64,000 nucleotides of DNA from an uncultured Chloroflexia bacterium (GTDB taxonomy: Bacteria > Chloroflexota > Limnocylindria > Limnocylindrales > CSP1-4): the NCBI GenBank assembly GCA_963755995.1, contig CAVWLQ010000002.1, forward strand, positions 129,612 through 193,611, written 5' to 3'. Positions within the stretch are counted from its first letter, which is position 1, and each line of letters begins with the position of its first letter. Below are positions 1 to 64,000 of the stretch, one piece after another. A program made the position numbers and the translations under genes. The notes under the pieces were generated by a model. That model searched no databases and was not told where the DNA came from. It saw only the letters and a program-made list of their open reading frames with translations.

Positions 1-1
1 A

Positions 2-76
2 TCGCGGTGCATCGAGGCAGCACTGGGACTTGTCAAGGCCGGGTTCGAGGCGGCACGATCGGCGCCACACGCTGAC
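2..76 (+). CDS. 3' end (about 24 codons) of an upstream gene running off the window edge
   Basis: Frame is open from the window start to TGA at 74-76, directly followed by the RBS-like GAGGGA and GTG of the next gene. Confidence 0.2.
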
Positions 77-88
77 GAGGGATCCACC

Positions 89-478
89 GTGGCCTCTGTC
101 CTGATCCGCGACCGCACCGGCGCCGGGCGGCCCGTCTCGTCGTTCACGATCCCGGACCTGCCGGATCGGATCACCATCCGCGAGCTGATCCGGATCCGCG
201 TCCGCGACGAGGTGGCGCGTCACAACCTGCACCCGACCGAGCCGTTCCACGGGCTGGTCGCCCCCACCGAGGTCGAGGTCGCCCTCAACGGCCCGCGTCG
301 GGAGCCGAAATGGGTGGATTGGGAGGCGCAGGCGGCGGTCGCCGTCAAGGCATTCGAGCGCAACGGCTTCTTCATCCTCGTCGATCAACGCCAGGCGGTG
401 TCGCTCGACGACGAAGTCGACCTGACCGCCGCCGCGGACGTCACCTTCGTGAAGCTGGTCCCCCTGGTCGGCGGTTGA
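89..478 (+). CDS. Hypothetical 129-aa protein ending in -VGG; possible beta-grasp / ubiquitin-like (MoaD/ThiS-like C-terminus)
   Basis: ORF-track GTG start at 89 is preceded by an in-frame stop at 74-76. C-terminus NGFFILVDQRQAVSLDDEVDLTAAADVTFVKLVPLVGG resembles MoaD/ThiS tails that end in GG. Its stop overlaps the next gene start (GTTGA). Confidence 0.55.
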   Translation: MASVLIRDRTGAGRPVSSFTIPDLPDRITIRELIRIRVRDEVARHNLHPTEPFHGLVAPTEVEVALNGPRREPKWVDWEAQAAVAVKAFERNGFFILVDQRQAVSLDDEVDLTAAADVTFVKLVPLVGG

Positions 479-2994
479 GGGACCTTCCGAACCTCGTCCG
501 CGCCGCCATCGCCTCGGCGAGCGGCGACCCCGTGTCGAAGCATCGTGCGCGAGCCGAGCCGTACCTGAGCACGCTCCCCGGCCAGCCGCAGGGGGGTGGC
601 TCGTCGTTCGTCATCGGCCCAGGTGATCACTGGCTGTTCACCGTCAAGAAGCAGCCCTGGTACCGGGAGTTCATGGACGCGCCCGACGCAGACCGCGTTT
701 CCCTCGGGATCGCCCTGCTCGACGGGATGAACGCCCGGGACCTCGACCAGTTCAGCGCATTCGCTGCCCCGACGGTGCTCTCCGGATTGGCTCGTCGGGT
801 TCCCGGGCACGACGAGGACGACCGCCACCTCGTCCTCGGTTTGGCGAAGCGCATCGTCGATCGCGACCGGTGGCACCAGGTCGAGAGCGTCATGTACGCG
901 GCGGCCGTCCTCGAGCGCGCCGCATCGCTCGGCGATCGGATCGACGTCCACGAGGACGAGATCCGCGAGATCCTCGACACGCTCTCCGTCCGCGGCTCGA
1001 TCGCGGCCAGCGACGAAGGTCGGATCCGGTCGCGGCTCCTGCGGCTCATCGGGCAGACGACCGCGATGTCCCGGCTCATCGATCGCGGCGATACGTGGGG
1101 CGTCGACCTCCTGGCGTACCTCGAGAGCGCGCCGGACGCGTCCGTGCTCGAGCCGCTCCTGCTCCATCTCGCGGAGGCGACGTCCGTGTCGCCGACGCAG
1201 CGCTGGAAGGCGCGCACGAAGGAGCTGCTGTCGGCCGGGCACGCCGAGGGCCTCATCCGGCACATGGTCGACGCGTCGTTCGACGCCCGATCCCTGCAGC
1301 GTCGGGCCCTCGACGCGTCACCGTTCCAGCCGGCCAACGCGAGCCTCGTCCGCGGCGCCTACTGGGCTGCCGCCGTGGGCCGGTGGGAGTGGGTCGCGGA
1401 GACGCTCGGGAGGGCCGGTCTGCACTGGGCCTTGTCGGGTCGCAACGACAACTACGCGCGCGACCAGCGGCTGGCGAACACGACCGTCGCCCTCCTGGCC
1501 GACCTCGGCACGCCGGAAACGCTCGTCGCCCTCGGGCGGATCCAGGCCAAGGTCCGGAACCGGAACGTCGCGAAGTCCGTGGCCGTGGCGCTCGATCGCG
1601 CGGCCATGGCCGCGGGGATGACCGCGTCGGAGCTGCTCGAGCTCGCGGTGCCGCGCATGAACCTCGACGACGAGGGGCGCCGCGAGATCGTGGTCGGCCC
1701 GGGCATCGCGCTGCTCGCCGTCGGGCCGGGTGGCGACGCCACGCTCGAGTGGAGCGTGGGTGGCCGCGTCTCGGCAGCCGTGCCCAAGGCGGTGCTCGAC
1801 GCTGACAAGACGGGGGTCACGGCCGCGAAGACGGAGCTCAAGGAGCTGCGCAAGGCGCTGTCGGTCGAGCGCGGCCGCCTCGAGGACCTGCTGGTCGAGG
1901 AGCGCACCTGGGCCTACCCGGACTGGGTGGAGCGCTATCGACGCCACCCGCTGACCGCTGCGGTCGCGGCACACCTCATCTGGCGCTTCCAGGTCGGCGA
2001 GCGGTGGCTTGCCGGGATCACGGATGGGGATGGGGTGACCAGCGTGGATGGATCGCCGATCGAGCTCGGGCCGTTGACCCGTGTCGCCGTCTGGCATCCG
2101 ATCCACGCGACCCCCGAGGAGATCAGGGCGTGGCGGACGTTCCTGCTCGAGCGCGGGGTGCGGCAGCCGTTCAAGCAGGCGTTCCGCGAGGTCTACCTGC
2201 TCACCCCGGCCGAGGAGGCGACCGAGGTCTACTCGAACCGGTTCGCCGGGCATGTCCTCGACTACCCGGTCGCTCGCGCGCTGATGGGGGCGCGGCGTTG
2301 GGGGACCAACTTCCTCGGGCCGTTCGACGGCGGGTACGAGGGCATCGCCAAGCGCGAGTTCCGAAGCGTTGGCGTCCGGGCCGAGTTCTACCACGATGCG
2401 ATCGAGGGAGCCGACGACGACCTGGGCGCCGTCGCGCACTGCACGACGGACCAGGTTCGCTTCGTCCGGCTCGGACGCGACGGTGACGTCCTGCCCCTGC
2501 GCGAGGTCCCGCCCGTGATCTTCTCGGAGGCGATGCGCGACGTCGACCTCTTCGTCGGGGTCGGCTCGATCGCGGCCGACGTGAACTGGCAGGATGCCGG
2601 GCGTGACCGGAACGCGCGGTTCGACGAGTACTGGGGACGCACGGCGTTCGGCGAGCTCACGGCCTCGGCCGAGAGCCGGCGGGAGGTCCTCGCCTGGATG
2701 CTTCCGCAGCTCGCGATCGCCGACCGGCTGACGCTCGAGGATCGCTACCTGCGGGTCCGGGGCGATCGGCGAACCTACCGGATCCACCTCGGATCCGCGA
2801 ACATCCTCATGGAGCCGAACGACGAGTACCTGTGCATCGTCCCGGGTCGAGGGCCGGTCTCGGCGGGCGCGACCCGGATCCTCCTGCCGTTCGACGACGA
2901 CCACCGCCTCTCGGTGATCCTCTCGAAGGCGATGCTGCTGGCCAACGACCACGCGATCACCGACCCGTCGATCGTCCGCCAGATCGATCGCTGA
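475..2994 (+). CDS. DUF4132 domain-containing protein (MolR-like C-terminal domain); start uncertain (TTG 475 or ATG near 673)
   Basis: One 2.5-kb uninterrupted frame. C-terminal motifs WRFQVGERW, FKQAFREVY and EYWGRTAFGEL are typical of DUF4132. TTG at 475 overlaps the upstream TGA (translational coupling). Confidence 0.7.
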   Translation: MRDLPNLVRAAIASASGDPVSKHRARAEPYLSTLPGQPQGGGSSFVIGPGDHWLFTVKKQPWYREFMDAPDADRVSLGIALLDGMNARDLDQFSAFAAPTVLSGLARRVPGHDEDDRHLVLGLAKRIVDRDRWHQVESVMYAAAVLERAASLGDRIDVHEDEIREILDTLSVRGSIAASDEGRIRSRLLRLIGQTTAMSRLIDRGDTWGVDLLAYLESAPDASVLEPLLLHLAEATSVSPTQRWKARTKELLSAGHAEGLIRHMVDASFDARSLQRRALDASPFQPANASLVRGAYWAAAVGRWEWVAETLGRAGLHWALSGRNDNYARDQRLANTTVALLADLGTPETLVALGRIQAKVRNRNVAKSVAVALDRAAMAAGMTASELLELAVPRMNLDDEGRREIVVGPGIALLAVGPGGDATLEWSVGGRVSAAVPKAVLDADKTGVTAAKTELKELRKALSVERGRLEDLLVEERTWAYPDWVERYRRHPLTAAVAAHLIWRFQVGERWLAGITDGDGVTSVDGSPIELGPLTRVAVWHPIHATPEEIRAWRTFLLERGVRQPFKQAFREVYLLTPAEEATEVYSNRFAGHVLDYPVARALMGARRWGTNFLGPFDGGYEGIAKREFRSVGVRAEFYHDAIEGADDDLGAVAHCTTDQVRFVRLGRDGDVLPLREVPPVIFSEAMRDVDLFVGVGSIAADVNWQDAGRDRNARFDEYWGRTAFGELTASAESRREVLAWMLPQLAIADRLTLEDRYLRVRGDRRTYRIHLGSANILMEPNDEYLCIVPGRGPVSAGATRILLPFDDDHRLSVILSKAMLLANDHAITDPSIVRQIDR

Positions 2995-3018
2995 CCGACG
3001 GGCCCGCCGAGCCGGTTC

Positions 3019-3942
3019 CTAGGACCTGGTGCGCAGCCCGGTGACCCAGTACTCGGTCGTCGTGATGCCGAACCGGGCGTTGACCACCCACAGCCGTCCG
3101 GCCTGGAGCGCACCGGTGGTCGGCACGCTGAGGTCAGCCGAGGTGAGCTCGGTGCGTGGGCGCGCGGACGTCAGCCGGAGGCCCAGTCGGAAGACTTCCA
3201 CCGCGCCGACGCCGGCCTCGTTGGCGTTGCGCACGACGAACAGGGTGCTGCCGCGGAGCTCCAGGCCGTCGCCGTTGGCGACGCTGACGCCGCCGGTCGA
3301 GATCGGCGTCGCGACCCCGGTCGCCTTGCTGACCCGGAACAGGCCGCCCGTGAACGAGTCGACGACGATGAGCCAGCCGCGCGCGGCGACGATGCCGTTC
3401 GCGTTGAACTGGCCGGCCTCGAACTCGATCCCGGTCAGCGGCAGCGTCGTGACGAGGCTTGCGTCGGGCAGCCGGCCGTGGCGCCCGAGCGGGATGACGT
3501 CCAGCCACGCGTTGTTCGAATCGGTCACGTACACGGCGTCGTGGGTCACGACGAGATCGTTGAGGAACCCGGCCGGCGAGAACGTGTACTGGCGCAGGAG
3601 CGTCCCGCGCGTCGCGTCATAGACGCGGACGGTCCCGGTCGGGCCACCGGCGACCCAGAGGCGATTCGCGCCGGCCTCGTACTCGACGCCCGCTGCCGCA
3701 CCGCCCCAGGCCGGCACGAGCACACCGCCGCGGCCGGTGCGGACGTCGCCCTTCCACACGCCACCGCCGGCCAGCGAGCCGACGTAGATCGTGTTGCCGC
3801 GTCCGGCCGTGATGCCCTCCGGCATCCAGCCGGACGGGAGGTCGATCCGCGACGGGAACGGCGACGATGCGGCGACGGGCGCGGCGAACGCGCCAAGGGC
3901 AAGGACAAGGGCGATCATGGCGGTCAGTGGTCGACGGAGCAT
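3019..3942 (-). CDS. Secreted beta-propeller protein (SMP-30/gluconolactonase/LRE- or NHL-like) with signal peptide
   Basis: Start at the internal Met MLRRPLTAMIALVLALGAFAAPVAASS (cleavable signal). Gly/Thr-rich repeated beta-strand motifs follow. Convergent with the DUF4132 gene. Confidence 0.6.
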   Translation of the reverse strand: MLRRPLTAMIALVLALGAFAAPVAASSPFPSRIDLPSGWMPEGITAGRGNTIYVGSLAGGGVWKGDVRTGRGGVLVPAWGGAAAGVEYEAGANRLWVAGGPTGTVRVYDATRGTLLRQYTFSPAGFLNDLVVTHDAVYVTDSNNAWLDVIPLGRHGRLPDASLVTTLPLTGIEFEAGQFNANGIVAARGWLIVVDSFTGGLFRVSKATGVATPISTGGVSVANGDGLELRGSTLFVVRNANEAGVGAVEVFRLGLRLTSARPRTELTSADLSVPTTGALQAGRLWVVNARFGITTTEYWVTGLRTRS

Positions 3943-4096
3943 CTCGAACCTCCCGTGACGCTGGCGGGGCGGCGACGGGCTGGTCGCCACCGGACGCGGT
4001 CATGGCGCTCTGGGTGCGCGTGTCTCCATGACCCTACGCCTGTAGGCGAGATGTGGATGTCGGCGAGCTCGGTGACAGCGGCGGCTTGCCCGCGAT

Positions 4097-4122
4097 TGAA
4101 CGTTTTCCGCGACCATCCCGTC
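4097..4122 (+). promoter_or_regulatory. ECF-type promoter (-35 GAAC, 17-nt spacer, -10 CGTC) about 9 nt upstream of the sigma gene ATG; near-leaderless
   Basis: attGAACgttttccgcgaccatccCGTCggtacgtcATG. Matches the GGAAC-N16/17-CGT architecture of autoregulated ECF promoters. Confidence 0.35.
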
Positions 4123-4130
4123 GGTACGTC

Positions 4131-4730
4131 ATGATCGAACACCCTACAGAGGTCATCCGGCCGGTGAGGCAGACGGCAGACCGCCCTGACGTGGCGCGCG
4201 CGGAGCTCTTCGCCCGCCTCGTCGATCGAGCAGCGCTCGACAAGGCCTATCGCTACGCCACCCTGGTCCTCGGCTCCCGATCCGACGCGGAGGATGCCAC
4301 CCACGACGCGGCCCTCAGCGCCTGGCGAAAGTTCGGCGACCTGCGCGACACCGCGAAGTTCGATGCCTGGTTCGGGAAGATCCTGGTCAACGCCTGTCGC
4401 GACCAGCTCCGGACCCGCGGTCGCACGCCGCTCAGTCTCGACGCCGAGCCCTTCTCAGCGACGGACTATGGCTACGCCCCGGCCCCGCGTGCGACCACCG
4501 ATCCGACCGACACCGTCGTCGATCGCGACGCGCTCGACCTCGCTCTGCGGACCCTCAGCCCGGACCAGCGCGAGGTCGTCGTGCTCCGTTACTTCTTCGA
4601 CCTGACCATCGAGGGGATCGCGGCACGGACCGGGGCTCGCGAGGGCACCGTCAAATCGCGACTCCACCACGCCCTGCGATACCTCAGGTCGGCGATCGAC
4701 GCGGCCAATGAAGGGAGCATCGACCGATGA
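4131..4730 (+). CDS. ECF (sigma-70 family) RNA polymerase sigma factor
   Basis: Region 2 (FDAWFGKILVNACRDQLR) and region 4 (LSPDQREVVVLRYFFDLTIEGIAARTGAREGTVKSRLHHALRYLR) motifs. Its stop overlaps the next ATG (ATGA). Confidence 0.8.
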   Translation: MIEHPTEVIRPVRQTADRPDVARAELFARLVDRAALDKAYRYATLVLGSRSDAEDATHDAALSAWRKFGDLRDTAKFDAWFGKILVNACRDQLRTRGRTPLSLDAEPFSATDYGYAPAPRATTDPTDTVVDRDALDLALRTLSPDQREVVVLRYFFDLTIEGIAARTGAREGTVKSRLHHALRYLRSAIDAANEGSIDR

Positions 4731-6139
4731 CGGACGACACTGCGTTCGAGCGAGACCTGCGCGCAGCGCTCGAGCAGCTCGGTCGCGAACCTGCGCCCGA
4801 GCGCCTCGTCTCCCGGGTCGCCGAGATCCCGAGCCGGCAGCCGTCGGCCCAGCGGCTCGAGGCGCGCTCATCCGGCCTGTCCCCCCGGTCGATCGGGTCG
4901 GCTCTCGGCCTCCTCGTCGCGGTCCTGGCCATCGCGGTCGTCGCGCTGATCCTGCGACCGACGGGTCCCGGGCCGGTCATCGTCGGCGGCTCCCCGTCGC
5001 TGGCGGTGGTCCCGTCCCCGAGCGCCTCGGAGGAGCCCTCGGTCGAGCCGTCGGCCAGCCCGTCGACCGAGCCCTCGGTGCAGGCGTCGGCCACGGCCAC
5101 CCCGGCCCCGACGGCGACCCCGAAGCCGGCGCAGCCCGTGCCGGCGGGGTTCGCACCGGTCTCGGCGACCTTCGTCTCGTCCAAGAACGGCTGGGTGCTC
5201 GGCGGCGTCGCGTGCGACACCGGCCTCTGTCCCGCCATCGCCCACACGACCGACGGCGGCGTGACCTGGGCGGCGATCCCGGCTCCGAAGACCACGATCG
5301 GCCGGAGCCCGGTCGACGAGACCGGCACCGGCATCTCTGCCCTCCGGTTCGCGAACGCCAAGGACGGCTGGGCGTACGGCCCGGAGCTGTGGACCACCCA
5401 TGACGGTGGCGCGACCTGGGCGAAGTCGTCGATCGCCGGCCTGCCCAAGGATTCGCCGGTCCGTGCCCTCGAGGCTGCCCGCGGGACGGTCCACGCGGTC
5501 GTCTATGACGGAGCGCAGGACTTCCGGATCGCGTCCGGCAAGGTCGCGACCAACGCGTGGACGCTGGCCTCCGTCCGTGTCCCGGTCGGTGCCGGGCCGG
5601 CCCCGCGCCCGCAGCTCGTCCTGTCCGGGACCGGCGGCTGGGTGCTGGAGAACGATCGGACCGTCGTCGCCGGGGCGCAGCTCCGCAACGGCTCCTGGGT
5701 GACCTGGAAGCCCGTCTGCCTGGACGTCGTCGGACCGGCGGTCCTGGCCGCTTCGAGCGCCAGCAACCTCGTCGCTGCGTGCGACGTCGGCGCCCTCGGG
5801 GATGCGAAGGGCGACCACCTGTTTGCCTCGCACGATGGCGGCGCGAGCTTCGCCGAGGTCGGTCCGGCCACCCCGCTCGACGCGGCCGCGGTCATCGCCA
5901 CGCCGGGTGTCGCCACGATCGTCATCGGTGGCACCGTCGCCGCCGGGTCCGAGCTCTTCACCTCGACCGACGGCGGGCAGACGTGGAGCGGCGTCCTGCC
6001 GGCCGCGGCCGCGACGTTCGCCGACCTCGGCTTCACGACCCCCACCCAGGGGATCGTGATCCAGACCGAGCAGGGCGGAACGAGCCGGATGCTGATGAGC
6101 CACGACGCCGGGAAGACCTGGACGCCGATCGCGTTCTGA
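4727..6139 (+). CDS. Anti-sigma factor: N-terminal cytoplasmic segment, one TM helix, Ser/Pro-rich linker, extracytoplasmic BNR/Asp-box (Ycf48-like) beta-propeller
   Basis: TM helix LGLLVAVLAIAVVALIL. Five S/T-x-D-G-G-x-T-W repeats: TDGGVTW, HDGGATW, HDGGASF, TDGGQTW, HDAGKTW. Translationally coupled to the sigma gene. Confidence 0.75.
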   Translation: MTDDTAFERDLRAALEQLGREPAPERLVSRVAEIPSRQPSAQRLEARSSGLSPRSIGSALGLLVAVLAIAVVALILRPTGPGPVIVGGSPSLAVVPSPSASEEPSVEPSASPSTEPSVQASATATPAPTATPKPAQPVPAGFAPVSATFVSSKNGWVLGGVACDTGLCPAIAHTTDGGVTWAAIPAPKTTIGRSPVDETGTGISALRFANAKDGWAYGPELWTTHDGGATWAKSSIAGLPKDSPVRALEAARGTVHAVVYDGAQDFRIASGKVATNAWTLASVRVPVGAGPAPRPQLVLSGTGGWVLENDRTVVAGAQLRNGSWVTWKPVCLDVVGPAVLAASSASNLVAACDVGALGDAKGDHLFASHDGGASFAEVGPATPLDAAAVIATPGVATIVIGGTVAAGSELFTSTDGGQTWSGVLPAAAATFADLGFTTPTQGIVIQTEQGGTSRMLMSHDAGKTWTPIAF

Positions 6140-6150
6140 GGTCGCATGCC

Positions 6151-7413
6151 ATGCGGATGACAGTCCTTGTCCTGATCGCGGCCCTCGTGGCCGGCTGCGG
6201 CGGATCGGGCGCGACCGGCTCGGTCGTCGGTTCGCCGTCGCAGTCGGTGGCCGAGCCCTCGACGTCCGCCGCGTCGTCGGTGAAGCCGTCGCCGACGGCC
6301 ACCGGCCCGAAGGCGCCGGCGACACACGTCCCGACGCCGACGTCGAGCGGGACCCAGACGTCGAGCTGCGTCACCCACACCCTGGCCGGCCTGTCGGAGG
6401 CGCAGCGGATCGGCCAGCTGTTCATGATCGGGCTGGCCAAGGACACGCTCGGGACCGCGGAGCGCTCCGCGATCGCGACGTACCACTTCGGCTCGGTGTC
6501 GTTCACGACGAAGACCGCGATCGGGGTCGCGCGCGTGCGGGCGATCACGGACGCCGTCCAGGCCCAGGCGACGTCGGCGGCGACCGGTGGCGTGCGCTTC
6601 TTCGTCGCGGCCAACCAGGAGGGCGGGCTCGTCCAGGCCCTGTCCGGTCCCGGGTTCGACACGATCCCGTCCGCGCTGAGCCAGGGGTCGCTGTCGACGT
6701 CGACCCTCAAGACACGGGCCGCGCGGTGGGGTGCCCAGCTGCGCGCGGCAGGCGTCAACCTCGATCTGGCACCCGTGGCGGACGTCGTGCCACCCGGGAC
6801 GGACGCGACGAACGCTCCGATCGGCAAGCTCAAGCGTGAGTACGCCCACACGCCGTCCGCGGCGGCCAGCCACGTGGTCGCCTTCATCGGCGGCATGAAG
6901 GCGGCCCATGTCGCGTCCACCGCCAAGCACTTCCCCGGTCTGGGCCGGGTCGTGGGCAACACCGACTTCACGGCGGACGTGACCGACACGGTCACGACCG
7001 TCGACGATCCGTTCCTCGCGCCGTTCGCGCGCGCGATCCAGGCCGGCGTGCCCGTCGTGATGGTCGCCCTCGCGACCTACGAGCGCATCGATCCCGACCA
7101 CCTTGCGGTCTTCTCGCCGGCCGTCATCCAGGGTCTCCTGCGCGACAAGCTCGGCTTCCACGGCGTCGTCGCCTCGGACAGCCTGGGCGCGACCGCGGTC
7201 AAGTCGATCACGCCGGCGGCGCGGGCGCTCGACTTCCTCGACGCCGGCGGCGACCTCATCGTGGTCAACGAGCTGAGCGTGGCCGACCCGATGGCAAAGG
7301 CGATCGCCGCACGGGCGGCCACGGACGCCGCCTTCCGGGCTCGCGTCGACGCTGCCGTCCTGAAGATCCTGGCCGCCAAGCACGCGGCCGGTCTCCTGGA
7401 CTGCTCCGGCTGA
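6151..7413 (+). CDS. Glycoside hydrolase family 3 beta-N-acetylhexosaminidase lipoprotein (NagZ/LpqI-like)
   Basis: Lipobox LIAALVAGCGG. GH3 motifs GQLFMIGL, KHFPGLGRV, FHGVVASDSL. Starts 12 nt after the anti-sigma gene. Confidence 0.8.
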   Translation: MRMTVLVLIAALVAGCGGSGATGSVVGSPSQSVAEPSTSAASSVKPSPTATGPKAPATHVPTPTSSGTQTSSCVTHTLAGLSEAQRIGQLFMIGLAKDTLGTAERSAIATYHFGSVSFTTKTAIGVARVRAITDAVQAQATSAATGGVRFFVAANQEGGLVQALSGPGFDTIPSALSQGSLSTSTLKTRAARWGAQLRAAGVNLDLAPVADVVPPGTDATNAPIGKLKREYAHTPSAAASHVVAFIGGMKAAHVASTAKHFPGLGRVVGNTDFTADVTDTVTTVDDPFLAPFARAIQAGVPVVMVALATYERIDPDHLAVFSPAVIQGLLRDKLGFHGVVASDSLGATAVKSITPAARALDFLDAGGDLIVVNELSVADPMAKAIAARAATDAAFRARVDAAVLKILAAKHAAGLLDCSG

Positions 7414-7420
7414 CCGACGG

Positions 7421-8098
7421 TCAGGCGGGATCGACCGCCAGGCCCAGCTCGTCGAGCGAATCGAGCAGCTCCGCCGGGTCGCGATAGACCCGGAAGGCGC
7501 CCGCCGCGCGAAGCTCGTCCTCGCCGTAGCCGCCGGTCAGCAACCCGACGCTGAGCATCCCGGCCCGCCGCGCGGCGAGCAGGTCCCAGACCGCATCGCC
7601 GACCACGTAGCAGTCGGCGATCGCGACTCCCAGCCGTTCCTGGCAGGCGAGGAACAGGTCCGGCTCCGGCTTGGCACGCAGGACGTCGCCCCGTTCGACG
7701 ACGACGAGGTCCGCAGGGACGTCCAAGGCGTCGAGCGACGCGTCGATCTCCGGCCGCCGGCCCGACGTCGCGATGCCGTGCACGATGCCGCTGCCGCGGA
7801 GGGTCGCCAGGAGCTCGATCGCGCCGGGCAGAGGCCGGCGTTCGGGCAGGATCTCGCGGAAGATCTCGCCGTGGCGCCGTTGGAGCATGGCCGACTCGTC
7901 GTCCGTCAGGCTCCGACCGATCTCGCGCGCGACGGCCCGGGCGAACAGGCCGCCGCTCATGCCGATCCGGCGGTGGATCCGCCAGCCGTCGACCGGGTGG
8001 CCGGCCTCGAGCAGCGCGCGCTGCCAGGCGAACACGTGCGCGTAGACGGTGTCCACCAGGGTCCCGTCCAGGTCGAAGATCAGGGCACGCATGCGCAT
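7421..8098 (-). CDS. HAD-superfamily hydrolase (beta-phosphoglucomutase/phosphatase-like)
   Basis: Motif I FDLDGTLVDT; C-terminal motifs VVGDAVWDL. Confidence 0.8.
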   Translation of the reverse strand: MRMRALIFDLDGTLVDTVYAHVFAWQRALLEAGHPVDGWRIHRRIGMSGGLFARAVAREIGRSLTDDESAMLQRRHGEIFREILPERRPLPGAIELLATLRGSGIVHGIATSGRRPEIDASLDALDVPADLVVVERGDVLRAKPEPDLFLACQERLGVAIADCYVVGDAVWDLLAARRAGMLSVGLLTGGYGEDELRAAGAFRVYRDPAELLDSLDELGLAVDPA

Positions 8099-8143
8099 CG
8101 AAGTATGGCTGCCCGTTGACGCCGCCGGATACGGGCGAGTATC

Positions 8144-9194
8144 GTGCTACCTGTGGATAGCAAGTTGCACGTTGGGACTGGGACGGACGACGTCGGACTC
8201 GTGGCGTCATGGCGGGCTGACGGCCGCGGCCTCCTGACGGTCGCTGCGCTCATCATCCTCGCGGCCGGCCTGTTCGCCTGGTTCCTCGCGATGACCGACC
8301 AGCTCCTGCCCCACGACCTCGCGTGGCTGACGATCTCCGAACGGGAGCTGCGGTCGATCGCCGGCGGGCGGCTGGTGCATTTCATGGCCCACGACCGCGC
8401 GGCGTTCGGCGGCACGCTCATCGCGATCAGCGTCCTGTACCTCTGGCTCGTGCGGTTCCCGCTGGCCGAGGGGCGCGCCTGGGCGTGGTGGCTGCTGGCG
8501 ATCGGTGGCGGTCTCGGCTTCCCGAGCTTCCTGAGCTACCTGGGAACGGGCTATCTCGACACGTGGCACGGGCTGGCGACGCTCGTGCTGCTGCCGCTGT
8601 TCATCCTCGGCCTGGCCGGCGCACGCGCAGGAGCTCCGGCCGCCGCTCGGGATCCGGGCGCTGCTGGTGCCCGGCGCACGGCCGCCGGTGTGGTCGCGCG
8701 CCTGGCTGGGGCGCGGGTTCCTCCTGCTCACGGGCTTCGGGATGCTCGTGGCGGGGCTCACGATCGTGACGATCGGGACGTTCGTCGTCTTCGTTCCCCA
8801 GGACCTGGTGTATCTCGGTCTCGACCGGGCCGCGCTCGACGCCATCGACCCGCGCCTCGTGCCGCTGATCGCGCACGATCGGGCAGGCTTCGGGGGTGGC
8901 CTCGCGACGGCCGGGCTGACGGTCCTCGTGGCGGTCTGGTGCGGGCGGCCCAGCCGTGCGCTGTGGGAGGCGCTGCTGATCGCGGGCGCGGCCGGGTTCG
9001 GCGCCGCGATCGGCGTCCACGGCCTGATCGGCTACCTCGACCTGTCCCACGTCGGACCGGCCATCGTCGGCGTCGGCACGTTCATCGCCGGGAATCGCGC
9101 TCAGCCGGCCATCGATGGTGCGCCCGCCGGCCGCGACCGGACCGACCGCCTAGGCGACCCTCAAGCCTGGCGGGTCGATGGCCTCCATTCGTGA
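8144..9194 (+). pseudogene. Membrane protein with an internal tandem duplication (two about 150-aa repeats); the repeats lie in different frames, so a frameshift sits near 8640-8670
   Basis: Repeat 1 (frame of 8144) LVHFMAHDRAAFGGTLIAISVLYLWLV and repeat 2 (frame of 8667) LVPLIAHDRAGFGGGLATAGLTVLVAVW. The frame of 8144 has no stop until 9277 and reads Arg-rich junk after 8640. Confidence 0.45.
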
Positions 9195-9952
9195 ATTCGC
9201 CTGGTCGCTGCGTCGAACCAGACCAGACCCGGCGCGACGGGTGGAGCAGTCCTGGAGCACAGGGCCTGGACCCATGACCGCGACGCGCCCGGAAACGCGC
9301 TCCGAACGATCTGCGGGTATCTCGCCATCAGCGCCCGGTTGGCCATCGTGTCGCGGACGACCCACACCGTGGCGACGCGAAACGGATCTCCGTGGCCGAT
9401 CGCGATCGCCAAGTCGGCAGCCTCCGCCTCCTTTCGCCGCGTGGATCGGATCGCTGCGCCGAGGTCGGTGAACGTGTTCCACGCCTCTTCGATGAACAGG
9501 ATGCGGGCCGCCACATCGCGCACGCACACATCGATCGAGTGACGCGGGTCGGCCGGTCGCGTAGGCAGCTCGAACGACGCTGACCGGCGGGTTCTCCGGG
9601 CGAGCGACAGAAGATGCTCTTGGATCTCGAGGTGCCCGGCATCGAGGGGTCGGCGCTCCTGAGCGAGGGGCCGGCTCAGCGTGACGGCCAATGGTCGACC
9701 AAGTGCGGCCCCGATCGCGATCCAGACATCCAGTCCCGCGGATCCGCCCCGACCCGATTCGATCCGGCTGATCCATGACTGGTGGACGCCGACTCGTTGG
9801 GCGATCTGCGCCTGGCTCAACCGCGACTCACGCCGACTGGTTCGAACATCGCGGCCGAGACTCGCCGCGATGGCGTTGGTCAATCGCGCTGCCTCTCGCG
9901 CCGTCTCGGTCGGTCGTCGGCGAGGGTTCCGTTCCGATCGGTCGTCGGTCAT
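9161..9952 (-). CDS. XRE-family helix-turn-helix transcriptional regulator
   Basis: HTH LSQAQIAQRVGVHQSWISRIESGRG. Start taken at the internal Met MTDDRSERN (cat at 9950-9952). Confidence 0.7.
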   Translation of the reverse strand: MTDDRSERNPRRRPTETAREAARLTNAIAASLGRDVRTSRRESRLSQAQIAQRVGVHQSWISRIESGRGGSAGLDVWIAIGAALGRPLAVTLSRPLAQERRPLDAGHLEIQEHLLSLARRTRRSASFELPTRPADPRHSIDVCVRDVAARILFIEEAWNTFTDLGAAIRSTRRKEAEAADLAIAIGHGDPFRVATVWVVRDTMANRALMARYPQIVRSAFPGASRSWVQALCSRTAPPVAPGLVWFDAATRRIHEWRPSTRQA

Positions 9953-10258
9953 GCGCAGGAGTCTTACATCTGGCACTTCACAGGCCCTTACGGGCCGCCA
10001 GTCGTGCCCATGGCCGCGGCCCAAGCGTGATCCAGAACGGATCCCGCCCCGCCGGGCTCGATGTGGAGGTCGCAGGCGCCGAGATAAGACTGCCGGGAAT
10101 ATCGGCCGACGGACCGGTGTCCGCGTGCACGACGGACCGGTGTCCGCTAGCACGATGGAACGGTGTCCGCAGGCACGACGCAGCCTCGCGCCGGCCGCGG
10201 CCTGAATCGAAGCGGCCGGCCCTCGCGGGCCGGCCGTCGTGCGTGTGCCGGGGAACGG

Positions 10259-11375
10259 CTAGTTGCCGCCCTCCTTGAGGGTGATGGTCTGCTTGGCGAA
10301 GCTGGCGCCCTTGGTGTCGACCGAGGTGCCGAGCGCGTCGAGCGCCTTCTGGGCGAGGTCCGTGCGGGTCGCGTCCGCCGACGGGGCGGCCTTCAGGACC
10401 TTGTAGGTCGTGGCGATGTCGATGGTCTGGTCGTAGAGGGTCTTGTCGAGGAGGCCGATCCCGGCCGGGGACGGCCAGATCAGCGCGTTGATCTCGTTCA
10501 TCTGCCAGGCCTGGTGGCTGGCGCCCAGCTGGGAGCCCTTGGCGAGCACGATGTCGACGCACTTCTGGGCGTTGTCGCGGCAGTAGATCCAGCCCTTGAA
10601 CGTTCCCTGCAGGAACTTGGCCGCGATGTCGGCGTTGTTGCCGGTCTTGAGCCACTTGTCGGTGGCGAAGATCTGGTCCTGGAGCATGGCCGTGCCGACG
10701 GCCGGGTCGTTGAAGTCGATGACGTTGAGGTCCTCCGGCTTGTACAGCTCGCCGGTGGCCGGGTTCTTGGCCTCCAGGACCTGGGCGTACTCGTTGTAGA
10801 TCATGGCCTGCGCCACGTCGAGATCGCCCTTGAGCAGCCCCGACATGTCGAAGTTCTGCTTGATGACGTTCTCCTTGGTCGGATCGAGCGACGCCTTGGT
10901 CAACGCGGCGAACAGCTCGGGCTCGTTGCCACCGAGCCAGGATGCCGATCTTCTTGCCCGCCATCTGGGCCGGCGTGGTGATGTTGGCGGTCTTGAAGCC
11001 CGCCATCCGGGTGCCGGAGCGCTGGAAGATCTGGGCGATCGAGACCAGGTCCGTGCCACCCTCGCGCGACTGGAGCATGTTCGGCAGCCACGCCGTCCCG
11101 ATGTCGGCGCCGCCCGTCGCGACGACCTGGACGTTGTTGATGTTCGGGCCGCCGAGCAGCAGCTGCACATCGAGGCCGAGGTCCTGGTAGTAGCCCTGAT
11201 CGACCGCTGCGTAGTAGCCCGCGAACTGCGACTGGGCGACCCATTGGAGCTGGAACTTCACCGGCGTCAGCACGGCGAGCGAGGCACCGCCCGATGCACC
11301 GCCGCCGCTCGAGCTGCACGCCGCCAGGATGACCGCCGCGATCGCGGTGGCCAGCATCTTCCGAGGGAGTCTCAT
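10259..11375 (-). pseudogene. ABC transporter substrate-binding lipoprotein, NMT1/THI5 (SsuA/TauA/ThiY) family; frameshift near 10935-10945
   Basis: N-terminal part (frame of 11375) has lipobox LAAC and LAVLTPVKFQLQWVAQSQFAGYY. C-terminal part (frame of 11170) continues LGGNEPELFAALTKASL... The two halves are only compatible with a 1-nt indel. Confidence 0.7.
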
Positions 11376-11472
11376 GTCGTTCGCTCCTCCTCACACCGTC
11401 GGGGCCGTCCGACAGGACGACGGACCACCCCGACCGCACCCTGCGCAGGATGGTAGGCCACCTCCGGCCCCG

Positions 11473-12249
11473 TCAACGGGCCGTCTCGCGCGCCGTGTAC
11501 CAGGGGATCGCCAGCCGCTCGAGCGCGACGGCCGCGAGATACAACCCGATCCCGAGGCCGCAGGCCAGCACGATCGCCGCCCACGCGGACGGGTAGCGAC
11601 TGGCGCCGGTCTGGAGCGTGATGTAGATCCCGAGCGCGTACAACGGCCCGCCGAAGAACTCCCCGACGACGGCCCCGATGACGCTCAGCGTGGTGGCGAT
11701 CTTGAGGGCGGTGAACCAGTACGGCAGCGCGTTCGGGCCGCGCAGCTTGGTCAGCGTCTGGCGGTCGCCCGCCGCATACGACGACATCAGCTCGAGGGCG
11801 CCCTGATCCACGTTGGTCAGGCCGCGGATGGTGTTGACCATGATCGGGAAGAAGACCATCACCGCCACGATCGTGATCCGCGGCAGGAGGCTCTCCGGCC
11901 CGAACCAGTTGAGCGTGATCGGCGCGAACGCGATGATCGGGATCGTGCTCGCACCGATCGCGACCGGCAGCAGGACCTCGCGGGCGCTGGCCCAGCGGGC
12001 GGTCGCGAACCCCGCGGCGGTCCCGAGCGCCACCCCGACGACCAGTCCGAGCACGGCCTCGGTCCCGGTGAACAGGAGCCCGCGCATGAGCGTCGCGGCG
12101 TCGGAGACCAGCTGCTCGCCGATGACGGTCGGGCGCGGGATCAGGAAGGACTGGACGCCCAGGACCTGGAAGCCCACCTCCCAGGCGACCAGGACGATGA
12201 CGAAGACGCCGACCGCGGGCAGCCACTCGCGGGCTGCCGATGTCCTCAC
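11473..12249 (-). CDS. ABC transporter permease (SsuC/TauC/NitT-type)
   Basis: Six predicted TM helices and the EAA-like loop ELMSSYAAGDRQTLTKLRGPNALPYWFTALKIA. GTG start at 12249. Confidence 0.85.
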   Translation of the reverse strand: MRTSAAREWLPAVGVFVIVLVAWEVGFQVLGVQSFLIPRPTVIGEQLVSDAATLMRGLLFTGTEAVLGLVVGVALGTAAGFATARWASAREVLLPVAIGASTIPIIAFAPITLNWFGPESLLPRITIVAVMVFFPIMVNTIRGLTNVDQGALELMSSYAAGDRQTLTKLRGPNALPYWFTALKIATTLSVIGAVVGEFFGGPLYALGIYITLQTGASRYPSAWAAIVLACGLGIGLYLAAVALERLAIPWYTARETAR

Positions 12250-13066
12250 CCGAGGCCCTCGGCCCGAACGCGCTCGGCATCGCCGACCGTCGGCTCGACG
12301 CCGGCCGGTTCGTCCTGGCGAAGCGCCTCACGGACGCGGGTGACCAGGCGGAAGTAGCGCTCGGACTCGCGGGTCTCGACCGACCGGTCGGCCGGCAGGT
12401 CGATGTCGACGACCTGCGAGATCCGGCCGGGTCGCGCCGACATGACGATGACGCGGGTCGACAGGAAGACCGCCTCGGGGATGCTGTGGGTGACGAACAC
12501 GATGGTCGTCCCGGTCCGCCGCCAGATGCTCATGAGCTCCGCGTTCATCCGCTCGCGGGTCATCTCGTCGAGCGCCCCGAACGGCTCGTCCATCAGCAGG
12601 AGCTTCGGGTCGAACGAGAGCGCCCGGGCGATCGCGACGCGCTGCTGCATCCCGCCCGACAGCTCCCACGGATGCCGGTCGGCGAAGGCCTCGAGCTCGA
12701 CCAGGTCGCAGGAGATCGGCCGCCCGCCGATCGTCGCTCCTCCGCGGGATAGCCCATGATCTCGAGCGGCAGCTCGATGTTTCGCGCGATGGTCCGCCAG
12801 TCCATCAGCACCGGTGCCTGGAAGACCATCCCGTAGTCGCGGTCCAGCCGGGCCCGCTCGGCCGGCTTGCCGTTGATCGACAGGGTCCCGCTGGTCGGAC
12901 GGGTCAGGTCGCCGATGATCCGCAGCAGCGTGGACTTGCCACACCCGCTGGGACCGATGAGCGACACGAACTCGCCCTGGCGGATGGCCAGGTCGACCGA
13001 TTCGAGCGCGGTCACGGCGCCGTCGCCCGAGCCGAACACCTTGCCGATGCCGGCCGCCTCGACCAC
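12246..13066 (-). pseudogene. ABC transporter ATP-binding protein (SsuB/TauB-type); frameshift near 12740. Alternative start GTG near 13115 in a GTGA overlap with the upstream permease stop would require one more shift
   Basis: Walker A GPSGCGKST in the frame of 13066. Signature LSGGMQQRVAIARAL, Walker B LLLMDEPFGALD and H-loop in the frame of 13226. Confidence 0.75.
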
Positions 13067-13111
13067 GATCGCCTGGTCCGCGCGGTCGCCGCCCGTTGTC
13101 CGGCTCGGTGG

Positions 13112-14059
13112 TCACAGGAGTCCCTCCACCGGCCGGTAGCGTCCCCGCGTCAGGATCCGCTCGGCCAGGTTGACGATGCCCACGAAGACGAAGCCCACGA
13201 GGGTGCACATGACGATCGTCGCCCACAGACGCTCCGGGCCGGACGTGTAGTACTGGTTGTAGTTGATGATGGCGCTGCCGAGTCCCGAGGCGACGCCCGC
13301 CGTCTGCTCGCCGATGATCGCGCCGATGACCGATGCCGCGGCGGCCACCCGGAAGCCCGAGAACAGGTACGGCACCGAGGTCGGCAGGCGCAGCTGCCAG
13401 AGCACCTGTCGCCGGGTCGCGGCATACGACCGGAACAGCTCGAGGGCACGCGGGTCGAAGGCGCGCAGACCCCGCATCGAGGCGATCGTCACCGGGAAGA
13501 ACGTCAGGTACGTGGCGACCGCCATCACCGACAGCCAGTCGGCCTTGAGGGCGACCACGACGAGCGGCGCGATCGCGAGGATCGGCACGGTCTGCGATGC
13601 GACGACGTATGGCACGAAGGCGCGCTCCGCGAGGCGCGAGTGGACGAAGACGATGCCCAGCGCGAGGCCGAGGATCCCGCCCAGGGCGAAGCCCGCCAAC
13701 GCCTCACCGAACGTGAATGCCGCCTGGCCGGCCAGGACGGCGCCCAGAGGCGCGCCGCCCCGCTGGGCCGGGTCGACGAACGCCCGCGCGATGTCCCAGA
13801 CGTGAGGCAGCGACAGATCGTCCGTGATGCGCCAGGCGAACGGGGGCAGGTGCTCGTAGTCGATCTGCACGCCGGCCACGGTGCCGTGCAGCCGCCATGG
13901 GTCGCCGCCGAGCCACTTGGCGATCTCCCAGATCACCAGGAAGGCGACGAGGACGAGCGCGATGCCGGCCCAGCGCCGCGGCCGCGACCGCGCGCCGGCC
14001 CGCGGGGCGACCGCCGCGGGCGCCGAGCCGCGCCGGAGAAAGCCGCTGGCGGTCGTCAC
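13112..14059 (-). CDS. ABC transporter permease (second membrane component)
   Basis: TM helices plus the EAA-like loop ELFRSYAATRRQVLWQLRLPTSVPYLFSGFRVA. Confidence 0.85.
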   Translation of the reverse strand: MTTASGFLRRGSAPAAVAPRAGARSRPRRWAGIALVLVAFLVIWEIAKWLGGDPWRLHGTVAGVQIDYEHLPPFAWRITDDLSLPHVWDIARAFVDPAQRGGAPLGAVLAGQAAFTFGEALAGFALGGILGLALGIVFVHSRLAERAFVPYVVASQTVPILAIAPLVVVALKADWLSVMAVATYLTFFPVTIASMRGLRAFDPRALELFRSYAATRRQVLWQLRLPTSVPYLFSGFRVAAAASVIGAIIGEQTAGVASGLGSAIINYNQYYTSGPERLWATIVMCTLVGFVFVGIVNLAERILTRGRYRPVEGLL

Positions 14060-15417
14060 GTCGGTCCGTCGAGCCTCCGGCTCAGACGACCACCGCGTCG
14101 GCGATGTCGAGGGCGCGGTCGAGGATCTCGAAGCCCTCGGCGAGCTGATCCTCGGTGATGCACAGGGGCGGGTTGGTGTGGATCGAGTTGTTGGCGATCA
14201 TCGTGTACAGCCCGTTCTCGCGCAGGAACGTGCCGATCGCCTTCATCTCGTCCGACGTGCCGTTGAACGGCGTCAGCGGCGTCCACGGATCGCGGCTGCG
14301 CACGAGGTCGATGATCCCGAACAGGCCGAGGCTGCGCGTCGCGCCGACGCTCGGGTGGTTCGCCGCCAGCCGCTCGTGGTGGCCGCGCAGGACCGGCCCG
14401 AGCCGGGCGGCATTCTCGATCAGGCCGTCCTCCTCGTAGACGGCGATCGTCGCCAGGGAGGCCGCCAGGCTGACCGGATGGCTGCTGTAGGTCAGCCCGC
14501 CGTAGAACATCTGGGTCTCGAACTTCTCGGCGATCTCGTGGCGCATCGCCACCGCACCGAGCGGCAGGTACGAGCTGGTCAGGCCCTTGGCCATCGTCAT
14601 GAGATCCGGCGTGACGTCCCAGTGGTCGACCGCGAACCAGCGCCCGGTGCGCCCGAAACCGGCCATGACCTCGTCGGCGACCATCAGGATGTCGTTGCGC
14701 GTGCAGATCTCGCGAACGCCCGCGATGTAGCCGTCCGGTGGGATCAGGATCCCATTGGTCCCGACGATCGTCTCGAGGAAGACCGCCGCGATGTTCTTCG
14801 CGCCTTCGTAGCGGATCACGTCCTCGAGGCCCTGCAGGCTCTCGGCCACGGGTCGCGGCTCCGCCTCGCCCCAGCGGTGCGTGTCCGGGTAGCGGACCAC
14901 GCCGACGATGCCCGGCTCGTTGGCCCAGCGGCGCGGGTCGCCGGTCAGCGTCATGGCGCCCATGGTCGCGCCGTGGTACGAGCGGTAGCGGGCCAGGATC
15001 TTGTGGCGGCCGGTCGCGTGCCGGGCGAGCTTGATCGCGTTCTCGACCGCCTCCGCGCCACCGAGCGTGAAGAAGACCTTGTCCATGTCGCCCGGCAGGA
15101 TCTCGGCCAGCTTGGCCCCGAGCCGTCGCCCGGATCTCCGTCGCGAAGGCCGGCTGGACGTACTGGAGCTTCGTCGCCTGGGCCGTGATCGCGTCGATGA
15201 CCCGGCGGTCGCCGTGGCCGATGTTGACCGACATGAGCTGGCTGTTGAAGTCGAGGATCCGCCGGCCCTCGGGGGTGTACAGGTAGACGCCTTCGGCGTG
15301 GTCGATCGCGATCGGGTCGAGGGCACCCTGGATGGACCACGAGAAGAACGTGTGCTCACGCGCGAGCGCGACGATCTCCTCGCTGGTCATGGCGCCGGAT
15401 GCGGTCGTGATGCCCAT
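14056..15417 (-). pseudogene. Class-III (omega) aminotransferase, beta-alanine/taurine--pyruvate aminotransferase-like; frameshift near 15110-15130
   Basis: N-terminal part in the frame of 15417 (FFSWSIQGALDPIAIDHAEGVYLYTPEGRRILDFNSQLMSVNIGHGD). Remainder in the frame of 15359 (FFTLGGAEAVENAIKLARHATGRHKIL...DEVMAGFGRTGRWFA). Confidence 0.8.
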
Positions 15418-15541
15418 GGGTCACCTCGGGGCGCGTACCGGCCGATCGCCGGATCGTCTCGTCGAACGGCGGCATGCGCGCCGTCATCGGGAGGTGATTA
15501 CAGCACAACCGCGGGTGCCGGACCATGCCCGACCGGTCGCG

Positions 15542-17416
15542 TCAGCGGAGCGCGAGGATCCTCGTCCGGAGCAGGGCGACCAGGACGATGCACGGGGCGA
15601 CCGTCAGGACGATCCGCGCGGCCAGCACGTTGAACAACGGCGAGGCGCTTTCGCCGAGGAAGCGCGGCAGCGTGTGCGTCTCGCGCCCGCCCACGACGGC
15701 GACGAACACGTAGTCGTTCCATATCCCGATGAACACGATCGCCGTCGCCGCGGCGATCACCGGTGCGGCGGCCGGCAGGCTGACCCGCAAGATCGAGCCG
15801 AGCCGTGACAAGCCGTCCATCCGGGCCGCCCGTTCGATCTCGACGGGCACGCCGAGGAAGGCGCCCCTGACCAGCCAGATGAGGATCGGGGACCAGAACG
15901 CCGCGTTGATCAGCACGAGGCCGATGATCGTGTCGCGGACGCCCAGATCGATGACCAGGTAGAGCACCGGGATCGCGAGCGCGATCGGCGGGATGAGCAT
16001 CGTCGCGAGGAGGATCAGGAGCAGCAGCCTCGCCCCGCGGATGCGGAAGCGCGCCAGCGGGTAGCCGGCGAGGATCGACACCGCCAGGGCGATGAGCGTG
16101 GCCGTCACGGTCACCGCGATGCTGACCACGGCGGCCCGCTGCCACGACGGGTCGGCGATCAGCCGGCTGTAGCTGCTCAGATCGAGGTTCGCGGTCAGCC
16201 GCGGCGGCATCTGGGCGACCGCCGCCGCCGGCTGCGTGCTGGCGATGGCGATCCAGACGAGTGGTCCGGCGAGGCCGACGACGAGCAGGACGGTCGCGGT
16301 CGCGGCCAGCACGGTGCCGGCCGATCGACGGAACCTGTGCCCCCGCGCCGAACCGGTGGACGCGCCCGCCCCGGTCTCCGTGCCGGGCATCGGGTCGCGC
16401 CGCAGCCGGGCCCAGGCCCGCGGGTCCGTGCGGATCGGTGACACGTCGAGCCGGTCGTCCCGGTCGACCGGGACGATCCGTCGCCGTGGCCGCACGACGA
16501 CCAGGTACAGGCCGGCCAGGCACAGCGCGATGAAGAGGCCGACGACCATCGTCATCGCCGATCCGTAGCCCAGGCTGATCTCGCCGATGACGGTGTTGAA
16601 GATCGCCAGCCCGGCCAGCATCGAGCCCTTCGGCGGCGCGCCGGCCGAGAGCGCGTACTGGACCTCGAAGACCTGCAGCGCGAGGATGACCTGGAGGAGG
16701 CCGGCGCCGATGACGACCGGCGCGATCGCCGGCAACGTGACGTAGCGGAACACCTGCCGGCCTGACGCCCCGTCGAGCCTGGCCGCCTGCCGGACCTCCG
16801 GCCGGACGAGCCGGAGCGCACCGAGGAAGAGGATCGCCAGGATCGGGATCGATCGCCAGGTCACGGCCACGACCATGGCCGCGATGGCACCGGGCGCCTC
16901 GCGGATCACGACCGGGGGCAAGCCGACCTGGGTCATGAGAAACGTGACGATCCCGGTCCGCGGCTCGAACATCAGCCGCCACAGGATCCCGTCGGCGATC
17001 GGCGCGATCGCCCACGGGAGGAGGAGGACCACCGCCAGCACGCCCGCGAACCGCGCCCGGCTATGGATCAGCAGCGCGGTCGCCAGGGCGAGCGGCACCG
17101 CGAGGGCCGAGGTCAGCGCCGCGAACAGCAGGGTCAGCGGGAGCGTCCCGAGGAACTCCGTGTCCGCCGGGAGCCTGGTCGCGTAGTTGCGGAACCCGAC
17201 GAACGGCGTGAAGTCGTCGCGCAGGAGCTCGATCCGGAAGAAGCTCATCCCGATCGAGGCCAGGATCGGCGGGAGCACGAACGCACCGATGAGCAGCAGG
17301 CCGGGCGCCGCGACGACGAGGGCGAACCGGCCGTCGGGCAGCCGATCCAGCCGGCGTGTCGGCGAGAACATCCGCGACCCGCGTCGAGGCACGAGCGGGA
17401 TCTCGCGTCCGGTCAT
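15542..17416 (-). CDS. Tandem/fused ABC permease: MalF/UgpA-like domain (about 17416-16480) then MalG/UgpE-like domain (candidate internal start near 16390), CUT1 sugar- or PotBC-like. There is no stop between the two domains
   Basis: Two EAA loops (EVRQAARLDGASGRQVFRYVTLP and EIERAARMDGLSRLGSILRVSLP) and two 6-TM blocks in one open frame. The upstream 950 nt of the same ORF is low-complexity and non-coding. Start candidates 17416/17428. Confidence 0.6.
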   Translation of the reverse strand: MTGREIPLVPRRGSRMFSPTRRLDRLPDGRFALVVAAPGLLLIGAFVLPPILASIGMSFFRIELLRDDFTPFVGFRNYATRLPADTEFLGTLPLTLLFAALTSALAVPLALATALLIHSRARFAGVLAVVLLLPWAIAPIADGILWRLMFEPRTGIVTFLMTQVGLPPVVIREAPGAIAAMVVAVTWRSIPILAILFLGALRLVRPEVRQAARLDGASGRQVFRYVTLPAIAPVVIGAGLLQVILALQVFEVQYALSAGAPPKGSMLAGLAIFNTVIGEISLGYGSAMTMVVGLFIALCLAGLYLVVVRPRRRIVPVDRDDRLDVSPIRTDPRAWARLRRDPMPGTETGAGASTGSARGHRFRRSAGTVLAATATVLLVVGLAGPLVWIAIASTQPAAAVAQMPPRLTANLDLSSYSRLIADPSWQRAAVVSIAVTVTATLIALAVSILAGYPLARFRIRGARLLLLILLATMLIPPIALAIPVLYLVIDLGVRDTIIGLVLINAAFWSPILIWLVRGAFLGVPVEIERAARMDGLSRLGSILRVSLPAAAPVIAAATAIVFIGIWNDYVFVAVVGGRETHTLPRFLGESASPLFNVLAARIVLTVAPCIVLVALLRTRILALR

Positions 17417-17473
17417 GACCGCGAGCATAGCCGCGCCCGGCGGCGCCGGTCGCTGCCCTGCCATCATCGGCCC

Positions 17474-17989
17474 ATGCGCAGCCGACGAGGTCCCTCCCGG
17501 CGTTTGATCGTCGCCGCCGGCGTCGTCGCGCTCCTCGTCGTCGGGCTCGTCCGCGCGTGGGACGATTCGCGACAGGTGTCGGACGGCGACGGCTGGCAGC
17601 TCCTCGCCCACCAGCGCGCCATCGGCGAGCGGAACGGGGTGGACTTGATCCGCGATCAGGCCGCGTTCGACGTCGCGTGGAAGCGGCTGCTCCTCCGCAC
17701 CGATCCGCCACGCGTGGACTTCGACCGCTCGGTCGTGGCGCTGCTGACCCCGCTGGGAACGATCGCCTGCCCGACCCGCCTGGATCGGGTCCGGTTCGAT
17801 CCGGACGGGCACCACGTCGACGGGCAGTTCTCGCTCGGGCTCACGCTGGGCTGCGGCAGCCCACCGGTCAGCGACACGTTCCTCGTCGCGCTCGACCGGG
17901 ATCGACTGCCCGCAGCGCCGTACCAGGTGCGGATCCTCGGTCCGGACCCGGGCGACGCCGTCACCGGTCAGCTCGACCAGGGGGAGTGA
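17474..17989 (+). CDS. Hypothetical membrane-anchored/secreted protein (171 aa)
   Basis: ATG at 17474 gives MRSRRGPSRRLIVAAGVVALLVVGLVRAW (signal anchor) then a globular domain. Divergent from the permease gene across a 45-bp spacer. Confidence 0.5.
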   Translation: MRSRRGPSRRLIVAAGVVALLVVGLVRAWDDSRQVSDGDGWQLLAHQRAIGERNGVDLIRDQAAFDVAWKRLLLRTDPPRVDFDRSVVALLTPLGTIACPTRLDRVRFDPDGHHVDGQFSLGLTLGCGSPPVSDTFLVALDRDRLPAAPYQVRILGPDPGDAVTGQLDQGE

Positions 17990-18275
17990 CGGTGACGCAC
18001 GGGGCGATGATGCCCGGGGACCGCTCCCCGGCGCTTTTTCCCGATCCACGCTAGACTGCGCTCCGCCAACGACCCCCAGGACACACGGGAACCCGGAAAA
18101 CACGAACAACGCCCCGTTCGCACGGCTCCCCCTGAGCCATTTCCGGCTACGTCCCTTTCGTGTCGGCACCCCCCTCCAGAACCCACCCGGGTTCGCCATG
18201 TCCTTCCGTGCGTGCCCGTGGGCGTCACCGCCCGCCGCGTCCCCCAACGCGGCGTCCCGGCAGGAAGGAGCACCA

Positions 18276-18773
18276 TTGCGCACGCTACATCTGGGCGCAC
18301 GAGCGTTCATCCCGGTCGCCCTCGCGGCGGCTGTCCTCTTCAGCGTCGCCCCCTCGACACCCGCGGCGGCCACCTCCGCGACGGAGGCCCAGCAGATCGT
18401 CCGGATCGCCCGGGCCCAGCTCGGTGACCGCTGGCACTACGGCGCGACCGGCCCGCGATCGTTCGATTGCTCCGGCCTCGTGGTCTACGCGTTCCGGAAG
18501 GCGGGCGATGCCCGAGCCATCCACACCGGGTTCCTGCGGTCGGCCCGATCGATCTACCGCTGGTTCAAGGCCCACGGCAAGGCCAGCCGGACCAACCCGC
18601 GCGTCGGCGACCTCGTCATCTGGGGCGGAGGCACGCACATCGGCATCTACATCGGCCGCGGCAAGGCGATCAGCACCTTGCGCAACGGCGTGCACATCCA
18701 CGGCGTCCACGCCGTGAGCGCCCGGTTCACGGCCTACCTGCACACGGGGATGTCGACCAAACCCGCGCGCTGA
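18276..18773 (+). CDS. NlpC/P60 (C40) family secreted peptidoglycan peptidase
   Basis: SD GGAAGGAG then TTG 18276. Signal peptide. Catalytic Cys context FDCSGLVVYAF and His GTHIGIYIG. Confidence 0.75.
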   Translation: MRTLHLGARAFIPVALAAAVLFSVAPSTPAAATSATEAQQIVRIARAQLGDRWHYGATGPRSFDCSGLVVYAFRKAGDARAIHTGFLRSARSIYRWFKAHGKASRTNPRVGDLVIWGGGTHIGIYIGRGKAISTLRNGVHIHGVHAVSARFTAYLHTGMSTKPAR

Positions 18774-18782
18774 CAGCAGGGC

Positions 18783-18851
18783 CATCCGGAGCCCACCGGA
18801 TGCGCCGCCGACCCGACGACCCCGCTCGTGACCTCACGGCCGGGGTCGTCG
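18783..18851. terminator. Two hairpins between convergent genes: CATCCGG-agccca-CCGGATG, and CGACGACCCCG...CGGGGTCGTCG
   Basis: Perfect inverted repeats seen directly after the NlpC/P60 stop and before the decarboxylase stop. No U-tract, as is common in high-GC actinobacteria. Confidence 0.35.
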
Positions 18852-18852
18852 G

Positions 18853-20274
18853 CTATCCGGCGCCGTCCACCGCCGCGGCGCAGGCGAGGATCGCGGCGGC
18901 CGACCGATCGATGTCGTCCTCGGTCGTGGACCAGCCCGAGACCGAGACCCGCATCGCGGCATGACCGGCCCACGTCGTCCCGCCGAGGAAGAGCGTGCCG
19001 TCGCGCTGGACGGCGTCGATGACGGCGCGCGTCCGGACATCGCCGGCCTCGGCGGGCTCGCCCGCCTGCCCCTCGAAGCGGACGAGGACCTGGTTGAGCA
19101 CCACGTCGTTCAGGATCGCCACCCGCGGCCCCTCGCCCAGCCGCTCGGCCATCCGGCGGGCGAGTGCGCAGTCGCGCTCGATCAGCGCGACGAGGCCGGA
19201 CCGGCCCATCGAACGGAGGGCGGCGAGCACCGCAAACCCGCGGGCGCGACGCGACGACTCCGGCACCCAGTTGTACGGATCGCGCTCGGCCCCCGCCGTC
19301 TCGACGTAGTAGGCGGCGCCCAGGGTCATCGCGGCATGGTGGGCATCGGCGTCGCGCACGAACACGAGGCCGGAGTCGTACGGCACGTTGAGCCACTTGT
19401 GCGCATCGGTCGACCACGAATCGGCGCCCGTGTGACCGCGCATCTGCGACCGGAGCGAGGGCACCGCCGCCGCCCAGATCCCGAAGGCGCCGTCGACGTG
19501 CAGCCACGCGCCGTGCTCATGGGCGATGGCCACGATCTCCTCGAACGGGTCGAACGCCCCGCTGTTCACGTTGCCGGCCTGGGCGCACACGATGGTCGGC
19601 CCGTCGAGGCCCGCGAGCACCTCGCGCAGCGCGTCGGGTCGCATCCGGCCCTGCTCATCGCTGGCGATCCGGCGGACGCCCGTTCCCTCACGGCCCAGCC
19701 CGAGCATCTGGAGCGACGCGTAGACGGTGACGTGCGTGCCCTCGTGGGTCACGACGGTCACGTGCGGAGCACCCTGCAGCCCCTGGCGCTCGACGTCCCA
19801 GCCGAGCTTCGCCAGCACCGCGTGCCGAGCCGCCGCAAGCGCGGTGAAGTTGGCCATCGTGGCGCCGGTCACGAACCCGACGCTCGTGCCCGCCGGCAGC
19901 TCGAGCAGGTCCACCAGCCAGCCGCCGGCGATCTCCTCCGCGACGGCCGCCGCGGGCGACAGGATGTACAGGCCGGCGTTCTGGTCCCACGTGCTGGCCA
20001 GCCAATCGGCCGCGAGCGCCGCAGGCAGCCCGCCACCGACGACGAAGCCGAAGTAGCGCGGCCCGGCGCTCGCGACGAGCCCGGCGTCGGCCGTCGCGGC
20101 CAGCGATTCGACCACCGCCAGCGGGTCCGTCGGGCCGTCCGGGAGCGGACCGCCCATCGCGCTTCGGATCTCGGCAACATCGACCGGGCGCCCGACGGGT
20201 CGTGTCTCGAGGCCCGCCAGGTACGCGGCGGCGATCTCGGCCGTGCGGGCCAGCAATGCGGCTTGATCGGTCAT
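18853..20274 (-). CDS. PLP-dependent group II amino-acid decarboxylase (glutamate/aromatic-L-amino-acid/aspartate-1-decarboxylase PanP-like)
   Basis: 473 aa, PLP-Lys motif STDAHKWLNVPYDSG. Full length and uninterrupted. Confidence 0.85.
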   Translation of the reverse strand: MTDQAALLARTAEIAAAYLAGLETRPVGRPVDVAEIRSAMGGPLPDGPTDPLAVVESLAATADAGLVASAGPRYFGFVVGGGLPAALAADWLASTWDQNAGLYILSPAAAVAEEIAGGWLVDLLELPAGTSVGFVTGATMANFTALAAARHAVLAKLGWDVERQGLQGAPHVTVVTHEGTHVTVYASLQMLGLGREGTGVRRIASDEQGRMRPDALREVLAGLDGPTIVCAQAGNVNSGAFDPFEEIVAIAHEHGAWLHVDGAFGIWAAAVPSLRSQMRGHTGADSWSTDAHKWLNVPYDSGLVFVRDADAHHAAMTLGAAYYVETAGAERDPYNWVPESSRRARGFAVLAALRSMGRSGLVALIERDCALARRMAERLGEGPRVAILNDVVLNQVLVRFEGQAGEPAEAGDVRTRAVIDAVQRDGTLFLGGTTWAGHAAMRVSVSGWSTTEDDIDRSAAAILACAAAVDGAG

Positions 20275-20362
20275 CGGTCCCCTCCTCGTCCCGGCTCGGC
20301 CGAGTCGCGACCTCGTTGGCTCCTGATGCTACCGTGAGCGCAGCCGCGACGAGGACGCTCCG

Positions 20363-20755
20363 ATGGACCACCGTGCCTTCCAATCCTGGCTCGACCGCTA
20401 CATCGATGCCTGGCGACTGCTCGATCCGCTGGCCATCGGCGACCTGTTCAGTCCCGACGTGCGTTACGCCTTCGATCCGTTCAGCGAGGCCGTCGTGGGG
20501 CGCGCGGCGGTCGTCGCGGCCTGGCTGGCCGAGCCCGACGCGCCGGGGTCCTGGGAGGCCGACTACGAGGTCCTCGCCATCGACGGTGACGCCTGCGTCG
20601 CCCACGGCCGGACCCGCTACCTGACCGACGACCGGACCGCGATCGACCGCGAGTTCGCGAATGTCTTCGTGTGCCGGTTCGACGACGACGGCCGATGTCG
20701 CGAGTTCACCGAGTGGTACATGCGAAAGAGACCGGAAGCAATCCCCGACGAATAG
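20363..20755 (+). CDS. SnoaL-like / NTF2-like superfamily protein
   Basis: 130-aa alpha+beta fold signature (WLDRYIDAWR...DVRY...FANVFVCRFDDDGRCREFTEWY). Confidence 0.7.
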   Translation: MDHRAFQSWLDRYIDAWRLLDPLAIGDLFSPDVRYAFDPFSEAVVGRAAVVAAWLAEPDAPGSWEADYEVLAIDGDACVAHGRTRYLTDDRTAIDREFANVFVCRFDDDGRCREFTEWYMRKRPEAIPDE

Positions 20756-20842
20756 GGCGGGCCGCGAGCGATCGGGGGCCGTTCGGAGGTGTACCCTCTG
20801 GCCTCTTCGACCAACCGATACGCGAGCGAGGTGACGCCCGAC

Positions 20843-21694
<852 letters not shown>

Positions 21695-21715
21695 TTCGCG
21701 CTACCATCCCTCGGG

Positions 21716-21743
21716 CTCGACCGTCTGGAGGAGGACGGTCGAG
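21716..21743 (+). terminator. Strong 10-12-bp stem-loop (CTCGACCGTC-tggaggag-GACGGTCGAG) 22 nt after the amidohydrolase stop; terminator or attenuator
   Basis: Perfect inverted repeat seen in the sequence, extendable by GG/CC. No U-tract. Confidence 0.35.
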
Positions 21744-21773
21744 CCGCTTCATTCCCGGCCGGAGGCACGCGCC

Positions 21774-22766
21774 ATGCAGTTCGGCTTCACGCTCAAGCCC
21801 GAGCACACGCTCGAGCGGACGCTGGCCTTGACGCGTCAGGCGGAGGCCGCCGGGTTCGAGTACGGCTGGCTGTTCGACTCGCACGTCCTGTGGCGCGACC
21901 CGTACCCGCTCCTGACGTTGATGGCCGGCGTGACCGAGCGGATGCGCCTCGGGACCTGCGTGACCAACCCGGGCACCCGCGAGCCGACCGTCACGGCGTC
22001 CGTGCTGGCCACCCTCGACGAGATCTCGGGCGGCCGGATGGATCTCGGCATCGGGCGTGGCGACTCGGCCCGGCGCGTCCTCGGCAAGCCGCCGATCACG
22101 ATGGCCAACACGGAGGAGGCGATCCGGGTCATCCGGGCGCTGGTGGCCGGCGAGACGATCGAGTACGAGGGCACGGAGCTGAGCTTCCCGTGGACGACGG
22201 GCTGGACCCTCCCGGTCTGGGTCGCGGGCTACGGGCCGATGGCCCTGGCCATGACCGGCCGGGTCGCGGACGGGCTCATCCTCCAGCTCGGCGATCCGGA
22301 CCTCATCCGCTGGCTCGTCGGCCAGGTCCGCGAGGCCGCCACGGCCGCCGGCCGGGATCCCGCCGCGATCCGCGTGCAGGCTGCCGCGCCGGCCCACGTC
22401 GGCGACATCGCCCTCGGCCGGGAGCGCACCCGGTGGTTCCCGGCGCTGGTCAGCAACCACGTCGTCGACCTGGTCAACAAGTACCCGCGCGAACAGCTGC
22501 CCGAGGCGCTGACCGGGTACGTCTCGGACCGGTCCGGCTACGACTACCACCACCACGCGGAGGTCGGCTCCGCCAACGCGTCGTTCGTCGGGGACGACGT
22601 CACGGACCGGTTCTGCATCCTCGGCGGCGTCGACGACCACGTCGCGAAGCTGCGCGAGCTGGCGGCCGCCGGCGTCGACCAGTTCAACCTGTACCTGATG
22701 AACGGCGACGAGGAAGCGCAGCTGGAGGCCTACGGCCGCGACGTCATCCCGGCCGTCCGCGCCTGA
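21774..22766 (+). CDS. Luciferase-like monooxygenase (LLM) family flavin/F420-dependent oxidoreductase
   Basis: 330-aa TIM-barrel LLM signature (MQFGFTLKPEH...GWLFDSHVLW...LGIGRGDS...GYGPMALAMTGRVADGLIL). Confidence 0.85.
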   Translation: MQFGFTLKPEHTLERTLALTRQAEAAGFEYGWLFDSHVLWRDPYPLLTLMAGVTERMRLGTCVTNPGTREPTVTASVLATLDEISGGRMDLGIGRGDSARRVLGKPPITMANTEEAIRVIRALVAGETIEYEGTELSFPWTTGWTLPVWVAGYGPMALAMTGRVADGLILQLGDPDLIRWLVGQVREAATAAGRDPAAIRVQAAAPAHVGDIALGRERTRWFPALVSNHVVDLVNKYPREQLPEALTGYVSDRSGYDYHHHAEVGSANASFVGDDVTDRFCILGGVDDHVAKLRELAAAGVDQFNLYLMNGDEEAQLEAYGRDVIPAVRA

Positions 22767-22824
22767 CCCGGTCCATCTGCCGCGACCCATTAGCCCGGAG
22801 GTCAGGCTGGCGCCGGCCCGGTCC

Positions 22825-23091
22825 GTGCCTGACGATGAGACCGCATCCGGCGACCGGCTCGCGCGTGGAGAAGAGCGACGGTCGGATCGATGTGGAGGCA
22901 TGGAGATGATCGGTCGACGCCATCGCGATCCCTGGTGGGGCGATGAGGGCAGGGGCGCCAAGCGCACCCGCCGTCGCACCCAGGTCGAGAGCCTGATCGC
23001 CCTGGCCCTGGCCATCGGCGCATGCGGTCTGGCCGCCGCCGTGTGGCTCCGCCAGCTGGCTCCCCTCGCCAACCAGCTCGGCCTCAGCTGA
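22825..23091 (+). CDS. Hypothetical small protein with one TM helix (LIALALAIGACGLAAAVWL)
   Basis: ORF only; sits between the LLM and cupin genes in the same orientation. Confidence 0.3.
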   Translation: MPDDETASGDRLARGEERRSDRCGGMEMIGRRHRDPWWGDEGRGAKRTRRRTQVESLIALALAIGACGLAAAVWLRQLAPLANQLGLS

Positions 23092-23140
23092 CCCGTTCGC
23101 CGGTCTACCATCGGCGGTCAGGGATCGTCGGAGGAGGACG

Positions 23141-23578
23141 GTGATGGATGTTCCCGAGGACTCGCGCCCGGCGGTCGCCACGAACATGGGCCGACCGGGC
23201 TGGACGCTTCTGGCGTCGAGCGGCGTCACGAACGGCGCCTTCGAGCTCTTCCAGGAAGTCAGGGCGACGCTCGGCGGCCCACCCGCGCACGTCCACCGTG
23301 AGCGCGACGAGGCCTTCTACGTGGTCGAGGGTCGGTATGCCTTCACGCGCGACCACGACGAGCTCGTGCTCGAGCCGGGTGGCTTCATCTTCATCCCGCG
23401 TGGGACGCGCCACCGGTACCGGACGCTGGATGCGCCCGCCCGGACGCTGATCCTCATCGTCCCCGCCGGGCTCGAGGGGTTCTTCCGCGAGATGGGCGCG
23501 CGGATCGGCGGTGGCGCATCCGCCCTGGAGGCGATGACCGCCCTCGCGGCGACCTATGATTCCCATCCGGTGGATTGA
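23141..23578 (+). CDS. Cupin domain protein
   Basis: SD GGAGGAGGA before ATG 23141. Cupin motifs HVHRERDEAFYVVEG and GGFIFIPRGTRHRY. Confidence 0.65.
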   Translation: MMDVPEDSRPAVATNMGRPGWTLLASSGVTNGAFELFQEVRATLGGPPAHVHRERDEAFYVVEGRYAFTRDHDELVLEPGGFIFIPRGTRHRYRTLDAPARTLILIVPAGLEGFFREMGARIGGGASALEAMTALAATYDSHPVD

Positions 23579-23618
23579 CACAGTCGGCGAGGATCGATCC
23601 ATCGCGCAGGAGGGACCG

Positions 23619-25014
23619 ATGCGCACGCTGATCACCAACGGGACCATCGTCGGCGCCGACGGCTCGACCGCCGCCGACGTGCTGATCGACGGCGAGACGA
23701 TCGCCCTCATCGGACGGGACCTGGCGGTGACGGTGACCGCCGACGAGACCATCGACGCGACCGGCAAGTACGTGATCCCGGGCGGCATCGACGTCCATAC
23801 CCACATGGAGCTGCCGTTCGGGGGCACGTTCGCCAAGGATACGTTCGAGAGCGGGACGCGCGCCGCTGCCTTCGGCGGGACGACCTCGATCGTGGACTTC
23901 GCCGTCCAGTCGCGTGGCGCCTCGCTGCGCCAGGGTCTCGACGCCTGGCACGCCAAGGCCGAAGGCAATGCCGTCGCCGACTACGGCTTCCACATGATCA
24001 TGAGCGACGTCAACGACGCGACCCTGGCCGAGATGGACGGCCTGGTCGCCGAGGGCGTCCCCGACTTCAAGCTGTTCACGGCCTACCCGGGCGTCTTCTA
24101 CAGCGACGACGGCGCGATCTTCCGGGCGATGCAGCAGACCGCCAAGAACGGCGGGCTGATCATGATGCACGCCGAGAACGGCATGGCCATCGACGTCGTC
24201 GCCGAGCAGACCGTCGCCGCCGGCACGACCGACCCGATCGGGCACGGCCTGGCCCGCAAGGCCGTCTTCGAAGGCGAGGCGACCAACCGGGTGATCCGCC
24301 TGGCCGAAGCCGCCGGGGTCCCCGTCTACATCGTCCACCTCTCCGCGCGGGAGGCCCTGGCCGAGGTCCGGGCGGCCCGCGACCGCGGCGCCAAGGCCTT
24401 CGCCGAGACGTGCCCGCAGTACCTGTTCCTGTCGCTGGACGACCTCGGGCACGGCTTCGACGGGCGCGAAGTTCGTGTGCTCGCCGCCGCTCCGCTCGAA
24501 GGACCAGTGGGAGGACATCTGGTCGGGGCTCGTGACCGACGACCTCCAGATCGTCTCGACCGATCACTGCCCGTTCGACTTCCACGGCCAGAAGGAGCTC
24601 GGCAAGGACGACTTCCGCAAGATCCCGAACGGCCTGCCGGGCGTCGAGGACCGGCTCGACCTGCTCCACGACGGGGGCGTGGTGGCCGGCCGGATCAGTC
24701 GCGAGCGCTGGGTCGAGATCGTGTCCACGGCGCCGGCCCGCATGTTCGGGATGTACCCGCGCAAGGGTGCGGTTGCCATCGGGTCCGACGCCGACCTCGT
24801 CATCTACGACCCGGCACGCAAGCACAAGATCTCCGCAAAGACCCACCACATGGACGTCGACTACTCGTGCTACGAGGGCCGGACCGTCCAGGGCGGCAGC
24901 GACGTCGTGCTGAGCCGCGGCTCGGTGATCGTGCGCGACGGCACGTTCACGGGCCGGAAGGGCCACGGCACGTTCATCCGGCGCGCACCGGCCGACCACG
25001 CCCGGCTGGCCTGA
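23619..25014 (+). pseudogene. Dihydropyrimidinase / D-hydantoinase (cyclic amidohydrolase); frameshift near 24465-24475 (extra G in GACGGGCGCG)
   Basis: N-terminus MRTLITNGTIV...GGIDVHTHMELPFGG in the frame of 23556. C-terminus (VCSPPLRSKDQWEDIWSGL...STDHCPF) in the frame of 24475. Confidence 0.8.
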
Positions 25015-25021
25015 CCGAGCG

Positions 25022-25954
25022 ATGGGCGGCCTGGACGACGGCCGGATCGTCGTCCTCGACGGCGGACTCGCGACCGAGCTCGAGGCGCGCGGGCACGACC
25101 TGTCCGACCGGCTCTGGTCGGCACGTCTGCTGCTGACGGAACCGGACGCGATCGAGGACGTCCATCTCGACTACTTCCGCGCCGGAGCGACGGTCGCCAC
25201 GACGGCCAGCTACCAGGCGACGGTCCCCGGCTTCGCGGCGGCCGGCCTCGACCGGGCGGCCGCCCTCGGTGCCATCCGCGAGAGCGTGACGCTCGCCCAG
25301 CGCGCTCGCGACCGGTACGCCGCGGAGGCCGGCCCTGCCGCCACCGACCTGCTCGTCGCCGGGTCCGTCGGACCGTACGGCGCGATGCTGGCCGACGGCT
25401 CCGAGTACCGCGGCGACTACGATCCGGGTGAGACCGCGCTCCGCGAGGTCCACGCGCCGCGGATCGAGGCGCTGCTGGACGCCGGCGTCGACCTGCTCGC
25501 GTTCGAGACGATCCCGACCGTCCGCGAGGCGGAGGTCCTGGTGAGACTGCTCGACACGTTCGACGCGCGGGCCTGGCTGAGCTATTCATGCCGCGACGGT
25601 TCGTCGACCTCGGCCGGCGAACCGGTCGAGACGGCGATCGCCATGGGCGAGGCGCCCGGGATGGTGGCCGTGGGCATCAACTGCACCGCGCCGCGTTTCC
25701 TGCCGGACCTGTTGGGCGCCGCGTACGGTGCCACGACCCGCCCGCTGCTGGCCTACCCGAACGGCGGGGATCGGTGGGATGCGCCGTCACGGCGGTGGCT
25801 GGCGGACGACGGCGGCTCGTTCGATCCGGCGGTCGTCGCCGGGTGGACGGCCCTGGGCGCGACCTGGCTGGGCGGCTGCTGCGGCACCGGACCGGCCGAG
25901 ATCGCCCGGCTTGCAGCACGCCTGCGCACGGGGGCGACGCCGAGACCGGAATAG
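25022..25954 (+). CDS. mmuM: Homocysteine S-methyltransferase (MmuM/HMT family)
   Basis: Zn-binding GGCCGT motif near the C-terminus; Hcy-binding fold motifs (LDGGLATELE, GINCT). 8 nt downstream of the dihydropyrimidinase. Confidence 0.85.
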   Translation: MGGLDDGRIVVLDGGLATELEARGHDLSDRLWSARLLLTEPDAIEDVHLDYFRAGATVATTASYQATVPGFAAAGLDRAAALGAIRESVTLAQRARDRYAAEAGPAATDLLVAGSVGPYGAMLADGSEYRGDYDPGETALREVHAPRIEALLDAGVDLLAFETIPTVREAEVLVRLLDTFDARAWLSYSCRDGSSTSAGEPVETAIAMGEAPGMVAVGINCTAPRFLPDLLGAAYGATTRPLLAYPNGGDRWDAPSRRWLADDGGSFDPAVVAGWTALGATWLGGCCGTGPAEIARLAARLRTGATPRPE

Positions 25955-26110
25955 ATGGTGCGCCGCAGCACCATGACGCGCGCTCGGGCGTCGCCGAGCG
26001 TTGACCCGGCGCCATCGGCGAGCGTAGGCTCCGGCCATCCCACCGGCCGCATCGCGCGCCACCCGACGTGTCATCCGGCCGTCTGCCAGTTCATCGGAGG
26101 AGACCTGCGC

Positions 26111-29100
26111 ATGAGGCGGATTGCCGTCGCCCTGGCCACGCTGTGCCTGTTGGCCGGGCAGCTCATCTTCGCGGGCGTCGCGACCGGGGCCGACCCGACC
26201 CGATTCACCGCGTCACCACTGACCCCCGACACGACCTTCGTCGGAGCCAAGTCAACGTCCGGAGCGATCGCCGAGAACGATCCAGCGCTCCTCGGCAGGA
26301 CCGACTCGACACCGGTCAACGTGATGATCAAGTACGACTACGACGTGGCCGCCTCCTACACCGGCGGCGTCGACGGTCTCGCCGCGACAAGCCCGCGCAA
26401 GACCGGCAAGACCCTGAAGGCGAATGCCGCAGCGGTCAAGGCCTACACCGACTACACGACCAAGCTGTCCGACAAGATCACCACGCGAGCGCAGAAGGCG
26501 GTCCCCGGCCTCAAGGTCCGCTTCGCCTACGCCGGCGCCTACGGTGGGGTCGAGGCGAGCATCCCGGCCAACCAGATCGGGGCGCTGCTCAAGACCGACG
26601 GCGTCGTCGCCGTCCAGCAGGACACCCTGCAGCAGCCGCTCGATGACAACACCGCGTTCATCGGCGCGACGAAGGTCTGGCCGTCGCTCGGCGGCTCCGC
26701 CAACGCCGGCAGCAACGTCATCGTCGGCGTCATCGACACCGGCGTCTGGCCCGAGCATCCGATGGTCGCCCCGGGCAGCCTCGGCACCGCCCCCGGTGGC
26801 GCGCGCGCCTGCCAGTTCGGCGATGGGTCGGACGTGGCCCACCTCGGCCCGGCCTTCACCTGCAACAACAAGCTCATCGGCGCCTACGCCAAGACGGCCA
26901 CCTACATGGCCACGACCGGAGCCGACGCGAACGAGTTCTGCAACAACACGACCCACCAGTGCTCCGCCCGCGACTCCGAGGGCCATGGCACGCACACCCT
27001 GACCACCGCCGCCGGCGACTGCGTCACGTCCGCCGTCCTGTACGGCGTCGAGCGCGGGCCGGTCTGCGGTATCGCTCCCGGCGCGCACGTGATCATGTAT
27101 CGCGTCTGCCTGGCCGCGGGCTGCGCCACCTCCGACTCCGTGTCGGCCGTCCAGCAGGCCATCACCGACGGCGTCGACGTCATCAACTTCTCCATCTCGG
27201 GCGGCGCCCAGCCGTACAGCGACGCCGTCGAGCTCGCGTTCCTCGATGCCGTCCATGCCGGGATCTCCGTGAATGCCTCTGCCGGCAACTCCGGCCCGGG
27301 CGCGGCGACCTCCGACCATGGCGGACCGTGGGTGACCACGGTCGGCGCCTCGACCGGACCGCGCGAGTTCGGCTCGGTCCTCCACCTCACGGCCGATGGC
27401 GGCGCGTCGCTCGACATCCCGGGCATCACCCTCACGGCGGGCATCTCGAGCCCGACCCCGGTGGTGATGGCCCAGACCTTGCCGGGCGAGGACGCCCTGT
27501 GCCAGTCGACCCTTGCCGCGGGCACGGCGACAGGCAAGATCGTCGCCTGCCAGCGGGGCGTGAACGGCCGCATCGACAAGGGCCGCCGGGTCCTCGCCGG
27601 CGGCGCCGCCGGGATGATCCTGTACAACCCGGTCAAGCAGGACCAGGAGAGCGACAACCACTACCTGCCCGCGATCCACATCGACGGGCCCAGCGCGCCG
27701 TTCACGACCTTCGTCACGACCCATACCAATGTGAAGGCCACCTGGGCGCAGGGGGTCGCACAGCCGGGGCAGGCCGACATGATGGCGGCCTTCTCCTCCC
27801 GCGGTCCGCTCGGCGACTGGATCAAGCCTGACATCACCGCCCCAGGCGTCCAGGTCCTCGCCGGGACGACGCCGCAGCCCGACCAGACCACGGCCGACAA
27901 CGGCCCGGTCGGGAACCTCTATATGGCCATCGCGGGCACCTCGATGTCGAGTCCGCACGCCGCCGGCGTGTCGGCCCTCGTCAAGGCCGCCCATCCCTCG
28001 TGGACCCCGGAACAGATCAAGTCGGCGCTCATGACCTCTTCGGTCCAGAGCGTCGTCAAGGAAGACGGCGTCACGCCGGCCACTCCGTTCGACATGGGCT
28101 CCGGGTCCATCCGGGCCGATCGAGCCGTCAACCCGACGCTCGTCTTCGATGAGACCTACAACGGCTTCGTCGCCGCCGGTGCGGATCCGATCCATCGGAT
28201 CGACCTCAACATCGCCAGCATCGACGCGACGACGATGACCGGCCAGATCACCACCAACCGCACCGCGCTCAACGTGTCCGGCAAGAACCAGTCGCTCCAC
28301 GTGTCGGTCCAGAACCCGGCCGGAGCGCGCATCGTGGTGACCAAGAACGCCCCGGGTCCGAATGGCCCGGGTGCCGGCGCCACGACCCTCAAGGTCAACA
28401 AGGGCAAGACCCTCACCTTCTGGGTCACGATCAGCGCACCGCTGGCCGCCAACGGCCAGTACTTCGGGCGCATCACCCTGACGCCGAAGACGGGCACGCC
28501 GGTGACCATCCCGGTGGCGTTCGTGAAGAAGCAGGGCGCCGTGACTCTGTCCCACAGCTGTGACCCGACGTCCTTCTCTGCCAAGACCGGCGTCAGCCAC
28601 TGCACCGCCAGCGTCTCCAACTTCGGCAGCGTGCCGGCCAACGTCGACCTGACGGTGACCCCGGAGGTCAAGGGCAGTGGCCTCCAGTACGTCAACATCG
28701 CCGCGCCGGCGACCCCGATCGGCACGAAGGACGGCGTCCACTGGAGCGGCACCCTGGCCCAGGCGACCCCGCCGAAGATCGACTCGATCACGGCGGCCCC
28801 GCACGACCAGACACCGGACGGTGGATACCTCGACCTGTCGTTGCTCGGCGTTCCGAACGTCGCCGGCGTCGGTGACGACACCATCAGCAACTTCAACGTG
28901 CCGGGCTTCTTCTATGGCGGCGAGTCGTACACCCGGATCGGCGTCGTGTCGAACGGCTACATCGTCGTCGGCGGCGGCGACAGCAGCGACATCGTCTTCA
29001 CCCCGCAGCATTTCCCGGTCGCGGCACGACCGAACAACGTCCTCGCCCTGTTGTGGACCGATCTCAATCCAGCCGGCGCCGGAGCGATCCGGGTTGCCAC

Positions 29101-29569
29101 GCTGAATGACGGCCCCGGTGGCCATACCTGGATCGTCGTCGACTGGGCCGGCGTCAAGAACTTCGGCAACGCGACGACCCACAGCTTCGAGGCCTGGATC
29201 CAGGTCGCCGGCGGCTCCGTCGGAACCGGCCCGGAAAGCGAGCAGATCACCTACTCGTACGGGGCCAACCTCACCTTCCCAGGTGACGGACCGGGCCTCG
29301 GCAACGCCGGCGTCGGCGATCCCGACTCGGGCGTCAACTGGGGTGCCGAGAACCGTGACGGTTCGAGCGGTGTGAGCATCCCGACCGCGCCGGCCAACGG
29401 CTCGGAGTTCTTTATCAACACGTCGCCTCCCGCCGCCGGTGGGACGCAGACGATCACGTTCGACCTCAAGGGCACCAAGACCGGCGCCTTCGACTCGGTC
29501 GCCGAGATGACGTCCAATATCACCCCAGGCACCACCCAGGTGGTCCAGACGGTCCACGTCACGCGCTGA
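26111..29569 (+). CDS. Secreted subtilisin-like serine protease (S8 family) with I9 propeptide, PA-like insert and about 500-aa C-terminal beta-rich extension
   Basis: Signal peptide MRRIAVALATLCLLAGQLIFA. Catalytic Asp VGVIDTGVWPEHP, His HGTHTLTTAAG, Ser GTSMSSPHAAGVSALV. 1152 aa uninterrupted. Confidence 0.85.
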   Translation: MRRIAVALATLCLLAGQLIFAGVATGADPTRFTASPLTPDTTFVGAKSTSGAIAENDPALLGRTDSTPVNVMIKYDYDVAASYTGGVDGLAATSPRKTGKTLKANAAAVKAYTDYTTKLSDKITTRAQKAVPGLKVRFAYAGAYGGVEASIPANQIGALLKTDGVVAVQQDTLQQPLDDNTAFIGATKVWPSLGGSANAGSNVIVGVIDTGVWPEHPMVAPGSLGTAPGGARACQFGDGSDVAHLGPAFTCNNKLIGAYAKTATYMATTGADANEFCNNTTHQCSARDSEGHGTHTLTTAAGDCVTSAVLYGVERGPVCGIAPGAHVIMYRVCLAAGCATSDSVSAVQQAITDGVDVINFSISGGAQPYSDAVELAFLDAVHAGISVNASAGNSGPGAATSDHGGPWVTTVGASTGPREFGSVLHLTADGGASLDIPGITLTAGISSPTPVVMAQTLPGEDALCQSTLAAGTATGKIVACQRGVNGRIDKGRRVLAGGAAGMILYNPVKQDQESDNHYLPAIHIDGPSAPFTTFVTTHTNVKATWAQGVAQPGQADMMAAFSSRGPLGDWIKPDITAPGVQVLAGTTPQPDQTTADNGPVGNLYMAIAGTSMSSPHAAGVSALVKAAHPSWTPEQIKSALMTSSVQSVVKEDGVTPATPFDMGSGSIRADRAVNPTLVFDETYNGFVAAGADPIHRIDLNIASIDATTMTGQITTNRTALNVSGKNQSLHVSVQNPAGARIVVTKNAPGPNGPGAGATTLKVNKGKTLTFWVTISAPLAANGQYFGRITLTPKTGTPVTIPVAFVKKQGAVTLSHSCDPTSFSAKTGVSHCTASVSNFGSVPANVDLTVTPEVKGSGLQYVNIAAPATPIGTKDGVHWSGTLAQATPPKIDSITAAPHDQTPDGGYLDLSLLGVPNVAGVGDDTISNFNVPGFFYGGESYTRIGVVSNGYIVVGGGDSSDIVFTPQHFPVAARPNNVLALLWTDLNPAGAGAIRVATLNDGPGGHTWIVVDWAGVKNFGNATTHSFEAWIQVAGGSVGTGPESEQITYSYGANLTFPGDGPGLGNAGVGDPDSGVNWGAENRDGSSGVSIPTAPANGSEFFINTSPPAAGGTQTITFDLKGTKTGAFDSVAEMTSNITPGTTQVVQTVHVTR

Positions 29570-29604
29570 CACGGGGCCCGAAAGGGGCCACACGCATGAA
29601 CGAA

Positions 29605-29643
29605 GGAGTCGCCCGACGGGGCGACTCCTTCTTCCTTTCTTGA
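29605..29643 (+). terminator. Rho-independent terminator: GGAGTCGCCC-gacg-GGGCGACTCC followed by TTCTTCCTTTCTT
   Basis: Perfect 10-bp hairpin plus T-rich tract about 36 nt after the protease stop, between convergent genes. Confidence 0.5.
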
Positions 29644-29690
29644 GGCCAGCTTCTGAAAAAGTCTGTGCCCGGGCGGGCCGCCCGGCTCGG

Positions 29691-30119
29691 TCAGACGGTT
29701 TCGGGGCGCCGGGCGAAGATCCGGATGCCCGCGAGGACGATCGCTTCCACGAGAGTCCAGGCGATGAGCGCCACGAGGGCCGCGATGTCGAACACGGAGC
29801 CCTGGTCGGCGGTCACGCGGTTGAGCGAGAACATGCCGAGGAACGGCTCGACGAACGGCTGGGTCACGTTGAAGATGAGCTGGACGACGTCGTTGCCGGG
29901 GTTCGCGACGAGCAGCAGGAGGACGATCCGGAGGATCAGGAGGACCTGCAGGATCCCGAACGCGAAGGTCACGATCCGTGCGGCAAGCGTCGCGCCGCCG
30001 GGTCCGGCCGGCGAATAGGCGGTATCCGTCGTCCGGACGCTCGTCACGGCGGGCGCCGGGGCGACGGACGGGTCGACGGTCTGGGTCTCGCGGGTGGTCG
30101 TTGTCTGATAGTCGGTCAT
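29691..30119 (-). CDS. YggT-family small integral membrane protein
   Basis: C-terminal TM repeat with the ...TQPFVEPF...DIAALVALIAWTL pattern typical of YggT/Ycf19. 142 aa. Confidence 0.5.
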   Translation of the reverse strand: MTDYQTTTTRETQTVDPSVAPAPAVTSVRTTDTAYSPAGPGGATLAARIVTFAFGILQVLLILRIVLLLLVANPGNDVVQLIFNVTQPFVEPFLGMFSLNRVTADQGSVFDIAALVALIAWTLVEAIVLAGIRIFARRPETV

Positions 30120-30245
30120 CGTGCCGAGCCCTCACTAAGGGGTGCCTGGACCCCAAGGCTGGGCTGGGTCGCATCACCCGCGGATGCGACGGCGCGCGGT
30201 CGCCCGTTGCAATCCCGTGTCACCGTCCGCGCGGGACGGGCGGCT

Positions 30246-31788
30246 TTAGCGGGTGCGCGGGAAGCCGAGATCGATCTTGCTGGTGCCCGGATCCGGCCAG
30301 CGTGACGTCACGATCTTGGCCCGTGTGTAGAACTGGACGCCCTCGGGCCCGTACATGTGCAGGTCGCCGAACAGGGAGTTCTTCCAGCCACCGAAGCTGT
30401 AGTACGCGACCGGCACCGGGATGGGCACGTTGATCCCGACCATCCCCGCCTCGACCTCGAACTGGAACTGGCGCGCGGCGCCGCCATCCCGGGTGAAGAT
30501 CGCCGTGCCGTTGCCGTACGGGTTGTCGTTGACCAGCCGAACCGCCTCCTCGTAGGTCGTGACCCGCATGACGGTGAGGACCGGCCCGAAGATCTCGTCC
30601 TTGTAGGCATCCATCGCCGGCGTGACGTGGTCGATGAGCGAGACGCCCAGGAAGAAGCCGTCCGACTCGTCGTAGAGCGGGTGCTGGCGACCGTCGGTGA
30701 CGACCGTGGCGCCCTGGGCGGGGCCGCTGTCGAGGTACGACGCGACCTTGTCGCGATGCTGCTTCGTGACCAGCGGTCCCATCTCCGAGGCCGGGTCGCT
30801 GCCCGGTCCGACGGTGATCCCCGGCAGGCGCGCCCGGATCGCCTCCACGAGCGGGTCCGCGACGTCGCCCACGGCCACGATCGTGGCGACGGCCATGCAG
30901 CGCTCGCCGGCGGAGCCGTAGCCGGCCGAGACCGCCGCGTCCGCCGCCATCTCGATGTCCGCGTCCGGCAGGACGATCATGTGGTTCTTGGCGCCGCCCA
31001 GGGCCTGGACCCGCTTGCCGGCGGCCGTGCCGGTCTCGTAGATGTAGCGCGCGATCGGCGTGGACCCGACGAACGAGATCGCGGCGATGTCCGGATGCGC
31101 GAGGATCGCGTCGACCGCGACCTTGTCGCCGTGGACGACGTTGAAGACACCGGCCGGGACGCCGGCCTCGTCCAGCAGCTCGGCCAGGTAGTTGGCCGCG
31201 GACGGGTCCTTCTCGGACGGCTTGAGGATGAACGTGTTGCCGCGTCGCGATGGCCGTCGCGAACATCCACATCGGGACCATCGCCGGGAAGTTGAAGGGC
31301 GTGATCCCGGCCACGACCCCGAGCGGCTGGCGGATCTGGTAGACGTCGACCCCGCCCGACACCTGCTCGGAGAAGCCGCCCTTGAGCAGGCTCGGGATGC
31401 CGCACGCGAACTCGAGGTTCTCGAGACCCCGGGCGATCTCGCCCAGGGCGTCCGATGGGACCTTGCCGTGCTCCGCGGTCAGCAGTGCGGCGATGTCCGT
31501 CCGGTGCGCCTCGACCAGGTTCCGGATCCTGAACATGATGTCGGTGCGCTTGGAGAGCGACGTCGCGCGCCAGGCCGGGAATGCCGCCTTGGCCGCCGCG
31601 ACGGCCGCGTCGACGTCCGCGCTCGACGCGAAGTCGACGTGCTTGGTCAGGCGACCGGTGGCCGGATCGTAGACCGGCCCTTCCCGGGTCGCGGTCCCGA
31701 CCACGGTCCGCCCGCCGATCCAATGGCTGATCCGGCCGGGCTCGGGCGCATCGGCGCGGCTGGCGTTGGGCGCTTCGACCTGTGTCAT
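30246..31788 (-). pseudogene. mmsA: Methylmalonate-/malonate-semialdehyde dehydrogenase (CoA-acylating, ALDH family); frameshift near 31250-31260
   Basis: N-terminal part in the frame of 31902 up to ...ITPFNFPAMVPMWMFATAIA. Remainder (GNTFILKPSEKDP...MIVLPDADIEMAAD...) in the frame of 30980. Catalytic Cys context in the C-terminal part. Start at Met MTQVEAPN. Confidence 0.8.
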
Positions 31789-31861
31789 GGGCTGGACCTC
31801 GAGGAGTGGGGTCCCCTCACGATACTCCGCGGCCCGTGCGGGCGGGTCGGCGTCCCCCTCC

Positions 31862-32839
31862 TCAGGACCCCGAGGGCGGCTCCGGGTCGGGCCAGGCGAC
31901 ATCGAGCCCGCCGGCGGTCGTCGCGTCGTCGCGTCCTGCCGTCCGGTGGCGGTGAACGGCGAGGACCACGAGGGCCGCCCCGCACGTCACGGCGATCGCG
32001 ATCGCGATGAGCCCGGCCGCATTCAGGTCGCCGGTCACGGCCGGGTCCCGCCACGTGGTCGACACCAGCGCCCTGGCCACCGCCCACAGCCCGATCGCCG
32101 TGAAGAACAGCGACCCGTCCCGGCGCCCGAAGGCCCCGACGACGAGAATCACGGTCAGGACCGCGAGGATCGCCAGGGTCGCGGCACCCTCGATGGCCTG
32201 CGACGGCACCGACGGCAGCGCCGGCAGGAGCGAGCCCCACGGACCGGGCGGCAGGTAGGCCGTCGCCCACGATTCGCGGCTCGGCACGCCCTGCCCGGCG
32301 CCGGTCAGGACCATGGTCAGCTTGCCCGCCCCGAGGACGAACAGGGCCGGGGCCGCGGCCAGGTGCAGCCAGCGCCCCATCGTGCCGCCCAGGAGGCTCG
32401 CGACGTAGGCGCCGCTGATGAACCCGCCCACGACCGCCAGCCCGAGCTCCAGGCCGCCGACGGCCGGATCGAGCAACCGGTCGAGTGCGCCTGCGTAGAA
32501 GGTCTCGTGCAGGAGGAGGTAACCGAGCCGGCCGCCGATGACCGCGCCCGGGACGATCCCGACGGCGATGAACGCGACATCATCGGCGCGGAGCCCGCCC
32601 GATCGGGCCAGGATCCCGGCCAGGACGAGGGCCGTGACGATCATGGCGATCAGAGCGAGAGTCCCCCACCGGACGACGAGGCCGCCGAACAGCTCGGTGT
32701 AGGGATCGAACTGGAACGTCAGGACTGCGATCGGCACGGTGGCGATGAGTGTAGCCAACGCGGGCCTGTCGGCTTGCCGACACCTGGGCTGTCGGCGCAC
32801 GACTCGCCGGACGCCGGTCGCGCGGACATCATCGCCCAT
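31862..32839 (-). CDS. lgt: Prolipoprotein diacylglyceryl transferase paralog (Lgt-like); start uncertain
   Basis: Lgt motifs FQFDPYTELFGG, GGRLGYLLLHETFY, GKLTMVLTGAGQGVPSRESWA, PSQAIEGAATLAIL. The 5' 280 codons of the ORF are low-complexity and non-coding. Confidence 0.6.
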   Translation of the reverse strand: MGDDVRATGVRRVVRRQPRCRQADRPALATLIATVPIAVLTFQFDPYTELFGGLVVRWGTLALIAMIVTALVLAGILARSGGLRADDVAFIAVGIVPGAVIGGRLGYLLLHETFYAGALDRLLDPAVGGLELGLAVVGGFISGAYVASLLGGTMGRWLHLAAAPALFVLGAGKLTMVLTGAGQGVPSRESWATAYLPPGPWGSLLPALPSVPSQAIEGAATLAILAVLTVILVVGAFGRRDGSLFFTAIGLWAVARALVSTTWRDPAVTGDLNAAGLIAIAIAVTCGAALVVLAVHRHRTAGRDDATTAGGLDVAWPDPEPPSGS

Positions 32840-32975
32840 AACGGGGAATCGGACGCAGGATGTCCATCCCCGGCGGCCAATCCGTTGCGACGGGTCTGGG
32901 GGCCCGGCCGCACGCGATCTGCACGTCCGGCCCAGGGTGGGGAGGGCCGGACGTGCGCCACTGATCGGAACGACG

Positions 32976-33785
32976 ATGGCGACAGTCATCCCTTGTCCAT
33001 CCATCAGGCTCCGGGTCGATCTGCTCGGCCGGCTCGATGCACGAACGGCGGACGGCCGGCCCATCCGGCTCACCGGCCGGCACGCCCAGGCGCTCTTCGC
33101 CCTGCTCGTGCTGGCCCGCCGGCCTCGCTCCCGGGAAGCGATCGCCGCCGATCTGTGGCCGGACGCGGACGGGGCCTCCGCCGGCTCCCTGCGCCAGGCG
33201 CTGTGGCTGGTCCGGCAGGGCCTCGCGGACGCCGGCTTCGGTGCCGGGGCGGTCCTGGACATCGAGGCGGACACGGTCGGCATCCGGCTGGACGCGACGA
33301 TCGACCTCGACGTCGACCGTTTCGAGGCGATGACCAGCAACGCCCTGGGGGCCGAGGCCGCCGTCGAGCTGTACCACGGCGATCTGCTCGAGGGGCTCGG
33401 CCACGAATGCTTCGCGGCGGAGCGGGAGCGCCTGTCGGATCGGTTCGAGGACGCCCTGGCGATCGTCGCGGAACGGCGCCTGGCCGACGGCGACGCGGCC
33501 GGGGCGCAGGCCGCCGCCGACCGGCTGCTCGAACGGGATCCGCTGCGCGAGGAGGCCCATGCAGTGCTGATCGCCGTCCACGGCCTCATCGGCTCGCGAT
33601 CGCAGGTCATCCGCCAGTACCGGCGCCTCCACGACGTGCTCGCGCGGGAGCTCGACGAGACACCCTTGCCGGACACCGAGGCGATCTACCGCCTGGCGCT
33701 CGACCAGACCATGCGACGGGCGACGGAACGGGCGGCCATGCTGGACGCGGAACGGAGCCCGCAGCTCCGGGCCGTGCGCAGCTGA
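32976..33785 (+). CDS. SARP-family transcriptional activator (OmpR-type winged helix plus BTAD domain)
   Basis: IRLRVDLLGRLDARTADGRPIRLTGRHAQALFALLVLARRPRSREAIAADLWPD, followed by the BTAD helical region. 269 aa. Confidence 0.75.
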   Translation: MATVIPCPSIRLRVDLLGRLDARTADGRPIRLTGRHAQALFALLVLARRPRSREAIAADLWPDADGASAGSLRQALWLVRQGLADAGFGAGAVLDIEADTVGIRLDATIDLDVDRFEAMTSNALGAEAAVELYHGDLLEGLGHECFAAERERLSDRFEDALAIVAERRLADGDAAGAQAAADRLLERDPLREEAHAVLIAVHGLIGSRSQVIRQYRRLHDVLARELDETPLPDTEAIYRLALDQTMRRATERAAMLDAERSPQLRAVRS

Positions 33786-33861
33786 GACCGGGACCGGATC
33801 CTAGCCGGCCGGAACCATCCCGCGCCATGAGCGTCTGGCGGGCATGCGCTACCCTCGCTCC

Positions 33862-34278
33862 ATGTCCGCCGTCCGGTTCGCCCTCGTCGCCGCCCTGGTC
33901 GTCGTGAGCGGCTGTTCCGCCGCATCGTCATCGCCCGGCGGTGGGGGCTCGCTGACACCGTCGAGCGACCAGCCGTCGCTCGAGCCGGGCCCGAGCCAGC
34001 CTGCGGCCTCGGGCACGATCAGCCTGCCCGCCTCGGTGACCGATCCGATCGTCGCGGAGATCGCCGGTCTGGCGGGTGTCCCGATCGACCAGGTCACCCT
34101 GGTCTCGGCCGAGGCGGTCACGTTCCCCGATGGCGGGCTCGGCTGCCCGGAGCCGGGCATGGCCTACACCCAGGTCCTGACCGACGGCTACAAGGTCGTC
34201 GCCACGGCCGGCGGCAAGACCTACGACTATCGCGGGACCGGCAGCACGTTCCGGCGCTGCACGAACCCCGCCAGCTGA
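33862..34278 (+). CDS. Hypothetical lipoprotein
   Basis: Signal plus lipobox MSAVRFALVAALVVVSGCSA, then a Ser/Pro linker and a small domain. Confidence 0.6.
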   Translation: MSAVRFALVAALVVVSGCSAASSSPGGGGSLTPSSDQPSLEPGPSQPAASGTISLPASVTDPIVAEIAGLAGVPIDQVTLVSAEAVTFPDGGLGCPEPGMAYTQVLTDGYKVVATAGGKTYDYRGTGSTFRRCTNPAS

Positions 34279-34285
34279 GCGGCCG

Positions 34286-35248
<963 letters not shown>

Positions 35249-35377
35249 TCATTGTAGGACCGGCACCGGGGATGGTCGTCGTTCATGGGCTGGCCGGATG
35301 GACGGTCGTCGATGGTGGCGGAGCTGGTCGGCGCGCGACCGTGGTGCCTGACCACCTCACCCACCAGGAGTCCCGCC

Positions 35378-35545
35378 CGTGACGCTCACCCCCGGCCTCA
35401 CCCTGCTTGGTCTCGTCCTCGTCCTCGCCTCGATCCCGCTGGCGTTCAGCCTCGGCCCGCTGGTGATCGGCGCGATCATCCTGGCCTGCGCCGTCCGGCG
35501 CGCCCACCTCGGCCTGGCCGAGCCGCCGTCGGTCAGCCTCACCTG
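35378..35545 (+). CDS. Small (about 55 aa) two-helix membrane miniprotein, absent from the ORF track (below the length cutoff)
   Basis: SD AGGAG 7 nt before GTG. Translation VTLTPGLTLLGLVLVLASIPLAFSLGPLVIGAIILACAVRRAHLGLAEPPSVSLT. Confidence 0.35.
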
Positions 35546-35556
35546 ACGCGGGACCG

Positions 35557-37159
<1,603 letters not shown>

Positions 37160-37882
37160 CTGCGGTGGACTCCCGGTGCACAGGCGATCACGGTGATCGA
37201 CCGGCCGCGCGTGATGCGGGCCCCAAGGCTCGCAGGAGTCGGCTTCCGCAGTCGTGTTCGGGCGATCCTAGCACGTTGCGGTGGGGTTGCGAACCAGGAC
37301 GTCCGTCCGCAACCTTGAGTCCCTTCCGGCCAGGGCGATGGTGCCGATAAGCACCAGGTGAGCGACCCGGGGTAGACTCCCGTTCGAGCGATCCGTCCTG
37401 AGTGCCCGCCACACGCGCGGCGCGACAACGGGTCGACGGTCTCGCCGACGCGCCGTGCGCGAGAGCTGGACCCGCGGGCGCCGGGTTCGTCCGCATCGAC
37501 CGTCCTGGGCCGTCGACCGACGGTCCGCGGTCGCGTCGATCGTCGTCATGCGATCGCATGGTCCAGTCGCCGCGATGGGTCGTCACCCGTCGTGTCGCCC
37601 GTGGTGCACCGCCGGCCGTCGTCCAGGTCCCTGGACGCTCCGGGAAGCCCCAGCTTCCCTCGCGCCCGTCGCCGCCCAGGCCGCCCCGTGTCCGTCGCCG
37701 CCCCTCGCCGCTCCGCCGTCGCCGCCCCTCGCCGCCCCGTCACCCCAGCGCTCATCGCGGTCGTCCCGCGATGTCCCGGCAGAGAGGAGCTCCATTTGTC
37801 CGCCCGGTCCCACGGCGCCCAGCGGGCGTCAGTCCGAACCGTCCGATCGCGTCCTCGCGGCGCCGCATCGGAGGTCTGAACC

Positions 37883-38263
37883 ATGCCCGATGCCGCCTAC
37901 TATCGAGCCTGGCGCGCCGCCCACCCCGAATACCGCGCCCGCCAGAACCACCTCCGCAACGAGCGTCGCCGACGGGGGGGCCGGGGTGACCGAACCGCCG
38001 AGTACGCCCGGCGGCTCAGCCGCGCGATCCCGTCGGTGCCCGGCCTGCACCTCGGCCACGACCTCTTCGAGCAGGCCCGCCGCATCGTCGGTCCGAGACG
38101 GACCGCGCTGACGACCCTGTACGACCCGCTGTACGACGACCTGCTGTCGGAGGCGACGCTGGCCATCCTCGAGGGTCGCGATCCGGCCGACGCGATCCGC
38201 CACTACCGGGCCAACGAGCACACCTTCGGCCGCGTCACGCGTCCGTTGGAGGACGCCGCCTGA
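37883..38263 (+). CDS. Hypothetical protein (126 aa)
   Basis: SD GGAGG 8 nt upstream of ATG. No recognisable domain. Confidence 0.55.
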   Translation: MPDAAYYRAWRAAHPEYRARQNHLRNERRRRGGRGDRTAEYARRLSRAIPSVPGLHLGHDLFEQARRIVGPRRTALTTLYDPLYDDLLSEATLAILEGRDPADAIRHYRANEHTFGRVTRPLEDAA

Positions 38264-38325
38264 GCAGGGCCGCCCGCCCGCGTTGACAAAGCGGGCGGGC
38301 GGCTCCTAGCATCCGCACACAACCG

Positions 38326-38440
38326 AAGAGCTCTTATCAAGAGTGGCAGAGGGACCGGCCCGATGAAGCCACGACAACCTACCGACGAATCGGCAAGGTG
38401 CCAAGTCCGGGCAGGTCCTCCTGCACGATAAGGGAACCTC
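38326..38440 (+). promoter_or_regulatory. SAM-I (S-box) riboswitch aptamer in the 5' leader of the thrC-like gene
   Basis: Near-consensus S-box sequence: CUCUUAUCAAGAG-UGGCAGAGGGACCGGCCCGAUGAAGCCACGACAACC...AGGUGCCAAGUCCGGGCAGG...GAUAAGGG (P1 closing). Downstream CUCCC/GGAGA pairing can sequester the SD at about 38508. Confidence 0.8.
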
Positions 38441-38519
38441 CCTTCGGAGACCCCCTTTCTGGCCAAGGCGGTCGCCCATCCCCGGTCCCGCGGCACCTCC
38501 CGTATGCCCCGGAGAACCC

Positions 38520-39826
38520 ATGGCGATCGAGATCCTCCCCACCCCCGCAGATGCCCCACCCGCGGAGCGGATCCGTGGCCTGCGCTGTCGCGGCTGCGGT
38601 GCCGCCCAGCCGATCGGGCTGTCGTACGTCTGTCCGAGCTGTTTCGGACCGCTCGAGGTGGACTACGACTACGCGGTCGTCGGGGCCACGCTCACCCGCG
38701 AGACGATCGCCGGCCGCGCGCCCGGGATCTGGCGCTACGCCGAGCTGTTGCCGGTCGACGCGCCACCGGCTCGCGGGCTGCCGGTCGGATCCACGCCCCT
38801 CCTGGCCGCCGATCGCCTCGCCCCGGCGCTCGGCTCGACAGGCTCTGGATCAAGGACGACACGCGCAACCCATCGCTCAGCTTCAAGGACCGCGCGGTCG
38901 CCGTGGCCGCCGCCCGGGCCGTCGCGTTCGGGGTCGACGCCCTCGCGTGCGCCTCGACGGGCAACCTGGCCGGCGCCACCGCCGCCGCTGCCGCCGTCCT
39001 CGGGCTGCCGGCATACGTGTTCATCCCGGCGGACCTCGAGCCGGCCAAGATCGACCACGCGCTGGCCTACGGCGCCACGGTCGTCCCGATCGAGGGCACG
39101 TACGACGACGTCAACCGGCTCTGTCTCGAGGTCGCCGACGAGACCGGCTGGGGGTTCGTCAACATCAACCTGCGGCCGTTCTACGCCGAGGGCTCCAAGA
39201 CGCTCGCGTACGAGATCGCCGAGTCGCTCGGCTGGCGGTCGCCGGACGTGATCGTCGCGCCGGTCGCGTCGGGGGCGATGTTCACCCGGGTCGCGCGCGG
39301 CTTCGAGGAGCTCGCCGAGCTTGGCCTCATCGCGCGACGGCCGATCAGGTTCGTCGGCGGCCAGGCCGCCGGCTGCGCCCCCGTCGCCACGGCCTGGGCG
39401 GCCGGCACGGACGTCATCGAGCCGGTCCGCACCCCGGACACGATCGTCCGATCGCTCGCGATCGGCAATCCGGCCGACGGCCGCTACGCGGTCGGGCTGG
39501 CCAACGACTCGGGCGGTTCGATCGAGGCGATCGAGGACACCGTCACCGCCGAGGCGATCCGGGACGTGGCCCGGCTGGAGGGCATCTACCCGGAGACAGC
39601 CGGCGGGGTGACCCTCGCCGCGGCCGCCGCAGCGCGCCGGCGAGGCGTGATCCGCGAGGGCGACGAGGTCGTCGCGCTGCTCACCGGCAACGGACTCAAG
39701 ACGCCCGACGCCCGCTCGCTAGGGCTCGGCGATGGGGTCGCCCGGCCGGGTCAGCCCGGGCTGGCACCCGTCATCCGGCCCAGCCTGTCCGCCTTCGAGC
39801 GCTGGCTCGAGGGGGACGCGTCGTGA
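38520..39826 (+). pseudogene. Threonine-synthase-like PLP enzyme with N-terminal Cys4 zinc ribbon (ThrC/MetM-like); frameshift near 38835-38845 (missing G in CGGG)
   Basis: N-terminus CRGCGAAQPIGLSYVCPSCFGPLEV in the frame of 38520. Remainder (LWIKDDTRNPSLSFKDRAVAV...) in the frame of 38504. Confidence 0.8.
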
Positions 39827-40095
39827 GCACGGTGCGGATCCCGCCGACCCTTCGGACGGCGACCGGTGGCGAGAAGCGCGTCGCGGTCGACGGGGCGACC
39901 GTCCGCCAGCTCGTGACCGCGCTCGTCGCGGAGCATCCCGGTCTGGAGGCGCAGCTCATCGGCCAGGACGGCGACCTCAACCCGTTCGTCAACGCGTTCC
40001 TCAACGACACGGACATCCGGCATCTGCAGGGGCTGGATACGCCGGTCACGGATCGCGACACCCTGGCCCTGCTGCCGGCGATGGCCGGCGGCTGA
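39823..40095 (+). CDS. MoaD/ThiS/CysO-family sulfur-carrier protein (C-terminal -AGG)
   Basis: GTG overlaps the thrC-like stop (GTGA). Sequence VRIPPTLRTATGGEKRVAVDGATV...FVNAFLNDTDIRHLQGLDTPVTDRDTLALLPAMAGG closely parallels CysO/MoaD. Confidence 0.75.
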   Translation: MSTVRIPPTLRTATGGEKRVAVDGATVRQLVTALVAEHPGLEAQLIGQDGDLNPFVNAFLNDTDIRHLQGLDTPVTDRDTLALLPAMAGG

Positions 40096-40136
40096 CCGCT
40101 CGCGCCCTCGTTCGCGGCCGCCTGTCGGCCGCTTGA

Positions 40137-41288
40137 TCAGGCCCGGTCGAGCGCCTGGACCAGGTCCGAGATCAGGTCGTCGGCGCCTTCGATCCCGACC
40201 GACAGGCGCACGAGCGACGGGTCCACCGCGAGGGGCGACCCCGCGACCGACATGTGGGTCATCGCGGCCGGGAGCTCGATCAGGGATTCGACCCCGCCAA
40301 GCGATTCGGCCAGCGTGAACAGGCGCGTCCCCTCGGCGATCGCGATCGCCCGTTCCTCCGCGGTGCGTCCGGACGGCCCGCCGGCGGTCGGCAGGAACGA
40401 CACCATCCCGCCGAACCCCGGGTAGCGCACGTCGGCGACGTCCGACCGTCCCCGCAGGAACGCGACGATGGCCGCGGCGTTCGAGCCGTGCCGCTCCATC
40501 CGCACGTGGAGTGTCCGCAGGCCGCGCAGCACGAGGAAGCAGTCGAGCGGGCCTGGAACCGCGCCCATCGCGTTCTGCAGGAACCGCAGGCGTTGGGCGA
40601 CGGCCGCGTCCGAGGTGACGGCGACGCCCAGGACGGTGTCCGAATGCCCGGACAGGTACTTGGTCGCCGAGTGGAAGACGATGTCCGCGCCGAGTCGCAG
40701 GGGCTGCTGGTTGGCCGGCGACGCGAACGTGTTGTCCACGACGACCAGCGGCCGCCGGCCACCCTCGGCCTCCCGCCGTGCCACCGTGGCCGCGGTCGCG
40801 GCGATGTCGACGACCTTGAGGTGCGGGTTCGAGGGCGTCTCGAACCAGACCAGCCGGGTCCGCTCGGAGAGCGCCTCCCAGAGCGCATCCGGACCGGCGG
40901 ACAGGTCGACGTACCGGGCGTCCACGCCGGCCCCGCGCCGGACCCGCTCGAGATAGCGGTATGTGCCGCCATAGACGTCGTCCCCGACGACGATCTCCTC
41001 GCCCGGTCCGGCCAGCTCGGCGATCGCCGCGGTCGCCGCCGACCCGGAGGCGAAGACGATCCCGTCCGTGCCGCCCTCGAGCGCGGCGACGGCCCGCTCG
41101 AGCCGTTCGCGCGTCGGGTTCTGCGAGCGCGAGTATTCGTAGCCGCCCCGGGGTCGCCCGACGCCGTCCTGAGCGTACGTCGCCGTCTGGTAGATGGGCG
41201 GCGAGACGGCGCCGGTCAGCTCGTCGGGCTCGGCGCCGGCATGGACGGCCAGGGTGTCGAAGCTTGGCTCGCGGTCGGCGTCGGGCAT
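40137..41288 (-). CDS. metB: Cystathionine gamma-synthase/gamma-lyase family PLP enzyme (Cys/Met metabolism)
   Basis: Start at Met MPDADREPSFDTLAVHAG. PLP-Lys context FHSATKYLSGHSD. 383 aa. Confidence 0.8.
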   Translation of the reverse strand: MPDADREPSFDTLAVHAGAEPDELTGAVSPPIYQTATYAQDGVGRPRGGYEYSRSQNPTRERLERAVAALEGGTDGIVFASGSAATAAIAELAGPGEEIVVGDDVYGGTYRYLERVRRGAGVDARYVDLSAGPDALWEALSERTRLVWFETPSNPHLKVVDIAATAATVARREAEGGRRPLVVVDNTFASPANQQPLRLGADIVFHSATKYLSGHSDTVLGVAVTSDAAVAQRLRFLQNAMGAVPGPLDCFLVLRGLRTLHVRMERHGSNAAAIVAFLRGRSDVADVRYPGFGGMVSFLPTAGGPSGRTAEERAIAIAEGTRLFTLAESLGGVESLIELPAAMTHMSVAGSPLAVDPSLVRLSVGIEGADDLISDLVQALDRA

Positions 41289-41293
41289 CGGGA

Positions 41294-41851
41294 TCAGCCG
41301 GCCTCCGTCTCGACCGGCGGCCAGCTGTCGAGCTGGAAGACCAGCTCCTCGCCGTCGATGTCGTCCATCTGGACGCCCGTCTGGTGGAACCCGAGCCGGC
41401 CGATGACGGCCAGCGACGCCGTGTTGCCCGGTGAGACCGACGCCTGGAAGCGATCGACGCCCTGGGCGTGGGCCCAGTCGAAGAGCGCGCGCACGACCTC
41501 CGACGCTACGCGCTGGCGACGGTACGCCGGCTCCACCCGGTAGCCGACCTCGACCCGGCCCTCGTCGTCGGGCGGGGCGTGGAACCCGCACGAACCGACG
41601 ATCCGGCGCGTCCCGTCCGACTCGGTCCGGACGATCGCGCGGCCGAGCCAGGGCTGCGCGCCCGGATCGAGCGACAGGTCGGCGATCCGGAACTGGAGGA
41701 AGTGATCGAGCGTGTCGGGCAGGTCCTCCGGGACGATCGCGCCGATCTCGGCCTCGGCCCCGGCAAGGTCGCGCGCCACGAGGCACTCCATGAAGCCCAT
41801 GGACATCGAGACGAGCTCGAACCGGGCGGTCGGGATCGGCGGGACCGTCAT
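41294..41851 (-). CDS. GNAT-family N-acetyltransferase
   Basis: Acetyl-CoA binding motif RRQRVASEVVRALFDWAHAQGVDRFQASVSPGNTASLAVIGRLGF. Confidence 0.75.
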   Translation of the reverse strand: MTVPPIPTARFELVSMSMGFMECLVARDLAGAEAEIGAIVPEDLPDTLDHFLQFRIADLSLDPGAQPWLGRAIVRTESDGTRRIVGSCGFHAPPDDEGRVEVGYRVEPAYRRQRVASEVVRALFDWAHAQGVDRFQASVSPGNTASLAVIGRLGFHQTGVQMDDIDGEELVFQLDSWPPVETEAG

Positions 41852-43269
41852 CGGCGGCCCGACGGGCGATGCGCCAGGTACTCGAGCACATCGAGCTTGG
41901 TCACGACGCCGATCGGACGCCGGCCGCTCGTCGCGATCACGGCGGACGAGCCATCCGACAGCAGCCCGAACGCCTCGTCCAGGCTCGCCGAGACGTCGAC
42001 GAACGGCAGCGGCCGGTCCATCACCTCACCGACCGTCCGCTCGACGATCGACGGGTCACGGAAGGCCCGGTCGAGGAGGCCCTTCTCGGTGATCGAGCCG
42101 ACGAAGCCCTCGAGCGCGTCGCCGTCCGGTCGCTCCGACACCGGCAGCTGGCTGATCGAGTACTCCTGGAGCGTCGCGATGGCCTCCCCCACCCGCTGGG
42201 TCGTCCGGGCGATGACGAGGTCCGGAAGGAGCCCTGCGTGGTGGCGGTCGTTGAGGAGGTCGTCGACGCGGATGACGGCGCCGGTCGTGGCCAGCAGGCC
42301 GTTGGCGCGCATCCACTCGTCGTTGTAGATCTTCGACAGGTAGCTCCGGCCGCTGTCGGGCAGCAGCACCACGACGACGGCGTCACGGCCCGCCTCCGTG
42401 CCCGCGAGCTCGCCGACGACCTGCAGGGCCGCGACCATCGCGGTCCCGCACGAGCCGCCCGAGAGGATCCCTTCCTCCCGGGTGAGCCGCCGGGCCATGG
42501 CGAACGCGTCGCGGTCGCTGACGCGGACCCAGCGGTCGATGACCGACGGGTCGTAGGTCCCCGGGACGAAATCCTCGCCGACGCCCTCGGTCAGGTACGG
42601 CCGCGCGGTGTCGCCGGACAGCACGCTGCCTTCCGGGTCCGCCCCGATCACCTGGATCGCCGGATCGTGGGCCTTCAGCACGCGCGCGGCGCCGGAGATC
42701 GTCCCGCCCGTGCCGACGCTCGCGACGAAGTGGCTGATCCGGCCGTCGGTCTGCTCCAGCAGCTCCGGCCCGGTCGTCCGCTCGTGGGCGGCCGGGTTCT
42801 CGGGGTTCCAGTACTGGTCGGGCTTGAACGCGCCAGGGATGTCCCGGGCGAGACGCGCCGCCACCGAGTAGTACGACTCGGGCGACTCGGGCGCGACGTT
42901 GGTCGGGCACAGCACGACCTCGGCGCCGTAGGCCCGCAGCAGCTGCTGCTTCTCGGACGACTGCTTGTCGGCCATGACGAAGATGCAGCGGTAGCCCTTG
43001 AGGGCGGCGGCGATGGCCAGGCCATGACCGGTGTTGCCGGAGGTCGGCTCGATGATCGTGCCGCCCGGCTTGAGCAGGCCCGCCCGTTCGGCCGCCTCGA
43101 TCATCGGCAGCCCGATCCGATCCTTGACCGAGCCGCCCGGGTTGAGCATCTCGAGCTTCGCGAGCAGCAGCGGCTGCCGGTCGGCCGGCCCGAGATCCTG
43201 GGTCAGTCGCGTGATCCGGACCAGCGGGGTGTGACCGACGAGGTCGAGGATCGACTCCGCGTACTGCAT
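41848..43269 (-). CDS. cbs: Cystathionine beta-synthase (PALP domain plus tandem CBS domains)
   Basis: PLP-Lys LNPGGSVKDRIG; SVGTGGTISG; C-terminal Bateman (CBS pair) region. Overlaps the GNAT gene by 4 nt. Confidence 0.85.
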   Translation of the reverse strand: MQYAESILDLVGHTPLVRITRLTQDLGPADRQPLLLAKLEMLNPGGSVKDRIGLPMIEAAERAGLLKPGGTIIEPTSGNTGHGLAIAAALKGYRCIFVMADKQSSEKQQLLRAYGAEVVLCPTNVAPESPESYYSVAARLARDIPGAFKPDQYWNPENPAAHERTTGPELLEQTDGRISHFVASVGTGGTISGAARVLKAHDPAIQVIGADPEGSVLSGDTARPYLTEGVGEDFVPGTYDPSVIDRWVRVSDRDAFAMARRLTREEGILSGGSCGTAMVAALQVVGELAGTEAGRDAVVVVLLPDSGRSYLSKIYNDEWMRANGLLATTGAVIRVDDLLNDRHHAGLLPDLVIARTTQRVGEAIATLQEYSISQLPVSERPDGDALEGFVGSITEKGLLDRAFRDPSIVERTVGEVMDRPLPFVDVSASLDEAFGLLSDGSSAVIATSGRRPIGVVTKLDVLEYLAHRPSGRR

Positions 43270-43319
43270 CGCGGCCGAGTATACGGGCGGACCTCGCCAG
43301 CGGACCGCCGGCGCCGGTC

Positions 43320-44207
43320 TCAGCCCTCCCGATCGAGCCGGCCGGGCCGGAGGAGCAGCCAGGTCAGGCGGCGCTGGAGTCGTCGCGTGTGGCCGGGCGG
43401 ATCGACGGTCCCGGTGTAGAGCTCCTCGACCACGGGCCCCAGGATCGCGGCAAGCGCATCGCTCATCCGACGCGCCGTGTCGAGCTCCTCCCGGGAGCCC
43501 GCTGGCGGCAGGGCGGCGTCCGGCGCGAGACCCGCCAGGGCGCGCGGCGTGGTGGCCGGCAGGACCCGCGAGGCCAGCCGGCGGCCGATGTACAGCTCCT
43601 CGGTACCGGCGATGGCCAGCGGCACGATCGGTGCGTCCGTGCGCAGGGCGATGACCGCCCAGCCGGTCCGGAACGGCCCGATCCGGCCGGGCGGGCCGCT
43701 GACCGTGCCTTCCGGCATCTGCGCGAACACGGCCCGGTTGGCGATGACCGCGCGGGCCGAGGCGATGTGCTGCTCGATCCCGACCCCGCCGCGCCAGACC
43801 GGGAGGAGCCCGCCGACGCGATGGATCAGCCGCTCACGCCAGCGCGAGGTGAAGGTCGACGGGCCACTGCCGAGGAACCACGCCCGCGGCTGGGCCGGGA
43901 TCGCGTGCATCACGACGAACGGGTCCATCCAGCCACGGTGCGCGGCCGCGACCAGCAGGTAGCCGCCGCGCGGCAGCTCCTCCTGACCCGATGTCGCGAT
44001 CCGAAAGCGGAAGACGCCGAAGATGAGAAAACGCCCGAGGAGCCGGAGGAGTCGATACAGGATCGAGGCCTTCGCCTCCGGCGGCCGTCCGAGCCAGGCC
44101 AGGCCCTCGACCGCGCCGCCGCGTCCCGCCGCGAGGGCCTCGGGCGAGACACGTCCGGGCGGCGGCCGACGGCGGGCGGTGCCGCGCGACGGCCCGGGAT
44201 CCGTCAT
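43320..44207 (-). CDS. 1-acyl-sn-glycerol-3-phosphate acyltransferase (PlsC/LPLAT family)
   Basis: HX4D motif AAHRGWMDPF; acyltransferase block PEGTVSGPPG. Confidence 0.75.
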   Translation of the reverse strand: MTDPGPSRGTARRRPPPGRVSPEALAAGRGGAVEGLAWLGRPPEAKASILYRLLRLLGRFLIFGVFRFRIATSGQEELPRGGYLLVAAAHRGWMDPFVVMHAIPAQPRAWFLGSGPSTFTSRWRERLIHRVGGLLPVWRGGVGIEQHIASARAVIANRAVFAQMPEGTVSGPPGRIGPFRTGWAVIALRTDAPIVPLAIAGTEELYIGRRLASRVLPATTPRALAGLAPDAALPPAGSREELDTARRMSDALAAILGPVVEELYTGTVDPPGHTRRLQRRLTWLLLRPGRLDREG

Positions 44208-44208
44208 C

Positions 44209-45354
44209 TCAGGTCACGGCCGAGCCAGGTCCCTCGTTCGTGGCCGGCGGCGAGACCGGCCGGTCCTCTGCCGGATCGTCCTCGGCCGGGTCGCCGTCGT
44301 CGTCGAGGTCGTGGTCCTCCACGCGGTCGGTGCCGAACTCGTCGCGGCCGTCATCGTCGGGTTCCTCGTCGTCGGGTCCGTCGGCGTCACCGTCGTCCAC
44401 GTCGCCGTCGGCTTCCTCGCCGTCATCGTCCTCGTCGTCATCGTCGTACTCGTCGTCATCGTCGTCCTCGAGCTCGTCGGGATCGACCGGCCGACCGATG
44501 GCGCCCCACGTCTGGTTCGCCGGGAAGCTGGCCGGGTCGTCCAGCGGCGCACCGGCCCGGTGCCGCCAGAAGAGGATGACCAGAGCCCCGAGGATGAACA
44601 GGGTGGACACGATCTGCGCGGTCGGGATGCCGAAGAACGTCCAGTTGCCCTCGCGGAACGCCTCGAGCGTGAACCGCACGGCGCCGTACCAGATGAAGAA
44701 GACCAGCAGGAGGTCGCCCGGCCGCAGCCGCTTGCGGGCGTGGAAGCCGAGCCAGATGAGCACGATCGCGCCGAGCGCGCCGGACAGCGACTCGTACAGG
44801 AACAGCGGGTGGAACCGGGTCGTCTCCGGCAGGACCGCGCAGGTGTAGTCGAAGCCGGCCCCTGCGATCCGGTGGGCGCAATCGATCGGGATGCCCCAGG
44901 GCAGGGTCGTCGGCGAGCCGTACAGCTCCTGGTTGAAGAAGTTGCCCCAGCGGGCGATGGCCTGCATCACGAACAGGCCGGGCGCGATGATGTCCGCCCA
45001 GCGCAGGAACGGGGCCTTCTTGTAGCGCGCGTACAGCCACGCGGCGATCGTTCCCGTGATGATCCCGCCGTAGACGCCGAGGCCGGAGTACGGCGGCAGG
45101 AAGATCCTGATCGGGTCGTCCTTGTACAGCGCCCACTGGTCGATGACGTGGTAGGCGCGGCCGCCGATGAGCGCCGCGACCGCGACGATGATCAGGCCGT
45201 TGCCGAGGATGTCGGCGTCCTCGCCGGCTCGCTTCGCCAGCCAGCTCATGACCAGGTAGGCGGCCGCGAGGCCCACGGCGTAGCCGATCCCGTACCAGTA
45301 GACGGGGATCGGGCCGAGCGTGAAGGCGATCGGATCCGGGGTGAAATCGAGCAT
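44209..45354 (-). CDS. lgt: Prolipoprotein diacylglyceryl transferase with poly-acidic C-terminal tail
   Basis: Canonical Lgt motifs YWYGIGYAVG, GGRAYHV, RWGNFFNQELYG, HPLFLYESL. About 90-aa D/E-rich tail. Confidence 0.85.
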   Translation of the reverse strand: MLDFTPDPIAFTLGPIPVYWYGIGYAVGLAAAYLVMSWLAKRAGEDADILGNGLIIVAVAALIGGRAYHVIDQWALYKDDPIRIFLPPYSGLGVYGGIITGTIAAWLYARYKKAPFLRWADIIAPGLFVMQAIARWGNFFNQELYGSPTTLPWGIPIDCAHRIAGAGFDYTCAVLPETTRFHPLFLYESLSGALGAIVLIWLGFHARKRLRPGDLLLVFFIWYGAVRFTLEAFREGNWTFFGIPTAQIVSTLFILGALVILFWRHRAGAPLDDPASFPANQTWGAIGRPVDPDELEDDDDDEYDDDDEDDDGEEADGDVDDGDADGPDDEEPDDDGRDEFGTDRVEDHDLDDDGDPAEDDPAEDRPVSPPATNEGPGSAVT

Positions 45355-45395
45355 CCGAGGAGTGTAGCGGCGCCGCTGCCTATACTTCGCCGCGG

Positions 45396-45758
45396 GTGAA
45401 TGCCGAGTTCAACGTCTGGCTGCTCATCGTCGGGCTCGTCGTGGGAGCCGGGCTGGTTTGGCTCGTCATCCTCGATTCACGACGGCGCGAGACCGAGATC
45501 GACGAGGCCGAACGGCTCGGCGAGGCCGCCTGGCTGTCCGCCGTCCTGGCCGAGGAGGGCGTCGCGGTCAGCCCCGATACCGCCGATCGCATGCTCCAGC
45601 TGCACCGCGCCTATCTCGAGGCACCCCCTCCCGATGGCGCCCTCGACGGGGCGCCGGCGATGGCGACGGACGAGCCGGCGGCGGATGGGCCGGCGCCCGA
45701 GGACGCCGGGTCAGAGCCCGCCGAGGAGGACCGGGTCGGTCTCGAGGGTGGTGCCTGA
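45396..45758 (+). CDS. Hypothetical small membrane protein (N-terminal TM, acidic C-terminus)
   Basis: GTG start. FNVWLLIVGLVVGAGLVWLVIL. 3' end overlaps the convergent anti-sigma gene by about 48 nt. Confidence 0.4.
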   Translation: MNAEFNVWLLIVGLVVGAGLVWLVILDSRRRETEIDEAERLGEAAWLSAVLAEEGVAVSPDTADRMLQLHRAYLEAPPPDGALDGAPAMATDEPAADGPAPEDAGSEPAEEDRVGLEGGA

Positions 45759-46607
45759 AGCTCCGACCAGGGACACCCCGAAGGTCGCGCCCGTCGACAC
45801 GTCCGAGATGGCCGGCACCGGGCCGACCCAATAGGCGATGTCCTCCGCGAAGAACATCTTGCCGATCCGCTGGCGCGAGCCGTCGACCATGACCCAGCAG
45901 CGGTACTCGTAGCCGGCCGGCGGCGGCACGAGACCCGTGGCCACGACCGACAGCTCGGTCGTCGACGGCGAGAAGACCAGGTTGCCGTCGGCGGCCGGGT
46001 CCGTGACGCCCGCCAGCGCGACGTGCTCGGCATCCGGCTGGGAGATCACCGCCATCGTCGTGACCGTGACCTCCTCGAGCGCGTTGATGGTCTCCGACTG
46101 GGCCGCCAGCTGGGCGTCCACCCGGGAGCCGACGACGAGCGTCGTGGTCAGGACGGACAGGATGACGGCCGCCGCGATGGTGGCGACCATGCCGAGAGCC
46201 GTCCAGGGGCGCCGTCCGGCACGGGGCGCGACGACGACCGCGGATGGTGGCGCGGCCGCCGCCGGGGCGGCCATGACCGGAGCCATCGTGGGGAGTGCCG
46301 TGGCTGCCGCGACATCGCCGGCGCCGGCCGGGGCCGCGGCGGTCGCCAGCGGGCGCGGCACGCCCTGGGCACGAACGGCGGCAAGGGTCCGGGCACGGAG
46401 GTCGTCGGGCGGGAGCTCGCGGACGGCGGATCGGATGAGCGCGGCCGACCGCTGGAGCCGGAGCAGCTCCTCGCTGCACGCGTCGCAGCCGGCCAGGTGC
46501 GCGGCGACCGCCTGGGCCGTGGCGGTGTCGCCGGCCATCAGGCGCTCGAGGCCGCCCGGCTCGGCCGCAGCCAGGTCGAGCTGTTCGCGCGTGGCGTCGT
46601 GGTCCAT
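45711..46607 (-). CDS. Anti-sigma factor, RskA-like (zinc-finger anti-sigma N-domain, TM helix, extracytoplasmic RskA domain)
   Basis: HLAGCDACSEEL zinc-binding motif. TM TALGMVATIAAAVILSVL. Directly downstream of the ECF sigma gene. Confidence 0.7.
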   Translation of the reverse strand: MDHDATREQLDLAAAEPGGLERLMAGDTATAQAVAAHLAGCDACSEELLRLQRSAALIRSAVRELPPDDLRARTLAAVRAQGVPRPLATAAAPAGAGDVAAATALPTMAPVMAAPAAAAPPSAVVVAPRAGRRPWTALGMVATIAAAVILSVLTTTLVVGSRVDAQLAAQSETINALEEVTVTTMAVISQPDAEHVALAGVTDPAADGNLVFSPSTTELSVVATGLVPPPAGYEYRCWVMVDGSRQRIGKMFFAEDIAYWVGPVPAISDVSTGATFGVSLVGASGTTLETDPVLLGGL

Positions 46608-46614
46608 CGTGTCC

Positions 46615-47289
46615 TTATCGATCTTCGCCGGCGGGCACCGGCATCATGGCATCGGCGGCAGGGCCGAACTCGGCCCCGAGACCGGTCCGCAGCCGCTGGA
46701 GCGCCCGGCGCGTCCGCGTCTTGACCGTGCCGAGCGGCCAGCCCAGTCGGGCCGCGATCTCGGCCTGCGAGAGCTCTTCCTGATAGGCCAGGAGGATGAC
46801 CGTCCGCTCGTCCTCCGGCATGACCGCGACCGCCTGTCGGATCGCGTCGCGCAGCCCCACCGCGGCGAACGCGTCCTCCGGACTGGCCGGTGCGCTCGCG
46901 CCGGCGATCACCGACCCGCTCGACGCCAGCCGCTCGAGGGCCTGCGTCGCATCCTCGTCGGTGCCGGCCGCCGAGGAGAGATCGATGAGGTTGGGGCGGC
47001 GACCGGCCGCGCGGAGGCGGTCGATCGCCCGGTTGCGCGCGATCGCATGCAGCCACGCACCCAGCGATCCCGTAGCGGGATCGAAGGTTTCGGCGCGGTT
47101 CCACAGGATGAGGAATGTCTCCTGCACGACTTCCTCAGCTGTCCCTCTGTCAGATGTGAGGCGATAGGCGGCGGCGAAGATCGCCGATCCGTAACGGTCA
47201 TAGAGCGTCTCGAGGGCGGCCTCCGACCCTGCCGCCATCCGGAGGACGACCACAGCGTCATCGGTCGACCCCTCTCGACCATTCGTCAT
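46615..47289 (-). CDS. ECF sigma factor (SigK-like)
   Basis: Region 2 ETFLILWNRAETFD; region 4 LSQAEIAARLGWPLGTVKTRTRRALQRLR. Confidence 0.8.
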   Translation of the reverse strand: MTNGREGSTDDAVVVLRMAAGSEAALETLYDRYGSAIFAAAYRLTSDRGTAEEVVQETFLILWNRAETFDPATGSLGAWLHAIARNRAIDRLRAAGRRPNLIDLSSAAGTDEDATQALERLASSGSVIAGASAPASPEDAFAAVGLRDAIRQAVAVMPEDERTVILLAYQEELSQAEIAARLGWPLGTVKTRTRRALQRLRTGLGAEFGPAADAMMPVPAGEDR

Positions 47290-47364
47290 GGCATACGTGC
47301 CGGCGCGTCCATCGGATTGCCCTCCGCGAGGCGATAGCCTACCCCGGAGCGGCCGGATCGGCCG

Positions 47365-47685
47365 TCACCACGTCCCGGCGGCGCGGAGAGCGACGCGATC
47401 GAGGGTGCCGGCCGGCCGGTGCGCCTCGAGGCAGGCCACGCCACCCGGCCCGACGACGGCGTCATGATCCGTCCCCGCCGGCAGCTCGAGCCGGTCGCCC
47501 GCGGCCAGCTCGATCGCCCCTCCGCTCATGCCCCCTGCCGGCAGACCGAAACGGATCGAGCCCCGCTCGACCACGATGACCTTGTCGTAGCCGTGGTCGT
47601 GTGCCGCGTAGCGGTCGCCGGGGCCGTTCGACCAGCCGGTGGGGTCGAGGCCTTCGGCGCGAAGCCGTGCGCGGAGATCCGCCAT
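47365..47685 (-). CDS. Cupin domain protein
   Basis: 106 aa. HDHGYDKVIVVERGSIRF...ELPAGTDHDAV. Confidence 0.6.
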   Translation of the reverse strand: MADLRARLRAEGLDPTGWSNGPGDRYAAHDHGYDKVIVVERGSIRFGLPAGGMSGGAIELAAGDRLELPAGTDHDAVVGPGGVACLEAHRPAGTLDRVALRAAGTW

Positions 47686-47698
47686 CGGGTCCGGGCGC

Positions 47699-48898
47699 TC
47701 AGACCGCGCCCACGCCGATGATCGAGCCGATCAGGTAGGTCACGATGGCGGCGGCCAGCCCGATCCCGAGCTGCCGGAAGCCCGAGAAGATGAGACCGCG
47801 CCCGGTCAGCAGGCTGACCGCGGCACCGACCGTGAAGAGCGCGACGAGGCTGAGCCCGAGGCTGACCAGCAGGACCGCGGTCCCGCCCCCGAACAGGTAC
47901 GGGAGCACCGGGATGACTGCACCGATGGCGAAGGCGACGAAGGAGCCGCCGGCCGCCTTCCACGGCGACCCGAGCTCGTCCGGATCGAGCCCGAGCTCCT
48001 CCCGGACGAGGGTGTCGAGGGCCGTCGCCGGATCGCGGAAGATCCGGTGGGCGATCCCCGCCGCCTCGTCGGGTGCGAAGCCCTTGGCCCGGTAGGCGGC
48101 GGCCAGCTCGGCCTCCTCCTCCTCGGGCATCGCCTCCATCTCTGCCCGCTCGAGCGCGATCTGGCGCTCGAACAGCTCGCGCTGGCTCTGCATCGAGATG
48201 TATTCGCCGGCGGCCATGCTGAAGGCGCCGGCGAGGAGACCGGCGATCCCGGCCAGCAGGATGAAGCTCGGATTGCCCGATGAGGCACCGGCCACGCCCA
48301 TGACCAGCGAGAGGTTGCTGACGAGGCCGTCGCTCACGCCGAAGATCACCGCGCGGAGCGTGCCGGACCGGCCACCGGTGCGGTGCCAGGTCTCGCGGTT
48401 ACCGATCTCGGCGGCGCTGCTGGCCCGGCGGGCGATGGCCACCCCATCCCGCGACCCGGTCACGTCGCCGAACTGATCACCCGCCTTCAGCTGGTCCCAG
48501 ATGATCGCGTGCTGTCGCTCGTCGGCGGCGATGGCGGCCACCTCGGGCGACGCGCCCTGGGCGACGTACAGGCCCTCCTCGTCGCCCTCGAGGGCCTTGA
48601 CCAGGTCGGCCACCGCACCCGTGCCGAGGACCCGGGCCGCCACGATGATGAACCGGACGCGCATCCGCGGCCGGTCCGGCGATGGGACGGTCGCCCCGAG
48701 CTCGCGCAGCTTGCCCGCCCAGATCTCGGCGTGCCGCCGCTCGTTCCCGGCGATCCGCCGGAAGGCGTCGGCGCGGCGGGGATCCTTCTCGATGCCGGCC
48801 AGCGCGTCGTACAGGACGATCGCGTCGCGTTCCAGCTTCAGGTTGTCGAGGCTCTGGCTGACGTCGATCGCGGGCACGGCCGCATCGTAGGCCATCAC
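47699..48898 (-). CDS. Ferritin-like (erythrin) domain fused to a VIT1/CCC1 iron/manganese transporter (MbfA-like)
   Basis: Di-iron motifs ERRHAEIW and DERQHAIIW in the N-terminal half. C-terminal 5-TM VIT1 domain (GVSDGLVSNLSL...). Confidence 0.75.
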   Translation of the reverse strand: MMAYDAAVPAIDVSQSLDNLKLERDAIVLYDALAGIEKDPRRADAFRRIAGNERRHAEIWAGKLRELGATVPSPDRPRMRVRFIIVAARVLGTGAVADLVKALEGDEEGLYVAQGASPEVAAIAADERQHAIIWDQLKAGDQFGDVTGSRDGVAIARRASSAAEIGNRETWHRTGGRSGTLRAVIFGVSDGLVSNLSLVMGVAGASSGNPSFILLAGIAGLLAGAFSMAAGEYISMQSQRELFERQIALERAEMEAMPEEEEAELAAAYRAKGFAPDEAAGIAHRIFRDPATALDTLVREELGLDPDELGSPWKAAGGSFVAFAIGAVIPVLPYLFGGGTAVLLVSLGLSLVALFTVGAAVSLLTGRGLIFSGFRQLGIGLAAAIVTYLIGSIIGVGAV

Positions 48899-48920
48899 CG
48901 GCGGGTAGACTCGCGTCGCG

Positions 48921-49922
48921 ATGACCGCCCCCGACGCCCGCCCGCTCCGCTACCTGTCCGCGGCCGACGTCATGGCGGCCATGCCGGACCTCGATGCCCG
49001 GCTGGACCTCGCCGAGCGGACCATGACCGCCCTGGTCGCGGACGCCGAGCTGCCACCCAAGATCGGCATCCACCCGCGACCCGACGATTCGGCGGTCCAC
49101 GCGATGCCCGCGTTCCTGCGCGGCGCCGACGGGACGGGACGGGACGACCGGATCGGCATGAAGTGGGTCGCGATCTTCCCGAGCAACAACGCCATCGGGC
49201 TGCCAGCCATCCACGGCCTGGTCGTCCTCAACGATGCGCTGACCGGCCGGCCGCAGGCGATCCTCGACGGAGGTCCGATCACCGCGCTCCGGACCGCCGC
49301 CATCAGCGGCGCGGCCATCCGGCGTTTCGCCCCCGTGGTGACCGGTCGCGCGCCACGGGCCGCCCTGATCGGGGCAGGCATCCAGGGCCACGGCCACCTC
49401 GCCGTCCTCGGGCGGCTCCTGCCCGGCGTGGCCGTCTCGCTGTACGACCGGCATCCCGACCGGCTCGAGACGCTGGCCGCGGCAGCGCGAACGACGGACG
49501 GGATCGGGGGCGTGACGTCCGCGCCCGACGCCCGCTCGGCCATCGCAGACGCGGACGTCGTCGTGACCACTGCGTCGTTCGGACCGGTCCGCCAGGTGAT
49601 GACGTCGGACTGGCTGACCGACGACGCGCTGATCGTCCCGGTCGACTACGCGACGTTCTGTGCCGCCGATGTCGCCCAGGGCGCGGCCCTGTTCCTCGTC
49701 GACGATCGCGAGCAGTTCCTGGCCAACCGCGATGCAGGCCTGTTCGACGGCTACCCGGATCCCACTGCGATGCTGGGCGAGGCGTTCCTGGCCGGCACGC
49801 CACGACCCGCGACGGGCCGGGTGGTGGCGACCCACCTGGGCGTCGGGCTCGCCGACGTCATCCTCGCGTCGGCCGTCCTCGAGCGTGCCGAATCGCTCGG
49901 TCTGGGCGTCGAGCTGCCCTGA
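48921..49922 (+). CDS. Ornithine cyclodeaminase / mu-crystallin family protein
   Basis: Rossmann GAGIQGHGHL. Family-typical N-terminal and C-terminal blocks. Confidence 0.85.
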   Translation: MTAPDARPLRYLSAADVMAAMPDLDARLDLAERTMTALVADAELPPKIGIHPRPDDSAVHAMPAFLRGADGTGRDDRIGMKWVAIFPSNNAIGLPAIHGLVVLNDALTGRPQAILDGGPITALRTAAISGAAIRRFAPVVTGRAPRAALIGAGIQGHGHLAVLGRLLPGVAVSLYDRHPDRLETLAAAARTTDGIGGVTSAPDARSAIADADVVVTTASFGPVRQVMTSDWLTDDALIVPVDYATFCAADVAQGAALFLVDDREQFLANRDAGLFDGYPDPTAMLGEAFLAGTPRPATGRVVATHLGVGLADVILASAVLERAESLGLGVELP

Positions 49923-49931
49923 CCGTCGCGG

Positions 49932-51494
49932 TCAGAACGGCCAGAAGACCGGGACCAGGACGACCGCGACCACGAAGAACAGGAGCAGCAGCGGCAGCCC
50001 GAGCTTCCAGTAGTCGCCGAAGCGATAGCCGCCCGGGCCCATGACCATCATGTTGACCGGCGTCGCGACCGGGGTCAGGAAGGACGCGGCCGCGGCGACC
50101 GTCACCGACATCAGGACGGGCTGCGGCGAGACGGCCAGCTCCGCGGCCGCGGCAACTGCGATCGGGATCACGATGAGCGCCGTGGCCATGTTGCTGATGA
50201 GCTGGCCGAGCGCCGCCGTGATCACGAAGAGGCCGGCCAGCAGCGCGTACGGCCCCGCGTCCCGGACCGCGCCGACGAGGGCATCGGCGATCTGGTCCGC
50301 GGCGCCGGTCTGGGTCATCGCGGTCGACAGCGGGATCATCCCGGCCACCAGCACGACCGTCGTCCAGTTGATCGCCCGGTAGGCGCCGTCCACGGACACG
50401 ACCCGCAGCAGGACCATGGCCCCGGCGGCGAGCAGGCCCGCCACGACCGACGGCACGACGCCGGTCGCGAGGGCGATGACCATCCCGACGAGGATGACGA
50501 TCGCCTCGCGGGCACCGAGGCCCAGGGGCACGACCTGGCGCCGGACCTGGTCGGGCTTGTCGACGACGAGGAGGTCCGGCCCGGCCACCCGCTCGTCGAG
50601 CGCCGACCACGCTCCCTGGAGCAGGAGCACGTCACCGACCGCGAGGACCAGGTCGCCGGGGCCCTGCTTCTCGCCCTTCCGCTGGATCGCGACGATGACG
50701 AGGTCGCCGCTATCCGTGACCATGCCCGGGAAGACCGTCTCGCCGATGAGGCCCGATCGGGGCGGGATCACGACCTCCGCGACGCCCGAGGCGCGGCTGA
50801 TGAGGGTCAGCTCGTCATCCAGCCCGTACTGCTCGACGAGCGTCAGGGCGTGCCGGCTGAAGTCGGTCGGGATCAGCTTGGCGGTCCGGCTCGGCAGCAG
50901 GCGCTCGCCGAACAGCACGACGATCACGATCGTCCCGATGACCAGCGGGACGCCCACGAGGGCGAACTCGAAGAACCCGAACGGCCGGCCGCCGTAGGTC
51001 GCAGCCGCCTCCGAGACGATGACGTTGACCGGCGTCCCGGTGAGAGCGAGCATCGAGCCGGCGTGGGCGCCGAACACCAGCGGCATCAGCAGCTGCGACG
51101 GGGACCGTCCGAGGCGGACCGCGATGACGACCACGACCGGCAGCAACGCGGCGACGGACCCGTTGACGCTGATCAGCGCGGTCAGCCCGGCGACGAGCAG
51201 CATCATCAGGACCAGCAGCCGGGTCCGGCTGTCGCCGACCCGCGCGACGAGCTCCTGGCCCGCCCAGGTCGTGACCCCCGAGGCGTCCAGGCCCTCGCTG
51301 ACGACGAACAGGGTGGCGATGAAGATGACCGCCGGGTCGCCGAACCCGGCCAGGGCCTGGGTCAGGTCGAGGACGCCCGTGAAGTAGAGGGCAAGGGCGG
51401 CCCCGATCGCGACGAGCCCGACCGGGATGCGGTTCGAGATGAACGCGATGACGACCGCGACCAGGATCGCGAACGTGATCGCCACGTCGCTCAT
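49932..51494 (-). CDS. SLC13/DASS-family anion permease with two central TrkA-C domains
   Basis: N- and C-terminal transporter repeats flank two TrkA_C-like segments (LTLISRASGVAEVVIPPRSGLIGETV...; LVLAVGDVLLLQGAW). Confidence 0.8.
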   Translation of the reverse strand: MSDVAITFAILVAVVIAFISNRIPVGLVAIGAALALYFTGVLDLTQALAGFGDPAVIFIATLFVVSEGLDASGVTTWAGQELVARVGDSRTRLLVLMMLLVAGLTALISVNGSVAALLPVVVVIAVRLGRSPSQLLMPLVFGAHAGSMLALTGTPVNVIVSEAAATYGGRPFGFFEFALVGVPLVIGTIVIVVLFGERLLPSRTAKLIPTDFSRHALTLVEQYGLDDELTLISRASGVAEVVIPPRSGLIGETVFPGMVTDSGDLVIVAIQRKGEKQGPGDLVLAVGDVLLLQGAWSALDERVAGPDLLVVDKPDQVRRQVVPLGLGAREAIVILVGMVIALATGVVPSVVAGLLAAGAMVLLRVVSVDGAYRAINWTTVVLVAGMIPLSTAMTQTGAADQIADALVGAVRDAGPYALLAGLFVITAALGQLISNMATALIVIPIAVAAAAELAVSPQPVLMSVTVAAAASFLTPVATPVNMMVMGPGGYRFGDYWKLGLPLLLLFFVVAVVLVPVFWPF

Positions 51495-51552
51495 CCGGTG
51501 GGGCCGGGTGGAACGACCGCGCCCGGGGACCGTCCCGGGCGCGCCGGATGCA

Positions 51553-53196
51553 TCAGGCGGAGACCGGTGAGCCCGGTCCGAGCGGGATGCCGAGGACGAA
51601 CCAGACGACCAGGAACACGGTCCAGGCGATGAGGAGGATCACCGAGTACGGGATCATCAGCGAGACGATCGTGCCGACCCCGGCGGTCTTCTCGTAGCGC
51701 TGGGCGAAGACCACGATGACCGCGAAGTACGCCATCAGCGGCGTGATCACGTTGAACGGCGAGTCCCCCACCCGGTAGGCCGCCAGCACGAGCTGCGGTG
51801 CGATCCCGAGCCGCAGGAAGAGCGGGATGAAGATCGGGGCGAAGATCGCCCACTTGGGGATGACGCCCGGGATGATGATGTCCAGGAGCGCGGTGACGAG
51901 GACGAACCCGACCAGCAGGGGGATCGGACCGAGGCCGGCCGTCTCGAGCGCATCCGCCAGGACCACCGCGAGCACCGTCGCGATGTTGGTGTAATTGAAG
52001 AACGCGATGAACTGGGCGATGATCAGGAGCAGGAAGATCAGGCCGGCCAGGCCCGCGTAGGTCTTCACGACGGCGTTGATGGCCTCGACGCTGCCGGCGA
52101 TCGTGTGGGCACCCTTGCCGTAGGCGTAGCCGGCGACGCCGAAGAAGATGCTGATGATGACCAGGATCCCGGTCATGAACGGCGAGTTGCCGAAGATCTC
52201 GCCGGTGTCCGGGTTGCGCAACGGCGCTCCCGGCGGCAGCGTCAGGAGGAGGACGAAGACGAGCACGCCCAGGAAGCCGTACAGCGCGTAGCGCAAGCCG
52301 CGGCGTTCCTCCTCGGGAACGACGTCGGTCGGTTCGGCGACGGCGTGACCCGTGTATGGGCCGAGCCGCGGCTCGATGACCTTCTCGGTCAGGATCGTGA
52401 TGATGATCGCGAGAAAGAAGGTCGACACGACGGCGAAGAAGAAGTTGGCCGTGACCTCGATCGTCGCCGACGGGTCGACCAGGGCGATCAATTCGTTCGC
52501 CACCTCGGTCATGATCCCGTCGATCGGCGCGATCAGGAGGTTGACCCCGAACGCCGCGCCGACCCCGGCGAAGCCCGCCGCGAGCCCCGCCAGCGGATGC
52601 CGCCCCATGCTGTGGAAGGCGGCCGCAGCGAGCGGGATCAGGACCAGGTAGCCGGCGTCCGTCGCGACGCTCGACAGGATCCCGATGAGCACGATGATGA
52701 ACGTGATCAGGCGGAGCGGCGACACCCGGACGAGCAGGCGGATGAGCGCGCCGATGAGCCCGGCCTCCTCGGCCAGCCCGACGCCGAGCATGGCCACGAG
52801 GATGATCCCGACCACGCCGAAGTTGTTGAAGTTGGCGACCGGCGACGTGATCATGAAGCGGATCCCGTCGGCCGTCAGGAGGCCCTTGACCGCCGTCGTC
52901 TCCTGTTGCACGTGGAGGTCTTCCTCGTGGTAGTCGAAGGCGGGCGGGACGAACGGGACCTCGACCGAGCTGCCCGGGGGATAGCCCTGCTCGCCGGCGA
53001 CCGGCGGCGGCTCGACGACGTCGTAGGTGACGCTCGCCCCGACGATGTACAGGATCTGGGAGAGGACGATCACCCCGGCGATCAGGATGATGAAGATGAT
53101 CGCTGGGTGCGGGACCTTGTTGCCGACGCGCTCGATGGTGTCGAGCATGCGTCCCATGAACGTGTGCTGCGGGGCTGGGGCGGTCGCTTCCGTCAC
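51553..53196 (-). CDS. abgT: AbgT/MtrF-family transporter (p-aminobenzoyl-glutamate/antimetabolite transporter family)
   Basis: 547 aa polytopic. AbgT family N-terminal block MLDTIERVGNKVPHPAIIFIILIAGVIV and conserved C-terminal repeats. Confidence 0.85.
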   Translation of the reverse strand: MTEATAPAPQHTFMGRMLDTIERVGNKVPHPAIIFIILIAGVIVLSQILYIVGASVTYDVVEPPPVAGEQGYPPGSSVEVPFVPPAFDYHEEDLHVQQETTAVKGLLTADGIRFMITSPVANFNNFGVVGIILVAMLGVGLAEEAGLIGALIRLLVRVSPLRLITFIIVLIGILSSVATDAGYLVLIPLAAAAFHSMGRHPLAGLAAGFAGVGAAFGVNLLIAPIDGIMTEVANELIALVDPSATIEVTANFFFAVVSTFFLAIIITILTEKVIEPRLGPYTGHAVAEPTDVVPEEERRGLRYALYGFLGVLVFVLLLTLPPGAPLRNPDTGEIFGNSPFMTGILVIISIFFGVAGYAYGKGAHTIAGSVEAINAVVKTYAGLAGLIFLLLIIAQFIAFFNYTNIATVLAVVLADALETAGLGPIPLLVGFVLVTALLDIIIPGVIPKWAIFAPIFIPLFLRLGIAPQLVLAAYRVGDSPFNVITPLMAYFAVIVVFAQRYEKTAGVGTIVSLMIPYSVILLIAWTVFLVVWFVLGIPLGPGSPVSA

Positions 53197-53236
53197 GGTC
53201 GGGCTCCTGGGTAGCGTGTCCTTCGGGTGGGACCGG

Positions 53237-54790
53237 TCAGCCCAGTGGCGGCCGGAAATGCACGGCGAGATCGCTCAGGAGACGGGTGCCGAACGCCGTC
53301 GCGCCGGTCGATCGCCACGAGTCGTCGGTGTCGGTCATCATCGGCCCGCAGATGTCCAGGTGACCGAACGGGACGGCACCCGTGAACTCCTCGAGGAAGA
53401 GCCCCGCTGTGATCGTGCCGGCGTTCTCGCCGCCGAGGTTCTTGATGTCCGCGATCGCCGAGTCGAGCTTGCGCCGGTAGCGTTTGACCAGCGGCAGCTC
53501 CCAGACCGGCTCGTCCGTCCGCGCACCCGCGGCCTCGATCTGGTCGACCAGGACGGGGTCGTTGCCGAGCGTCGCCGCGAGCGCCGTCCCGAAGGTCCGG
53601 AGCGCGGCGCCGGTCAACGTCGCGATGGTGACGATGGCGTCCGGCGGCGGATCGAGCTCGGTGGCCAGGACGAGCGCGTCGGCCATGACCAGGCGCCCCT
53701 CGGCGTCCGTGTTGAACACCTCCACCGTCATGCCGCCGCGGATCGTCAGCACGTCCCCGAGGCGCATCGCCTTGCCCGAGGGCATGTTGTCCGTGCACAT
53801 GAGGTAGCCCGTGACCGCCGTCGTGCAGCCCAGGTCGCGCAGCGTGAGCATCGACCCGAGGACCGCCGCCGCGCCCGACATGTCCTGCTTCATCGCCGCG
53901 TGCATCGCGTCCGACGGCTTGAGGCTGATCCCGCCCGCGTCGTACATGATCCCCTTGCCGACCAACGCCAGGTGGCCGGCGGGGCTCGCCGGCGCCCCGT
54001 CCGTGGCGGCCGGCGTATAGGTCAGCTTGATCATCCGTGGCGGCTCGTCGCTGCCCATGTTCACGCCGAGCAGGCCGCCGCAGCCGAGCGCCACCAGCGC
54101 GTCCTTGTCGAAGACCTCCACGCCGAGCCCCGCCGGCGGGCCGAGGACGAGTGCCATCTCCGCCATCCGGGTGGCCGTCAGATGGGTGGCGGGCGTGTTG
54201 GCCAGGTCACGGGCGATCTGGACCGCTTCCGCAGTGATGCGGCCGCGCGCGGCACCGGTCTCGAGACCTCCTGCACGGTCGCCCGCGGAGACCAGGGTCA
54301 GGGCGGTGAGCGCCGCCTCCGATGGGCGGTCCACGAACGCCCGGTACCGGTAGCGGGCCAGGAGGACGCCTTCCACGATGGCCTGTCCGGCGGTCTCCGG
54401 ATCCACGTCGGCGATGTCGCCGAGCGTCGTCGCCAGGCGTGCGTCGCGGGCGGCCGCCCGGGCGAAGGCCGCGGCCGCGTCACGCAGACCGGCGGCATCG
54501 AGCCCACCCGGATCGCCGATACCCACCGCGACCACGACCGGCCGGGCGCCACGCGGAAGGGCAAGCGTCTGTCCGAGCGCACCGGTGAAGCCGCTCTCGA
54601 GAAGCAGCGCACGATCGACGCCGATGGCCGGCGGGACGTCGCCGGCGGTCGCGACGGGGATGCCGATCGCCTGGGTGTCGTCGGCCGGTGACGACGCGAT
54701 GTCGATGGTCAGTGCCGCGGAGCGCGCTCGCGACGGGAGCGGGTCGAAACCCGCCACCGCCCGCGTGACGCGGCTGCCAGATCGCTCCAT
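53237..54790 (-). CDS. pepA: Leucyl aminopeptidase (M17 family)
   Basis: M17 signature NTDAEGRLVMADAL. VGKGIMYDAGGISLKP. Start at Met MERSGSRV. Confidence 0.85.
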   Translation of the reverse strand: MERSGSRVTRAVAGFDPLPSRARSAALTIDIASSPADDTQAIGIPVATAGDVPPAIGVDRALLLESGFTGALGQTLALPRGARPVVVAVGIGDPGGLDAAGLRDAAAAFARAAARDARLATTLGDIADVDPETAGQAIVEGVLLARYRYRAFVDRPSEAALTALTLVSAGDRAGGLETGAARGRITAEAVQIARDLANTPATHLTATRMAEMALVLGPPAGLGVEVFDKDALVALGCGGLLGVNMGSDEPPRMIKLTYTPAATDGAPASPAGHLALVGKGIMYDAGGISLKPSDAMHAAMKQDMSGAAAVLGSMLTLRDLGCTTAVTGYLMCTDNMPSGKAMRLGDVLTIRGGMTVEVFNTDAEGRLVMADALVLATELDPPPDAIVTIATLTGAALRTFGTALAATLGNDPVLVDQIEAAGARTDEPVWELPLVKRYRRKLDSAIADIKNLGGENAGTITAGLFLEEFTGAVPFGHLDICGPMMTDTDDSWRSTGATAFGTRLLSDLAVHFRPPLG

Positions 54791-54913
54791 GAGTACCCCC
54801 GAATGGGCGAACCCGTCTTCCACGCCGCTACAGGGACTCATCGGCGGTGGACGATCCTCCACGGGTAGAATCCGGCCCGTACCGCAAGGATGTCAACTTC
54901 GTGAAGGGGACCG

Positions 54914-57539
54914 GTGCGGATCCTGAAGCGCGGCCTCGAGTTGTTGCTCGTCGTCGCGCTGGTGGCCGTGGTCGCGACGGCCGGCTTCCTCACCTGGGTC
55001 ACCGTCCGGGCGATGCCCGAGACGACCGGGACGATCAGGGCCACCGGGCTCGGCGCGGCGGTCACGGTCGCCCGCGACGGGGCCGGGATCGCGCACATCA
55101 CGGCCGACACGCCGCACGACCTCTTCTTCGCGCAGGGCTACGTCCACGCCAGCGAGCGGATGTGGCAGATGGAGGTCTGGCGGCACATCTCCGCCGGCCG
55201 GCTGTCCGAGGTGTTCGGGGCGAGCCAGCTCGACACGGACAAGTTCATCCGGACCCTCGGCTGGCGTGTCGCGGCCCAACGGGACCTCGATGCGGTCGCG
55301 CCGCCCGCCCGGGCCGTCCTCGACGCGTACACCCAGGGGGTCAACGCCTGGCTGGACGGGCATCGCGGGTCGCTCGGGCTGGCATTCCTCGTCGCCGGCG
55401 TCACGCCCGAGCCCTGGACGGACCTCGACACCGTCGCGTGGGGCAAAGTCCAGGCGTGGAACCTGGGCGGCAACTTCGACTCCGAGGTGTTCCGGTACCT
55501 GGCCGACCAGCAGCTGGGCGACCCGGCCCGGACGGATGAGCTGTTCCCCGCCTACCGCGACGGCGCTCCGATCATCACCCCGACCGGTCTGCCCGGCTCG
55601 GGTGGCGCCGGCAACCCGCGCGCCAAGCCACCCACCGGCGCGGGCTCGACGGGGACGACGGCGACCCCACGCCCGGTGGGGGCGGCCGTCAACGGCCCGG
55701 ACGCGCCGCCCTTCCTCGGTCCCGATGAGGCGGCGGCCTGGCACGCGCTCGCCGGCCTCGGCCAGGGGCTGCTCCGGACCGCCGGCCTGGACGCCGCGGA
55801 CGGCCTCGCCTCGGACCACGGGATCGGCTCGAACGACTGGGTCGTCGGCCCGGCCATGTCGGCGAGTGGCGGCGCGCTGCTCGCGAACGACCCGCACCTG
55901 GGCATCTCGATGCCCTCGATCTGGTACCTCAACGGGCTGCACTGCCGGTCGGTCTCGACCGCCTGTCCGTACGACGTGGCGGGCGTCTCGTTCCCGGGCG
56001 TGCCCGGCGTCGTCCTCGGCCACAACGCCCGGATCGCGTGGGGCGCGACCAACATCGATCCGGACGTCCAGGACCTCGTCATCGAGAAGGTCGATCCGGC
56101 CGACCCGGGCGCCTACCTGCACGCCGGCGGCTCCGTGCCCTTCACGGTCCGCCACGAGCAGATCAAGGTCAGCGGCGCGGCGCCGGTCGACCTCGAGATC
56201 CGCTCGACCGTTCACGGGCCGATCCTCAACGGGGTCGACGACCGCCTTGCCGACGCCCCGCCGATGGCGATCCGCTGGACCGCCACCCTCGAGGCGGACC
56301 GGACGTTCGAGGCGATCCTCGGCCTGGACACGGCGGCCAGCTTCGCCGACTTCCGGGCGTCACTCTCGCTGTACGGCGCGCCCGCCCAGAACTTCGTCTA
56401 CGCCGACGTCGACGGCCACATCGGCTACCAGTTCCCGGGTTACGTCCCGATCCGCTCGGCAAAGGCGGACCGCGGCGATCGACCGGTCCGTGGCGACGAC
56501 GGCAGCGGCGAGTGGACCGGTCGCGTGCCGTTCGACGACCTGCCGTGGCAGTACGATCCGGTCGACGGCGTCGTGGTCACCGCCAACAACGCCGCGGTGG
56601 ACGGTGAGTATCCCCACTTCATCGCCCAGGAATGGGACCCGGGCTTCCGCGCGGAGCGCATCCTGGACCTGATCGCCGCAGGCCGGGGCGGACGGCCTGA
56701 CCGTCCCCGAGATGGGGCAGATCCAGTTCGACGGCTCGCCGCTGGCCGCCCGGGACGTGGTCCAGTTCCTCGAGGGCACCCCAAAGACCGCCGACGGCGC
56801 GCTCATCTCGACCCGGATCGCCGATTGGGACGGGGTCTGCGACGAAGCGAGCGTCGGCTGCGCCGCGTTCAATGCGTGGCAGTACCGCGTCCAGCGCGAC
56901 ATCTTCGACGACGACCTGGGGCCGCTCGCGCGGGACTACGTCGGCAGCCCGTTCTCGTGGGTCGTGCTCCAGGGGCTGATCGACGACCCCACGTCGGCCT
57001 GGTGGGACGACATCGGCACGACCGGCGTGACCGAGACCGCGGACGACATCATCGGCCGCGCGATGGACGAGGCCGGTGCGGAGCTGCGCACCGCGCTCGG
57101 GGCGCCCGAGGGCTGGACGTGGGGCCGCCTGCACACGGCCACGTTCCGTGAGGCGACCCTGGGGACGAGCGGGATCGCACCGCTGGAGTGGTATTTCAAC
57201 GACGGTCCCCACCCGGTCTCCGGCACGGCCGGTGCGATCAACAACACCTACGTCCGGTTCGCGTCGGCCTATCCCGACCCGGACGACCCGACGGTCGTGC
57301 CCGTTGGCATCGACCACGTCTTCGACATGACCAACATGCCGAGCTATCGGCTGACCATCGATATGAGCGACCTCGATGGTGCGCGGGTCGTCATCACGAC
57401 CGGCCAGTCCGGCAACCCGTTCGACCGGCACTACGCCGACCAGGTCGGCCCGTGGCGTCGCGGCGAGACGGTGCCCCTGCTGTTCACGCCGGCCGCAATC
57501 GCGGGGGCGACGGTCGCGACGCTGACCTTGACGCCCTGA
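54914..57539 (+). pseudogene. Penicillin amidase / acyl-homoserine-lactone acylase family (S45 Ntn-hydrolase), N-terminal TM anchor; frameshift near 56690-56700
   Basis: N-terminal part (frame of 54914) includes the alpha-subunit and nucleophile region (GIGSNDWVVG). C-terminal part continues in the frame of 56712 (GQIQFDGSPLAARDVVQFLEG...). Confidence 0.8.
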
Positions 57540-57552
57540 GCGTCACGACCGG

Positions 57553-58110
57553 TCAGGCGCTCGGCGTGCCGGTGAAGTCCTTCTGGAGCCGAGCCGCGAA
57601 CGGTGAGCGGACGGGCACATCGGGGAAGACCGACGCCGCCTCGGTGGTCGGCGAGATCCATTCGACCAGGAGGCGGTTGACGATGATCGTCGGCAGGTCG
57701 CGGGCCACGATCGCGCCGGCTGCCTCGTAGGCGATCGTCGCGTTCGTGAGCGGCACCATCGGGTCCCGCTTGAGCACGTCGGCGACCGCGTCGCGGCCCG
57801 CCTGGGTGTGGATCCGGCCGAGGACCATGTACGGCCCGATCGAGAGGTGCAGACGGGCCGTCTGGAGCGAGACGCGCTGCTTCTCGTTGCCGCGCGGCCC
57901 GGTCGCGACGACCGCGAGCAGGTCGCTCCGTTCGATCGACACGCTGTCGATGGCGGCCTTGTGGCCGTCCTCGAGGCTCTCGCATTCGACGTGGTGGACC
58001 AGGTAGCGCTCCTGGCCGTTGAGGAAGTCGGTCAGGCGCTCGCCGAACATCGTCATCTTGCCCATGATCGTGCAGTCGGCGGCGAACCCGAGGAATTCGA
58101 TCGGTTGCAT
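57553..58110 (-). CDS. Hypothetical protein (185 aa), last gene of the sufB-sufD-Rieske transcription unit
   Basis: Clean ORF with no recognised domain (LVHHVECESLEDGHKAAIDSV...). Confidence 0.5.
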   Translation of the reverse strand: MQPIEFLGFAADCTIMGKMTMFGERLTDFLNGQERYLVHHVECESLEDGHKAAIDSVSIERSDLLAVVATGPRGNEKQRVSLQTARLHLSIGPYMVLGRIHTQAGRDAVADVLKRDPMVPLTNATIAYEAAGAIVARDLPTIIVNRLLVEWISPTTEAASVFPDVPVRSPFAARLQKDFTGTPSA

Positions 58111-58178
58111 GGTCGGGCCACGCTAGCCTCGGACGATGGCCTCCCGATACCGGCCATTCGTACCACGGCCCACGGGCC

Positions 58179-58514
58179 TCACTCGTTCACCTCGAGCGGG
58201 CCGTCGGGAACCTCGATGAGGATCCGGCCACCCTCGACGACGACCGAGTAGACCGCGAGCGGCAGCTCCGCGGGTGGGTCGAGCGGCTCGCCGTTCTCGA
58301 GATCGAAGCGCGACAGGTGCAGGGCGCAGGTCAGCGTGCCGGCCGTCAGGAAGCCCTTGTCGAGCTCGAAGTACTCGTGGCTGCAGATGCCCTGGACGGC
58401 GCGGAGGTCGCCGTTGGAGTTGATCACGAGGACCTGGTCGGTGCCGTCCACCCAGGCCATCTTCATCGTGCCCGGCGGGACCTCGTCGACCCCCAGGAGG
58501 TCGATCCGTCTCAC
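58179..58514 (-). CDS. Rieske [2Fe-2S] ferredoxin-like protein (suf-associated)
   Basis: CSHEYFELDKGF...CALHLSRFDLENGEP (CxH...CxxH boxes). GTG start overlaps the sufD stop (GTGA). Confidence 0.8.
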   Translation of the reverse strand: MRRIDLLGVDEVPPGTMKMAWVDGTDQVLVINSNGDLRAVQGICSHEYFELDKGFLTAGTLTCALHLSRFDLENGEPLDPPAELPLAVYSVVVEGGRILIEVPDGPLEVNE

Positions 58515-59897
58515 GCGGCGGCGACGCCACCCGTGCCGAGCCCCGCTCCGGCGTCCCACTTCGCCTCGAGACGCTCGCGCAGCCGGTCCTGGGCCTCGAC
58601 CAGCGGGACGCGGGCGACGACCGGCTCGAGGAAGCCGAGGACGATGAACTTGCGCGCCTCGTCGGGCGGGATGCCACGGCTCTCGAGGTAGAACAGCTGG
58701 GTCTCGTCGATCGGGCCGACCGAGCTCGCGTGCGCGGCGCGGCGGCAGTCGGGCTGGTCGATCTCCAGGCTCGGGATGGCGACCGAGCGGGTCGCCTTGG
58801 ACAGGTTCATCCCGAACTCGCCCAGGTAGCTGTCGGTCCCGACCGCGGACTTCTCGATGACGATCATGCCCTTCATGAAGGACTTGGCCCTGTCCATCAG
58901 CGCGCCCTTCGACAGCAGGTTGCCGGTCGTGTCGCGGCCGATGGTGGCGCGTGTACGAGGTCAGGTCGAACAGCTGGTCCTCGCCGCCGAACACGATCTC
59001 GACCTGCTCGACCGAGCTCCGGTCGCCGTCGAGGACGTTGTCCACCCGGCTCCGCGTGAGCCGGGAACCGAGCTGGGCGAGCGCCCAGTGGAGGGTCGCC
59101 CCCTCGCCGACGACGGCATGGCGATGCTGGAATGCGACGGTCGAGGTCGACAGCTCCTGGAGGCTGGAGACCGACAGCTTCGCCTCGCGGCCGAGCGTCA
59201 CCTCCATCGTCCCGGTGAAGAGGCCCGGGCGACCATCGGCCTCGTCGCCCGACGGGACGAGCTCCTCGAGCAGGCTGACCTCCGCGCCGTCGCCGACCTC
59301 GACGATCGTCCGCGTGATCAGGGCTCGATCCGGGCGCACCGACGGCCCAGCGGATGACGATCGGCTCGCTCGAGGCGGACGCCGGCGGGGACGCGCAGGA
59401 CGACGCCGTGGGTCCAGCCCGCGCGGGTCAGCTGGGCGAGCTTGTCGTCCTCGGGCAGGGAGCCGGCGTCGGGCGACCAGCGCCTCGGCGGCGTCATCGT
59501 CGACGAACGTCGCCGAGCGTCTCGAGCGTGACGCCGGCCGTCGGCCGCGGCGGCGTCGAGCGCGAGGATCTCGACGCCGTCCTCTCGGAACGAGGCGAGG
59601 CCGGCCGTCCCGGCGTCGGGCTCGGTCCCGTGCGGGAGCAGGTCGTCGGCGTCGGGCGCGGGCATACGGGGCCACGTCATCGAGGACCGCGGTCCGCAGG
59701 TCGACGTAGGTCGTGTACAGCATGTTCGACTCGATCGGCAGCGCCTCGAACCGGGCGAGGGCGGCCCGCCGGTCGGCGCTGAGCCAGGCGGGCTCGCCGT
59801 CGGTGATCCGATCGACGTGCCCGTCGTCGAACGGGAACGAGAGGTCCGAGGGCGAGCGACGGGCGGGCCGGACGCGTGACGCCGGAGCGTCGGTCAT
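58511..59897 (-). pseudogene. sufD: Fe-S cluster assembly protein SufD; three frameshifts (about 59690, 59320, 58900)
   Basis: Segments MTDAPASRV...TTYVDLRTAV (frame 2), DLLPHGTEPDAGTAGLASFREDGVEILALD...GVVLRVPAGVRLE (frame 1), LITRTIVEVGDGAEVSLLEE...VAFQHRHAVVGEGATLHW...QLFDLTSYTRH (frame 2), MKGMIVIEKSAVGTDSYLGEF...QLFYLESRGIPPDEARKFIVLGF (frame 1). ATGA overlap with sufB. Confidence 0.75.
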
Positions 59898-61297
59898 CCG
59901 AGCGACCCCTCCATCTCGAGCTTGACCAGCCGGTTGAACTCGATGGCGTACTCCATCGGGAGCTCCTTGGTGAAGACCTCGAGGAAGCCCTGCACGATGA
60001 GGTTGGTCGCCTCGTTCTCGGTCAGGCCGCGGCTCATCAGGTAGAAGACCTGGTCCGCGCTGACCTTGCCGACGGTCGCCTCGTGGGTCATCGAGGTGTC
60101 GTCTTCCTGGATGTCGATGTACGGGTAGGTGTCGCTCCGGCTGATGTCGTCCATCATCAGCGCGTCGCAGCGGACGCTGGCCACGACGTTCGTGGCGCCC
60201 GGCGAGACCTTGAGCTGGCCGCGATAGGTCGCCCGGCCGCCGTCCTTGGAGACGGACTTGCTGACGATCCGCGAGCGCGTGTTGGGGGCGAGGTGGACGG
60301 CCTTGGCGCCGGTGTCCTGGTGCTGGCCCTTGCCCGCGACCGCGACGCTGATGATGTCCGCCGTGGCGCCCTCGCCGCGCAGGTAGATGGCCGGGAACTT
60401 GACCGTCTTGCGCGAGCCGGTGTTCGCGTCGATCCACTCGACCGTCGAGTTCTCGTACGCGTGGGCGCGCTTGGTCACCAGGTTGTAGACGTCGTTCGAC
60501 CAGTTCTGGATGGTGGTGTAGCGGACCTTCGAGCCGGGCAGCGCGACGACCTCGACGACCGCCACGTGGAGCGACTCGGTGGCGTAGATCGGGGCGGTGC
60601 AGCCCTCGATGTAGTGGACCTTGGCGCCCTCGTCGACGACGATCAGCGTCCGCTCGAACTGGCCCGTGTTCTCGCCGTTGATCCGGAAGTAGGCCTGCAG
60701 GGGGAGCGGGACCTCGACGCCCTTGGGCACGTACACGAACGAGCCGCCGGACCAGACCGCCGCGTTGAGGGCGGAGAACTTGTTGTCCTCGGCGGGCACG
60801 ACCGTGCCGAAGTGCTTGCGGAAGATCTCCGGGTACTCGATCAGCGCCTGGTCCGTGCCCATGAACACGACACCGAGCTTGGACAGCTCTTCCTTGACCG
60901 AGTGGTAGACCACCTCGGAGTCGTACTGGGCGCCGACGCCGGCGAGGAACTTGCGCTCCGCCTCGGGGATGCCCAGCCGCTCGAACGTCGCCTTGATCTG
61001 GTCCGGGACGTCGTCCCACGACTTCTCTTCGCGCTCGGACGGCTTGCGGTAGTAGACGATGTTGTCGAAGTTGATCCGGTCGAGCCCGTCCGTCCACGTC
61101 GGCAGCGGGCGCTTCATGAAGTGCTCGTAGGCGCGCAGGCGGTACTGGAGCATCCAGTCCGGCTCGTTCTTGAAGGCGCTGATCTCCTCGACCGTCGCAC
61201 GCGTCAGGCCGCGCTTGGTCTCGGCGAGGTAGGCGATGTCGTCGTGGAAGGCGAACTGATCGCGCTGGTCGGTGACGATCTCGCGGGTGGCGGTCAT
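59894..61297 (-). CDS. sufB: Fe-S cluster assembly protein SufB
   Basis: 467 aa, highly conserved (HYIEGCTAPIY, VKFPAIYLRGEGA, EATVGKVSADQVFYLMSRGL). Uninterrupted. Confidence 0.9.
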   Translation of the reverse strand: MTATREIVTDQRDQFAFHDDIAYLAETKRGLTRATVEEISAFKNEPDWMLQYRLRAYEHFMKRPLPTWTDGLDRINFDNIVYYRKPSEREEKSWDDVPDQIKATFERLGIPEAERKFLAGVGAQYDSEVVYHSVKEELSKLGVVFMGTDQALIEYPEIFRKHFGTVVPAEDNKFSALNAAVWSGGSFVYVPKGVEVPLPLQAYFRINGENTGQFERTLIVVDEGAKVHYIEGCTAPIYATESLHVAVVEVVALPGSKVRYTTIQNWSNDVYNLVTKRAHAYENSTVEWIDANTGSRKTVKFPAIYLRGEGATADIISVAVAGKGQHQDTGAKAVHLAPNTRSRIVSKSVSKDGGRATYRGQLKVSPGATNVVASVRCDALMMDDISRSDTYPYIDIQEDDTSMTHEATVGKVSADQVFYLMSRGLTENEATNLIVQGFLEVFTKELPMEYAIEFNRLVKLEMEGSLG

Positions 61298-61511
61298 CGG
61301 GTCTCCGGTCGTGGGTGGAGGCGGCGCGTCGAGCGTCGCGGGCGGGCTCGCGGGGCCTGTGTCTAATTCCGAGTCAGATTATCGGGATTAACGGCCGAAG
61401 CGTCAACGCGGGCCTCTTCCGCGACTTCGGCGGATGATGTTCCGGACGCCGACCAGCCACCGGGCGCGGAAGGGCTCGTCCGGTCGTGGGCCGGGTAGAT
61501 GGAGGTGCCCC

Positions 61512-62966
61512 ATGGGTGCCATGAGTCCCATCGACACGCGCGTCGAGACCGAGGTCGCCCCGCGCACACCACCGGCCACCAGCGGGCGAACCGCCACCCC
61601 GCCGCCGACGACGGCCGTCGACCGCAGACCGGAGCGCACGACGACGGTCGCACCCGCACCCGCATCCGGCACATCGGCGCGCCGGCGGGCGATCGCAGCG
61701 GCCATCGTCGACATCGTGGATCGGGCCGTCGTGGATCGCGATGCGCTCGAGATCGTGCTGGCCGGCCCGGGCGCCCGGACCAGGGGCGCGCGGTCGCGGG
61801 TCGTGGTCAACGGTCCGGACGCGGTGGCCCACCTGCTGCTCCCGCCAAGCGGCGACGCGTTCGCCGAGGCGTACCTCCGCGGCGAGGTCGAGATCGACGG
61901 CGACGTGATGGCCACGGTCGTGGCCGCGGAGTCGATCGACGTCCGGCGCCTCCACCCGGCCGACCTCCGCAGGATCGTCCGGTGGCTCCCGGAGCTTCGA
62001 CGCGACGCCACGCCGGTGCCCGGCCTCCAGCGGAGCTCACGCATGCGCGGTGCGCTCCATTCGCGGGCGCGGGACATGGCCGCGATCCGCTTCCACTACG
62101 ACGTCGGCGAGGCGTTCTACTCGCTCTGGCTCGACGCCCGGCTGGCCTACTCGTGCGCCTACTTCCCGGTGGGCGCGACCGCGCTGACGGCGCCCGGCCT
62201 CCTCGACGAGGCCCAGGACGGAAAGCTGGACCTGATCGCGCGCAAGCTGCGGCTGGGTCCGGACACGCACCTGCTCGACATCGGCTGTGGCTGGGGCTCG
62301 CTGATCGGCTACGCGGCCGAGCGCTATGGGACGCCGTCCGTCGGCGTGACCCTGAGCCAGCGGCAGGCCGACCAGGCCAACGCTCGCGCCAGGACGGCCG
62401 GCGTCGCCCCGCTGGTCGAGGCACGGGTCCTCGACTACCGCGACATGGGCGATCTGGGGCGGTTCGATGCGGTCGCCTCGGTCGGCATGTTCGAGCATGT
62501 CGGGCGGGCCAACCTGCAGACCTATTTCCGGGCGGCGTACGACGCGCTCGAGCCCGGCGGCCTGTTCCTCAACCACGGCATCGCCGGTGCCGGGACGAGG
62601 CATCGGCCGTCCGGCCTGCGGCCGCGCGGCAACCAGTTCCTGCAGCGCTACGTCTTCCCCGACGGCGAGCTGGTGGCCGTGGAGGATGCCGTGGCGTTCG
62701 CGCGAGCGGCCGGGTTCGAGGTGCTGGACGTCCAGTCCCTCCGGCCCCACTACGCGCTGACTCTCGCGGCATGGGTCGCGCGCCTCGAGGCGAACTGGCC
62801 GGCCGCGGTCGCCGCGGCGGGCGACGAGGTCGCACGGACGTGGCGGCTGTACATGTCGGCGGCCCGGCTCGGGTTCGAGCGGGGCGAGCTGGACGTCTGC
62901 CAGCTCCTCCTCGCGAAGCCCGCCGACGGCCGGCCAGCCGAGCTCCCGCTCCGACCGTGGTGGTGA
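61512..62966 (+). CDS. Cyclopropane-fatty-acyl-phospholipid synthase family SAM-dependent methyltransferase (mycolic-acid cyclopropane synthase-like) with Ala/Pro-rich N-terminal extension
   Basis: SD GGAGG then ATG (MGAMSP). SAM motif I LLDIGCGWG. FHYDVGEAFYSLWLD. LQRYVFPDGEL. Confidence 0.8.
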   Translation: MGAMSPIDTRVETEVAPRTPPATSGRTATPPPTTAVDRRPERTTTVAPAPASGTSARRRAIAAAIVDIVDRAVVDRDALEIVLAGPGARTRGARSRVVVNGPDAVAHLLLPPSGDAFAEAYLRGEVEIDGDVMATVVAAESIDVRRLHPADLRRIVRWLPELRRDATPVPGLQRSSRMRGALHSRARDMAAIRFHYDVGEAFYSLWLDARLAYSCAYFPVGATALTAPGLLDEAQDGKLDLIARKLRLGPDTHLLDIGCGWGSLIGYAAERYGTPSVGVTLSQRQADQANARARTAGVAPLVEARVLDYRDMGDLGRFDAVASVGMFEHVGRANLQTYFRAAYDALEPGGLFLNHGIAGAGTRHRPSGLRPRGNQFLQRYVFPDGELVAVEDAVAFARAAGFEVLDVQSLRPHYALTLAAWVARLEANWPAAVAAAGDEVARTWRLYMSAARLGFERGELDVCQLLLAKPADGRPAELPLRPWW

Positions 62967-63047
62967 CGGCCGTCGACGCCTGACATGGATCGAGCCCGGC
63001 CGCATGGCGGACCGGGCTCGGTGGGTCGTCGGCGCCGACGCGCCCGG

Positions 63048-63677
63048 CTACGTCCCGGACGGGGTTGTCGTTTCGGCCTCCGCGGCCGCCTCCTTGATCG
63101 CACCCGCGGTCTCCTCGTCCACGGGAACGGTCTTGACCTCCTCGGCTTCGGGCATCTTCGCCTCGACGGCGGGAGCGTCCTTGGCCGTGACGAGCGCGAG
63201 GATCCCGGACGTGCCCGGCGTGATGACGTCGGCCAGGTCCTGCTCGACCTCGAGGCGACGAGCGAGGTTGCGCGCCTTGCCGGCGGCGGCGCCGGCGACA
63301 CCGAGCGTCACGGCCCCGGCCACGAGGGTGGCGGGCAGGAAGACCGCGGCGACGACGCCGCCGACGATCCCCCACTTGAGGCCGGTCCGGGTGCTGTGGT
63401 CGGTCATCTTCTCGACGTGGAGCCGGCCATCGTCGTCGGCCTTGACGACCAGGACGCCGTCGATGTGCAGCGACCCATCGATCTCGCCGGCGAGCAGGTT
63501 GTCGTAGATCGCGCGCGCCGACGTGGTGTCGGCGAACCGGGCGACGACCAGTGCGTGGTCGCCCTCGACCGCGATGGCGCCCTCGGCCAGCACGCCGTAC
63601 TCGTCGGCCACCGTCGCGCCCATGATGATCACGTCGTCCGACGCTGTGGTCGGCGTGTCCTTCGATCCCTCGGTCAT
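63048..63677 (-). CDS. DUF1269-like membrane protein (glycine-zipper TM segment)
   Basis: GLKWGIVGGVVAAVFLPATLVAGAVTLGVAGAAAG glycine-zipper helix pair. Start at Met MTEGSKD. Confidence 0.5.
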   Translation of the reverse strand: MTEGSKDTPTTASDDVIIMGATVADEYGVLAEGAIAVEGDHALVVARFADTTSARAIYDNLLAGEIDGSLHIDGVLVVKADDDGRLHVEKMTDHSTRTGLKWGIVGGVVAAVFLPATLVAGAVTLGVAGAAAGKARNLARRLEVEQDLADVITPGTSGILALVTAKDAPAVEAKMPEAEEVKTVPVDEETAGAIKEAAAEAETTTPSGT

Positions 63678-63917
63678 GGCCGTCCTCCTTCTCCCGCCGC
63701 AACGGCGGTCCACCCCTGTTCGCGCGTCATCGATCGGTCGGGCGTTGGGGCCACGAAGCGGCGGTCGAGCGCAAGCGGAGCCGCCATCGTACCAACCGGC
63801 CGGCGGGGCGTCGTGTTTTCATCGATGCATGCACGGCCGGCGCGCCTATCCTGTGCTGGACAGAGCGACGCACGAACGGGCTGCTGGGGGCCGGGACGGA
63901 TGGAGGGTCAACAGGGA

Positions 63918-64000
63918 TGAGCCGACTGCTCGGCTTCTACGAGATGCAGCTGCGCGTGCTGTGGGAATGGCGCGGCGGCCGCATCGCGCTCCTGAAGCGA
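63918..64000 (+). CDS. 5' end of a gene running off the window (MSRLLGFYEMQLRVLWEWRGGRIALLKR...)
   Basis: ATG at 63918 with an open frame to the window end. Confidence 0.25.

Follow-up and report, generated by a model that had tools for sequence, protein, structure and literature searches.

Prokaryotic beta-grasp proteins that end in Gly-Gly are the ancestors of ubiquitin signaling, and in known families the terminal Gly-Gly is the signature of sulfur carriers and of conjugated ubiquitin-like proteins (Ubls). To our knowledge, each GG-terminated beta-grasp family newly found with a distinct partner has until now brought new chemistry to light, be it sulfur transfer, sampylation or Bil/CBASS conjugation. 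MoaD inserts into MoaE, ThiS into ThiG and CysO into CysM. In E. coli, moaD and moaE are adjacent at 819 kb and moeB lies at 864 kb, about 45 kb off; thus an E1 that acts in trans has precedent. Urm1, the archaeal SAMPs and Thermus TtuB, with their MoaD-like fold and GG end, use a shared E1 in trans, are linked to oxidative stress and serve both as sulfur carriers and as protein modifiers. The operons of Bil, Bub and CBASS Cap2/Cap3, which likewise encode a beta-grasp protein with a C-terminal glycine, are defined by adjoining genes for an E1, an E2 and a JAB/peptidase.

In D. radiodurans, DdrO/IrrE control the operon drA0165-drA0166, and mitomycin C, gamma rays and H2O2 are its inducers (PMC8533742, PMC9650054). 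DR_A0165 was predicted to be MoaD/SAMP1-like, with MOCS2A, SAMP1 and Urm1-type structures named as matches, and was termed Deinococcus-specific (PMC9650054). A preliminary description of the locus analyzed here took the pairing of a small GG-terminated protein with a DUF4132 protein to be undescribed. This does not hold for the operon as such, which had already been published (PMC8533742), but it does hold for the GG terminus, the wide distribution and the DUF4132 link of DR_A0165, which are unremarked in published work. The literature found on DUF4132, DUF5724, DUF7737, MolR and YehI consists of the Deinococcus papers only.

The window, a stretch of 64,000 nucleotides, opens with two overlapping genes on the + strand. 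The first (89..478) starts with GTG, 6 nt downstream of a Shine-Dalgarno-like GAGGGA (77..82) read off the sequence, and encodes 129 aa. Its C-terminal stretch is VTFVKLVPLVGG, ending VPLVGG, where the codons GGC GGT TGA (470..478) place the stop (476-478) directly after the Gly-Gly, as first read. The AF2 model is a beta-grasp (b-b-a-b-b-b) with a mean pLDDT of 75 and core blocks at 82-91: predicted strands b1 (residues 2-10) and b2 (15-24), helix a1 (30-47), a disordered insert (50-73), helix a2 (78-90), strands b3-b5 (94-122) and a floppy tail (125-129, pLDDT <50). The disordered stretch is 24 residues long in the model, and relative to the sulfur carriers MoaD, ThiS and CysO the insert amounts to 45 residues; a 91-aa member of the family from Actinoplanes is without it and has the canonical Ubl size. 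Every top Foldseek match in the PDB is a beta-grasp protein (probability 0.75-1.0), including SUMO, ubiquitin, ISG15, NEDD8 and human MOCS2A (MoaD), with weak scores (E 1e-3 to 4e-2, TM about 0.3-0.55). As modeled, the small protein is therefore a beta-grasp protein with a ubiquitin/MoaD-like fold, and its flexible tail ending in Gly-Gly places it with the carrier/modifier subset.

At the sequence level, neither Pfam nor NCBIfam gives a match to the 129-aa protein at E <= 0.1. Unlike MoaD and ThiS it carries the insert, and it gives no significant profile match to the ThiS/MoaD family (Pfam PF02597 and relatives), so that we do not assign it there. When the family profile is aligned with E. 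coli MoaD by hhalign, only the last 23 columns pair (E 0.028, probability 1.8%), with the tail LVSFDHP--LTDGDEVAFFP--PVTGG. The resemblance to the tails of MoaD, ThiS and CysO, remarked on in the preliminary description, is thus real but weak.

The second gene runs from a TTG (475..477), which overlaps the GGT of G129 and the TGA stop, to position 2994. This TTG is confirmed as the start because homologues begin M-DLP..., and the two genes are translationally coupled at the overlap (475..478). The product has 839 aa (840 aa in the preliminary description); the overlap and the DUF4132 assignment stand as originally described. Residues 1-390 (475..1644) are predicted to form an ARM/HEAT-like alpha-solenoid (all-helical, AF2 pLDDT 81), with Foldseek matches to beta-catenin, importin-alpha, AP2 and CAND1 and no Pfam match. 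They are followed by a DUF4132 domain (PF13569; residues 430-609, 1762..2301; E 7e-43, 147 bits), by a conserved linker with invariant columns that lies outside Pfam (residues 610-731, 2302..2667), and by a DUF7737 domain (PF24879; residues 732-837, 2668..2985; E 2.5e-38, 130.7 bits), the gathering cut-off being 27.

Within this C-terminal half, the DUF4132 motifs W-H-P and RQPFKQxFRExYxLTxxE are invariant across the superfamily, the linker holds TDQ, the motif FSEAMRDVDLFV and D702/W705/D707, and DUF7737 contributes Y768-x-IHLGS, C787, LPF and SK..LA.D..I.D. The most conserved polar residues of the DUF4132-DUF7737 module are H541, K567, R571, E572, Y574, E580, R589, R688, D691, D702, Y768, H771, S774 and K818. 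No known catalytic fold appears among the sequence, profile (PDB) and Foldseek matches of this region. Foldseek of the whole model against the PDB and BFVD returned helical-repeat proteins only, Pfam searches with separate pieces of the protein added nothing, and MoaE and the C-terminal module are dissimilar. The one match from the sequence and profile searches against the PDB, to the Cas1 N-terminus, was non-significant (E 0.3).

Relatives of the small protein number 741 or about 2,250 (2,251; clusters at 50% identity). In 73 of 83 loci the small gene adjoins a DUF4132/DUF7737 gene, the sole neighbor family that is shared, and in about 10 of the 83 it stands without an adjacent DUF4132. The genes are separated by about -7 to +16 nt, and both gene orders occur, with stop and start codons overlapping or nearly so; often a single small gene serves two tandem DUF4132 paralogues. 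The pair is found in at least six phyla (Actinomycetota, Chloroflexota, Planctomycetota, Bacteroidota, Pseudomonadota and Deinococcota), and in Bacteroidota, Novosphingobium and Deinococcus there are copies on large plasmids or chromids. The anticipated co-occurrence with DUF4132 is thereby borne out. Reciprocally, the small gene lies directly upstream of both of the DUF4132+DUF7737 proteins that were looked up (2/2). All partners of the small protein contain DUF7737; the DUF4132-only proteins examined, which come without the small gene, do not. The family has no database entry of its own, crosses phyla and is tied to DUF4132, one of the larger domains of unknown function.

E. coli YehF, YehH (MolR) and YehI and the Glycomyces-type proteins share the DUF4132 core with the window protein, YehI matching its residues 338-622 (E 1e-13). 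They differ in that they are without DUF7737 and without a small GG protein, as is the case for YehI and for the DUF4132-only protein of Glycomyces (locus L100), and in that their genes are followed by AAA/MoxR, DUF5682, VWA and SWIM genes. YehK, encoded by a small gene after yehI, was considered as a family member and rejected, since its C-terminus reads QEIE and its HMM score is -2 bits. The molR/DUF4132 question gains a handle from the present pair, in the form of a small partner, a mutable tail and an inducing condition.

The Gly-Gly is the exact C-terminus in 120 of the 120 closest homologues, which argues that it is not there by chance. Among 150 representatives of clusters at 50% identity, 143 end in GG and one in AG, the other six being truncated or frameshifted predictions. 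The GG end is also found in Bacteroidota, Novosphingobium and Deinococcus copies, with about 39% identity across phyla. Two outcomes had been named beforehand as speaking against the preliminary description, namely a structure prediction that lacks the beta-grasp and homologues that lack the GG end or the synteny with DUF4132; neither was obtained.

Both genes of the pair are homologous to those of the Deinococcus operon, which have the same adjacency, so the window pair is of the DR_A0165/DR_A0166 type. The HMM of the small family scores DR_A0165 (SEP068184) at 38.8 bits, with an alignment that runs to the terminal GG of its C-terminus (...LTALAGG), and DR_A0166 aligns with residues 403-837 of the 839-aa protein (E 7e-31). 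DR_A0165 lies 3 nt upstream of DR_A0166, which is likewise a DUF4132+DUF7737 protein. The two loci differ in the length of DR_A0166 (1,626 aa), in its DUF5724 N-terminus where the window protein has the 390-residue solenoid, and in the small proteins themselves, which share about 31% identity in the C-terminal half only. The published Deinococcus "species-specific small peptide" DR_A0165 can thus be reinterpreted as belonging to a ubiquitin-like family of wide distribution.

The regulatory elements of relatives are of the DNA-damage type. RDRM palindromes lie upstream of the pair in two Deinococcus species. The PafBC-type motif, with the consensus tGTCgg(N10)tA(N3)T (PMC8635444), precedes the small gene at 38 of 45 actinomycete loci; where the gene order is reversed, 13 of 25 loci have it at the leading DUF4132 gene. 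The background is 45 matches in 2.7 Mb. A LexA-box-like operator (CTG-N10-CAG) is located 27 nt before E. coli yehF/molR. DUF4132 genes thus follow control elements of three DNA-damage systems that are unrelated to one another, those of LexA (E. coli), DdrO (Deinococcus) and the PafBC type (actinomycetes). In the window, by contrast with the RDRM of Deinococcus, the 88-nt leader upstream of the small gene contains none of the LexA, Cheo-box, RDRM and PafBC patterns, and a scan of positions 1-3300 for consensus promoters and terminators found none. We propose that the pair is part of the response to DNA damage and oxidative stress. Since DNA damage induces the pair in related bacteria, it may be an unrecognized bacterial stress module of the Ubl or sulfur-carrier kind.

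The reading that we favor, with a probability of about 0.5, is that the pair codes for a dedicated module of two subunits, of the MoaD-MoaE kind, with a role in stress. The small subunit would be a beta-grasp protein like MoaD, Urm1 and the SAMPs, its unstructured tail ending in an invariant, free Gly-Gly, and would act as a carrier or modifier; the large subunit would consist of the ARM/HEAT solenoid followed by the DUF4132-to-DUF7737 module, where the most conserved polar residues are found. In the presumed complex, the GG tail would insert into the DUF4132/DUF7737 module, as MoaD does into MoaE, ThiS into ThiG and CysO into CysM, while the solenoid would hold the substrate. The terminal carboxylate would probably be activated as an acyl-adenylate and go on to form a thiocarboxylate or an isopeptide, with activation supplied either by a MoeB/MoeZ/ThiF-type E1 encoded elsewhere or by the DUF4132 module itself. 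The grounds for this reading are the fold, the conservation of the GG, the pairing with DUF4132+DUF7737, the homology to the Deinococcus operon and the damage-type promoter elements in relatives.

The likeness to MoaD-MoaE, ThiS-ThiG and CysO-CysM lies in a small beta-grasp protein with a flexible GG tail, resembling in its motif that of MoaD, coupled to a single partner gene, with an E1 that may be encoded elsewhere. The partner differs from MoaE in being an 839-aa solenoid-plus-DUF protein, and a thiocarboxylate on the small protein is putative. Urm1, the SAMPs and TtuB have the fold and the GG end in common with the pair but no detectable sequence relationship to it, and the pair is without a JAMM or E1 context. 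Against the favored reading we count the absence of a linked E1, E2 or JAMM, of ThiS/MoaD or Pfam Ubl similarity, of likeness to MoaE and of a known catalytic fold, as well as the weak Foldseek E-values, the 24-residue disordered stretch, the Bacteroidota tails that do not end in GG, the roughly 10 of 83 unpaired loci and the lack of a damage motif in the 88-nt leader. To these is added that neither DR_A0166 nor an E1 is among the DR_A0165 partners listed in the parts of the published co-IP tables that were available.

A non-covalent role of the small protein would do without activation altogether. Its beta-grasp would bind the DUF4132/DUF7737 protein as a regulatory or adaptor subunit, the tail serving as a plug or latch with no adenylation, thiocarboxylation or conjugation. 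The search for activating and processing enzymes is in line with this. With E. coli MoeB as the tblastn query, no E1 was found in about 1.7 Mb of flanks (+/-10 kb, about 94 loci) or inside the 64-kb window; no JAMM or rhodanese genes are found among the annotated neighbors of homologous loci, and neither an E2 nor a protease gene is linked at any locus or in the window. The E1-like or JAMM partner genes that were suggested to lie just outside the window are thus absent from the homologous loci. Three Bacteroidota relatives, each with a long DUF5724-DUF4132 protein as partner, have the C-termini AG-SIW, SG-RLW and AG-STY, replacing GG with a different but conserved tail, G-[S/R]-x-[W/Y]; such a short extension, always with an aromatic last residue, is more suggestive of a docking tail than of a propeptide that is discarded. 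The arginines of helix a1 (R31, R35, R37, R39 and R44) match the tail in their conservation and suggest a large interface with protein or nucleic acid, and the flips in gene order and the sharing of one small gene by tandem paralogues also fit an adaptor. However, the terminal Gly-Gly is near-absolute across phyla with nothing after it, as expected of carboxylate chemistry, and its predicted disorder is shared with the tails of ubiquitin and MoaD. On balance we regard a purely non-covalent adaptor as rather unlikely.

An improbable alternative would be a Ubl system free of any E1, in which the DUF4132-DUF7737 module would be a new class of enzyme that activates, processes or ligates the GG, the solenoid would select the targets, and induction by damage through PafBC, DdrO or LexA would extend over at least six phyla.

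Distinctly improbable, in our view, is a specialized pair related to sulfur transfer or molybdenum cofactor, paralogous in its logic to MoaD-MoaE, in which the small protein would be thiocarboxylated and the "MolR-like" DUF4132 protein would put this sulfur to use for a cofactor or a small molecule. A molybdate-utilization phenotype gave the E. coli DUF4132 gene its name molR, as cited in PMC8533742, and thioredoxin was pulled down by DR_A0165 in published work. The D. radiodurans pair is flanked by two YeeE/YedE genes plus a thioredoxin gene and, at its other end, by modA, and in Planctomycetia the pair follows an operon of the xanthine-dehydrogenase family with FdhD nearby, but such contexts are not kept in the 80 other loci. 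Moreover, expression of moeA and moeB is unchanged with the Deinococcus operon (PMC8533742). The C-terminal DUF4132 module is unlike MoaE, and the regulatory signals indicate DNA damage rather than molybdenum or sulfur supply.

WYL/PafBC-type and DNA-damage control is also common in defense islands. A role in anti-phage defense like that of Bil, Bub or CBASS Cap2, with the Ubl conjugated to phage or host proteins, is very improbable, for although the pair resembles these systems in its compact operon, has plasmid- or chromid-borne copies and frequent tandem paralogues, and at the Modestobacter locus adjoins PycTM, SIR2-like and HIRAN-like genes, neither protein has a PADLOC match, Foldseek against BFVD gave no viral fold match, the defining E1, E2 and JAB/peptidase genes are absent from the loci, where clustering of neighbors yields DUF4132 only, and the flanks are ordinary housekeeping genes in stable synteny within Actinomadura, Nonomuraea and Streptosporangium, which suggests vertical inheritance.

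An identical copy of the 129-aa protein is also encoded on two short contigs, of 548 nt and 1,274 nt, which contribute no usable sequence upstream. A 969-aa protein (P0186) that appeared to be a natural DUF4132-Ubl fusion is instead the product of a frameshift artefact, its R/G/P-rich middle being out of frame.

The small gene (89..478, plus strand) has a GTG start preceded by GAGGGA and encodes 129 aa ending in ...FVKLVPLVGG before a TGA stop. The TTG start of the large gene (475-477, plus strand) takes its first base from the end of the second Gly codon and the other two from the beginning of that stop codon, and opens an 839-aa frame running from 475 to 2994. The preliminary description had read this arrangement, a GG-terminated ORF whose stop overlaps the TTG of a DUF4132 gene, from the sequence; as homologs of the large protein begin with M-DLP... 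exactly at this TTG, the TTGA overlap is a real junction. Pfam places DUF4132 at residues 430-609 and DUF7737 at residues 732-837 of the large protein and makes no assignment for the small one, and neither protein has a match in NCBIfam or PADLOC.

A word-indexed search returned 741 relatives of the small protein, and a profile run exhaustively against 1.84 billion cluster representatives returned 2,251 at E <= 1e-3, with 1,174 at E <= 1e-10. The GG end is kept by homologs, as had been anticipated: it is found in 120/120 close relatives among the matches listed, and in 143 of the best 150 of the 2,251 representatives, with one more ending in AG; in the other six the match stops before the protein end, probably through a frameshift or truncation in the prediction. 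GG followed by a stop also closes the copies found on Bacteroidota plasmids and in Novosphingobium and Deinococcus. Among 35 diverse members mean column identity is 60%, with an invariant arginine-rich helix (R31, R35, R37, R39, R44) and a conserved motif, NGFF..V..RQ...L......V.F.KL.PLVGG. The family is genuine, large and under strong constraint.

AlphaFold2 on the family alignment gives a model (mean pLDDT 75) in which b1-b2-a1 is followed by a disordered insert (50-73) and then by a2 and b3-b5; the tail (125-129) is of low confidence. Every one of its top Foldseek PDB matches is a beta-grasp protein, including EapH1, staphylococcal superantigen-like domains, SUMO, ubiquitin, ISG15, NEDD8 and human MOCS2A (MoaD), with probabilities of 0.75-1.0, TM of 0.3-0.55 and weak E-values (1e-3 to 4e-2). 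A beta-grasp fold with a GG tail, as first proposed, is supported by these predictions. The minimal member, 91 aa from Actinoplanes sp. OR16 (L098, 3726-4001, plus strand), is without the a1-a2 insert and of canonical ubiquitin-like (Ubl) size; its C-terminus is still LAGG, and its gene overlaps the DUF4132 start. The suggested likeness to MoaD stood in part: hhalign against E. coli MoaD aligned a 23-column tail only, at a probability of 1.8%, which gives no sequence-level support for membership of the ThiS/MoaD family.

In the large protein (AlphaFold2, pLDDT 81), residues 1-390 are predicted to form an ARM/HEAT-like solenoid, matched by Foldseek to beta-catenin, importin-alpha, AP2 and CAND1, and residues 400-839 an alpha/beta region, for which no match to any known fold and no catalytic family was found. 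An alignment extending as far as the Deinococcus and Bacteroides relatives leaves these residues of the region invariant: H541-P542, Q564-P-x-K567-Q-x-x-R571-E572-x-Y574, T577, E580, S587, R589, R607, W609, R688, D691, D702, R735, Y768, H771-x-G-S774, P805-F806, K818, D825, D830 and Q836. A polar constellation like this would be expected in a binding or catalytic pocket.

Neighborhoods were compared across 80 genome loci of relatives plus others, each with a +/-10 kb flank, with neighbor families defined by all-against-all ORF clustering. The proposed synteny is borne out, DUF4132/DUF7737 being the one neighbor family common to 73/83 loci; the next commonest occur in <=16 loci each and are lineage-specific and ordinary (monooxygenase, aldo-keto reductase, ABC-F protein, PadR regulator). 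Chloroflexota, Geodermatophilaceae, Streptosporangium, Nonomuraea, Planctomycetia and Bacteroidota have the small gene first, separated from DUF4132 by about -7 to +16 nt. Actinomadura, Spirillospora and Streptomyces have DUF4132 first, its stop overlapping the small-gene start. Many loci hold two tandem DUF4132 paralogs, and about ten have the small gene without a DUF4132 neighbor. The small gene lies directly upstream in 2/2 independently looked-up DUF4132+DUF7737 proteins and is absent beside E. coli YehI and a DUF4132-only protein of Glycomyces, YehK being unrelated to the small family; the association holds in both directions and only for partners with DUF7737. The E1, JAMM or rhodanese partners that might have lain outside the window did not materialize: no MoeB/ThiF-type E1 is encoded in ~1.7 Mb of relatives' flanks or in the 64-kb window, and no E2, JAMM or rhodanese is among the annotated neighbors at relatives' loci.

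The DUF7737-less DUF4132 proteins of Glycomyces rhizosphaerae (L100, 1-11324) and E. coli (L091, 4475-18945) are tandem paralogs followed by MoxR-type AAA, DUF5682/YehM and VWA genes, with SWIM also in E. coli; lacking the small GG gene, they look like a separate DUF4132 system. On Fulvitalea axinellae pFA1 (L088, 1938-11140) a long-form pair (minus strand; 157-aa small gene and 1,704-aa DUF5724 protein) and a short-form pair (plus strand; small gene and 869-aa DUF4132 protein) diverge from one intergenic region. In Modestobacter (L002, 2481-8495) PycTM, SIR2_2 (weak) and HIRAN (weak) domain genes come shortly before the pair, possibly as a defence island; other loci did not show this arrangement. 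On one metagenomic contig (L099, 2839-3489) a 3-methyladenine DNA glycosylase (Adenine_glyco) gene stands immediately upstream of the pair on the same strand.

The nearest relative of the window pair is the drA0165-drA0166 operon of D. radiodurans, which has an RDRM, a DdrO-type operator motif, at -83 and is strongly de-repressed by DdrO depletion, the DUF4132 protein DRA0166 showing IrrE-dependent induction by mitomycin C (PMC8533742). DR_A0165 was studied by peptidomics as 'SEP068184': it rises after gamma irradiation and H2O2, its knockout raises H2O2 resistance, it pulls down thioredoxin DR_A0164, its predicted structure resembles MOCS2A, SAMP1 and Urm1-type proteins, and its authors judged it Deinococcus-restricted (PMC9650054). 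The supplementary sequence (PMC9650054) ends in ...LRLTALAGG and scores 37.8 bits as a fragment against our family HMM; the full 134-aa genomic protein scores 38.8 bits, aligned to the last residue. DR_A0166 begins 3 nt after DR_A0165, and its C-terminus aligns with large-protein residues 403-837 (E 7e-31). As both genes match, the window pair is a short-form homolog of this operon, whose large partner is long-form (DUF5724+DUF4132+DUF7737). Upstream RDRM-like palindromes occur in D. radiodurans and in D. ficus alike.

In Streptosporangiales and related actinomycetes, T(C/T)TGTCG(G/T)-N7-TG-N-TA-NNN-AT is conserved ~60 nt before the small-gene start codon, fitting the published PafBC consensus tGTCgg(N10)tA(N3)T (PMC8635444) except for the last conserved T, displaced by one base. 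Reversed-order loci (Streptomyces, Actinomadura) match it fully just before the first DUF4132 gene, with TGTC(A/G)G-N7-CTG-N-(C/A)A-NNN-T. The single pattern GTC[AGT][GTC]N7TGNNANNN[TA] occurs <=120 nt upstream in 38/45 forward or orphan loci and at the operon start in 13/25 reversed loci, against 45 matches elsewhere in 2.7 Mb; the loci are related, so these counts are not independent, and spacer sequences vary while motif positions are constant. A LexA-box-like CTGGATAAAATTACAG 27 nt before E. coli yehF/molR agrees with the inclusion of molR in the LexA regulon (PMC8533742). DUF4132 genes of three phyla are therefore preceded by DNA-damage control elements of three unrelated kinds. Since the 88-nt leader of the small gene, all the upstream sequence that the window holds, contains none of the RDRM, PafBC or LexA motifs, damage control of the window pair is an extrapolation.

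Two further elements were seen. A palindrome, ATCAC-A-GTGAT within CATCACAGTGATTCCGATGAYTTGTGGAG, is conserved in Streptosporangium-type L020, L043, L046, L058 and L062 (about 9961-9990), between the PafBC-like promoter and the small-gene start codon, and might serve as another operator or form a hairpin in the 5'-UTR. Canonical PafBC-type motifs (TGTCGGTG-N8-TAnnnT) also precede unrelated small hypothetical genes (L002 4567-4588, minus strand; L042 2703-2724; L082 828-849, minus strand; L063 12565-12586; others), which may be more damage-regulon members.

The best-supported picture is a two-subunit module on the logic of MoaD-MoaE, ThiS-ThiG and CysO-CysM, in which the free Gly-Gly tail of the beta-grasp subunit would enter the conserved DUF4132/DUF7737 module, the solenoid would serve as a platform for substrate or partner, and DNA damage or oxidative stress would turn the module on. 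Near-absolute conservation of the terminal GG implies chemistry at its carboxylate, presumably adenylation and then a thiocarboxylate or isopeptide. The missing linked E1 does not contradict this, because moaDE and moeB are also unlinked in the E. coli genome; one shared E1 serves several carriers in Thermus (TtuC), archaea (UbaA) and actinomycetes (MoeZ). We give an activated carrier or modifier a probability of about 0.5, as the tails of three Bacteroidota small proteins with long DUF5724-DUF4132-DUF7737 partners count against activation. These proteins (L093 6839-7258; L094 5833-6258; L088 7153-7626, minus strand) close with LSG-RLW, LAG-SIW and LAG-STY. The extension is 2-3 residues long and its last residue is always aromatic, which fits a non-covalent docking tail or a precursor needing trimming. 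These tails weigh most heavily against activation; a purely non-covalent subunit, a reading that the GG conservation speaks against, we consider rather unlikely. A defence system and a molybdenum/sulfur-specific module are both improbable. The window pair is not a Bil, Bub or CBASS-type operon; its nearest mechanistic analogues are the sulfur-carrier pairs and the Urm1/SAMP/TtuB proteins. Pfam, NCBIfam and PADLOC all lack a model for the small family, and our literature search returned no mention of DUF5724 or DUF7737 and no paper tying DUF4132 to a Ubl. As a GG-terminated beta-grasp family it is new, as is its obligatory partner, and its context is one of DNA damage.

Elsewhere, the 64-kb window has no tRNA genes, and its sole Rfam match is a SAM (S-box) riboswitch (38331-38434, plus strand; 74.8 bits, gathering score 44.4). 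A convergent gene (3019-3990, minus strand) encodes a 323-aa secreted NHL-like protein. Beyond it, the stop of an ECF-type sigma factor gene (Sigma70_r2/r4; 4053-4730, plus strand) overlaps the start of the next gene (4727-6139, plus strand), whose 470-aa product has BNR/Asp-box (Sortilin/Ycf48-like) repeats and a hydrophobic segment, and the two may be a sigma/anti-sigma pair.

What the first reader, a model, noticed from the sequence alone, without database searches (positions are those of the whole stretch)
4097..7413. ECF sigma / BNR-propeller anti-sigma / GH3 NagZ lipoprotein operon with an ECF-type promoter
Three translationally coupled or tightly spaced genes: an ECF sigma, a single-pass anti-sigma whose extracytoplasmic part is a 5-blade BNR/Asp-box (Ycf48-like) propeller, and an LpqI/NagZ-like GH3 beta-N-acetylhexosaminidase lipoprotein. 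A GAAC-N17-CGTC motif sits 9 nt before the sigma ATG. The arrangement suggests a self-contained envelope sensing module in which a glycan-binding propeller controls a sigma factor that co-expresses a peptidoglycan-recycling glycosidase.
Basis: partly seen in the sequence, partly recalled or inferred. Interest (0 to 1): 0.6.

Follow-up and report, generated by a model that had tools for sequence, protein, structure and literature searches.

The report
Propeller-sensor sigma switch driving a glycosidase
An uncultured soil/freshwater Chloroflexota bacterium carries a self-activating gene switch (an ECF sigma factor held by a membrane protein with a seven-bladed propeller outside the cell). In this lineage the switch also drives a cell-surface sugar-cleaving enzyme. 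It is a new family of a well-known kind of switch, not a new principle.

Summary
Three co-directional genes are present: an ECF sigma (4131-4730), a single-pass membrane protein (4727-6139, overlapping the sigma stop by 4 nt), and a GH3 lipoprotein (6151-7413, 11-nt gap). A TTGAACGTT-N13-CGTC motif sits upstream.

By itself GAAC-N16-18-CGTC is barely above chance in this window (25 matches against 15 expected). However, the extended motif lies upstream of the sigma gene in 53 of 53 related loci, with the start codon 8-9 nt after CGTC. Autoregulation from a probably leaderless promoter is therefore well supported.

Three corrections are needed:
- **Propeller.** It has seven blades and is Ycf48-like, with five Asp-boxes. 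It is not five-bladed.
- **Cytoplasmic part.** It is only two short helices and matches no known anti-sigma domain.
- **GH3.** It lacks the NagZ Asp-His dyad (N-T-D replaces D-S/T-H). Its closest solved relative, 5bu9, is uncharacterised, so "NagZ/LpqI" is not established.

The conserved unit is the sigma/anti-sigma pair. GH3 follows it only in the window's close relatives. Even so, GH3 genes of the same subfamily carry the same promoter on their own in at least three or four other lineages, so GH3 is a recurrent but non-universal target.

This is a new variant of a known kind, of moderate interest.

The parts
4096..4122 (+). ECF-type promoter: -35 TTGAACGTT (4096-4104), 14-nt remainder of the spacer, -10 CGTC (4119-4122). 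The sigma ATG starts 9 nt after the last C, which implies a leaderless or near-leaderless mRNA.
   Evidence: Sequence. The same motif and geometry occur in 53/53 related loci. PWM score is 30.4, the only strong site in the 64-kb window.
4131..4730 (+). ECF (group 4) sigma factor, 199 aa
   Evidence: Pfam Sigma70_r2, r4_2 and r4, with no region 3. Best NCBIfam hit is TIGR02983 SigE-fam_strep, below cut-off. Nearest solved structures are M. tuberculosis SigL/SigE at 1e-13.
4727..4900 (+). Cytoplasmic N-terminal segment of the putative anti-sigma (residues 1-58). It has two predicted helices (5-20, 25-33) with the conserved motif FERExR..L....PAPERLVARV..IP.
   Evidence: Alignments A1/A2, AF2 model. 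No Pfam or PDB match. This segment, not the propeller, co-occurs with the sigma gene.
4907..4951 (+). Single transmembrane helix (residues 61-75)
   Evidence: AF2/DSSP helix 61-75 over a hydrophobic stretch. Position conserved in alignment A1.
4952..5143 (+). Disordered Pro/Ser/Thr/Ala-rich extracytoplasmic linker (residues 76-139)
   Evidence: pLDDT below 50 over 76-106. Length and sequence vary in A1; some relatives have a ~140-aa inserted domain here.
5144..6139 (+). Seven-bladed Ycf48/BNR-like beta-propeller (residues 140-470) with five Asp-boxes (174-181, 224-231, 368-375, 413-420, 458-465) and two conserved Cys pairs (163/168, 331/352). Coordinates include the stop codon.
   Evidence: AF2 pLDDT above 90. 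Foldseek best whole-domain match is Ycf48, TM(target) 0.65-0.70. Pfam BNR 41 bits. Invariant Cys residues. Five Asp-boxes in 112/120 homologues.
6151..7413 (+). GH3 N-terminal-domain-only lipoprotein, 420 aa. Lipobox VAGC with Cys16 at 6196-6198. Motif KHFPGLG-RVVG-NTD at 6925-6966. Predicted nucleophile Asp343 at 7177-7179.
   Evidence: Pfam Glyco_hydro_3 at 2.7e-43. Best PDB hit 5bu9 at 2.7e-76. N270-T271-D272 invariant in A3. Motif is NTD in 102/120 homologues, HTD in 13, D[ST]H in none.

Best explanation
This is an autoregulated ECF sigma / membrane anti-sigma signalling pair. It belongs to a family that is widespread, and present in more than one copy in at least some MAGs, in Candidatus Limnocylindria (Chloroflexota). 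In this lineage the operon has acquired a GH3 lipoprotein gene as a third cistron.

Proposed mechanism:
1. The sigma is held at the membrane by the short two-helix cytoplasmic N-terminus of the single-pass protein. This step is inferred.
2. The extracytoplasmic seven-bladed Ycf48/BNR-like propeller, held on a disordered Pro/Ser/Thr linker, receives an unknown envelope signal. This step is inferred.
3. The sigma is released by proteolysis or a conformational change. This step is inferred.
4. The free sigma transcribes its own operon from TTGAACGTT-N13-CGTC. The promoter is shown by conservation. The transcript begins at or within a few bases of the start codon, which is inferred from the fixed 8-9-nt distance.
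5. In this genome the transcript also encodes a surface-anchored GH3 exo-glycosidase. The enzyme is related to NagZ but has N-T-D in place of the Asp-His acid/base dyad. It is therefore probably a hydrolase with a carboxylate acid/base, and its substrate is unknown.

In other lineages GH3 genes of this subfamily are wired to the same promoter as stand-alone genes. GH3 is therefore a recurrent output of the switch, not a fixed part of it.
For: - **Pairing.** A sigma of this family lies immediately upstream of the propeller protein in about 55 of 80 genome loci. Independent gene calls show the same 4-nt overlap. The overlap is 4 nt in 40 of 48 pairs and 11 nt in 7.
- **The sigma follows the N-terminal segment, not the propeller.** Stand-alone lipoprotein or signal-peptide versions of the propeller in Dormibacterota and Actinomycetota have no such sigma beside them.
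- **Topology and fold.** Shown by the AF2 model, the Foldseek matches and the conserved Cys pairs.
- **Promoter.** Present in 53/53 loci, with conserved flanking bases that were not selected for. The start codon (30 ATG, 18 GTG) lies 8 nt (43 loci) or 9 nt (5 loci) after CGTC. It is the only strong site in the window.
- **GH3 co-transcription.** The gap is 11 nt, with no sigma-70-like promoter and no terminator anywhere in 3900-7700.
- **GH3 as a target elsewhere.**
  - In about 0.9 Mb around the pairs, the only strong non-sigma site (L004, score 22) sits directly upstream of a GH3 lipoprotein gene with the NTD motif.
  - In 452 kb of GH3-centred metagenome loci, 3 of the 4 sites scoring 12 or more lie directly upstream of the GH3 start codon. 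They have the same 6-9-nt geometry and a lipoprotein signal.
- **GH3 motif.** Shown. The NagZ signature is taken from bioRxiv 10.1101/2022.04.25.489410.
Against: - No direct evidence shows that the N-terminal segment binds the sigma. It matches no Pfam anti-sigma domain and no solved anti-sigma. A complex prediction could not be run.
- The transcription start is not mapped, so leaderless initiation is inferred from geometry alone.
- GH3 is next to the pair on the same strand in only 2 of about 55 loci. Only 3 to 5 of 67 analysable GH3 upstream regions carry the motif. For most family members the output genes are unknown.
- GH3 promoters on contigs that lack the pair (L086, L088, L114) could be served by a different ECF sigma with a similar specificity.
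- The signal sensed by the propeller is unknown.
Confidence: 0.65

Rival explanations
1. The sigma/anti-sigma pair is real, but GH3 is a passenger. A local rearrangement placed it behind the pair in one lineage. It is read through without any functional connection to the sensed signal.
For: GH3 is on the same strand downstream only in the window and L001. In L009 a 68%-identical GH3 lies 1.2 kb away on the opposite strand with no motif. Relatives at 47-58% identity have proline dehydrogenase, aldose epimerase, a molybdopterin oxidoreductase or a GH25 muramidase instead.
Against: Same-subfamily GH3 lipoprotein genes carry the family's promoter directly upstream, with the same promoter-to-start geometry, in L004, L088, L114 and more weakly L086. 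Three of the four strong sites in 452 kb of GH3 loci fall there. That pattern is hard to explain without selection for this regulatory link.
Confidence: 0.2
2. The propeller protein is not an anti-sigma factor. It is a sigma-dependent, co-translated envelope protein, such as a scaffold, an enzyme or a positive regulator, and the sigma is controlled by something else.
For: The cytoplasmic part is only about 35 structured residues and matches no anti-sigma domain family or structure. The same propeller exists as a stand-alone lipoprotein in other phyla. It has weak similarity to BNR-type glycosyl hydrolase models.
Against: The sigma co-occurs strictly with the conserved N-terminal two-helix segment plus TM helix, and not with the propeller. 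Translational coupling through ATGA/GTGA overlaps is the typical sigma/anti-sigma arrangement. Two-helix anti-sigma domains are known: class II, CnrY and NepR (PMC6101532). One-TM putative anti-sigmas without a recognised domain are the commonest case across ECF groups (PMC7826278).
Confidence: 0.1
3. The conserved upstream motif is an operator for a dimeric repressor or activator, since GAACGTTC is palindromic. It would not be the promoter read by the adjacent ECF sigma.
For: AACGTT is a palindrome. In 17 of 53 sites the core is the perfect 8-mer GAACGTTC.
Against: The second block, CGTC, is invariant at a fixed 17-18-nt spacing and a fixed 8-9 nt from the start codon. This is promoter geometry and not that of an inverted repeat. 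GAAC...CGTC is the classic ECF -35/-10 pair. No sigma-70-type promoter is present in the region.
Confidence: 0.05

Closest known systems
Classical membrane-anchored ECF sigma/anti-sigma pairs (e.g. RpoE-RseA, SigW-RsiW, M. tuberculosis SigL-RslA, SigK-RskA)
   Same: A two-domain sigma, a co-transcribed single-pass anti-sigma with N-in topology, an autoregulated GAAC/CGT-type promoter, and an extracytoplasmic sensor domain.
   Different: The cytoplasmic part is about 35 structured residues in two helices, not the class I three-helix bundle plus a fourth helix. It has no zinc-binding HxxxCxxC motif and no Pfam match. The sensor is a Ycf48/BNR-type propeller, for which full-text searches found no described anti-sigma precedent.
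Class II anti-sigma domains (CnrY, NepR)
   Same: A minimal two-helix sigma-binding element, as described in PMC6101532. The AF2 model here also shows two short helices before the TM segment.
   Different: No sequence similarity was detected. CnrY signals through a separate periplasmic partner (CnrX, from own knowledge), whereas here a large sensor domain is fused to the same chain. The binding mode was not tested.
Ycf48/HCF136 photosystem II assembly factor
   Same: A seven-bladed propeller with Asp-box-like repeats. It is the best whole-domain structural match, with TM(target) 0.65-0.70, and gives weak sequence hits.
   Different: Identity is 14-19%, and the Pfam PSII_BNR score of 23.9 is below the 27 cut-off. 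The domain here is fused to a TM helix and a sigma-binding segment, or is a lipoprotein in other phyla. The host is a Limnocylindria-type Chloroflexota. There is no indication of any photosystem role.
NagZ / LpqI GH3 beta-N-acetylglucosaminidases
   Same: The GH3 N-terminal (beta/alpha)8 domain, the KHFPG(L)G motif, and an aligned nucleophile Asp. Like LpqI and B. subtilis NagZ, it has a lipoprotein signal.
   Different: The D-(S/T)-H acid/base dyad is N-T-D in this family: 102/120 homologues, with 13 showing H-T-D. The NagZ NCBIfam model scores below cut-off. LpqI (6gfv) is a distant hit at 5e-12, against 2.7e-76 for the uncharacterised 5bu9.
SigV-RsiV and SigI-RsgI (cell-wall-sensing anti-sigmas of Firmicutes)
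   Same: Anti-sigmas whose extracytoplasmic part senses a cell-wall-related cue (lysozyme, or gaps in peptidoglycan via a disordered region) and whose regulons act on peptidoglycan (PMC9044953, PMC9732909, listed). Here there is also a long disordered linker. The neighbours or targets include GH3, a GH25 muramidase and an Acyl_transf_3 protein.
   Different: There is no homology. The analogy is thematic only. Only GH3 has promoter evidence; the GH25 and acyltransferase neighbours lack the motif.

Membership tests
ECF (group 4) sigma-70 factors | Only regions 2 and 4 present, with no region 3 or 1.1 | tested here: met
   Pfam Sigma70_r2 (residues 36-99), Sigma70_r4_2/r4 (133-186) and Sigma70_ECF. 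No r3 hit. Length 199 aa. TIGR02937 sigma70-ECF scores 82.9 against a cut-off of 42.9.
ECF (group 4) sigma-70 factors | Autoregulation from a conserved, group-specific promoter with a GAAC-type -35 and a CGT-type -10 | tested here: met
   TTGAACGTT-N13-CGTC lies upstream of the sigma gene in 53/53 loci. Use by this sigma is inferred, not shown.
SigE-family (TIGR02983; S. coelicolor SigE-like, ECF39 neighbourhood) | Score above the curated model cut-off | tested here: not met
   TIGR02983 is the best NCBIfam hit, but at 95.7 bits against a cut-off of 141.55.
A named ECF group of the ECF Hub classification (Casas-Pastor et al. 2021) | Match to a group HMM, plus the group's anti-sigma type and promoter | not testable with these tools
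   The group HMMs and supplementary tables are not available. The main text mentions neither BNR/propeller anti-sigmas nor Chloroflexi.
Anti-sigma factor, class I ASD (RseA/RsiW/RskA/ZAS) | Three-helix bundle plus a fourth helix of about 80-90 residues (PMC6101532), with a Pfam zf-HC2/RskA-type match | tested here: not met
   Only two helices (5-20, 25-33) precede the TM helix at 61-75. No Pfam hit at E up to 10. No PDB hit.
Anti-sigma factor, class II ASD (CnrY/NepR) | A two-helix clamp that embraces sigma2/sigma4 | tested here: inconclusive
   The helix count fits. There is no sequence similarity.
Anti-sigma factor (functional definition) | Encoded next to and co-transcribed with its sigma, in a conserved pairing | tested here: met
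   About 55 of 80 loci show the pairing. The overlap is 4 nt in 40 of 48 pairs. The pairing follows the N-terminal segment.
Anti-sigma factor (functional definition) | Binds and inhibits the sigma | not testable with these tools
   Needs a binding or genetic assay, or a multimer prediction.
BNR/Asp-box beta-propellers | Repeated S-x-D-x-G-x-T-W motifs in a propeller fold | tested here: met
   Five motifs in the sequence. Pfam BNR scores 41 bits against a cut-off of 27. Five motifs in 112/120 homologues. The model shows a seven-bladed propeller.
Ycf48/PSII_BNR family | Score above the Pfam/NCBIfam cut-off | tested here: not met
   PF14870 scores 23.9 against 27. NF010237 scores 31.1 against 326. 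There is fold similarity only.
NagZ-type GH3 beta-N-acetylglucosaminidase | GH3 N-terminal domain with KH(F/I)PG(H/L)G | tested here: met
   PF00933 scores 149 bits. KHFPGLG is at residues 259-265.
NagZ-type GH3 beta-N-acetylglucosaminidase | D-(S/T)-H acid/base dyad four residues after the glycine (motif KH(F/I)PG(H/L)GX4D(S/T)H; 10.1101/2022.04.25.489410) | tested here: not met
   N270-T271-D272 aligns with D-S-H of 6k5j and 4zm6. It is invariant in A3. None of 120 homologues has D[ST]H.
NagZ-type GH3 beta-N-acetylglucosaminidase | Score above the NCBIfam equivalog cut-off (NF003740) | tested here: not met
   115.2 bits against a cut-off of 207.
NagZ-type GH3 beta-N-acetylglucosaminidase | Catalytic nucleophile Asp | tested here: met
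   D343 in GVVASD aligns with the D of GVVVTD/GVIITD in 6k5j and 4zm6. It is invariant in A3.
Bacterial lipoprotein | N-terminal signal peptide ending in the lipobox [LVI][ASTVI][GAS]C | tested here: met
   MRMTVLVLIAALVAGC, with Cys16. 93 of 99 full-length homologues have a lipobox-like motif in the first 50 residues. Lipidation itself was not tested.

The most novel reading that the evidence does not exclude
The pair defines an undescribed ECF group with a new minimal (class II-like or novel) anti-sigma domain fused to a Ycf48-type propeller. The propeller senses a cell-wall-derived glycan or peptide whose level is set by the very enzymes the sigma induces. The GH3 N-T-D subfamily would then be a catalytically distinct surface exo-glycosidase, and together they would form a feedback loop for wall turnover in monoderm Chloroflexota.
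Probability: 0.15. Interest if true: 0.65.

Novelty: new variant of a known kind. Interest (0 to 1): 0.45.

Why it matters
ECF sigma/anti-sigma pairs are a major class of bacterial signalling systems, but the signals are known for only a few groups. This family offers four things.

- **A clean test system.** The promoter is unusually sharply defined, and the pair is compact enough to be orthogonal. It comes from a phylum with no genetic models.
- **An unrecognised anti-sigma module.** A two-helix N-terminus is joined to a propeller sensor that also exists as a free lipoprotein in other phyla. This makes it a natural case of sensor-domain recruitment.
- **At least one identifiable output gene.** The GH3 gene gives a starting point for finding the signal.
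- **An annotation warning.** Thousands of GH3 proteins labelled "beta-N-acetylhexosaminidase", including PDB 5bu9, lack the NagZ catalytic dyad, so that annotation is unsafe for them.

None of this overturns current understanding.

Tried and rejected
- **Known anti-sigma domains.** Pfam at E up to 10 and PDB phmmer on the N-terminal 80 residues gave nothing meaningful.
- **Literature precedent.** Searches for an ECF anti-sigma with a BNR, Ycf48 or beta-propeller sensor returned no paper holding the terms together. The ECF re-classification paper has no text hits and no held supplements.
- **Other neighbours as targets.** GH25 muramidase, Acyl_transf_3, molybdopterin oxidoreductase and phosphoesterase neighbours were checked for the promoter. 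All best scores were below about 5, so they were rejected as direct targets.
- **Pair next to GH3 relatives.** None of 80 metagenome loci carries the pair.
- **Other signals in 3000-8500.** No Rfam family, sigma-70 promoter or intrinsic terminator was found.
- An early frame error (6152 instead of 6151) was corrected.

Full report
**What is in the sequence**

The region holds three co-directional genes on the + strand, with GC3 of 0.82-0.94.

- **Gene 1, 4131-4730 (199 aa).** It has Pfam Sigma70_r2 and Sigma70_r4 and no region 3, so it is an ECF sigma. Its best NCBIfam model is the Streptomyces SigE subfamily TIGR02983, but below cut-off (95.7 against 141.55 bits). The general sigma70-ECF model passes. 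The nearest solved sigmas are M. tuberculosis SigL and SigE at 1e-13.
- **Gene 2, 4727-6139 (470 aa).** It starts inside the sigma stop codon (ATGA).
- **Gene 3, 6151-7413 (420 aa).** It follows after 11 nt, with a GAGG 9 nt before the ATG. It begins MRMTVLVLIAALVAGC, a lipoprotein signal. It carries only the GH3 N-terminal domain, at 2.7e-43.

A convergent HAD-family gene ends 7 nt after the GH3 stop. No sigma-70-type promoter, intrinsic terminator or Rfam family is found in the region.

**The second protein**

An AlphaFold2 model built on 80 homologues (mean pLDDT 84, pTM 0.74) gives the following layout:

- two short helices (residues 5-20 and 25-33)
- a disordered stretch
- one transmembrane helix (61-75)
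- a disordered Pro/Ser/Thr/Ala linker (76 to about 139)
- a beta-propeller (140-470) with pLDDT above 90

The roughly 28 strands group into seven four-stranded blades. Five blades carry an Asp-box: TTDGGVTW, THDGGATW, SHDGGASF, STDGGQTW and SHDAGKTW. Two blades have none.

Foldseek against the PDB gives Ycf48, a seven-bladed propeller, as the best whole-domain match, with TM-score 0.65-0.70 on the target. GH74 xyloglucanases and sortilin Vps10 domains give partial matches. Sequence scores for the Ycf48 families are below cut-off, so this is fold resemblance and not family membership.

Two Cys pairs (163/168 and 331/352) are invariant, which fits an extracytoplasmic location. The cytoplasmic part has a well-conserved motif, F-E-R-E-x-R-x-x-L ... 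P-A-P-E-R-L-V-A-R-V-x-x-I-P. It matches no Pfam family at E up to 10 and no solved anti-sigma.

**Who carries it, and what travels with what**

Homologues come almost entirely from uncultured Chloroflexota annotated as Candidatus Limnocylindria/Limnocylindrales. A profile search of 1.84 billion cluster representatives finds 824 clusters at E up to 1e-30. In one-genome-per-species GTDB contigs, 382 stretches encode a relative, and I analysed the best 80.

- A sigma of the window's family lies immediately upstream of the propeller gene in about 55 of these loci.
- In 48 pairs that could be delimited exactly, the sigma stop and the next start overlap by 4 nt in 40 and by 11 nt in 7.
- Independent public gene calls show the same overlap.
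- Several MAGs hold two or three such pairs; one, for example, holds L009, L016 and L025.

The remaining loci come from Dormibacterota, Acidimicrobiia, other Actinomycetota and a few Chloroflexota. They encode the same propeller behind a lipoprotein or secretory signal and have no sigma of this family beside them. The sigma therefore co-occurs with the N-terminal two-helix segment plus TM helix, and not with the propeller. This is the strongest available argument that the N-terminus is the sigma-binding part.

**The promoter**

GAAC-N17-CGTC is at 4098-4122, and the sigma ATG begins 9 nt after the last C.

The bare pattern is not significant in the window: 25 matches against 15.2 +/- 3.9 expected. 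However, the same pattern lies just upstream of the sigma gene in 53 of 53 loci that have upstream DNA. The 54th locus is cut off by the contig end.

Bases outside the search pattern are also conserved, giving (A/G)TTGAACGTT(T/C)-N13-(T)CGTC(A)G. The spacer is 17 nt in 45 loci and 18 nt in 8. The start codon (30 ATG, 18 GTG) is 8 nt (43 loci) or 9 nt (5 loci) after CGTC. The encoded N-termini are conserved from that codon. This geometry leaves no room for a leader, so I infer a leaderless or near-leaderless mRNA, which needs 5'-end mapping.

A weight matrix from the 53 sites scores the window's site at 30.4. The next best site in all 64 kb scores 8.7.

**Is GH3 part of the system?**

By adjacency, mostly not.

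- GH3 follows the pair on the same strand only in the window and in L001 (anti-sigma 72% identical). Judging by shared contig lengths, it also does so on a few short contigs of relatives at 80% identity or more.
- Relatives at 57-58% identity have proline dehydrogenase or a convergent aldose epimerase instead.
- Other sub-clades have:
  - a convergent molybdopterin oxidoreductase (13 loci);
  - a GH25 muramidase with SH3 and TIG domains (6 loci, in either orientation);
  - a phosphoesterase lipoprotein upstream (10 loci);
  - an Acyl_transf_3/HGSNAT membrane protein upstream (4 loci).
- None of those neighbours has the promoter.
- From the GH3 side, none of 80 metagenome loci encoding 50-67%-identical GH3 proteins carries the pair.

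The promoter tells a different story.

- In about 0.9 Mb around the pairs, the only strong matrix hits other than the sigma promoters were L065 (score 34, upstream of a truncated pair) and L004 (score 22).
- The L004 site, TTGAACGAAT-N13-ACGTC, is followed after 9 nt by ATG AAG ..., encoding a lipoprotein signal (LAIAGC) and a GH3 with the same NTD motif. It lies 3.4 kb upstream of that genome's pair. That gene has two frameshifts in a long-read MAG, so it may be an assembly error or a pseudogene.
- In 452 kb of GH3 loci, only four sites score 12 or more. Three of them lie directly upstream of the GH3 start codon, with the same spacing and a lipoprotein signal: L114 at 25.6, L088 at 21.4, and L086 at 17.6 with GCAC in place of GAAC.
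- Upstream regions make up only a few per cent of the scanned sequence, so this placement is very unlikely by chance.
- Of 67 GH3 loci with analysable upstream DNA, 3 score 12 or more and 5 score 5 or more.

GH3 of this subfamily is therefore a recurrent target of this promoter type. It is linked by operon fusion in the window's lineage and by its own promoter elsewhere. It is not a constant member of the module.

**What the GH3 is**

Its best solved relative, by a wide margin, is 5bu9 (2.7e-76), a structural-genomics entry from Beutenbergia. I found no functional study of it. M. tuberculosis LpqI (6gfv) is a distant hit at 5e-12.

NagZ-type enzymes are defined by KH(F/I)PG(H/L)GX4D(S/T)H, where the Asp and His form the acid/base dyad (10.1101/2022.04.25.489410, citing Vocadlo 2000 and Litzinger 2010). 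Here the sequence is KHFPGLG-RVVG-N-T-D. N270 and D272 align, without gaps, with the Asp and His of 6k5j and 4zm6.

N-T-D is invariant in a 16-sequence family alignment. It occurs in 102 of 120 homologues, 13 have H-T-D, and none has D-(S/T)-H. The nucleophile Asp (D343) is conserved. The NagZ equivalog model scores 115 against a cut-off of 207.

The protein is thus a NagZ-related GH3 that fails a defining catalytic feature. I infer a hydrolase using Asp272 as a carboxylate acid/base, acting outside the membrane, with an untested substrate. The same paper shows that even dyad-bearing members of this clade can have unexpected activities, such as beta-glucuronidase.

**How it most likely works**

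- **Shown:** gene order, coupling, domain architecture, the conserved promoter and its geometry, and the recurrent GH3 promoter link.
- **Inferred:**
  - the two-helix N-terminus sequesters the sigma, comparable in size to the class II two-helix clamps CnrY and NepR (PMC6101532);
  - the propeller receives an envelope cue and the sigma is then released;
  - the freed sigma transcribes its own leaderless operon, and with it GH3.

The ligand is unknown. Asp-boxes do not imply glycan binding. Wall-active neighbours (GH3, GH25, an acyltransferase-3 protein) give a thematic hint of cell-wall involvement, but only GH3 has regulatory evidence.

**Comparison with what is known, and novelty**

Functionally this is an ordinary ECF sigma/anti-sigma switch. 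According to the 2021 re-classification, one-TM putative anti-sigmas without a recognised domain are the commonest situation across ECF groups (PMC7826278).

The following appear to be undescribed:

- this particular combination of a minimal N-terminal segment with a Ycf48/BNR propeller sensor
- its distribution in Limnocylindria
- the sharply conserved leaderless promoter
- the link to an N-T-D GH3 subfamily

Full-text searches found no paper combining ECF or anti-sigma terms with BNR, Ycf48 or beta-propeller. I could not test membership of a numbered ECF group.

I rate it a new variant of a known kind, with interest about 0.45. It is useful to ECF and CAZyme specialists and is a clean system to test, but it is not surprising in principle.

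Noticed in passing
L010, L017, L028, L045, L051, L057 (gene next to the anti-sigma): In one sub-clade the gene beside the pair is a secreted GH25 muramidase with SH3_3 and TIG domains. It occurs in either orientation and has no ECF-type promoter upstream. In L044, L050, L053 and L061 an Acyl_transf_3/HGSNAT membrane protein sits just upstream of the sigma. Both are wall-glycan-active families.
   Followed up: partly
L008, L024; proteins P0097, P0111 (about 600 aa): Some anti-sigma homologues carry an extra ~140-residue domain between the linker and the propeller, starting with a Cys. It has no Pfam match.
   Followed up: partly
L061 5420-7107: A propeller protein has a degenerate version of the N-terminal motif, but the sigma gene is missing from its syntenic position (compare L053). 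This may be an orphaned or decaying anti-sigma.
   Followed up: no
L004 1924-3600: The GH3 gene that carries its own ECF-type promoter is split over two reading frames (two frameshifts). This is either a long-read assembly error or a pseudogene.
   Followed up: no
L009, L016, L025 (one MAG); also L029/L030, L045/L055, L051/L065: Several MAGs hold two or three paralogous pairs with essentially the same -35/-10 motif. Insulation between the paralogues would then have to come from the anti-sigmas and not from the promoters.
   Followed up: no
window 46672-47220 (-): A second, unrelated ECF sigma gene (30% identical to the first; Sigma70_r2 and r4) lies in the same 64-kb window.
   Followed up: partly
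window 3019-3990 (-): The divergent upstream gene encodes a 323-aa secreted protein with a signal peptide. It has no significant Pfam match apart from a faint NHL-repeat hit, so it may be another small propeller. It is not conserved next to the pair in L001.
   Followed up: partly
window 310-2994 (+): An 894-aa protein with DUF4132 and DUF7737 domains lies upstream. It is unrelated to the finding.
   Followed up: no
PDB 5bu9 and GH3 homologues P0121-P0240: Sources annotate this GH3 subfamily as 'beta-N-acetylhexosaminidase' although none of the 120 closest homologues has the NagZ D-(S/T)-H dyad. Thirteen have H-T-D instead of N-T-D. Two further Cys residues (73 and 418) are nearly invariant, which suggests a disulfide tying the N- and C-terminal ends together.
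   Followed up: partly

Follow-up and report, generated by a model that had tools for sequence, protein, structure and literature searches.

Background

RutA, the pyrimidine monooxygenase, is an enzyme of the luciferase-like (LLM) fold. The F420-dependent LLM enzymes characterised so far have alcohols, carbonyls or methylene-H4MPT as substrates, and to our knowledge no characterised LLM enzyme reduces a pyrimidine C=C bond. Members of the TIGR02033 amidohydrolase family, in turn, are frequently promiscuous hydantoinases. In the canonical Pyd pathway of uracil and thymine breakdown, the usual first enzyme is PydA/PreTA. What sets the known PydA variants apart is the electron donor alone, NAD(P)H or ferredoxin; the fold is the same. 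Adjacency of PydA and PydB is common, with 3419 cases reported (PMC7332683). In reductive uric-acid clusters of Chloroflexota, a putative F420-dependent LLM enzyme, the 'yanthine reductase', has been proposed on bioinformatic grounds to replace a DPD-like reductase (PMC12507026). In Streptomyces, the putative F420/FMN oxidoreductases SSGG-03002 and NpsU (mureidomycin/napsamycin) are genetically required for reduction of the uracil C5=C6 bond; in vitro activity was not obtained, and the fold family is not stated in that paper (PMC10714638).

The current work concerns a soil Chloroflexota genome that carries all genes for uracil/thymine breakdown save that of the usual first enzyme, with an F420-dependent enzyme in its place. 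The organism is Limnocylindria-like and does not belong to the Actinomycetota. The window, that is, the whole stretch of DNA analysed, measures 64 kb.

Organization of the gene cluster

A co-directional run on the plus strand (20363-25954) encodes a SnoaL-like protein, a CN-hydrolase, an LLM oxidoreductase, a 61-aa ORF, a cupin, a dihydropyrimidinase and a homocysteine S-methyltransferase (HMT). It is flanked by genes for an NMT1-type ABC transporter, a class-III aminotransferase, a divergent PLP decarboxylase and a methylmalonate-semialdehyde dehydrogenase (MMSDH). The features, in window coordinates, are as follows (ABC block 11473-14059: PF00528 and PF00005).

10259-11170, minus: NMT1/THI5-like substrate-binding protein of a NitT/TauT-type ABC transporter (PF09084 NMT1)
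11473-12249, minus: ABC permease (ABC block)
12249-13111, minus: ABC ATPase, frameshifted (ABC block)
13112-14059, minus: ABC permease (ABC block)
14056-15417, minus: class-III aminotransferase of beta-alanine/omega-amino acid type, one frameshift (PF00202)
18853-20274, minus: group II PLP-dependent decarboxylase, divergent from the operon (PF00282, 138 bits)
20363-20755, plus: SnoaL_2/NTF2-like small protein, opening the co-directional run (PF12680)
20789-21694, plus: CN-hydrolase, nitrilase superfamily (PF00795, 218 bits)
21774-22766, plus: LLM F420-dependent oxidoreductase (PF00296, 212 bits; TIGR03842, 430.5 bits)
22906-23091, plus: conserved 61-aa ORF (tblastn conservation)
23141-23578, plus: Cupin_2 protein (PF07883)
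23619-25014, plus: dihydropyrimidinase (PydB), frameshifted (TIGR02033, two fragments of 320 and 233 bits)
25022-25954, plus: HMT (PRK09485, 354 bits)
25955-29569, plus: S8 subtilase with PA and fn3_6 domains (PF00082, PF02225, PF17766)
30246-31788, minus: CoA-acylating methylmalonate/malonate-semialdehyde dehydrogenase (MmsA/MMSDH), frameshifted (PF00171)

Positions and family matches confirm the co-directional order from CN-hydrolase through LLM, cupin and dihydropyrimidinase to HMT that was described in the initial annotation. The aminotransferase and mmsA genes that it placed nearby are both present, and the group II decarboxylase was likewise found close by, divergent from the operon. The true start of the dihydropyrimidinase is 23619, and HMT starts 7 nt past its stop. 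The conserved 61-aa ORF had been overlooked.

Single-base frameshifts were observed in four genes. The dihydropyrimidinase has a 1-nt insertion at 24462 (GGG vs GG) and the MMSDH one at 31243; the aminotransferase is split over two frames near 15125, and the ABC ATPase at about 12711-12751, where tblastn with intact orthologs from locus L003 recovered two frames. All four look like assembly errors. If those in the dihydropyrimidinase, aminotransferase and MMSDH were real, the pathway would be dead in this strain.

Conservation and linkage of the cluster

Occurrence was counted at 39 Limnocylindria loci around related LLM genes. The CN-hydrolase gene lies immediately 5' of the LLM gene, on the same strand, at 38 of the 39; dihydropyrimidinase (same strand) and aminotransferase genes occur at 35 each, and ABC permease/ATPase genes at 25-28. 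The SnoaL-like gene, immediately 5' of the CN-hydrolase gene (24/39), and the PLP decarboxylase gene (18/39) were not found in clades outside Limnocylindria. By tblastn, the 61-aa ORF, which has a basic N-terminus and one hydrophobic helix, lies about 150 nt 3' of the LLM gene in roughly 20 Limnocylindria loci. These three are lineage-specific accessories; the decarboxylase scores under every NCBIfam cutoff (DABA decarboxylase 132, PanP 102). The cupin gene occurs at none of the 39 loci and was seen only in the closest relative, L087, and the region of the S8 peptidase (25906-29670) has no counterpart in L087, and thus represents an insertion relative to it. HMT, present at only 5 of the 39 loci, is indeed the odd passenger that the initial annotation took it for. 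Cupin, HMT and S8 peptidase are non-conserved passengers outside the system.

The adjacency of LLM and dihydropyrimidinase was followed by comparative genomics across further lineages. In each of five deep clades, spread over three phyla (Limnocylindria, Acidimicrobiia, Streptomyces, Gaiellaceae-like Actinomycetota and Leisingera), the LLM gene is linked to genes for dihydropyrimidinase, a carbamoyl-amidase and an aminotransferase of the beta-alanine type. Between these clades gene order is shuffled and accessory parts are swapped, and the LLM proteins are only 42-63% identical. The Acidimicrobiia operon reads CN-hydrolase-dihydropyrimidinase-MMSDH-LLM, with the aminotransferase close by, and Streptomyces has CN-hydrolase-aminotransferase followed at a distance by dihydropyrimidinase-LLM; the CN-hydrolase orthologs of these two clades are 68-73% identical to that of the window. 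In the Gaiellaceae-like loci, an NMT1-ABC transporter and dihydropyrimidinase are divergent from M20 amidase-MFS-LLM. On Leisingera plasmids, cof operon-Fno-LLM is divergent from pntAB-AptA aminotransferase-M20 amidase-hydA-NCS1 nucleobase symporter. The NMT1-type transporter also adjoins LLM in Paracoccus. At one Gaiellaceae-like locus, L094, the linkage is ambiguous.

That the same pairing of LLM and pathway recurs in three bacterial phyla makes it probable that the LLM enzyme is a type of uracil reductase not recognised before. Comparative genomics strongly supports the view, first put forward in the initial annotation, that it is a candidate non-orthologous uracil/thymine reductase in a reductive pyrimidine cluster lacking PydA.

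Search for PydA/PreTA

The search for PreT/PreA covered the window and, for every related LLM gene, 8-20 kb of flanking sequence. The 64 kb window gave no tblastn match (E<=1e-3), so the earlier statement that no such dihydropyrimidine dehydrogenase is present holds there, and no DHO_dh-type gene is among its annotated ORFs. None was found in 1.52 Mb of related loci, nor in the 30-kb Leisingera island L099.

The confinement of this search to the window and locus flanks leaves room for a reading in which the cluster still serves reductive pyrimidine breakdown, a canonical PydA/PreTA is encoded elsewhere in the genome, and LLM acts at another step. It could, for example, be an F420-dependent malonate/methylmalonate-semialdehyde reductase that forms 3-hydroxypropionate, like PydE, RutE and YdfG. 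Adf, Fgd and FGD2, which are structural neighbours of the LLM model, are alcohol/carbonyl oxidoreductases; moreover, no MMSDH gene lies beside LLM in the Leisingera and Streptomyces loci, where something must therefore dispose of the semialdehyde. In Limnocylindria, Acidimicrobiia and Gaiellaceae-like loci, however, an MMSDH or aldehyde dehydrogenase accompanies LLM, even in the same operon, and a second enzyme for this purpose would thus be redundant. None of the related loci examined has PreT/PreA nearby, though PydA usually adjoins PydB, and the most constant partner of the dihydropyrimidinase in all clades is LLM. Taken together, we regard action at another step as rather unlikely.

Enzymes of the downstream pathway

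Intact orthologs from related loci allowed family assignment of the frameshifted genes. The L087 dihydropyrimidinase matches TIGR02033 with 576 bits (cutoff 393), and the L087 MMSDH matches TIGR01722, CoA-acylating methylmalonate-semialdehyde dehydrogenase, with 718 bits (cutoff 448). An intact aminotransferase ortholog belongs to PRK06062 (519 bits, above cutoff), the same subfamily as the aminotransferase neighbour in Acidimicrobiia (745 bits). Against solved structures, the CN-hydrolase scores 207 bits with N-carbamoylputrescine amidase, 185 with Drosophila beta-alanine synthase and 175 with human beta-ureidopropionase, and only 96 with D-carbamoylase. It is predicted from these similarities to be an N-carbamoyl-beta-alanine amidohydrolase (beta-ureidopropionase, PydC function).

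These scores bear on a further possibility, that another cyclic ureide is degraded: 5-substituted hydantoins converted to D-amino acids by a hyu-type system, or a modified pyrimidine or purine-derived ring that LLM reduces. The promiscuity of TIGR02033 enzymes and the presence of D-carbamoylases among CN-hydrolases would suit this idea. So would the 'yanthine' reductase proposed for the uric-acid clusters of Chloroflexota, which is an F420 LLM enzyme (PMC12507026). However, the CN-hydrolase is much nearer to beta-ureidopropionases and N-carbamoylputrescine amidase (175-207 bits) than to D-carbamoylases, which disfavours a hyu cluster, and no racemase, SsnA or Xdh is among the annotated window ORFs or the conserved Limnocylindria gene clusters. 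The constant partners, beta-alanine/omega-amino acid aminotransferase and MMSDH, fit beta-alanine and beta-aminoisobutyrate, and the Leisingera cluster includes the nucleobase symporter. Degradation of another ureide is accordingly improbable.

Family and cofactor of the LLM oxidoreductase

The LLM protein matches TIGR03842 over its full length (430.5 bits, cutoff 295.45). This family, NCBIfam F420_CPS_4043, is a hypothetical equivalog named 'LLM class F420-dependent oxidoreductase', to which NCBI assigns no function, and we found no publication describing the enzyme or its substrate; the function put forward in this work is new. The family is highly conserved and widespread: at least 590 GTDB species have it, and at 90% identity the scored candidates form more than 7,900 clusters. 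Nearly invariant within TIGR03842 is a segment at about residues 207-265, including R220, W221, F222, N228, H229, R253, Y256, D257, Y258 and H261.

The initial annotation had left the cofactor as F420 or FMN. In a Foldseek search of the PDB with the AF2 model (pLDDT 90.5), the best 18 matches were all F420-dependent LLM enzymes, including Mer, FGD2, FGD1 and Adf (TM 0.75-0.82). The best NCBIfam matches are F420 enzymes as well, and in Paracoccus and Leisingera the LLM gene is the final cistron of cofG-cofH-cofD-cofC-cofE-npdG. Judged from sequence and predicted structure, the cofactor is F420 and not FMN, for which no LLM model scored above 45 bits; the likeness to RutA is therefore no useful guide to function.

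The same evidence weighs against oxidative opening of the uracil ring by LLM as an FMN-dependent pyrimidine monooxygenase of the Rut kind. RutA likewise has the LLM fold, but all strong family and structural matches here are F420-class, and relatives sit inside operons that carry F420 biosynthesis genes and Fno. LLM is accompanied by neither a flavin reductase nor a RutB-G-type set, and the dihydropyrimidinase would be without a substrate in such a route. We consider a monooxygenase very improbable. Equally hard to credit is a chance or inherited adjacency with no functional link: the 80 Limnocylindria loci are related, so that conservation there could be inherited, and in Paracoccus alcaliphilus no Pyd gene is seen within 20 kb of the cof-Fno-LLM operon, but five clades from three phyla show the linkage, with differing gene order, non-homologous amidases (CN-hydrolase vs M20) and different transporters.

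Proposed function

The reading that we favour, as a likely one, is that the cluster serves reductive uracil/thymine degradation, with the TIGR03842 enzyme, a single-subunit TIM-barrel protein, as a putative F420H2-dependent uracil/thymine reductase replacing PydA/PreTA. Pyrimidines would first enter the cell, the NMT1-type ABC transporter being a candidate for their uptake. LLM would transfer a hydride from F420H2 to pyrimidine C6, an active-site acid would protonate C5, and 5,6-dihydrouracil or dihydrothymine would result. The dihydropyrimidinase, assigned by family membership, would open the ring. The CN-hydrolase, its family established and its substrate predicted, would release beta-alanine or beta-aminoisobutyrate with NH3 and CO2. 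The class-III aminotransferase would then yield malonate or methylmalonate semialdehyde, which MmsA, again assigned by family, would convert to acetyl- or propionyl-CoA. Fno or Fgd encoded elsewhere in the genome would regenerate F420H2; the window has no gene for either. Genes of F420 biosynthesis and Fno are also absent from the window and from the Chloroflexota and Actinomycetota flanks examined, and F420 supply in this organism is therefore assumed.

Comparison with known systems

The Rut pathway shares the LLM fold of RutA, but the LLM protein of the window is F420-class rather than FMN-class and lacks Rut partners. Hyu D-hydantoinase/D-carbamoylase systems likewise combine a TIGR02033-type amidohydrolase with a CN-hydrolase; that of the present cluster is far from the D-carbamoylases. 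The likeness to SSGG-03002 and NpsU is one of reported role; these two belong to biosynthesis, and their substrate is a uridyl-peptide (PMC10714638).

The closest characterised LLM homolog is Mer, the F420-dependent 5,10-methylene-tetrahydromethanopterin reductase of methanogens (PDB 1Z69, 8QPL; about 30% identity, TM 0.81). The two have in common the motifs D-x-H, GxxVTNP and SGGR...GIGxGD in the N-terminal half, which in Mer is the part that binds F420. LLM nevertheless falls below the Mer model cutoffs (156 vs 276; 140 vs 349), and over its segment at about 207-265 the two proteins show no relationship.

The yanthine reductase clusters, also of Chloroflexota, offer a parallel in role: there too an F420 LLM enzyme is proposed to stand in for a DPD-like reductase and to dearomatise a uracil-type ring before an amidohydrolase acts, but those clusters are defined by SsnA, XdhD and HyuA and degrade a purine (PMC12507026). 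With the canonical Pyd pathway the cluster shares its logic and the dihydropyrimidinase, N-carbamoyl-beta-alanine amidase (CN-hydrolase or M20 type), omega/beta-alanine aminotransferase and MMSDH. The difference lies in the place held there by PydA/PreTA, with its DHODH-like FMN domain and Fe-S/FAD modules for electron transfer, and here by an F420-class LLM enzyme.

Gene organization of the pyrimidine cluster

A nucleobase transporter, the luciferase-like oxidoreductase (LLM), a dihydropyrimidinase, a carbamoyl-amidase, a beta-alanine-type aminotransferase and a methylmalonate-semialdehyde dehydrogenase (MMSDH) probably constitute a complete pathway of reductive pyrimidine degradation (Pyd), in which the LLM would take the first step. 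The gene map of the window (GC content about 71%) was drawn from a third-position GC frame plot together with Pfam and NCBIfam scans, and it agrees with the gene identities and coordinates of the initial annotation. The genes of the region are as follows.

Genes of the pyrimidine region (position in the window, strand, product)
10259-11170, minus, NMT1-like binding protein
11473-14059, minus, ABC permease, ATPase, permease
14056-15417, minus, class-III aminotransferase
18853-20274, minus, group II PLP decarboxylase
20363-20755, plus, SnoaL_2 protein
20789-21694, plus, nitrilase-superfamily amidase (CN-hydrolase)
21774-22766, plus, LLM
22906-23091, plus, 61-aa ORF
23141-23578, plus, Cupin_2 protein
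23619-25014, plus, dihydropyrimidinase
25022-25954, plus, homocysteine S-methyltransferase (HMT)
25955-29569, plus, S8 subtilase
29691-30119, minus, YggT
30246-31788, minus, aldehyde dehydrogenase (MMSDH)
31865-32776, minus, Lgt

The plus-strand run from SnoaL_2 to HMT is co-directional, with gaps of 33, 79, 139, 49, 40 and 7 nt. The conserved 61-aa ORF (MIGRRHRDPWWGDEGRGAKRTRRR... and then a single hydrophobic helix), missed at first, starts about 140 nt past the LLM stop; roughly 20 Limnocylindria loci have it at the corresponding place.

No tRNAs were found in the window. The Rfam search found no riboswitch in the Pyd cluster and a single SAM riboswitch in the window (RF00162, 74.8 bits, 38331-38434, plus strand), located 5' of a PLP-dependent PALP-family gene (38504-39826). 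Further sulfur-amino-acid genes of the window are a CBS-domain PALP enzyme (41848-43269, minus strand) and the HMT. On the minus strand, 15542-18373 is a 943-aa open frame with coding-like GC3 throughout, whose sole domain is a C-terminal ABC permease; its N-terminal part is weakly kept in relatives and matches several frames in the closest relative, L087. This frame may represent several genes joined by assembly indels.

At least six genes in the 64 kb are broken by single-base indels.

Frameshifted and split genes of the window
about 12711-12751, ABC ATPase
about 15125, aminotransferase
24462, dihydropyrimidinase (1-nt insertion, GGG versus GG)
31243, MMSDH (1-nt insertion)
54914-57539 and 58511-59680, split genes elsewhere in the window (penicillin amidase, SufBD-type gene)

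L087 shares 93% nucleotide identity with the window, and the LLM proteins are 99% identical. The frameshifts of the window are probably consensus errors of long-read assembly, not gene decay. True pseudogenisation of the split genes is unlikely, because at least six genes are affected, and because in L087 the dihydropyrimidinase (464 aa) and MMSDH (513 aa) are intact and a different gene, the decarboxylase, is frameshifted.

Between these two loci the Pyd core is kept while the surroundings change. The S8/PA/fn3 subtilase is a 3.7-kb insertion in the window (25906-29670) relative to L087; in L087, SnoaL and the CN-hydrolase are separated by a 5.4-kb insertion (3548-9011) with genes for a BTAD regulator, an M6 peptidase and others. 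The cupin is present only in the window and L087. The cupin, HMT and S8 peptidase lie outside the pyrimidine system; HMT, already suspected to be an odd passenger, is indeed found in just 5 of 39 Limnocylindria loci.

Partner enzymes

The window dihydropyrimidinase, with its 1-nt frameshift, matches TIGR02033 in two fragments of 320 and 233 bits, and an intact ortholog reaches 576 bits against a cutoff of 393, as expected of PydB. The nearest solved structures to the CN-hydrolase, a candidate PydC, are N-carbamoylputrescine amidase (207 bits), Drosophila beta-alanine synthase (185 bits) and human beta-ureidopropionase (175 bits); its score with the aguB model, 265 bits, is under the cutoff of 410. 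Intact orthologs of the aminotransferase and of MMSDH exceed the cutoffs of PRK06062 and TIGR01722, respectively. The pair for disposal of beta-alanine and beta-aminoisobutyrate is thus present in the window, both genes being frameshifted.

Conservation of the gene neighborhood

The LLM alignment was scanned against one genome per GTDB species, and at least 590 species were matched. The nearest 80 loci are almost all from Chloroflexota, mostly Candidatus Limnocylindria/Limnocylindrales, including many "MFD" metagenome-assembled genomes. These relatives assign the window to Chloroflexota, and the actinomycete origin first presumed from the high GC content is rejected. Genes accompanying the LLM were counted in 39 Limnocylindria loci of at least 18 kb.

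Genes accompanying the LLM in Limnocylindria (loci out of 39)
CN-hydrolase, 38
dihydropyrimidinase, 35
aminotransferase, 35
ABC ATPase, 28
SnoaL, 24
aldehyde dehydrogenase, about 19
decarboxylase, 18
S8 peptidase, 6
HMT, 5
cupin, 0

Three of the genes (SnoaL-like protein, 61-aa ORF, decarboxylase) are Limnocylindria-specific. In this clade the interval between LLM and dihydropyrimidinase is variable; it may hold a UbiA-GT2 fusion, a 749-aa protein or, as in the window, a cupin. De novo ORF clustering of 83 loci agreed with these counts and returned the LLM as the sole conserved redox enzyme and no other redox partner. Unlabelled clusters were assigned by eye, using sequence and the Pfam labels of corresponding genes; they resemble Lgt, the UbiA-GT2 fusion, a PP2C-type phosphatase, PEP carboxykinase, a diacylglycerol-kinase-like protein and NTP_transf_5.

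Limnocylindria loci share ancestry, and distant members of the LLM family, TIGR03842, were therefore compared, sampled through 50%-identity representatives and a plasmid collection. Of this material, P0122 is a 2-kb contig, L096 stops at the LLM, and L094 is uninformative on the neighborhood.

LLM neighborhoods in distant clades (LLM identity to the window, gene order)
Acidimicrobiia (Aquihabitans sp. G128, lake MAGs), 45%, operon CN-hydrolase-dihydropyrimidinase-MMSDH-LLM
Streptomyces sp. BHT-5-2, 49%, CN-hydrolase-aminotransferase, two unrelated genes, dihydropyrimidinase, LLM
Gaiellaceae-like Actinomycetota, 49%, permease-ATPase-permease-NMT1 binding protein-dihydropyrimidinase, divergent from M20 amidase-MFS-LLM
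Leisingera (Alphaproteobacteria) plasmids, 47%, cofG-cofH-cofD-cofC-cofE-npdG(Fno)-LLM

In Acidimicrobiia, a PRK06062 aminotransferase lies 1-2 kb from the operon. Two genes 5' of the operon, the lake loci (L085/L086) carry a PNPOx_N-family gene (5217-5684), possibly an F420/FMN-binding, FDOR-like protein, which was not seen in other clades. The LLM begins 12-36 nt after dihydropyrimidinase in both Streptomyces sp. BHT-5-2 and S. rimosus; the CN-hydrolase and aminotransferase were checked in BHT-5-2, not in S. rimosus. In four Gaiellaceae-like loci (L092, L093, L097, L098), an M20/TIGR01879 amidase non-homologous to the CN-hydrolase takes the place of PydC, the N-carbamoyl-beta-alanine amidohydrolase. 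The NMT1-type ABC transporter is co-operonic with dihydropyrimidinase there, which supports a role of this transporter type in pyrimidine uptake.

On Leisingera plasmids, the cof-LLM operon is divergent from pntA, pntB, an AptA-type aminotransferase, an M20 amidase, hydA and an NCS1 nucleobase symporter (L. caerulea plasmid NZ_CP081074.1, 155000-172000, locus L099). The hydA gene is found on 10/10 LLM-bearing Leisingera plasmids, about 11-12 kb from the LLM in the records compared. This arrangement suggests that the whole F420 cofactor pathway travels with pyrimidine catabolism in Leisingera. Paracoccus alcaliphilus is a counter-example: its cof-Fno-LLM genes are followed by a NitT/TauT-type ABC transporter, Pyd genes are absent within 20 kb, and the region is flanked by IS elements. 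At the border of the cof/LLM region, Paracoccus (L088/L100, 14083-14373) and Leisingera (L099, 16287-16580) both have a small DUF1330 gene.

No oxidoreductase except the LLM accompanies dihydropyrimidinase in every clade. The comparison of LLM-dihydropyrimidinase adjacency proposed in the initial annotation shows recurrence in Limnocylindria, Acidimicrobiia, Streptomyces, the Gaiellaceae-like group and Leisingera, and this gene context supports the LLM as a candidate uracil/thymine reductase.

Family, fold and probable cofactor of the LLM

The LLM matches NCBIfam TIGR03842 over its full length (430.5 bits, cutoff 295.45; residues 2-328 on model positions 1-329). At NCBI this family is named by model number alone and no biological process is given. 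The nearest solved structure is Mer (128 bits), and no member of TIGR03842 has a solved structure. Scores with the Mer equivalog models are under their cutoffs (PRK02271, 156 versus 276 bits; TIGR03555, 140 versus 349 bits). The AlphaFold (AF2) model has a pLDDT of 90.5 and a pTM of 0.89. In Foldseek searches of the PDB, the top 18 matches were all F420-dependent LLMs (Mer, FGD2, FGD1 and Adf; TM 0.75-0.82), with FMN-dependent monooxygenases ranking lower; model and matches place the protein in the F420-binding subclass of the luciferase-like TIM barrel.

The N-terminal half aligns with that of Mer (DSH, GxCVTNP, SGGR...GIGRGD), the F420-binding part of that enzyme. Residues of about 207-265 have no Mer counterpart and are near-invariant across TIGR03842 clades (R220, W221, F222, N228, H229, R253, Y256, D257, Y258, H261). 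The low pLDDT of model segment 251-270 would fit a mobile substrate lid.

Relatives with 47-48% identity form the last gene of cofGHDCE-npdG operons. Annotation and tblastn found no F420 genes in the window, and tblastn queries with Leisingera CofC/D/E/G/H, NpdG, PntAB and NCS1 gave no matches in the non-proteobacterial loci.

As F420H2 donates hydride obligately, at a potential close to that of NADPH, hydride transfer to uracil C6 is chemically reasonable. The proposed reaction would consist of direct hydride transfer from F420H2 to C6 and protonation at C5. In Leisingera, whose island encodes a full electron route, PntAB and Fno would carry electrons from NAD(P)H to F420H2, the donor for the LLM.

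Search for the canonical reductase and alternative functions

The initial annotation had noticed no PreT/PreA in the cluster. With the E. coli proteins as tblastn queries (E<=1e-3), this holds across the 64-kb window, and no matches were found in 94 related loci either (1.52 Mb with the window; L100, the wider Paracoccus locus, excepted) or, by the same queries, in the 30-kb Leisingera island L099. Among other bacteria, PydA often lies no more than ten ORFs from PydB (3419 cases; PMC7332683). That survey is blind to replacement by an LLM, because it started from PydA.

The main rival explanation places PydA elsewhere in the genome and makes the LLM a reductase of malonate or methylmalonate semialdehyde. 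It is unlikely: MMSDH, which co-occurs in three clades, weakens it. Less probable still is that the substrate is another cyclic ureide. As for a hydantoin (Hyu-type) system, the CN-hydrolase scores only 79-96 bits with D-carbamoylases, compared with 175-207 bits for beta-ureidopropionase and N-carbamoylputrescine amidase, and a racemase is absent from the annotated ORFs of the window and from the conserved gene clusters of Limnocylindria. A Rut-like oxygenase is very improbable: RutA is absent from the best 25 of 30 NCBIfam matches to the LLM, FMN-class LLM models score at most 45 bits, and Rut-type partners (RutB-G) were not found in the window annotation. The parallel with RutA, an FMN monooxygenase, drawn in the initial annotation is of little use, since the best family and structure matches are F420-class. 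That the LLM adjoins Pyd genes by chance deserves equally little credence.

Significance and comparison with known systems

More broadly, TIGR03842 is likely, on balance, to comprise widespread single-subunit, Fe-S-free, F420H2-dependent uracil/thymine reductases. Across much of Chloroflexota and Actinomycetota (Streptomyces included), they would catalyse the opening step in the breakdown of pyrimidines. For Rhodobacterales such as Leisingera, a horizontally acquired F420 operon would mainly feed the LLM. A full-text literature search found no characterized F420-dependent uracil/thymine reductase in catabolism. An F420 LLM has been suggested bioinformatically to replace a DPD-like "yanthine" reductase in uric-acid clusters of Chloroflexota (PMC12507026), and a putative F420/FMN oxidoreductase is genetically required for dihydro-uracil formation in mureidomycins, for which no in vitro activity was obtained (PMC10714638). 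The proposal amounts to a known pathway with a predicted new activity at its first step, a prediction well supported by gene context.

If the prediction is true, the missing first step of pyrimidine catabolism is filled in soil Limnocylindria, Acidimicrobiia, Gaiellales and Streptomyces, which are large and environmentally abundant lineages, and a very conserved family of at least 590 species obtains a function. F420 and the LLM fold would gain a role in central metabolism with a new reaction type, reduction of the pyrimidine C5=C6 bond, and upkeep of the F420 operon in some Alphaproteobacteria would have a concrete reason. Such an enzyme would also be a simple Fe-S-free catalyst for dihydropyrimidine production. 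Streptomyces and Leisingera, both culturable, allow a direct test of the prediction.

The canonical Pyd system begins with PydA/PreTA, a DHODH-like FMN domain with an Fe-S/FAD subunit, which the loci probed lack. Compared with Mer, the LLM scores below the equivalog cutoffs and differs in the segment of about residues 207-265, and it shares the motifs of the N-terminal half.

Follow-up and report, generated by a model that had tools for sequence, protein, structure and literature searches.

A probable SAM-controlled MetM/MetO-type homocysteine operon in an uncultured soil Chloroflexota bacterium

The locus examined in this study raises the question of what a homolog of threonine synthase (ThrC) does when its gene lies behind a SAM-I riboswitch and overlaps the gene of a small sulfur carrier. 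The window (the whole 64-kb stretch of DNA that was analysed) comes from an uncultured soil Chloroflexota bacterium of the 'Candidatus Limnocylindrales' group, and the first-pass annotation of this DNA had proposed a MetM/MetO-type route to homocysteine. The current analysis supports that reading, since the pathway exists in the literature and the locus combines an adjacent carrier ending in Gly-Gly, a SAM riboswitch and a ThrC homolog other than the housekeeping enzyme. Judged from sequence and genomic context, the two genes probably form a SAM-repressed MetM/MetO-type homocysteine operon. As far as the available accounts of the pathway go, MetM, MetO, Mec and MoeZ constitute a thiocarboxylate route from O-phosphohomoserine to homocysteine (PMC12172450; GapMind 2026 preprint), with MetM/MetO known from Streptomyces albulus (Hasebe et al. 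2024, AEM 90:e01247-24, as described in PMC12172450), where metM has a SAM riboswitch (PMC12172450). The locus is probably a further example of this known 2024 Streptomyces homocysteine (methionine) pathway and no new kind of system, in an uncultured soil Chloroflexota bacterium carrying a gene pair that matches the described pathway.

Layout of the locus

The features of the locus, numbered by position in the window, are:

38283..38312, plus strand: promoter-like site, TTGACA, 18 nt spacer, TAGCAT; 10/12 consensus matches
38331..38434, plus strand: SAM-I (S-box) aptamer, RF00162, with P1 formed by CUCUUAUC and GAUAAGGG
38435..38519, plus strand: expression platform, 85 nt; helices predicted, sequences conserved
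38520..38833, plus strand: 5' part of the ThrC-like gene, residues 1-105 including the Cys4 ribbon; ends in a truncated GGG codon
38832..38834, plus strand: site of a 1-nt deletion; CTC GG- CTC in the window versus CTC GGG CTC in relatives
38834..39826, plus strand: 3' part of the ThrC-like gene, PLP domain with the SFKDR lysine K123; motifs STGNLA and LRPFYAEGSKT
39823..40095, plus strand: MetO/CysO-like sulfur-carrier gene, 90 aa, ThiS/MoaD; GTG start
40137..41288, minus strand: metB-like Cys/Met-metabolism PLP enzyme (cystathionine gamma-synthase or gamma-lyase family); PF01053, E 1e-118
41294..41851, minus strand: GNAT acetyltransferase, between the metB-like gene and cbs; PF13302, E 4e-18
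41848..43269, minus strand: cystathionine beta-synthase (PALP and CBS domains); TIGR01137, 538 bits, above the cut-off of 510

Every testable genomic hallmark of MetM/MetO is present at the locus, which has the MetM-type layout of a ThrC homolog with a metO-like carrier gene immediately 3' and a SAM riboswitch 5'. The enzyme gene runs from an ATG at 38520, 85 nt downstream of the aptamer, to a TGA at 39824-39826. Its product matches Pfam PALP (PF00291, E 3e-69) and carries an N-terminal CxxC-x11-CxxC ribbon (C23-x2-C26-x11-C38-x2-C41), in agreement with the first-pass description of a threonine-synthase homolog with a Cys4 ribbon; K123 in SFKDR is invariant and is the catalytic PLP lysine of a ThrC-family fold-type II enzyme. 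The AF2 model of a protein 96% identical to the window protein (P0001) has a pLDDT of 91, with mean values of 89-94 in 10-residue blocks from residue 21 on in the ribbon strands (residues 18-49), and ThrC structures rank first among its PDB matches. The score against NCBIfam TIGR00260 thrC (240.3 bits versus a cut-off of 167.1) indicates family-level homology only, while cysteate synthase was rejected (TIGR03844, 58.6 bits versus a cut-off of 324.9). The Zn ribbon was considered as a MetM-specific carrier-docking domain and was dropped as a diagnostic feature, because archaeal-type ThrC profiles of NCBIfam align across it from residue 21 and haloarchaeal plasmid genes annotated thrC align from residues 5-21.

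The carrier gene lies directly 3' of the enzyme gene, its GTG at 39823 overlapping the enzyme TGA as GTGA, and ends with a stop at 40093-40095. The 90-aa product contains a beta-grasp ThiS/MoaD domain (Pfam ThiS, PF02597, E 6.5e-15) and terminates in PAMAGG, so that the translationally overlapping MoaD/CysO-like protein noticed in the first pass is borne out. Its PDB matches (4n6e_B, E 2e-20; Mycobacterium tuberculosis CysO, 3dwg_C, E 6e-16) place it nearest to solved CysO-type carriers. It had also been noted that no E1-like activating enzyme is adjacent, and this holds for the whole 64 kb: no ThiF, rhodanese or JAB genes were found among the window ORFs, and tblastn of the complete window with E1 queries returned nothing, whereas in 12 related loci those queries did detect E1 genes. 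A homoserine kinase gene was likewise not found in the 64 kb. Beyond the carrier lies the cbs-GNAT-metB operon that had been reported next to the pair. It is confirmed on the minus strand by TIGR01137 and a Cys_Met_Meta_PP match, with the metB-like gene below the cut-off of NF005871 (448 versus 513 bits). This operon is context, convergent with the pair and outside the riboswitch unit; the synteny is common to six related loci (L001, L002, L003, L004, L005 and L014).

The first-pass annotation needs one correction. It overlooked that the ThrC-like gene is not a single open frame in the window, one nucleotide being missing from a GGG run near 38833, where CTCGGGCTC reads CTCGGCTC (approximately 38829-38836). 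The coding sequence is consequently split in the window, with residues 1-105 in the frame of 38520 and the remainder in that of 38834, as seen by alignment with related loci L001 and L002. It is possible to read this as a decaying pseudogene, with a real frameshift, no enzyme made in the strain, and the riboswitch and carrier as remnants; the window is truly short of one base and the gene is split after residue 105. We regard that explanation as unlikely, given that the deletion sits in a G homopolymer, that both halves are 94-100% identical to the reconstruction with no further lesions, and that the closest 120 database homologs are all intact single proteins (431-442 aa). In addition, at least three other window genes (pckA, penicillin amidase and SufB/D) are split, and the sister contigs L001 and L002 carry similarly split genes, a pattern typical of indel-prone assemblies. 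Given the intact relatives and the other split genes of the window, the single-base frameshift is most likely an assembly error.

The SAM-I leader

The first-pass annotation had recognised a near-consensus S-box aptamer and suggested a comparison with Rfam RF00162. That comparison gives 74.8 bits over the full model (positions 1-108; gathering score 44.4; E 1.1e-15) at 38331-38434, and the aptamer is the sole Rfam match in the window. Covariation over 44 distinct homologous leaders backs P1, P2 and P3: in an alignment fitted to the RF00162 model, which favours the structure, pairing holds in 94.3% of aptamer cells, compared to 36-49% in slid controls, and 13 of 22 pairs vary at both positions. 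The aptamer lies on the same strand as the enzyme gene and downstream of a conserved promoter-like site, whose 10/12 consensus matches compare with 0.1 expected in shuffles and whose two hexamers are kept in three related loci (L002, L003 and L005). This site would place the transcript start approximately 10-15 nt 5' of the aptamer.

The expression platform is less easily read. A terminator scan, which was also negative for the terminator-type leader L098 (the scan extends its stem into the T tract), was replaced by an explicit hairpin-energy scan, and neither found a terminator in the window leader; a clear terminator, with a 5' arm that pairs with the P1 3' strand, occurs in 16 of 33 sister leaders. 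Since the window leader is without the terminator found in sister leaders, control of translation initiation is tentatively favoured as the mechanism. Several segments of the platform could take part in such control. A mini-hairpin (CUCC-CUUC-GGAG) is predicted at 38438-38449, two CCCUU copies (38440-38444 and 38453-38457) are complementary to the AAGGG of the P1 3' strand, CGGUCGCC (38469-38476) is complementary to codons 1-4 (GGCGAUCG, 38522-38529), and CCGG at 38482-38485 is complementary to CCGG at 38509-38512, which overlaps the SD sequence GGAG at 38511-38514. Among window-type leaders these candidate anti-P1 and SD/start-codon helices are conserved in sequence without covariation, and RNAalifold on 11 such leaders gave 19 pairs, not one of which had changed in both partners. 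Two-state folding left the accessibility of the SD and start codon unchanged, with no clear SAM-dependent effect, and unconstrained MFE folding of the leader did not reproduce the aptamer (z = -0.8).

Conservation of the enzyme-carrier pair

Alignment A3 was used to scan related loci, the wider A2 having proved too diverse. Of 83 loci from approximately 10 phyla, among them Actinomycetota, Cyanobacteriota, Chloroflexota, Nitrospirota, Verrucomicrobiota and Planctomycetota, 76 have the carrier gene immediately 3' of the enzyme gene. The position directly 5' of the enzyme gene is taken by SAM-I in 41 of 80 species genomes; Rfam confirmed the riboswitch in 24 of 34 loci tested, and it also occurs in the cultured Nonomuraea gerenzanensis. 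A ThiF E1 gene is adjacent in 12 related loci and a JAB gene in 11, and one locus (L012) contains a carrier-E1 fusion. The neighbourhood of the pair in Nitrospirota and Dehalococcoidia includes CysK/M-like genes together with ThiF and JAB. No carrier gene adjoins the enzyme gene in four relatives that do have the riboswitch (L004, L006, L007 and L010), so free sulfide, or a carrier encoded at a distance, may also supply the enzyme. In Acidimicrobiia, ORFs 5' of the riboswitch had grouped with ThrC but lack any Pfam match and were discarded as spurious. A conserved ORF 3' of the carrier in the same group resembles a PP-loop ATPase by eye, with a negative Pfam search.

Compared to canonical ThrC (TIGR00260; PDB 2zsj, 1uim, 2d1f and 6cgq), the window protein is 33-36% identical over residues 70-398; it shares the fold and the motif of the PLP lysine, and presumably the substrate, O-phosphohomoserine. 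It differs in its extra N-terminal Cys4 ribbon and in its link to a carrier gene and a SAM riboswitch. The two types also coexist, with canonical ThrC paralogs (34-39% identity, no ribbon) adjoining the pair in 6 loci. The clade keeps 42 positions at which it departs from ThrC. Several fall in substrate-loop motifs, where STGNTS becomes STGNLA, NPYRxEGQKT becomes RPYYAEGSKT and GLKD becomes GLKT. The window motifs STGNLA, RPFYAEGSKT and GNGLKT are found in at least 90% of the 83 clade members, while all eight canonical ThrCs compared differ from them. The window protein is 48-51% identical to cyanobacterial and Nonomuraea homologs. Nonomuraea, the sole actinomycete proxy from tblastn of a plasmid collection, provides the nearest cultured actinomycete homolog (enzyme 51% identical, carrier 40%), and the best 120 matches in a Nonomuraea-seeded database search were all from Streptosporangiales. 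A Microcystis homolog is 51.6% identical to MetM (PMC12172450). On context and indirect identity figures, the window pair may be orthologous to S. albulus MetM/MetO.

Homocysteine synthesis and alternative readings

Among known systems, MetM/MetO of S. albulus, as far as its published description extends, resembles the window in having a ThrC-homolog gene followed by a small ThiS/MoaD carrier gene with a SAM riboswitch 5', in an E1 that is not necessarily adjacent, and in an enzyme annotated as threonine synthase by standard pipelines. The comparison, which is by description, also shows differences: the window host is an uncultured Chloroflexota ('Ca. Limnocylindrales'), its leader has no terminator hairpin, its gene is frameshifted in the assembly, and a reverse-transsulfuration-like cbs-GNAT-metB cluster converges on the pair. 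The CysM-CysO-Mec-MoeZ system of M. tuberculosis likewise has a GG-terminated ThiS/MoaD carrier, with an O-phospho amino acid acceptor and a thiocarboxylate sulfur donor as proposed for the window pair, and its JAB and ThiF partners recur in some related loci; however, CysM is a CysK-family synthase acting on O-phosphoserine, whereas the window enzyme is a SAM-controlled member of the ThrC family. A protein thiocarboxylate is also the sulfur donor for homocysteine in the HcyS/HcyD/HcyF/MetY system of Wolinella succinogenes, although its enzyme is a MetY-type O-acetylhomoserine sulfhydrylase rather than a ThrC homolog, and the acceptor is an acylhomoserine rather than phosphohomoserine.

Several observations count against the MetM/MetO reading, including the frameshift, the negative searches for E1, JAB and homoserine kinase genes in the 64 kb, the four relatives with a riboswitch and no adjacent carrier, and folding that gives no clear SAM-dependent change at the ribosome-binding site. 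The TIGR00260 score above cut-off also counts against it, as does the report that a cyanobacterial homolog acts as a threonine synthase and deaminase in vitro and shows no clear role as MetM (PMC12172450). These last two points would fit an ordinary, archaeal-like Zn-ribbon threonine synthase whose neighbouring carrier serves molybdopterin, thiamin or protein modification, as would the fact that the best solved relatives are all ThrC and that proteins annotated as archaeal ThrC also contain a Zn ribbon. Against such an enzyme, however, stands control by SAM and not by threonine, seen in 41 of 80 genomes; the persistence of the adjacent carrier, the co-occurrence of canonical ThrC paralogs in the same loci and the clade-specific substitutions, among them STGNT to STGNL, R222Y and Q226S, also argue against it, and molybdopterin or thiamin genes were not found nearby. 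We therefore consider an ordinary threonine synthase very unlikely. It is also conceivable that the pair makes another sulfur compound, either cysteine as in CysM/CysO or a thio-cofactor precursor, with SAM control reflecting SAM use. The likeness of the carrier to CysO-type carriers and the CysK/M-like, ThiF and JAB genes clustered with some relatives point in this direction, but CysM belongs to the CysK family and not to the ThrC family, the CysK/M-like gene is additional and separate where it is present, and the characterised system of the same architecture makes homocysteine, as far as it is described (PMC12172450; GapMind 2026 preprint). This alternative also appears very unlikely.

Under the preferred MetM/MetO reading, a sigma-70-like promoter near 38283-38312 would start transcription and the leader would fold as a SAM-I aptamer, so that abundant SAM locks the P1 helix and both downstream genes are expressed less. 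The ThrC-family PLP enzyme would then act on an O-phosphohomoserine-derived intermediate, accepting sulfur at C-gamma instead of adding water. The donor would be the C-terminal thiocarboxylate of the 90-aa Gly-Gly ThiS/MoaD carrier and the product homocysteine, with a MoeZ/ThiF-type E1 encoded elsewhere in the genome adenylating and sulfurating the carrier.

A more speculative and rather doubtful extension of the MetM/MetO reading combines a terminator-less, translational SAM-I switch with a role of the pair as the main entry point of reduced sulfur in this organism. The switch of the Limnocylindrales lineage may have lost an ancestral terminator and may now act on translation, with CGGUCGCC pairing with the first four codons and CCGG pairing with the 5' half of the SD sequence. 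The pair is tail-to-tail with cbs-GNAT-metB and therefore may be the main reduced-sulfur entry point; homocysteine may be made first, from the protein thiocarboxylate, and cysteine next, by reverse transsulfuration.

The probable assignment would now extend the phosphohomoserine/thiocarboxylate route of homocysteine synthesis to Limnocylindria-type Chloroflexota, an uncultured lineage that is abundant in soil. The enzyme-carrier pair is widespread, extending over approximately 10 phyla with SAM-I control in about half of the sampled species. MetM is often misannotated as threonine synthase (GapMind 2026 preprint), and the finding matters for genome annotation because genes of this type are routinely labelled 'threonine synthase' and 'SAMP1/MoaD'. 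It also bears on the reconstruction of methionine prototrophy in MAGs.

Organization of the proposed riboswitch-controlled locus

The reading of this locus as a MetM/MetO-type system, proposed in the first-pass annotation, is supported by both gene context and the literature, and on sequence grounds the element would be a SAM-I-controlled homocysteine synthesis operon of a kind that is already known. As summarized in PMC12172450, Hasebe et al. (2024, AEM 90:e01247-24) identified Streptomyces MetM as a new homocysteine synthase, metM has a SAM riboswitch upstream, the neighboring metO encodes a sulfur carrier, and MetM homologs occur in cyanobacteria; a 2026 preprint on B. subtilis also describes the work of Hasebe et al. 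2024. The window element carries all genomic hallmarks described for the Streptomyces system, within the following arrangement:

38283-38312, + strand: sigma-70-like promoter, TTGACA-18-TAGCAT (10 of 12 matches, 0.1 expected)
38331-38434, + strand: SAM-I aptamer (RF00162, full-length; E 1.1e-15; 74.8 bits, gathering score 44.4)
ATG 38520 to TGA 39824-39826, + strand: ThrC-family gene (Pfam PALP, E 3e-69; NCBIfam thrC, 240 bits)
GTG 39823, + strand: ThiS/MoaD-family ORF, 90 aa, ending AMAGG (PF02597, E 6.5e-15)
40137-41288, - strand: metB-like PLP enzyme, convergent on the enzyme-carrier pair
41294-41851, - strand: GNAT
41848-43269, - strand: cystathionine beta-synthase

No Rfam family other than SAM-I passed its threshold anywhere in the 64 kb, and the promoter hexamers are kept in the closest relatives. 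The enzyme gene starts 85 nt 3' of the aptamer and encodes an N-terminal Cys4 ribbon (C23-x2-C26-x11-C38-x2-C41), while its stop codon overlaps the start of the carrier gene; the best solved relatives of the carrier are CysO-type 4n6e_B (E 2e-20) and M. tuberculosis CysO 3dwg_C (E 6e-16). The S-box aptamer, the ribbon, the overlapping MoaD/CysO-like carrier and the adjacent cbs-GNAT-metB operon (three minus-strand genes, 40137-43269) had all been accurately described in the first-pass annotation, which nevertheless overlooked a frameshift in the enzyme gene. Residues 1-105 are encoded from 38520 and the rest from 38834 in another frame, and in the alignment the window reads CTCGGCTC where two syntenic contigs read CTCGGGCTC, one homopolymer G being absent.

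The absent G makes a real pseudogene possible, but each of the 120 nearest database homologs (85-96% identity) is unbroken at 431-442 aa, and other genes are similarly split in the window and in its syntenic sister contigs L001 and L002 (PEPCK calls in both, CBS also in L002). It is therefore quite likely that the frameshift is an assembly artefact, and the split genes probably reflect an indel-prone, likely long-read, assembly. Elsewhere in the window, three regions (35357-37159, -; 54905-57539, +; 58511-61378, -) hold pckA and a penicillin amidase, each of which seems to be divided between two frames, and SufB/D-core matches located in two distinct ORFs with about 0.9 kb between them. An AlphaFold model of P0001, a database homolog 96% identical to the window enzyme, has a pLDDT of 91 with well-defined ribbon strands (residues 18-23 and 44-49); its PDB matches were ThrC structures only, none spanning the ribbon, and no MetM structure is deposited.

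Relationship to threonine synthase and distribution among phyla

Evidence that the MetM-like enzyme is distinct from housekeeping ThrC comes from sequence comparison. In six loci a canonical ThrC accompanies it, sharing 34-39% identity with the MetM-like enzyme and aligning only from residue 68-72 on, so that the ribbon is absent. When 83 clade members were compared with 8 canonical ThrCs, 42 positions conserved in the clade (at least 90%) differed in ThrC. From ThrC to the clade, STGN-TS becomes STGN-LA, GLKD becomes GLKT, N219, R222 and Q226 become R, Y and S (NPYRxEGQKT to RPYYAEGSKT), NA becomes SG at 251-252, and SW becomes DG at 320-321; several of the loops that carry these changes presumably line the ThrC substrate and phosphate site. 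The ribbon itself was rejected as a diagnostic of MetM because archaeal-type ThrC profiles (from residue 21) and haloarchaeal plasmid genes annotated thrC (from residues 5-21) align across it, and Zn-ribbon homologs with ThrC-like motifs exist as well. Several Nitrospirota and Chloroflexota loci (L022, L040, L061, L082, L009 and L043) have aspartokinase and/or canonical thrC within a few kb of the pair, which ties it to the aspartate-family pathway.

The closest enzyme homologs are soil-metagenome proteins, the named ones belonging to 'Candidatus Limnocylindrales' or Chloroflexota. In both L001 and L002 the elements run in the order pckA, hypothetical, SAM-I, thrC-like, thiS-like, metB, GNAT, cbs, acyltransferase, lgt. 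The wider survey comprised 80 loci from species-representative genomes, collected with an alignment whose homologs are 45-50% identical, and was supplemented with 80 metagenome loci. The enzyme gene is followed immediately, in the same orientation, by a ThiS-like ORF in 76 of 83 loci (median gap 13 nt), including 25/26 Actinomycetota, 19/20 Cyanobacteriota, 9/13 Chloroflexota and 9/9 Nitrospirota, as well as Verrucomicrobiota, Planctomycetota, Omnitrophota, Acidobacteriota and Thermodesulfobacteriota. Of 34 loci submitted to Rfam, 24 gave a SAM-I hit directly 5' of the gene, and a covariance model built from the confirmed leaders found it upstream in 41 of the 80 species genomes: 25/26 Actinomycetota, 9/13 Chloroflexota, 4/5 Verrucomicrobiota including Kiritimatiellae, 2/3 Planctomycetota and 1/1 Acidobacteriota, with none in 20 Cyanobacteriota or 9 Nitrospirota. 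The cultured actinomycete Nonomuraea gerenzanensis has SAM-I, a ribbon-ThrC-like gene and a 91-aa GG carrier like the window (51% enzyme and 40% carrier identity). Members without the riboswitch may differ in role, since the Microcystis homolog, as reported in PMC12172450, acted as threonine synthase and deaminase in vitro with no clear MetM function in vivo.

Candidate activating partners of the carrier

As the first-pass annotation had stated, no E1-like gene adjoins the pair; a tblastn search that used the E. coli MoeB and ThiF sequences as queries, validated by their matches, found none within the 64-kb window, nor were JAB or homoserine kinase genes found there. The same search located E1 genes next to the pair in 12 related loci, JAB genes occur in 11, and Pfam confirmed the neighboring ThiF and Prok-JAB domains. 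These neighbors are evidence that the window-type carrier would be a thiocarboxylate carrier.

Several related loci are arranged differently. Nitrospirota locus L039 (6118-11152) is a single block of CysK/M-like PALP, ThiF, MetM-like, MetO-like, ThiF and Prok-JAB genes, also seen in L023, L044, L059 and L072 and lacking a SAM riboswitch; here one carrier may serve both cysteine and homocysteine synthases. Directly 3' of the MetM-like gene in L012 (9226-10290, an Actinomycetota MAG with a JAB gene in the locus), a carrier ending in AIAGG continues in frame, with no stop, into a ThiF domain; this is apparently a natural fusion of carrier and E1, from which the carrier would have to be freed by proteolysis. 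Four loci (L004, L006, L007 and L010) have SAM-I and the ThrC-like gene but no ThiS-like gene downstream, so either a carrier gene lies at another site or free sulfide serves the enzyme, both being conjectural. In the Anaerolineae locus L043, an Rfam PYLIS_3 match (5418-5517; 42.6 bits, gathering score 38) just 5' of a ThiF-like gene is probably due to chance.

Leader architecture and sulfur metabolism

In a set of 44 distinct leaders, pairing in the aptamer helices reaches 94% (at most 49% in slid controls), with double changes at 13 of 22 pairs. At the base of P3 (38373-38376 and 38398-38403; GACAACC...GGUGCC) the second pair is A.C, where the consensus is G-C, a variant common to the Limnocylindrales-type subgroup; the pairs beside it that contact SAM in the 2GIS structure are intact. 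Just 5' of the promoter is the end of a 126-aa ORF (37883-38263, +) that matches neither Pfam nor NCBIfam, and L001 has an equal-length ORF at the matching position.

A strong hairpin begins 0-11 nt after P1 in 16 of 33 leaders from Limnocylindrales-type relatives (4-11 nt in 15 of the 16); its sequence is GAGACCCUUCC...GGAAGGGUCUU, its free energy -15 to -23 kcal/mol, and a U-rich tail comes after it. The CCCUU of its 5' arm complements the AAGGG of the P1 3' strand, as in a textbook terminator/antiterminator design. The sister leaders compared with the window, among them the terminator-type L098 (1412-1500) and L105, L110, L099, L102 and L103, have nearly the same aptamer. The other 17, including the window (38435-38519), have only a CUCC-CUUC-GGAG mini-hairpin and no terminator, the best local hairpins reaching -8 to -12 kcal/mol and lacking a T tail. 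They have kept a spacer of 84-91 nt and several sequence blocks, and codons 1-5 are much more conserved in nucleotides than the next dozen. Predicted pairings join AAGGG with CCCUU, CGGUCGCC (38469-38476) with GGCGAUCG (38522-38529, codons 1-4), and CCGG 38482-38485 with CCGG 38509-38512, the last overlapping the SD. RNAalifold found no pair with changes on both sides in the window-type leaders, and two-state folding predicted no change in SD accessibility. We give roughly an even chance to the model that the window switch acts on translation initiation; a Rho-dependent effect is also possible. The contrast between terminator and non-terminator platforms in sister leaders is part of the value of the finding.

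The convergent cbs-GNAT-metB synteny is restricted to Limnocylindrales-type loci. The presence of CBS and a gamma-lyase/synthase family enzyme suggests that homocysteine/cysteine interconversion could take place beside the homocysteine-forming pair, and sulfur flow from homocysteine to cysteine through this operon is speculation. The locus is chiefly of use for annotating an uncultured soil lineage and reconstructing its metabolism.
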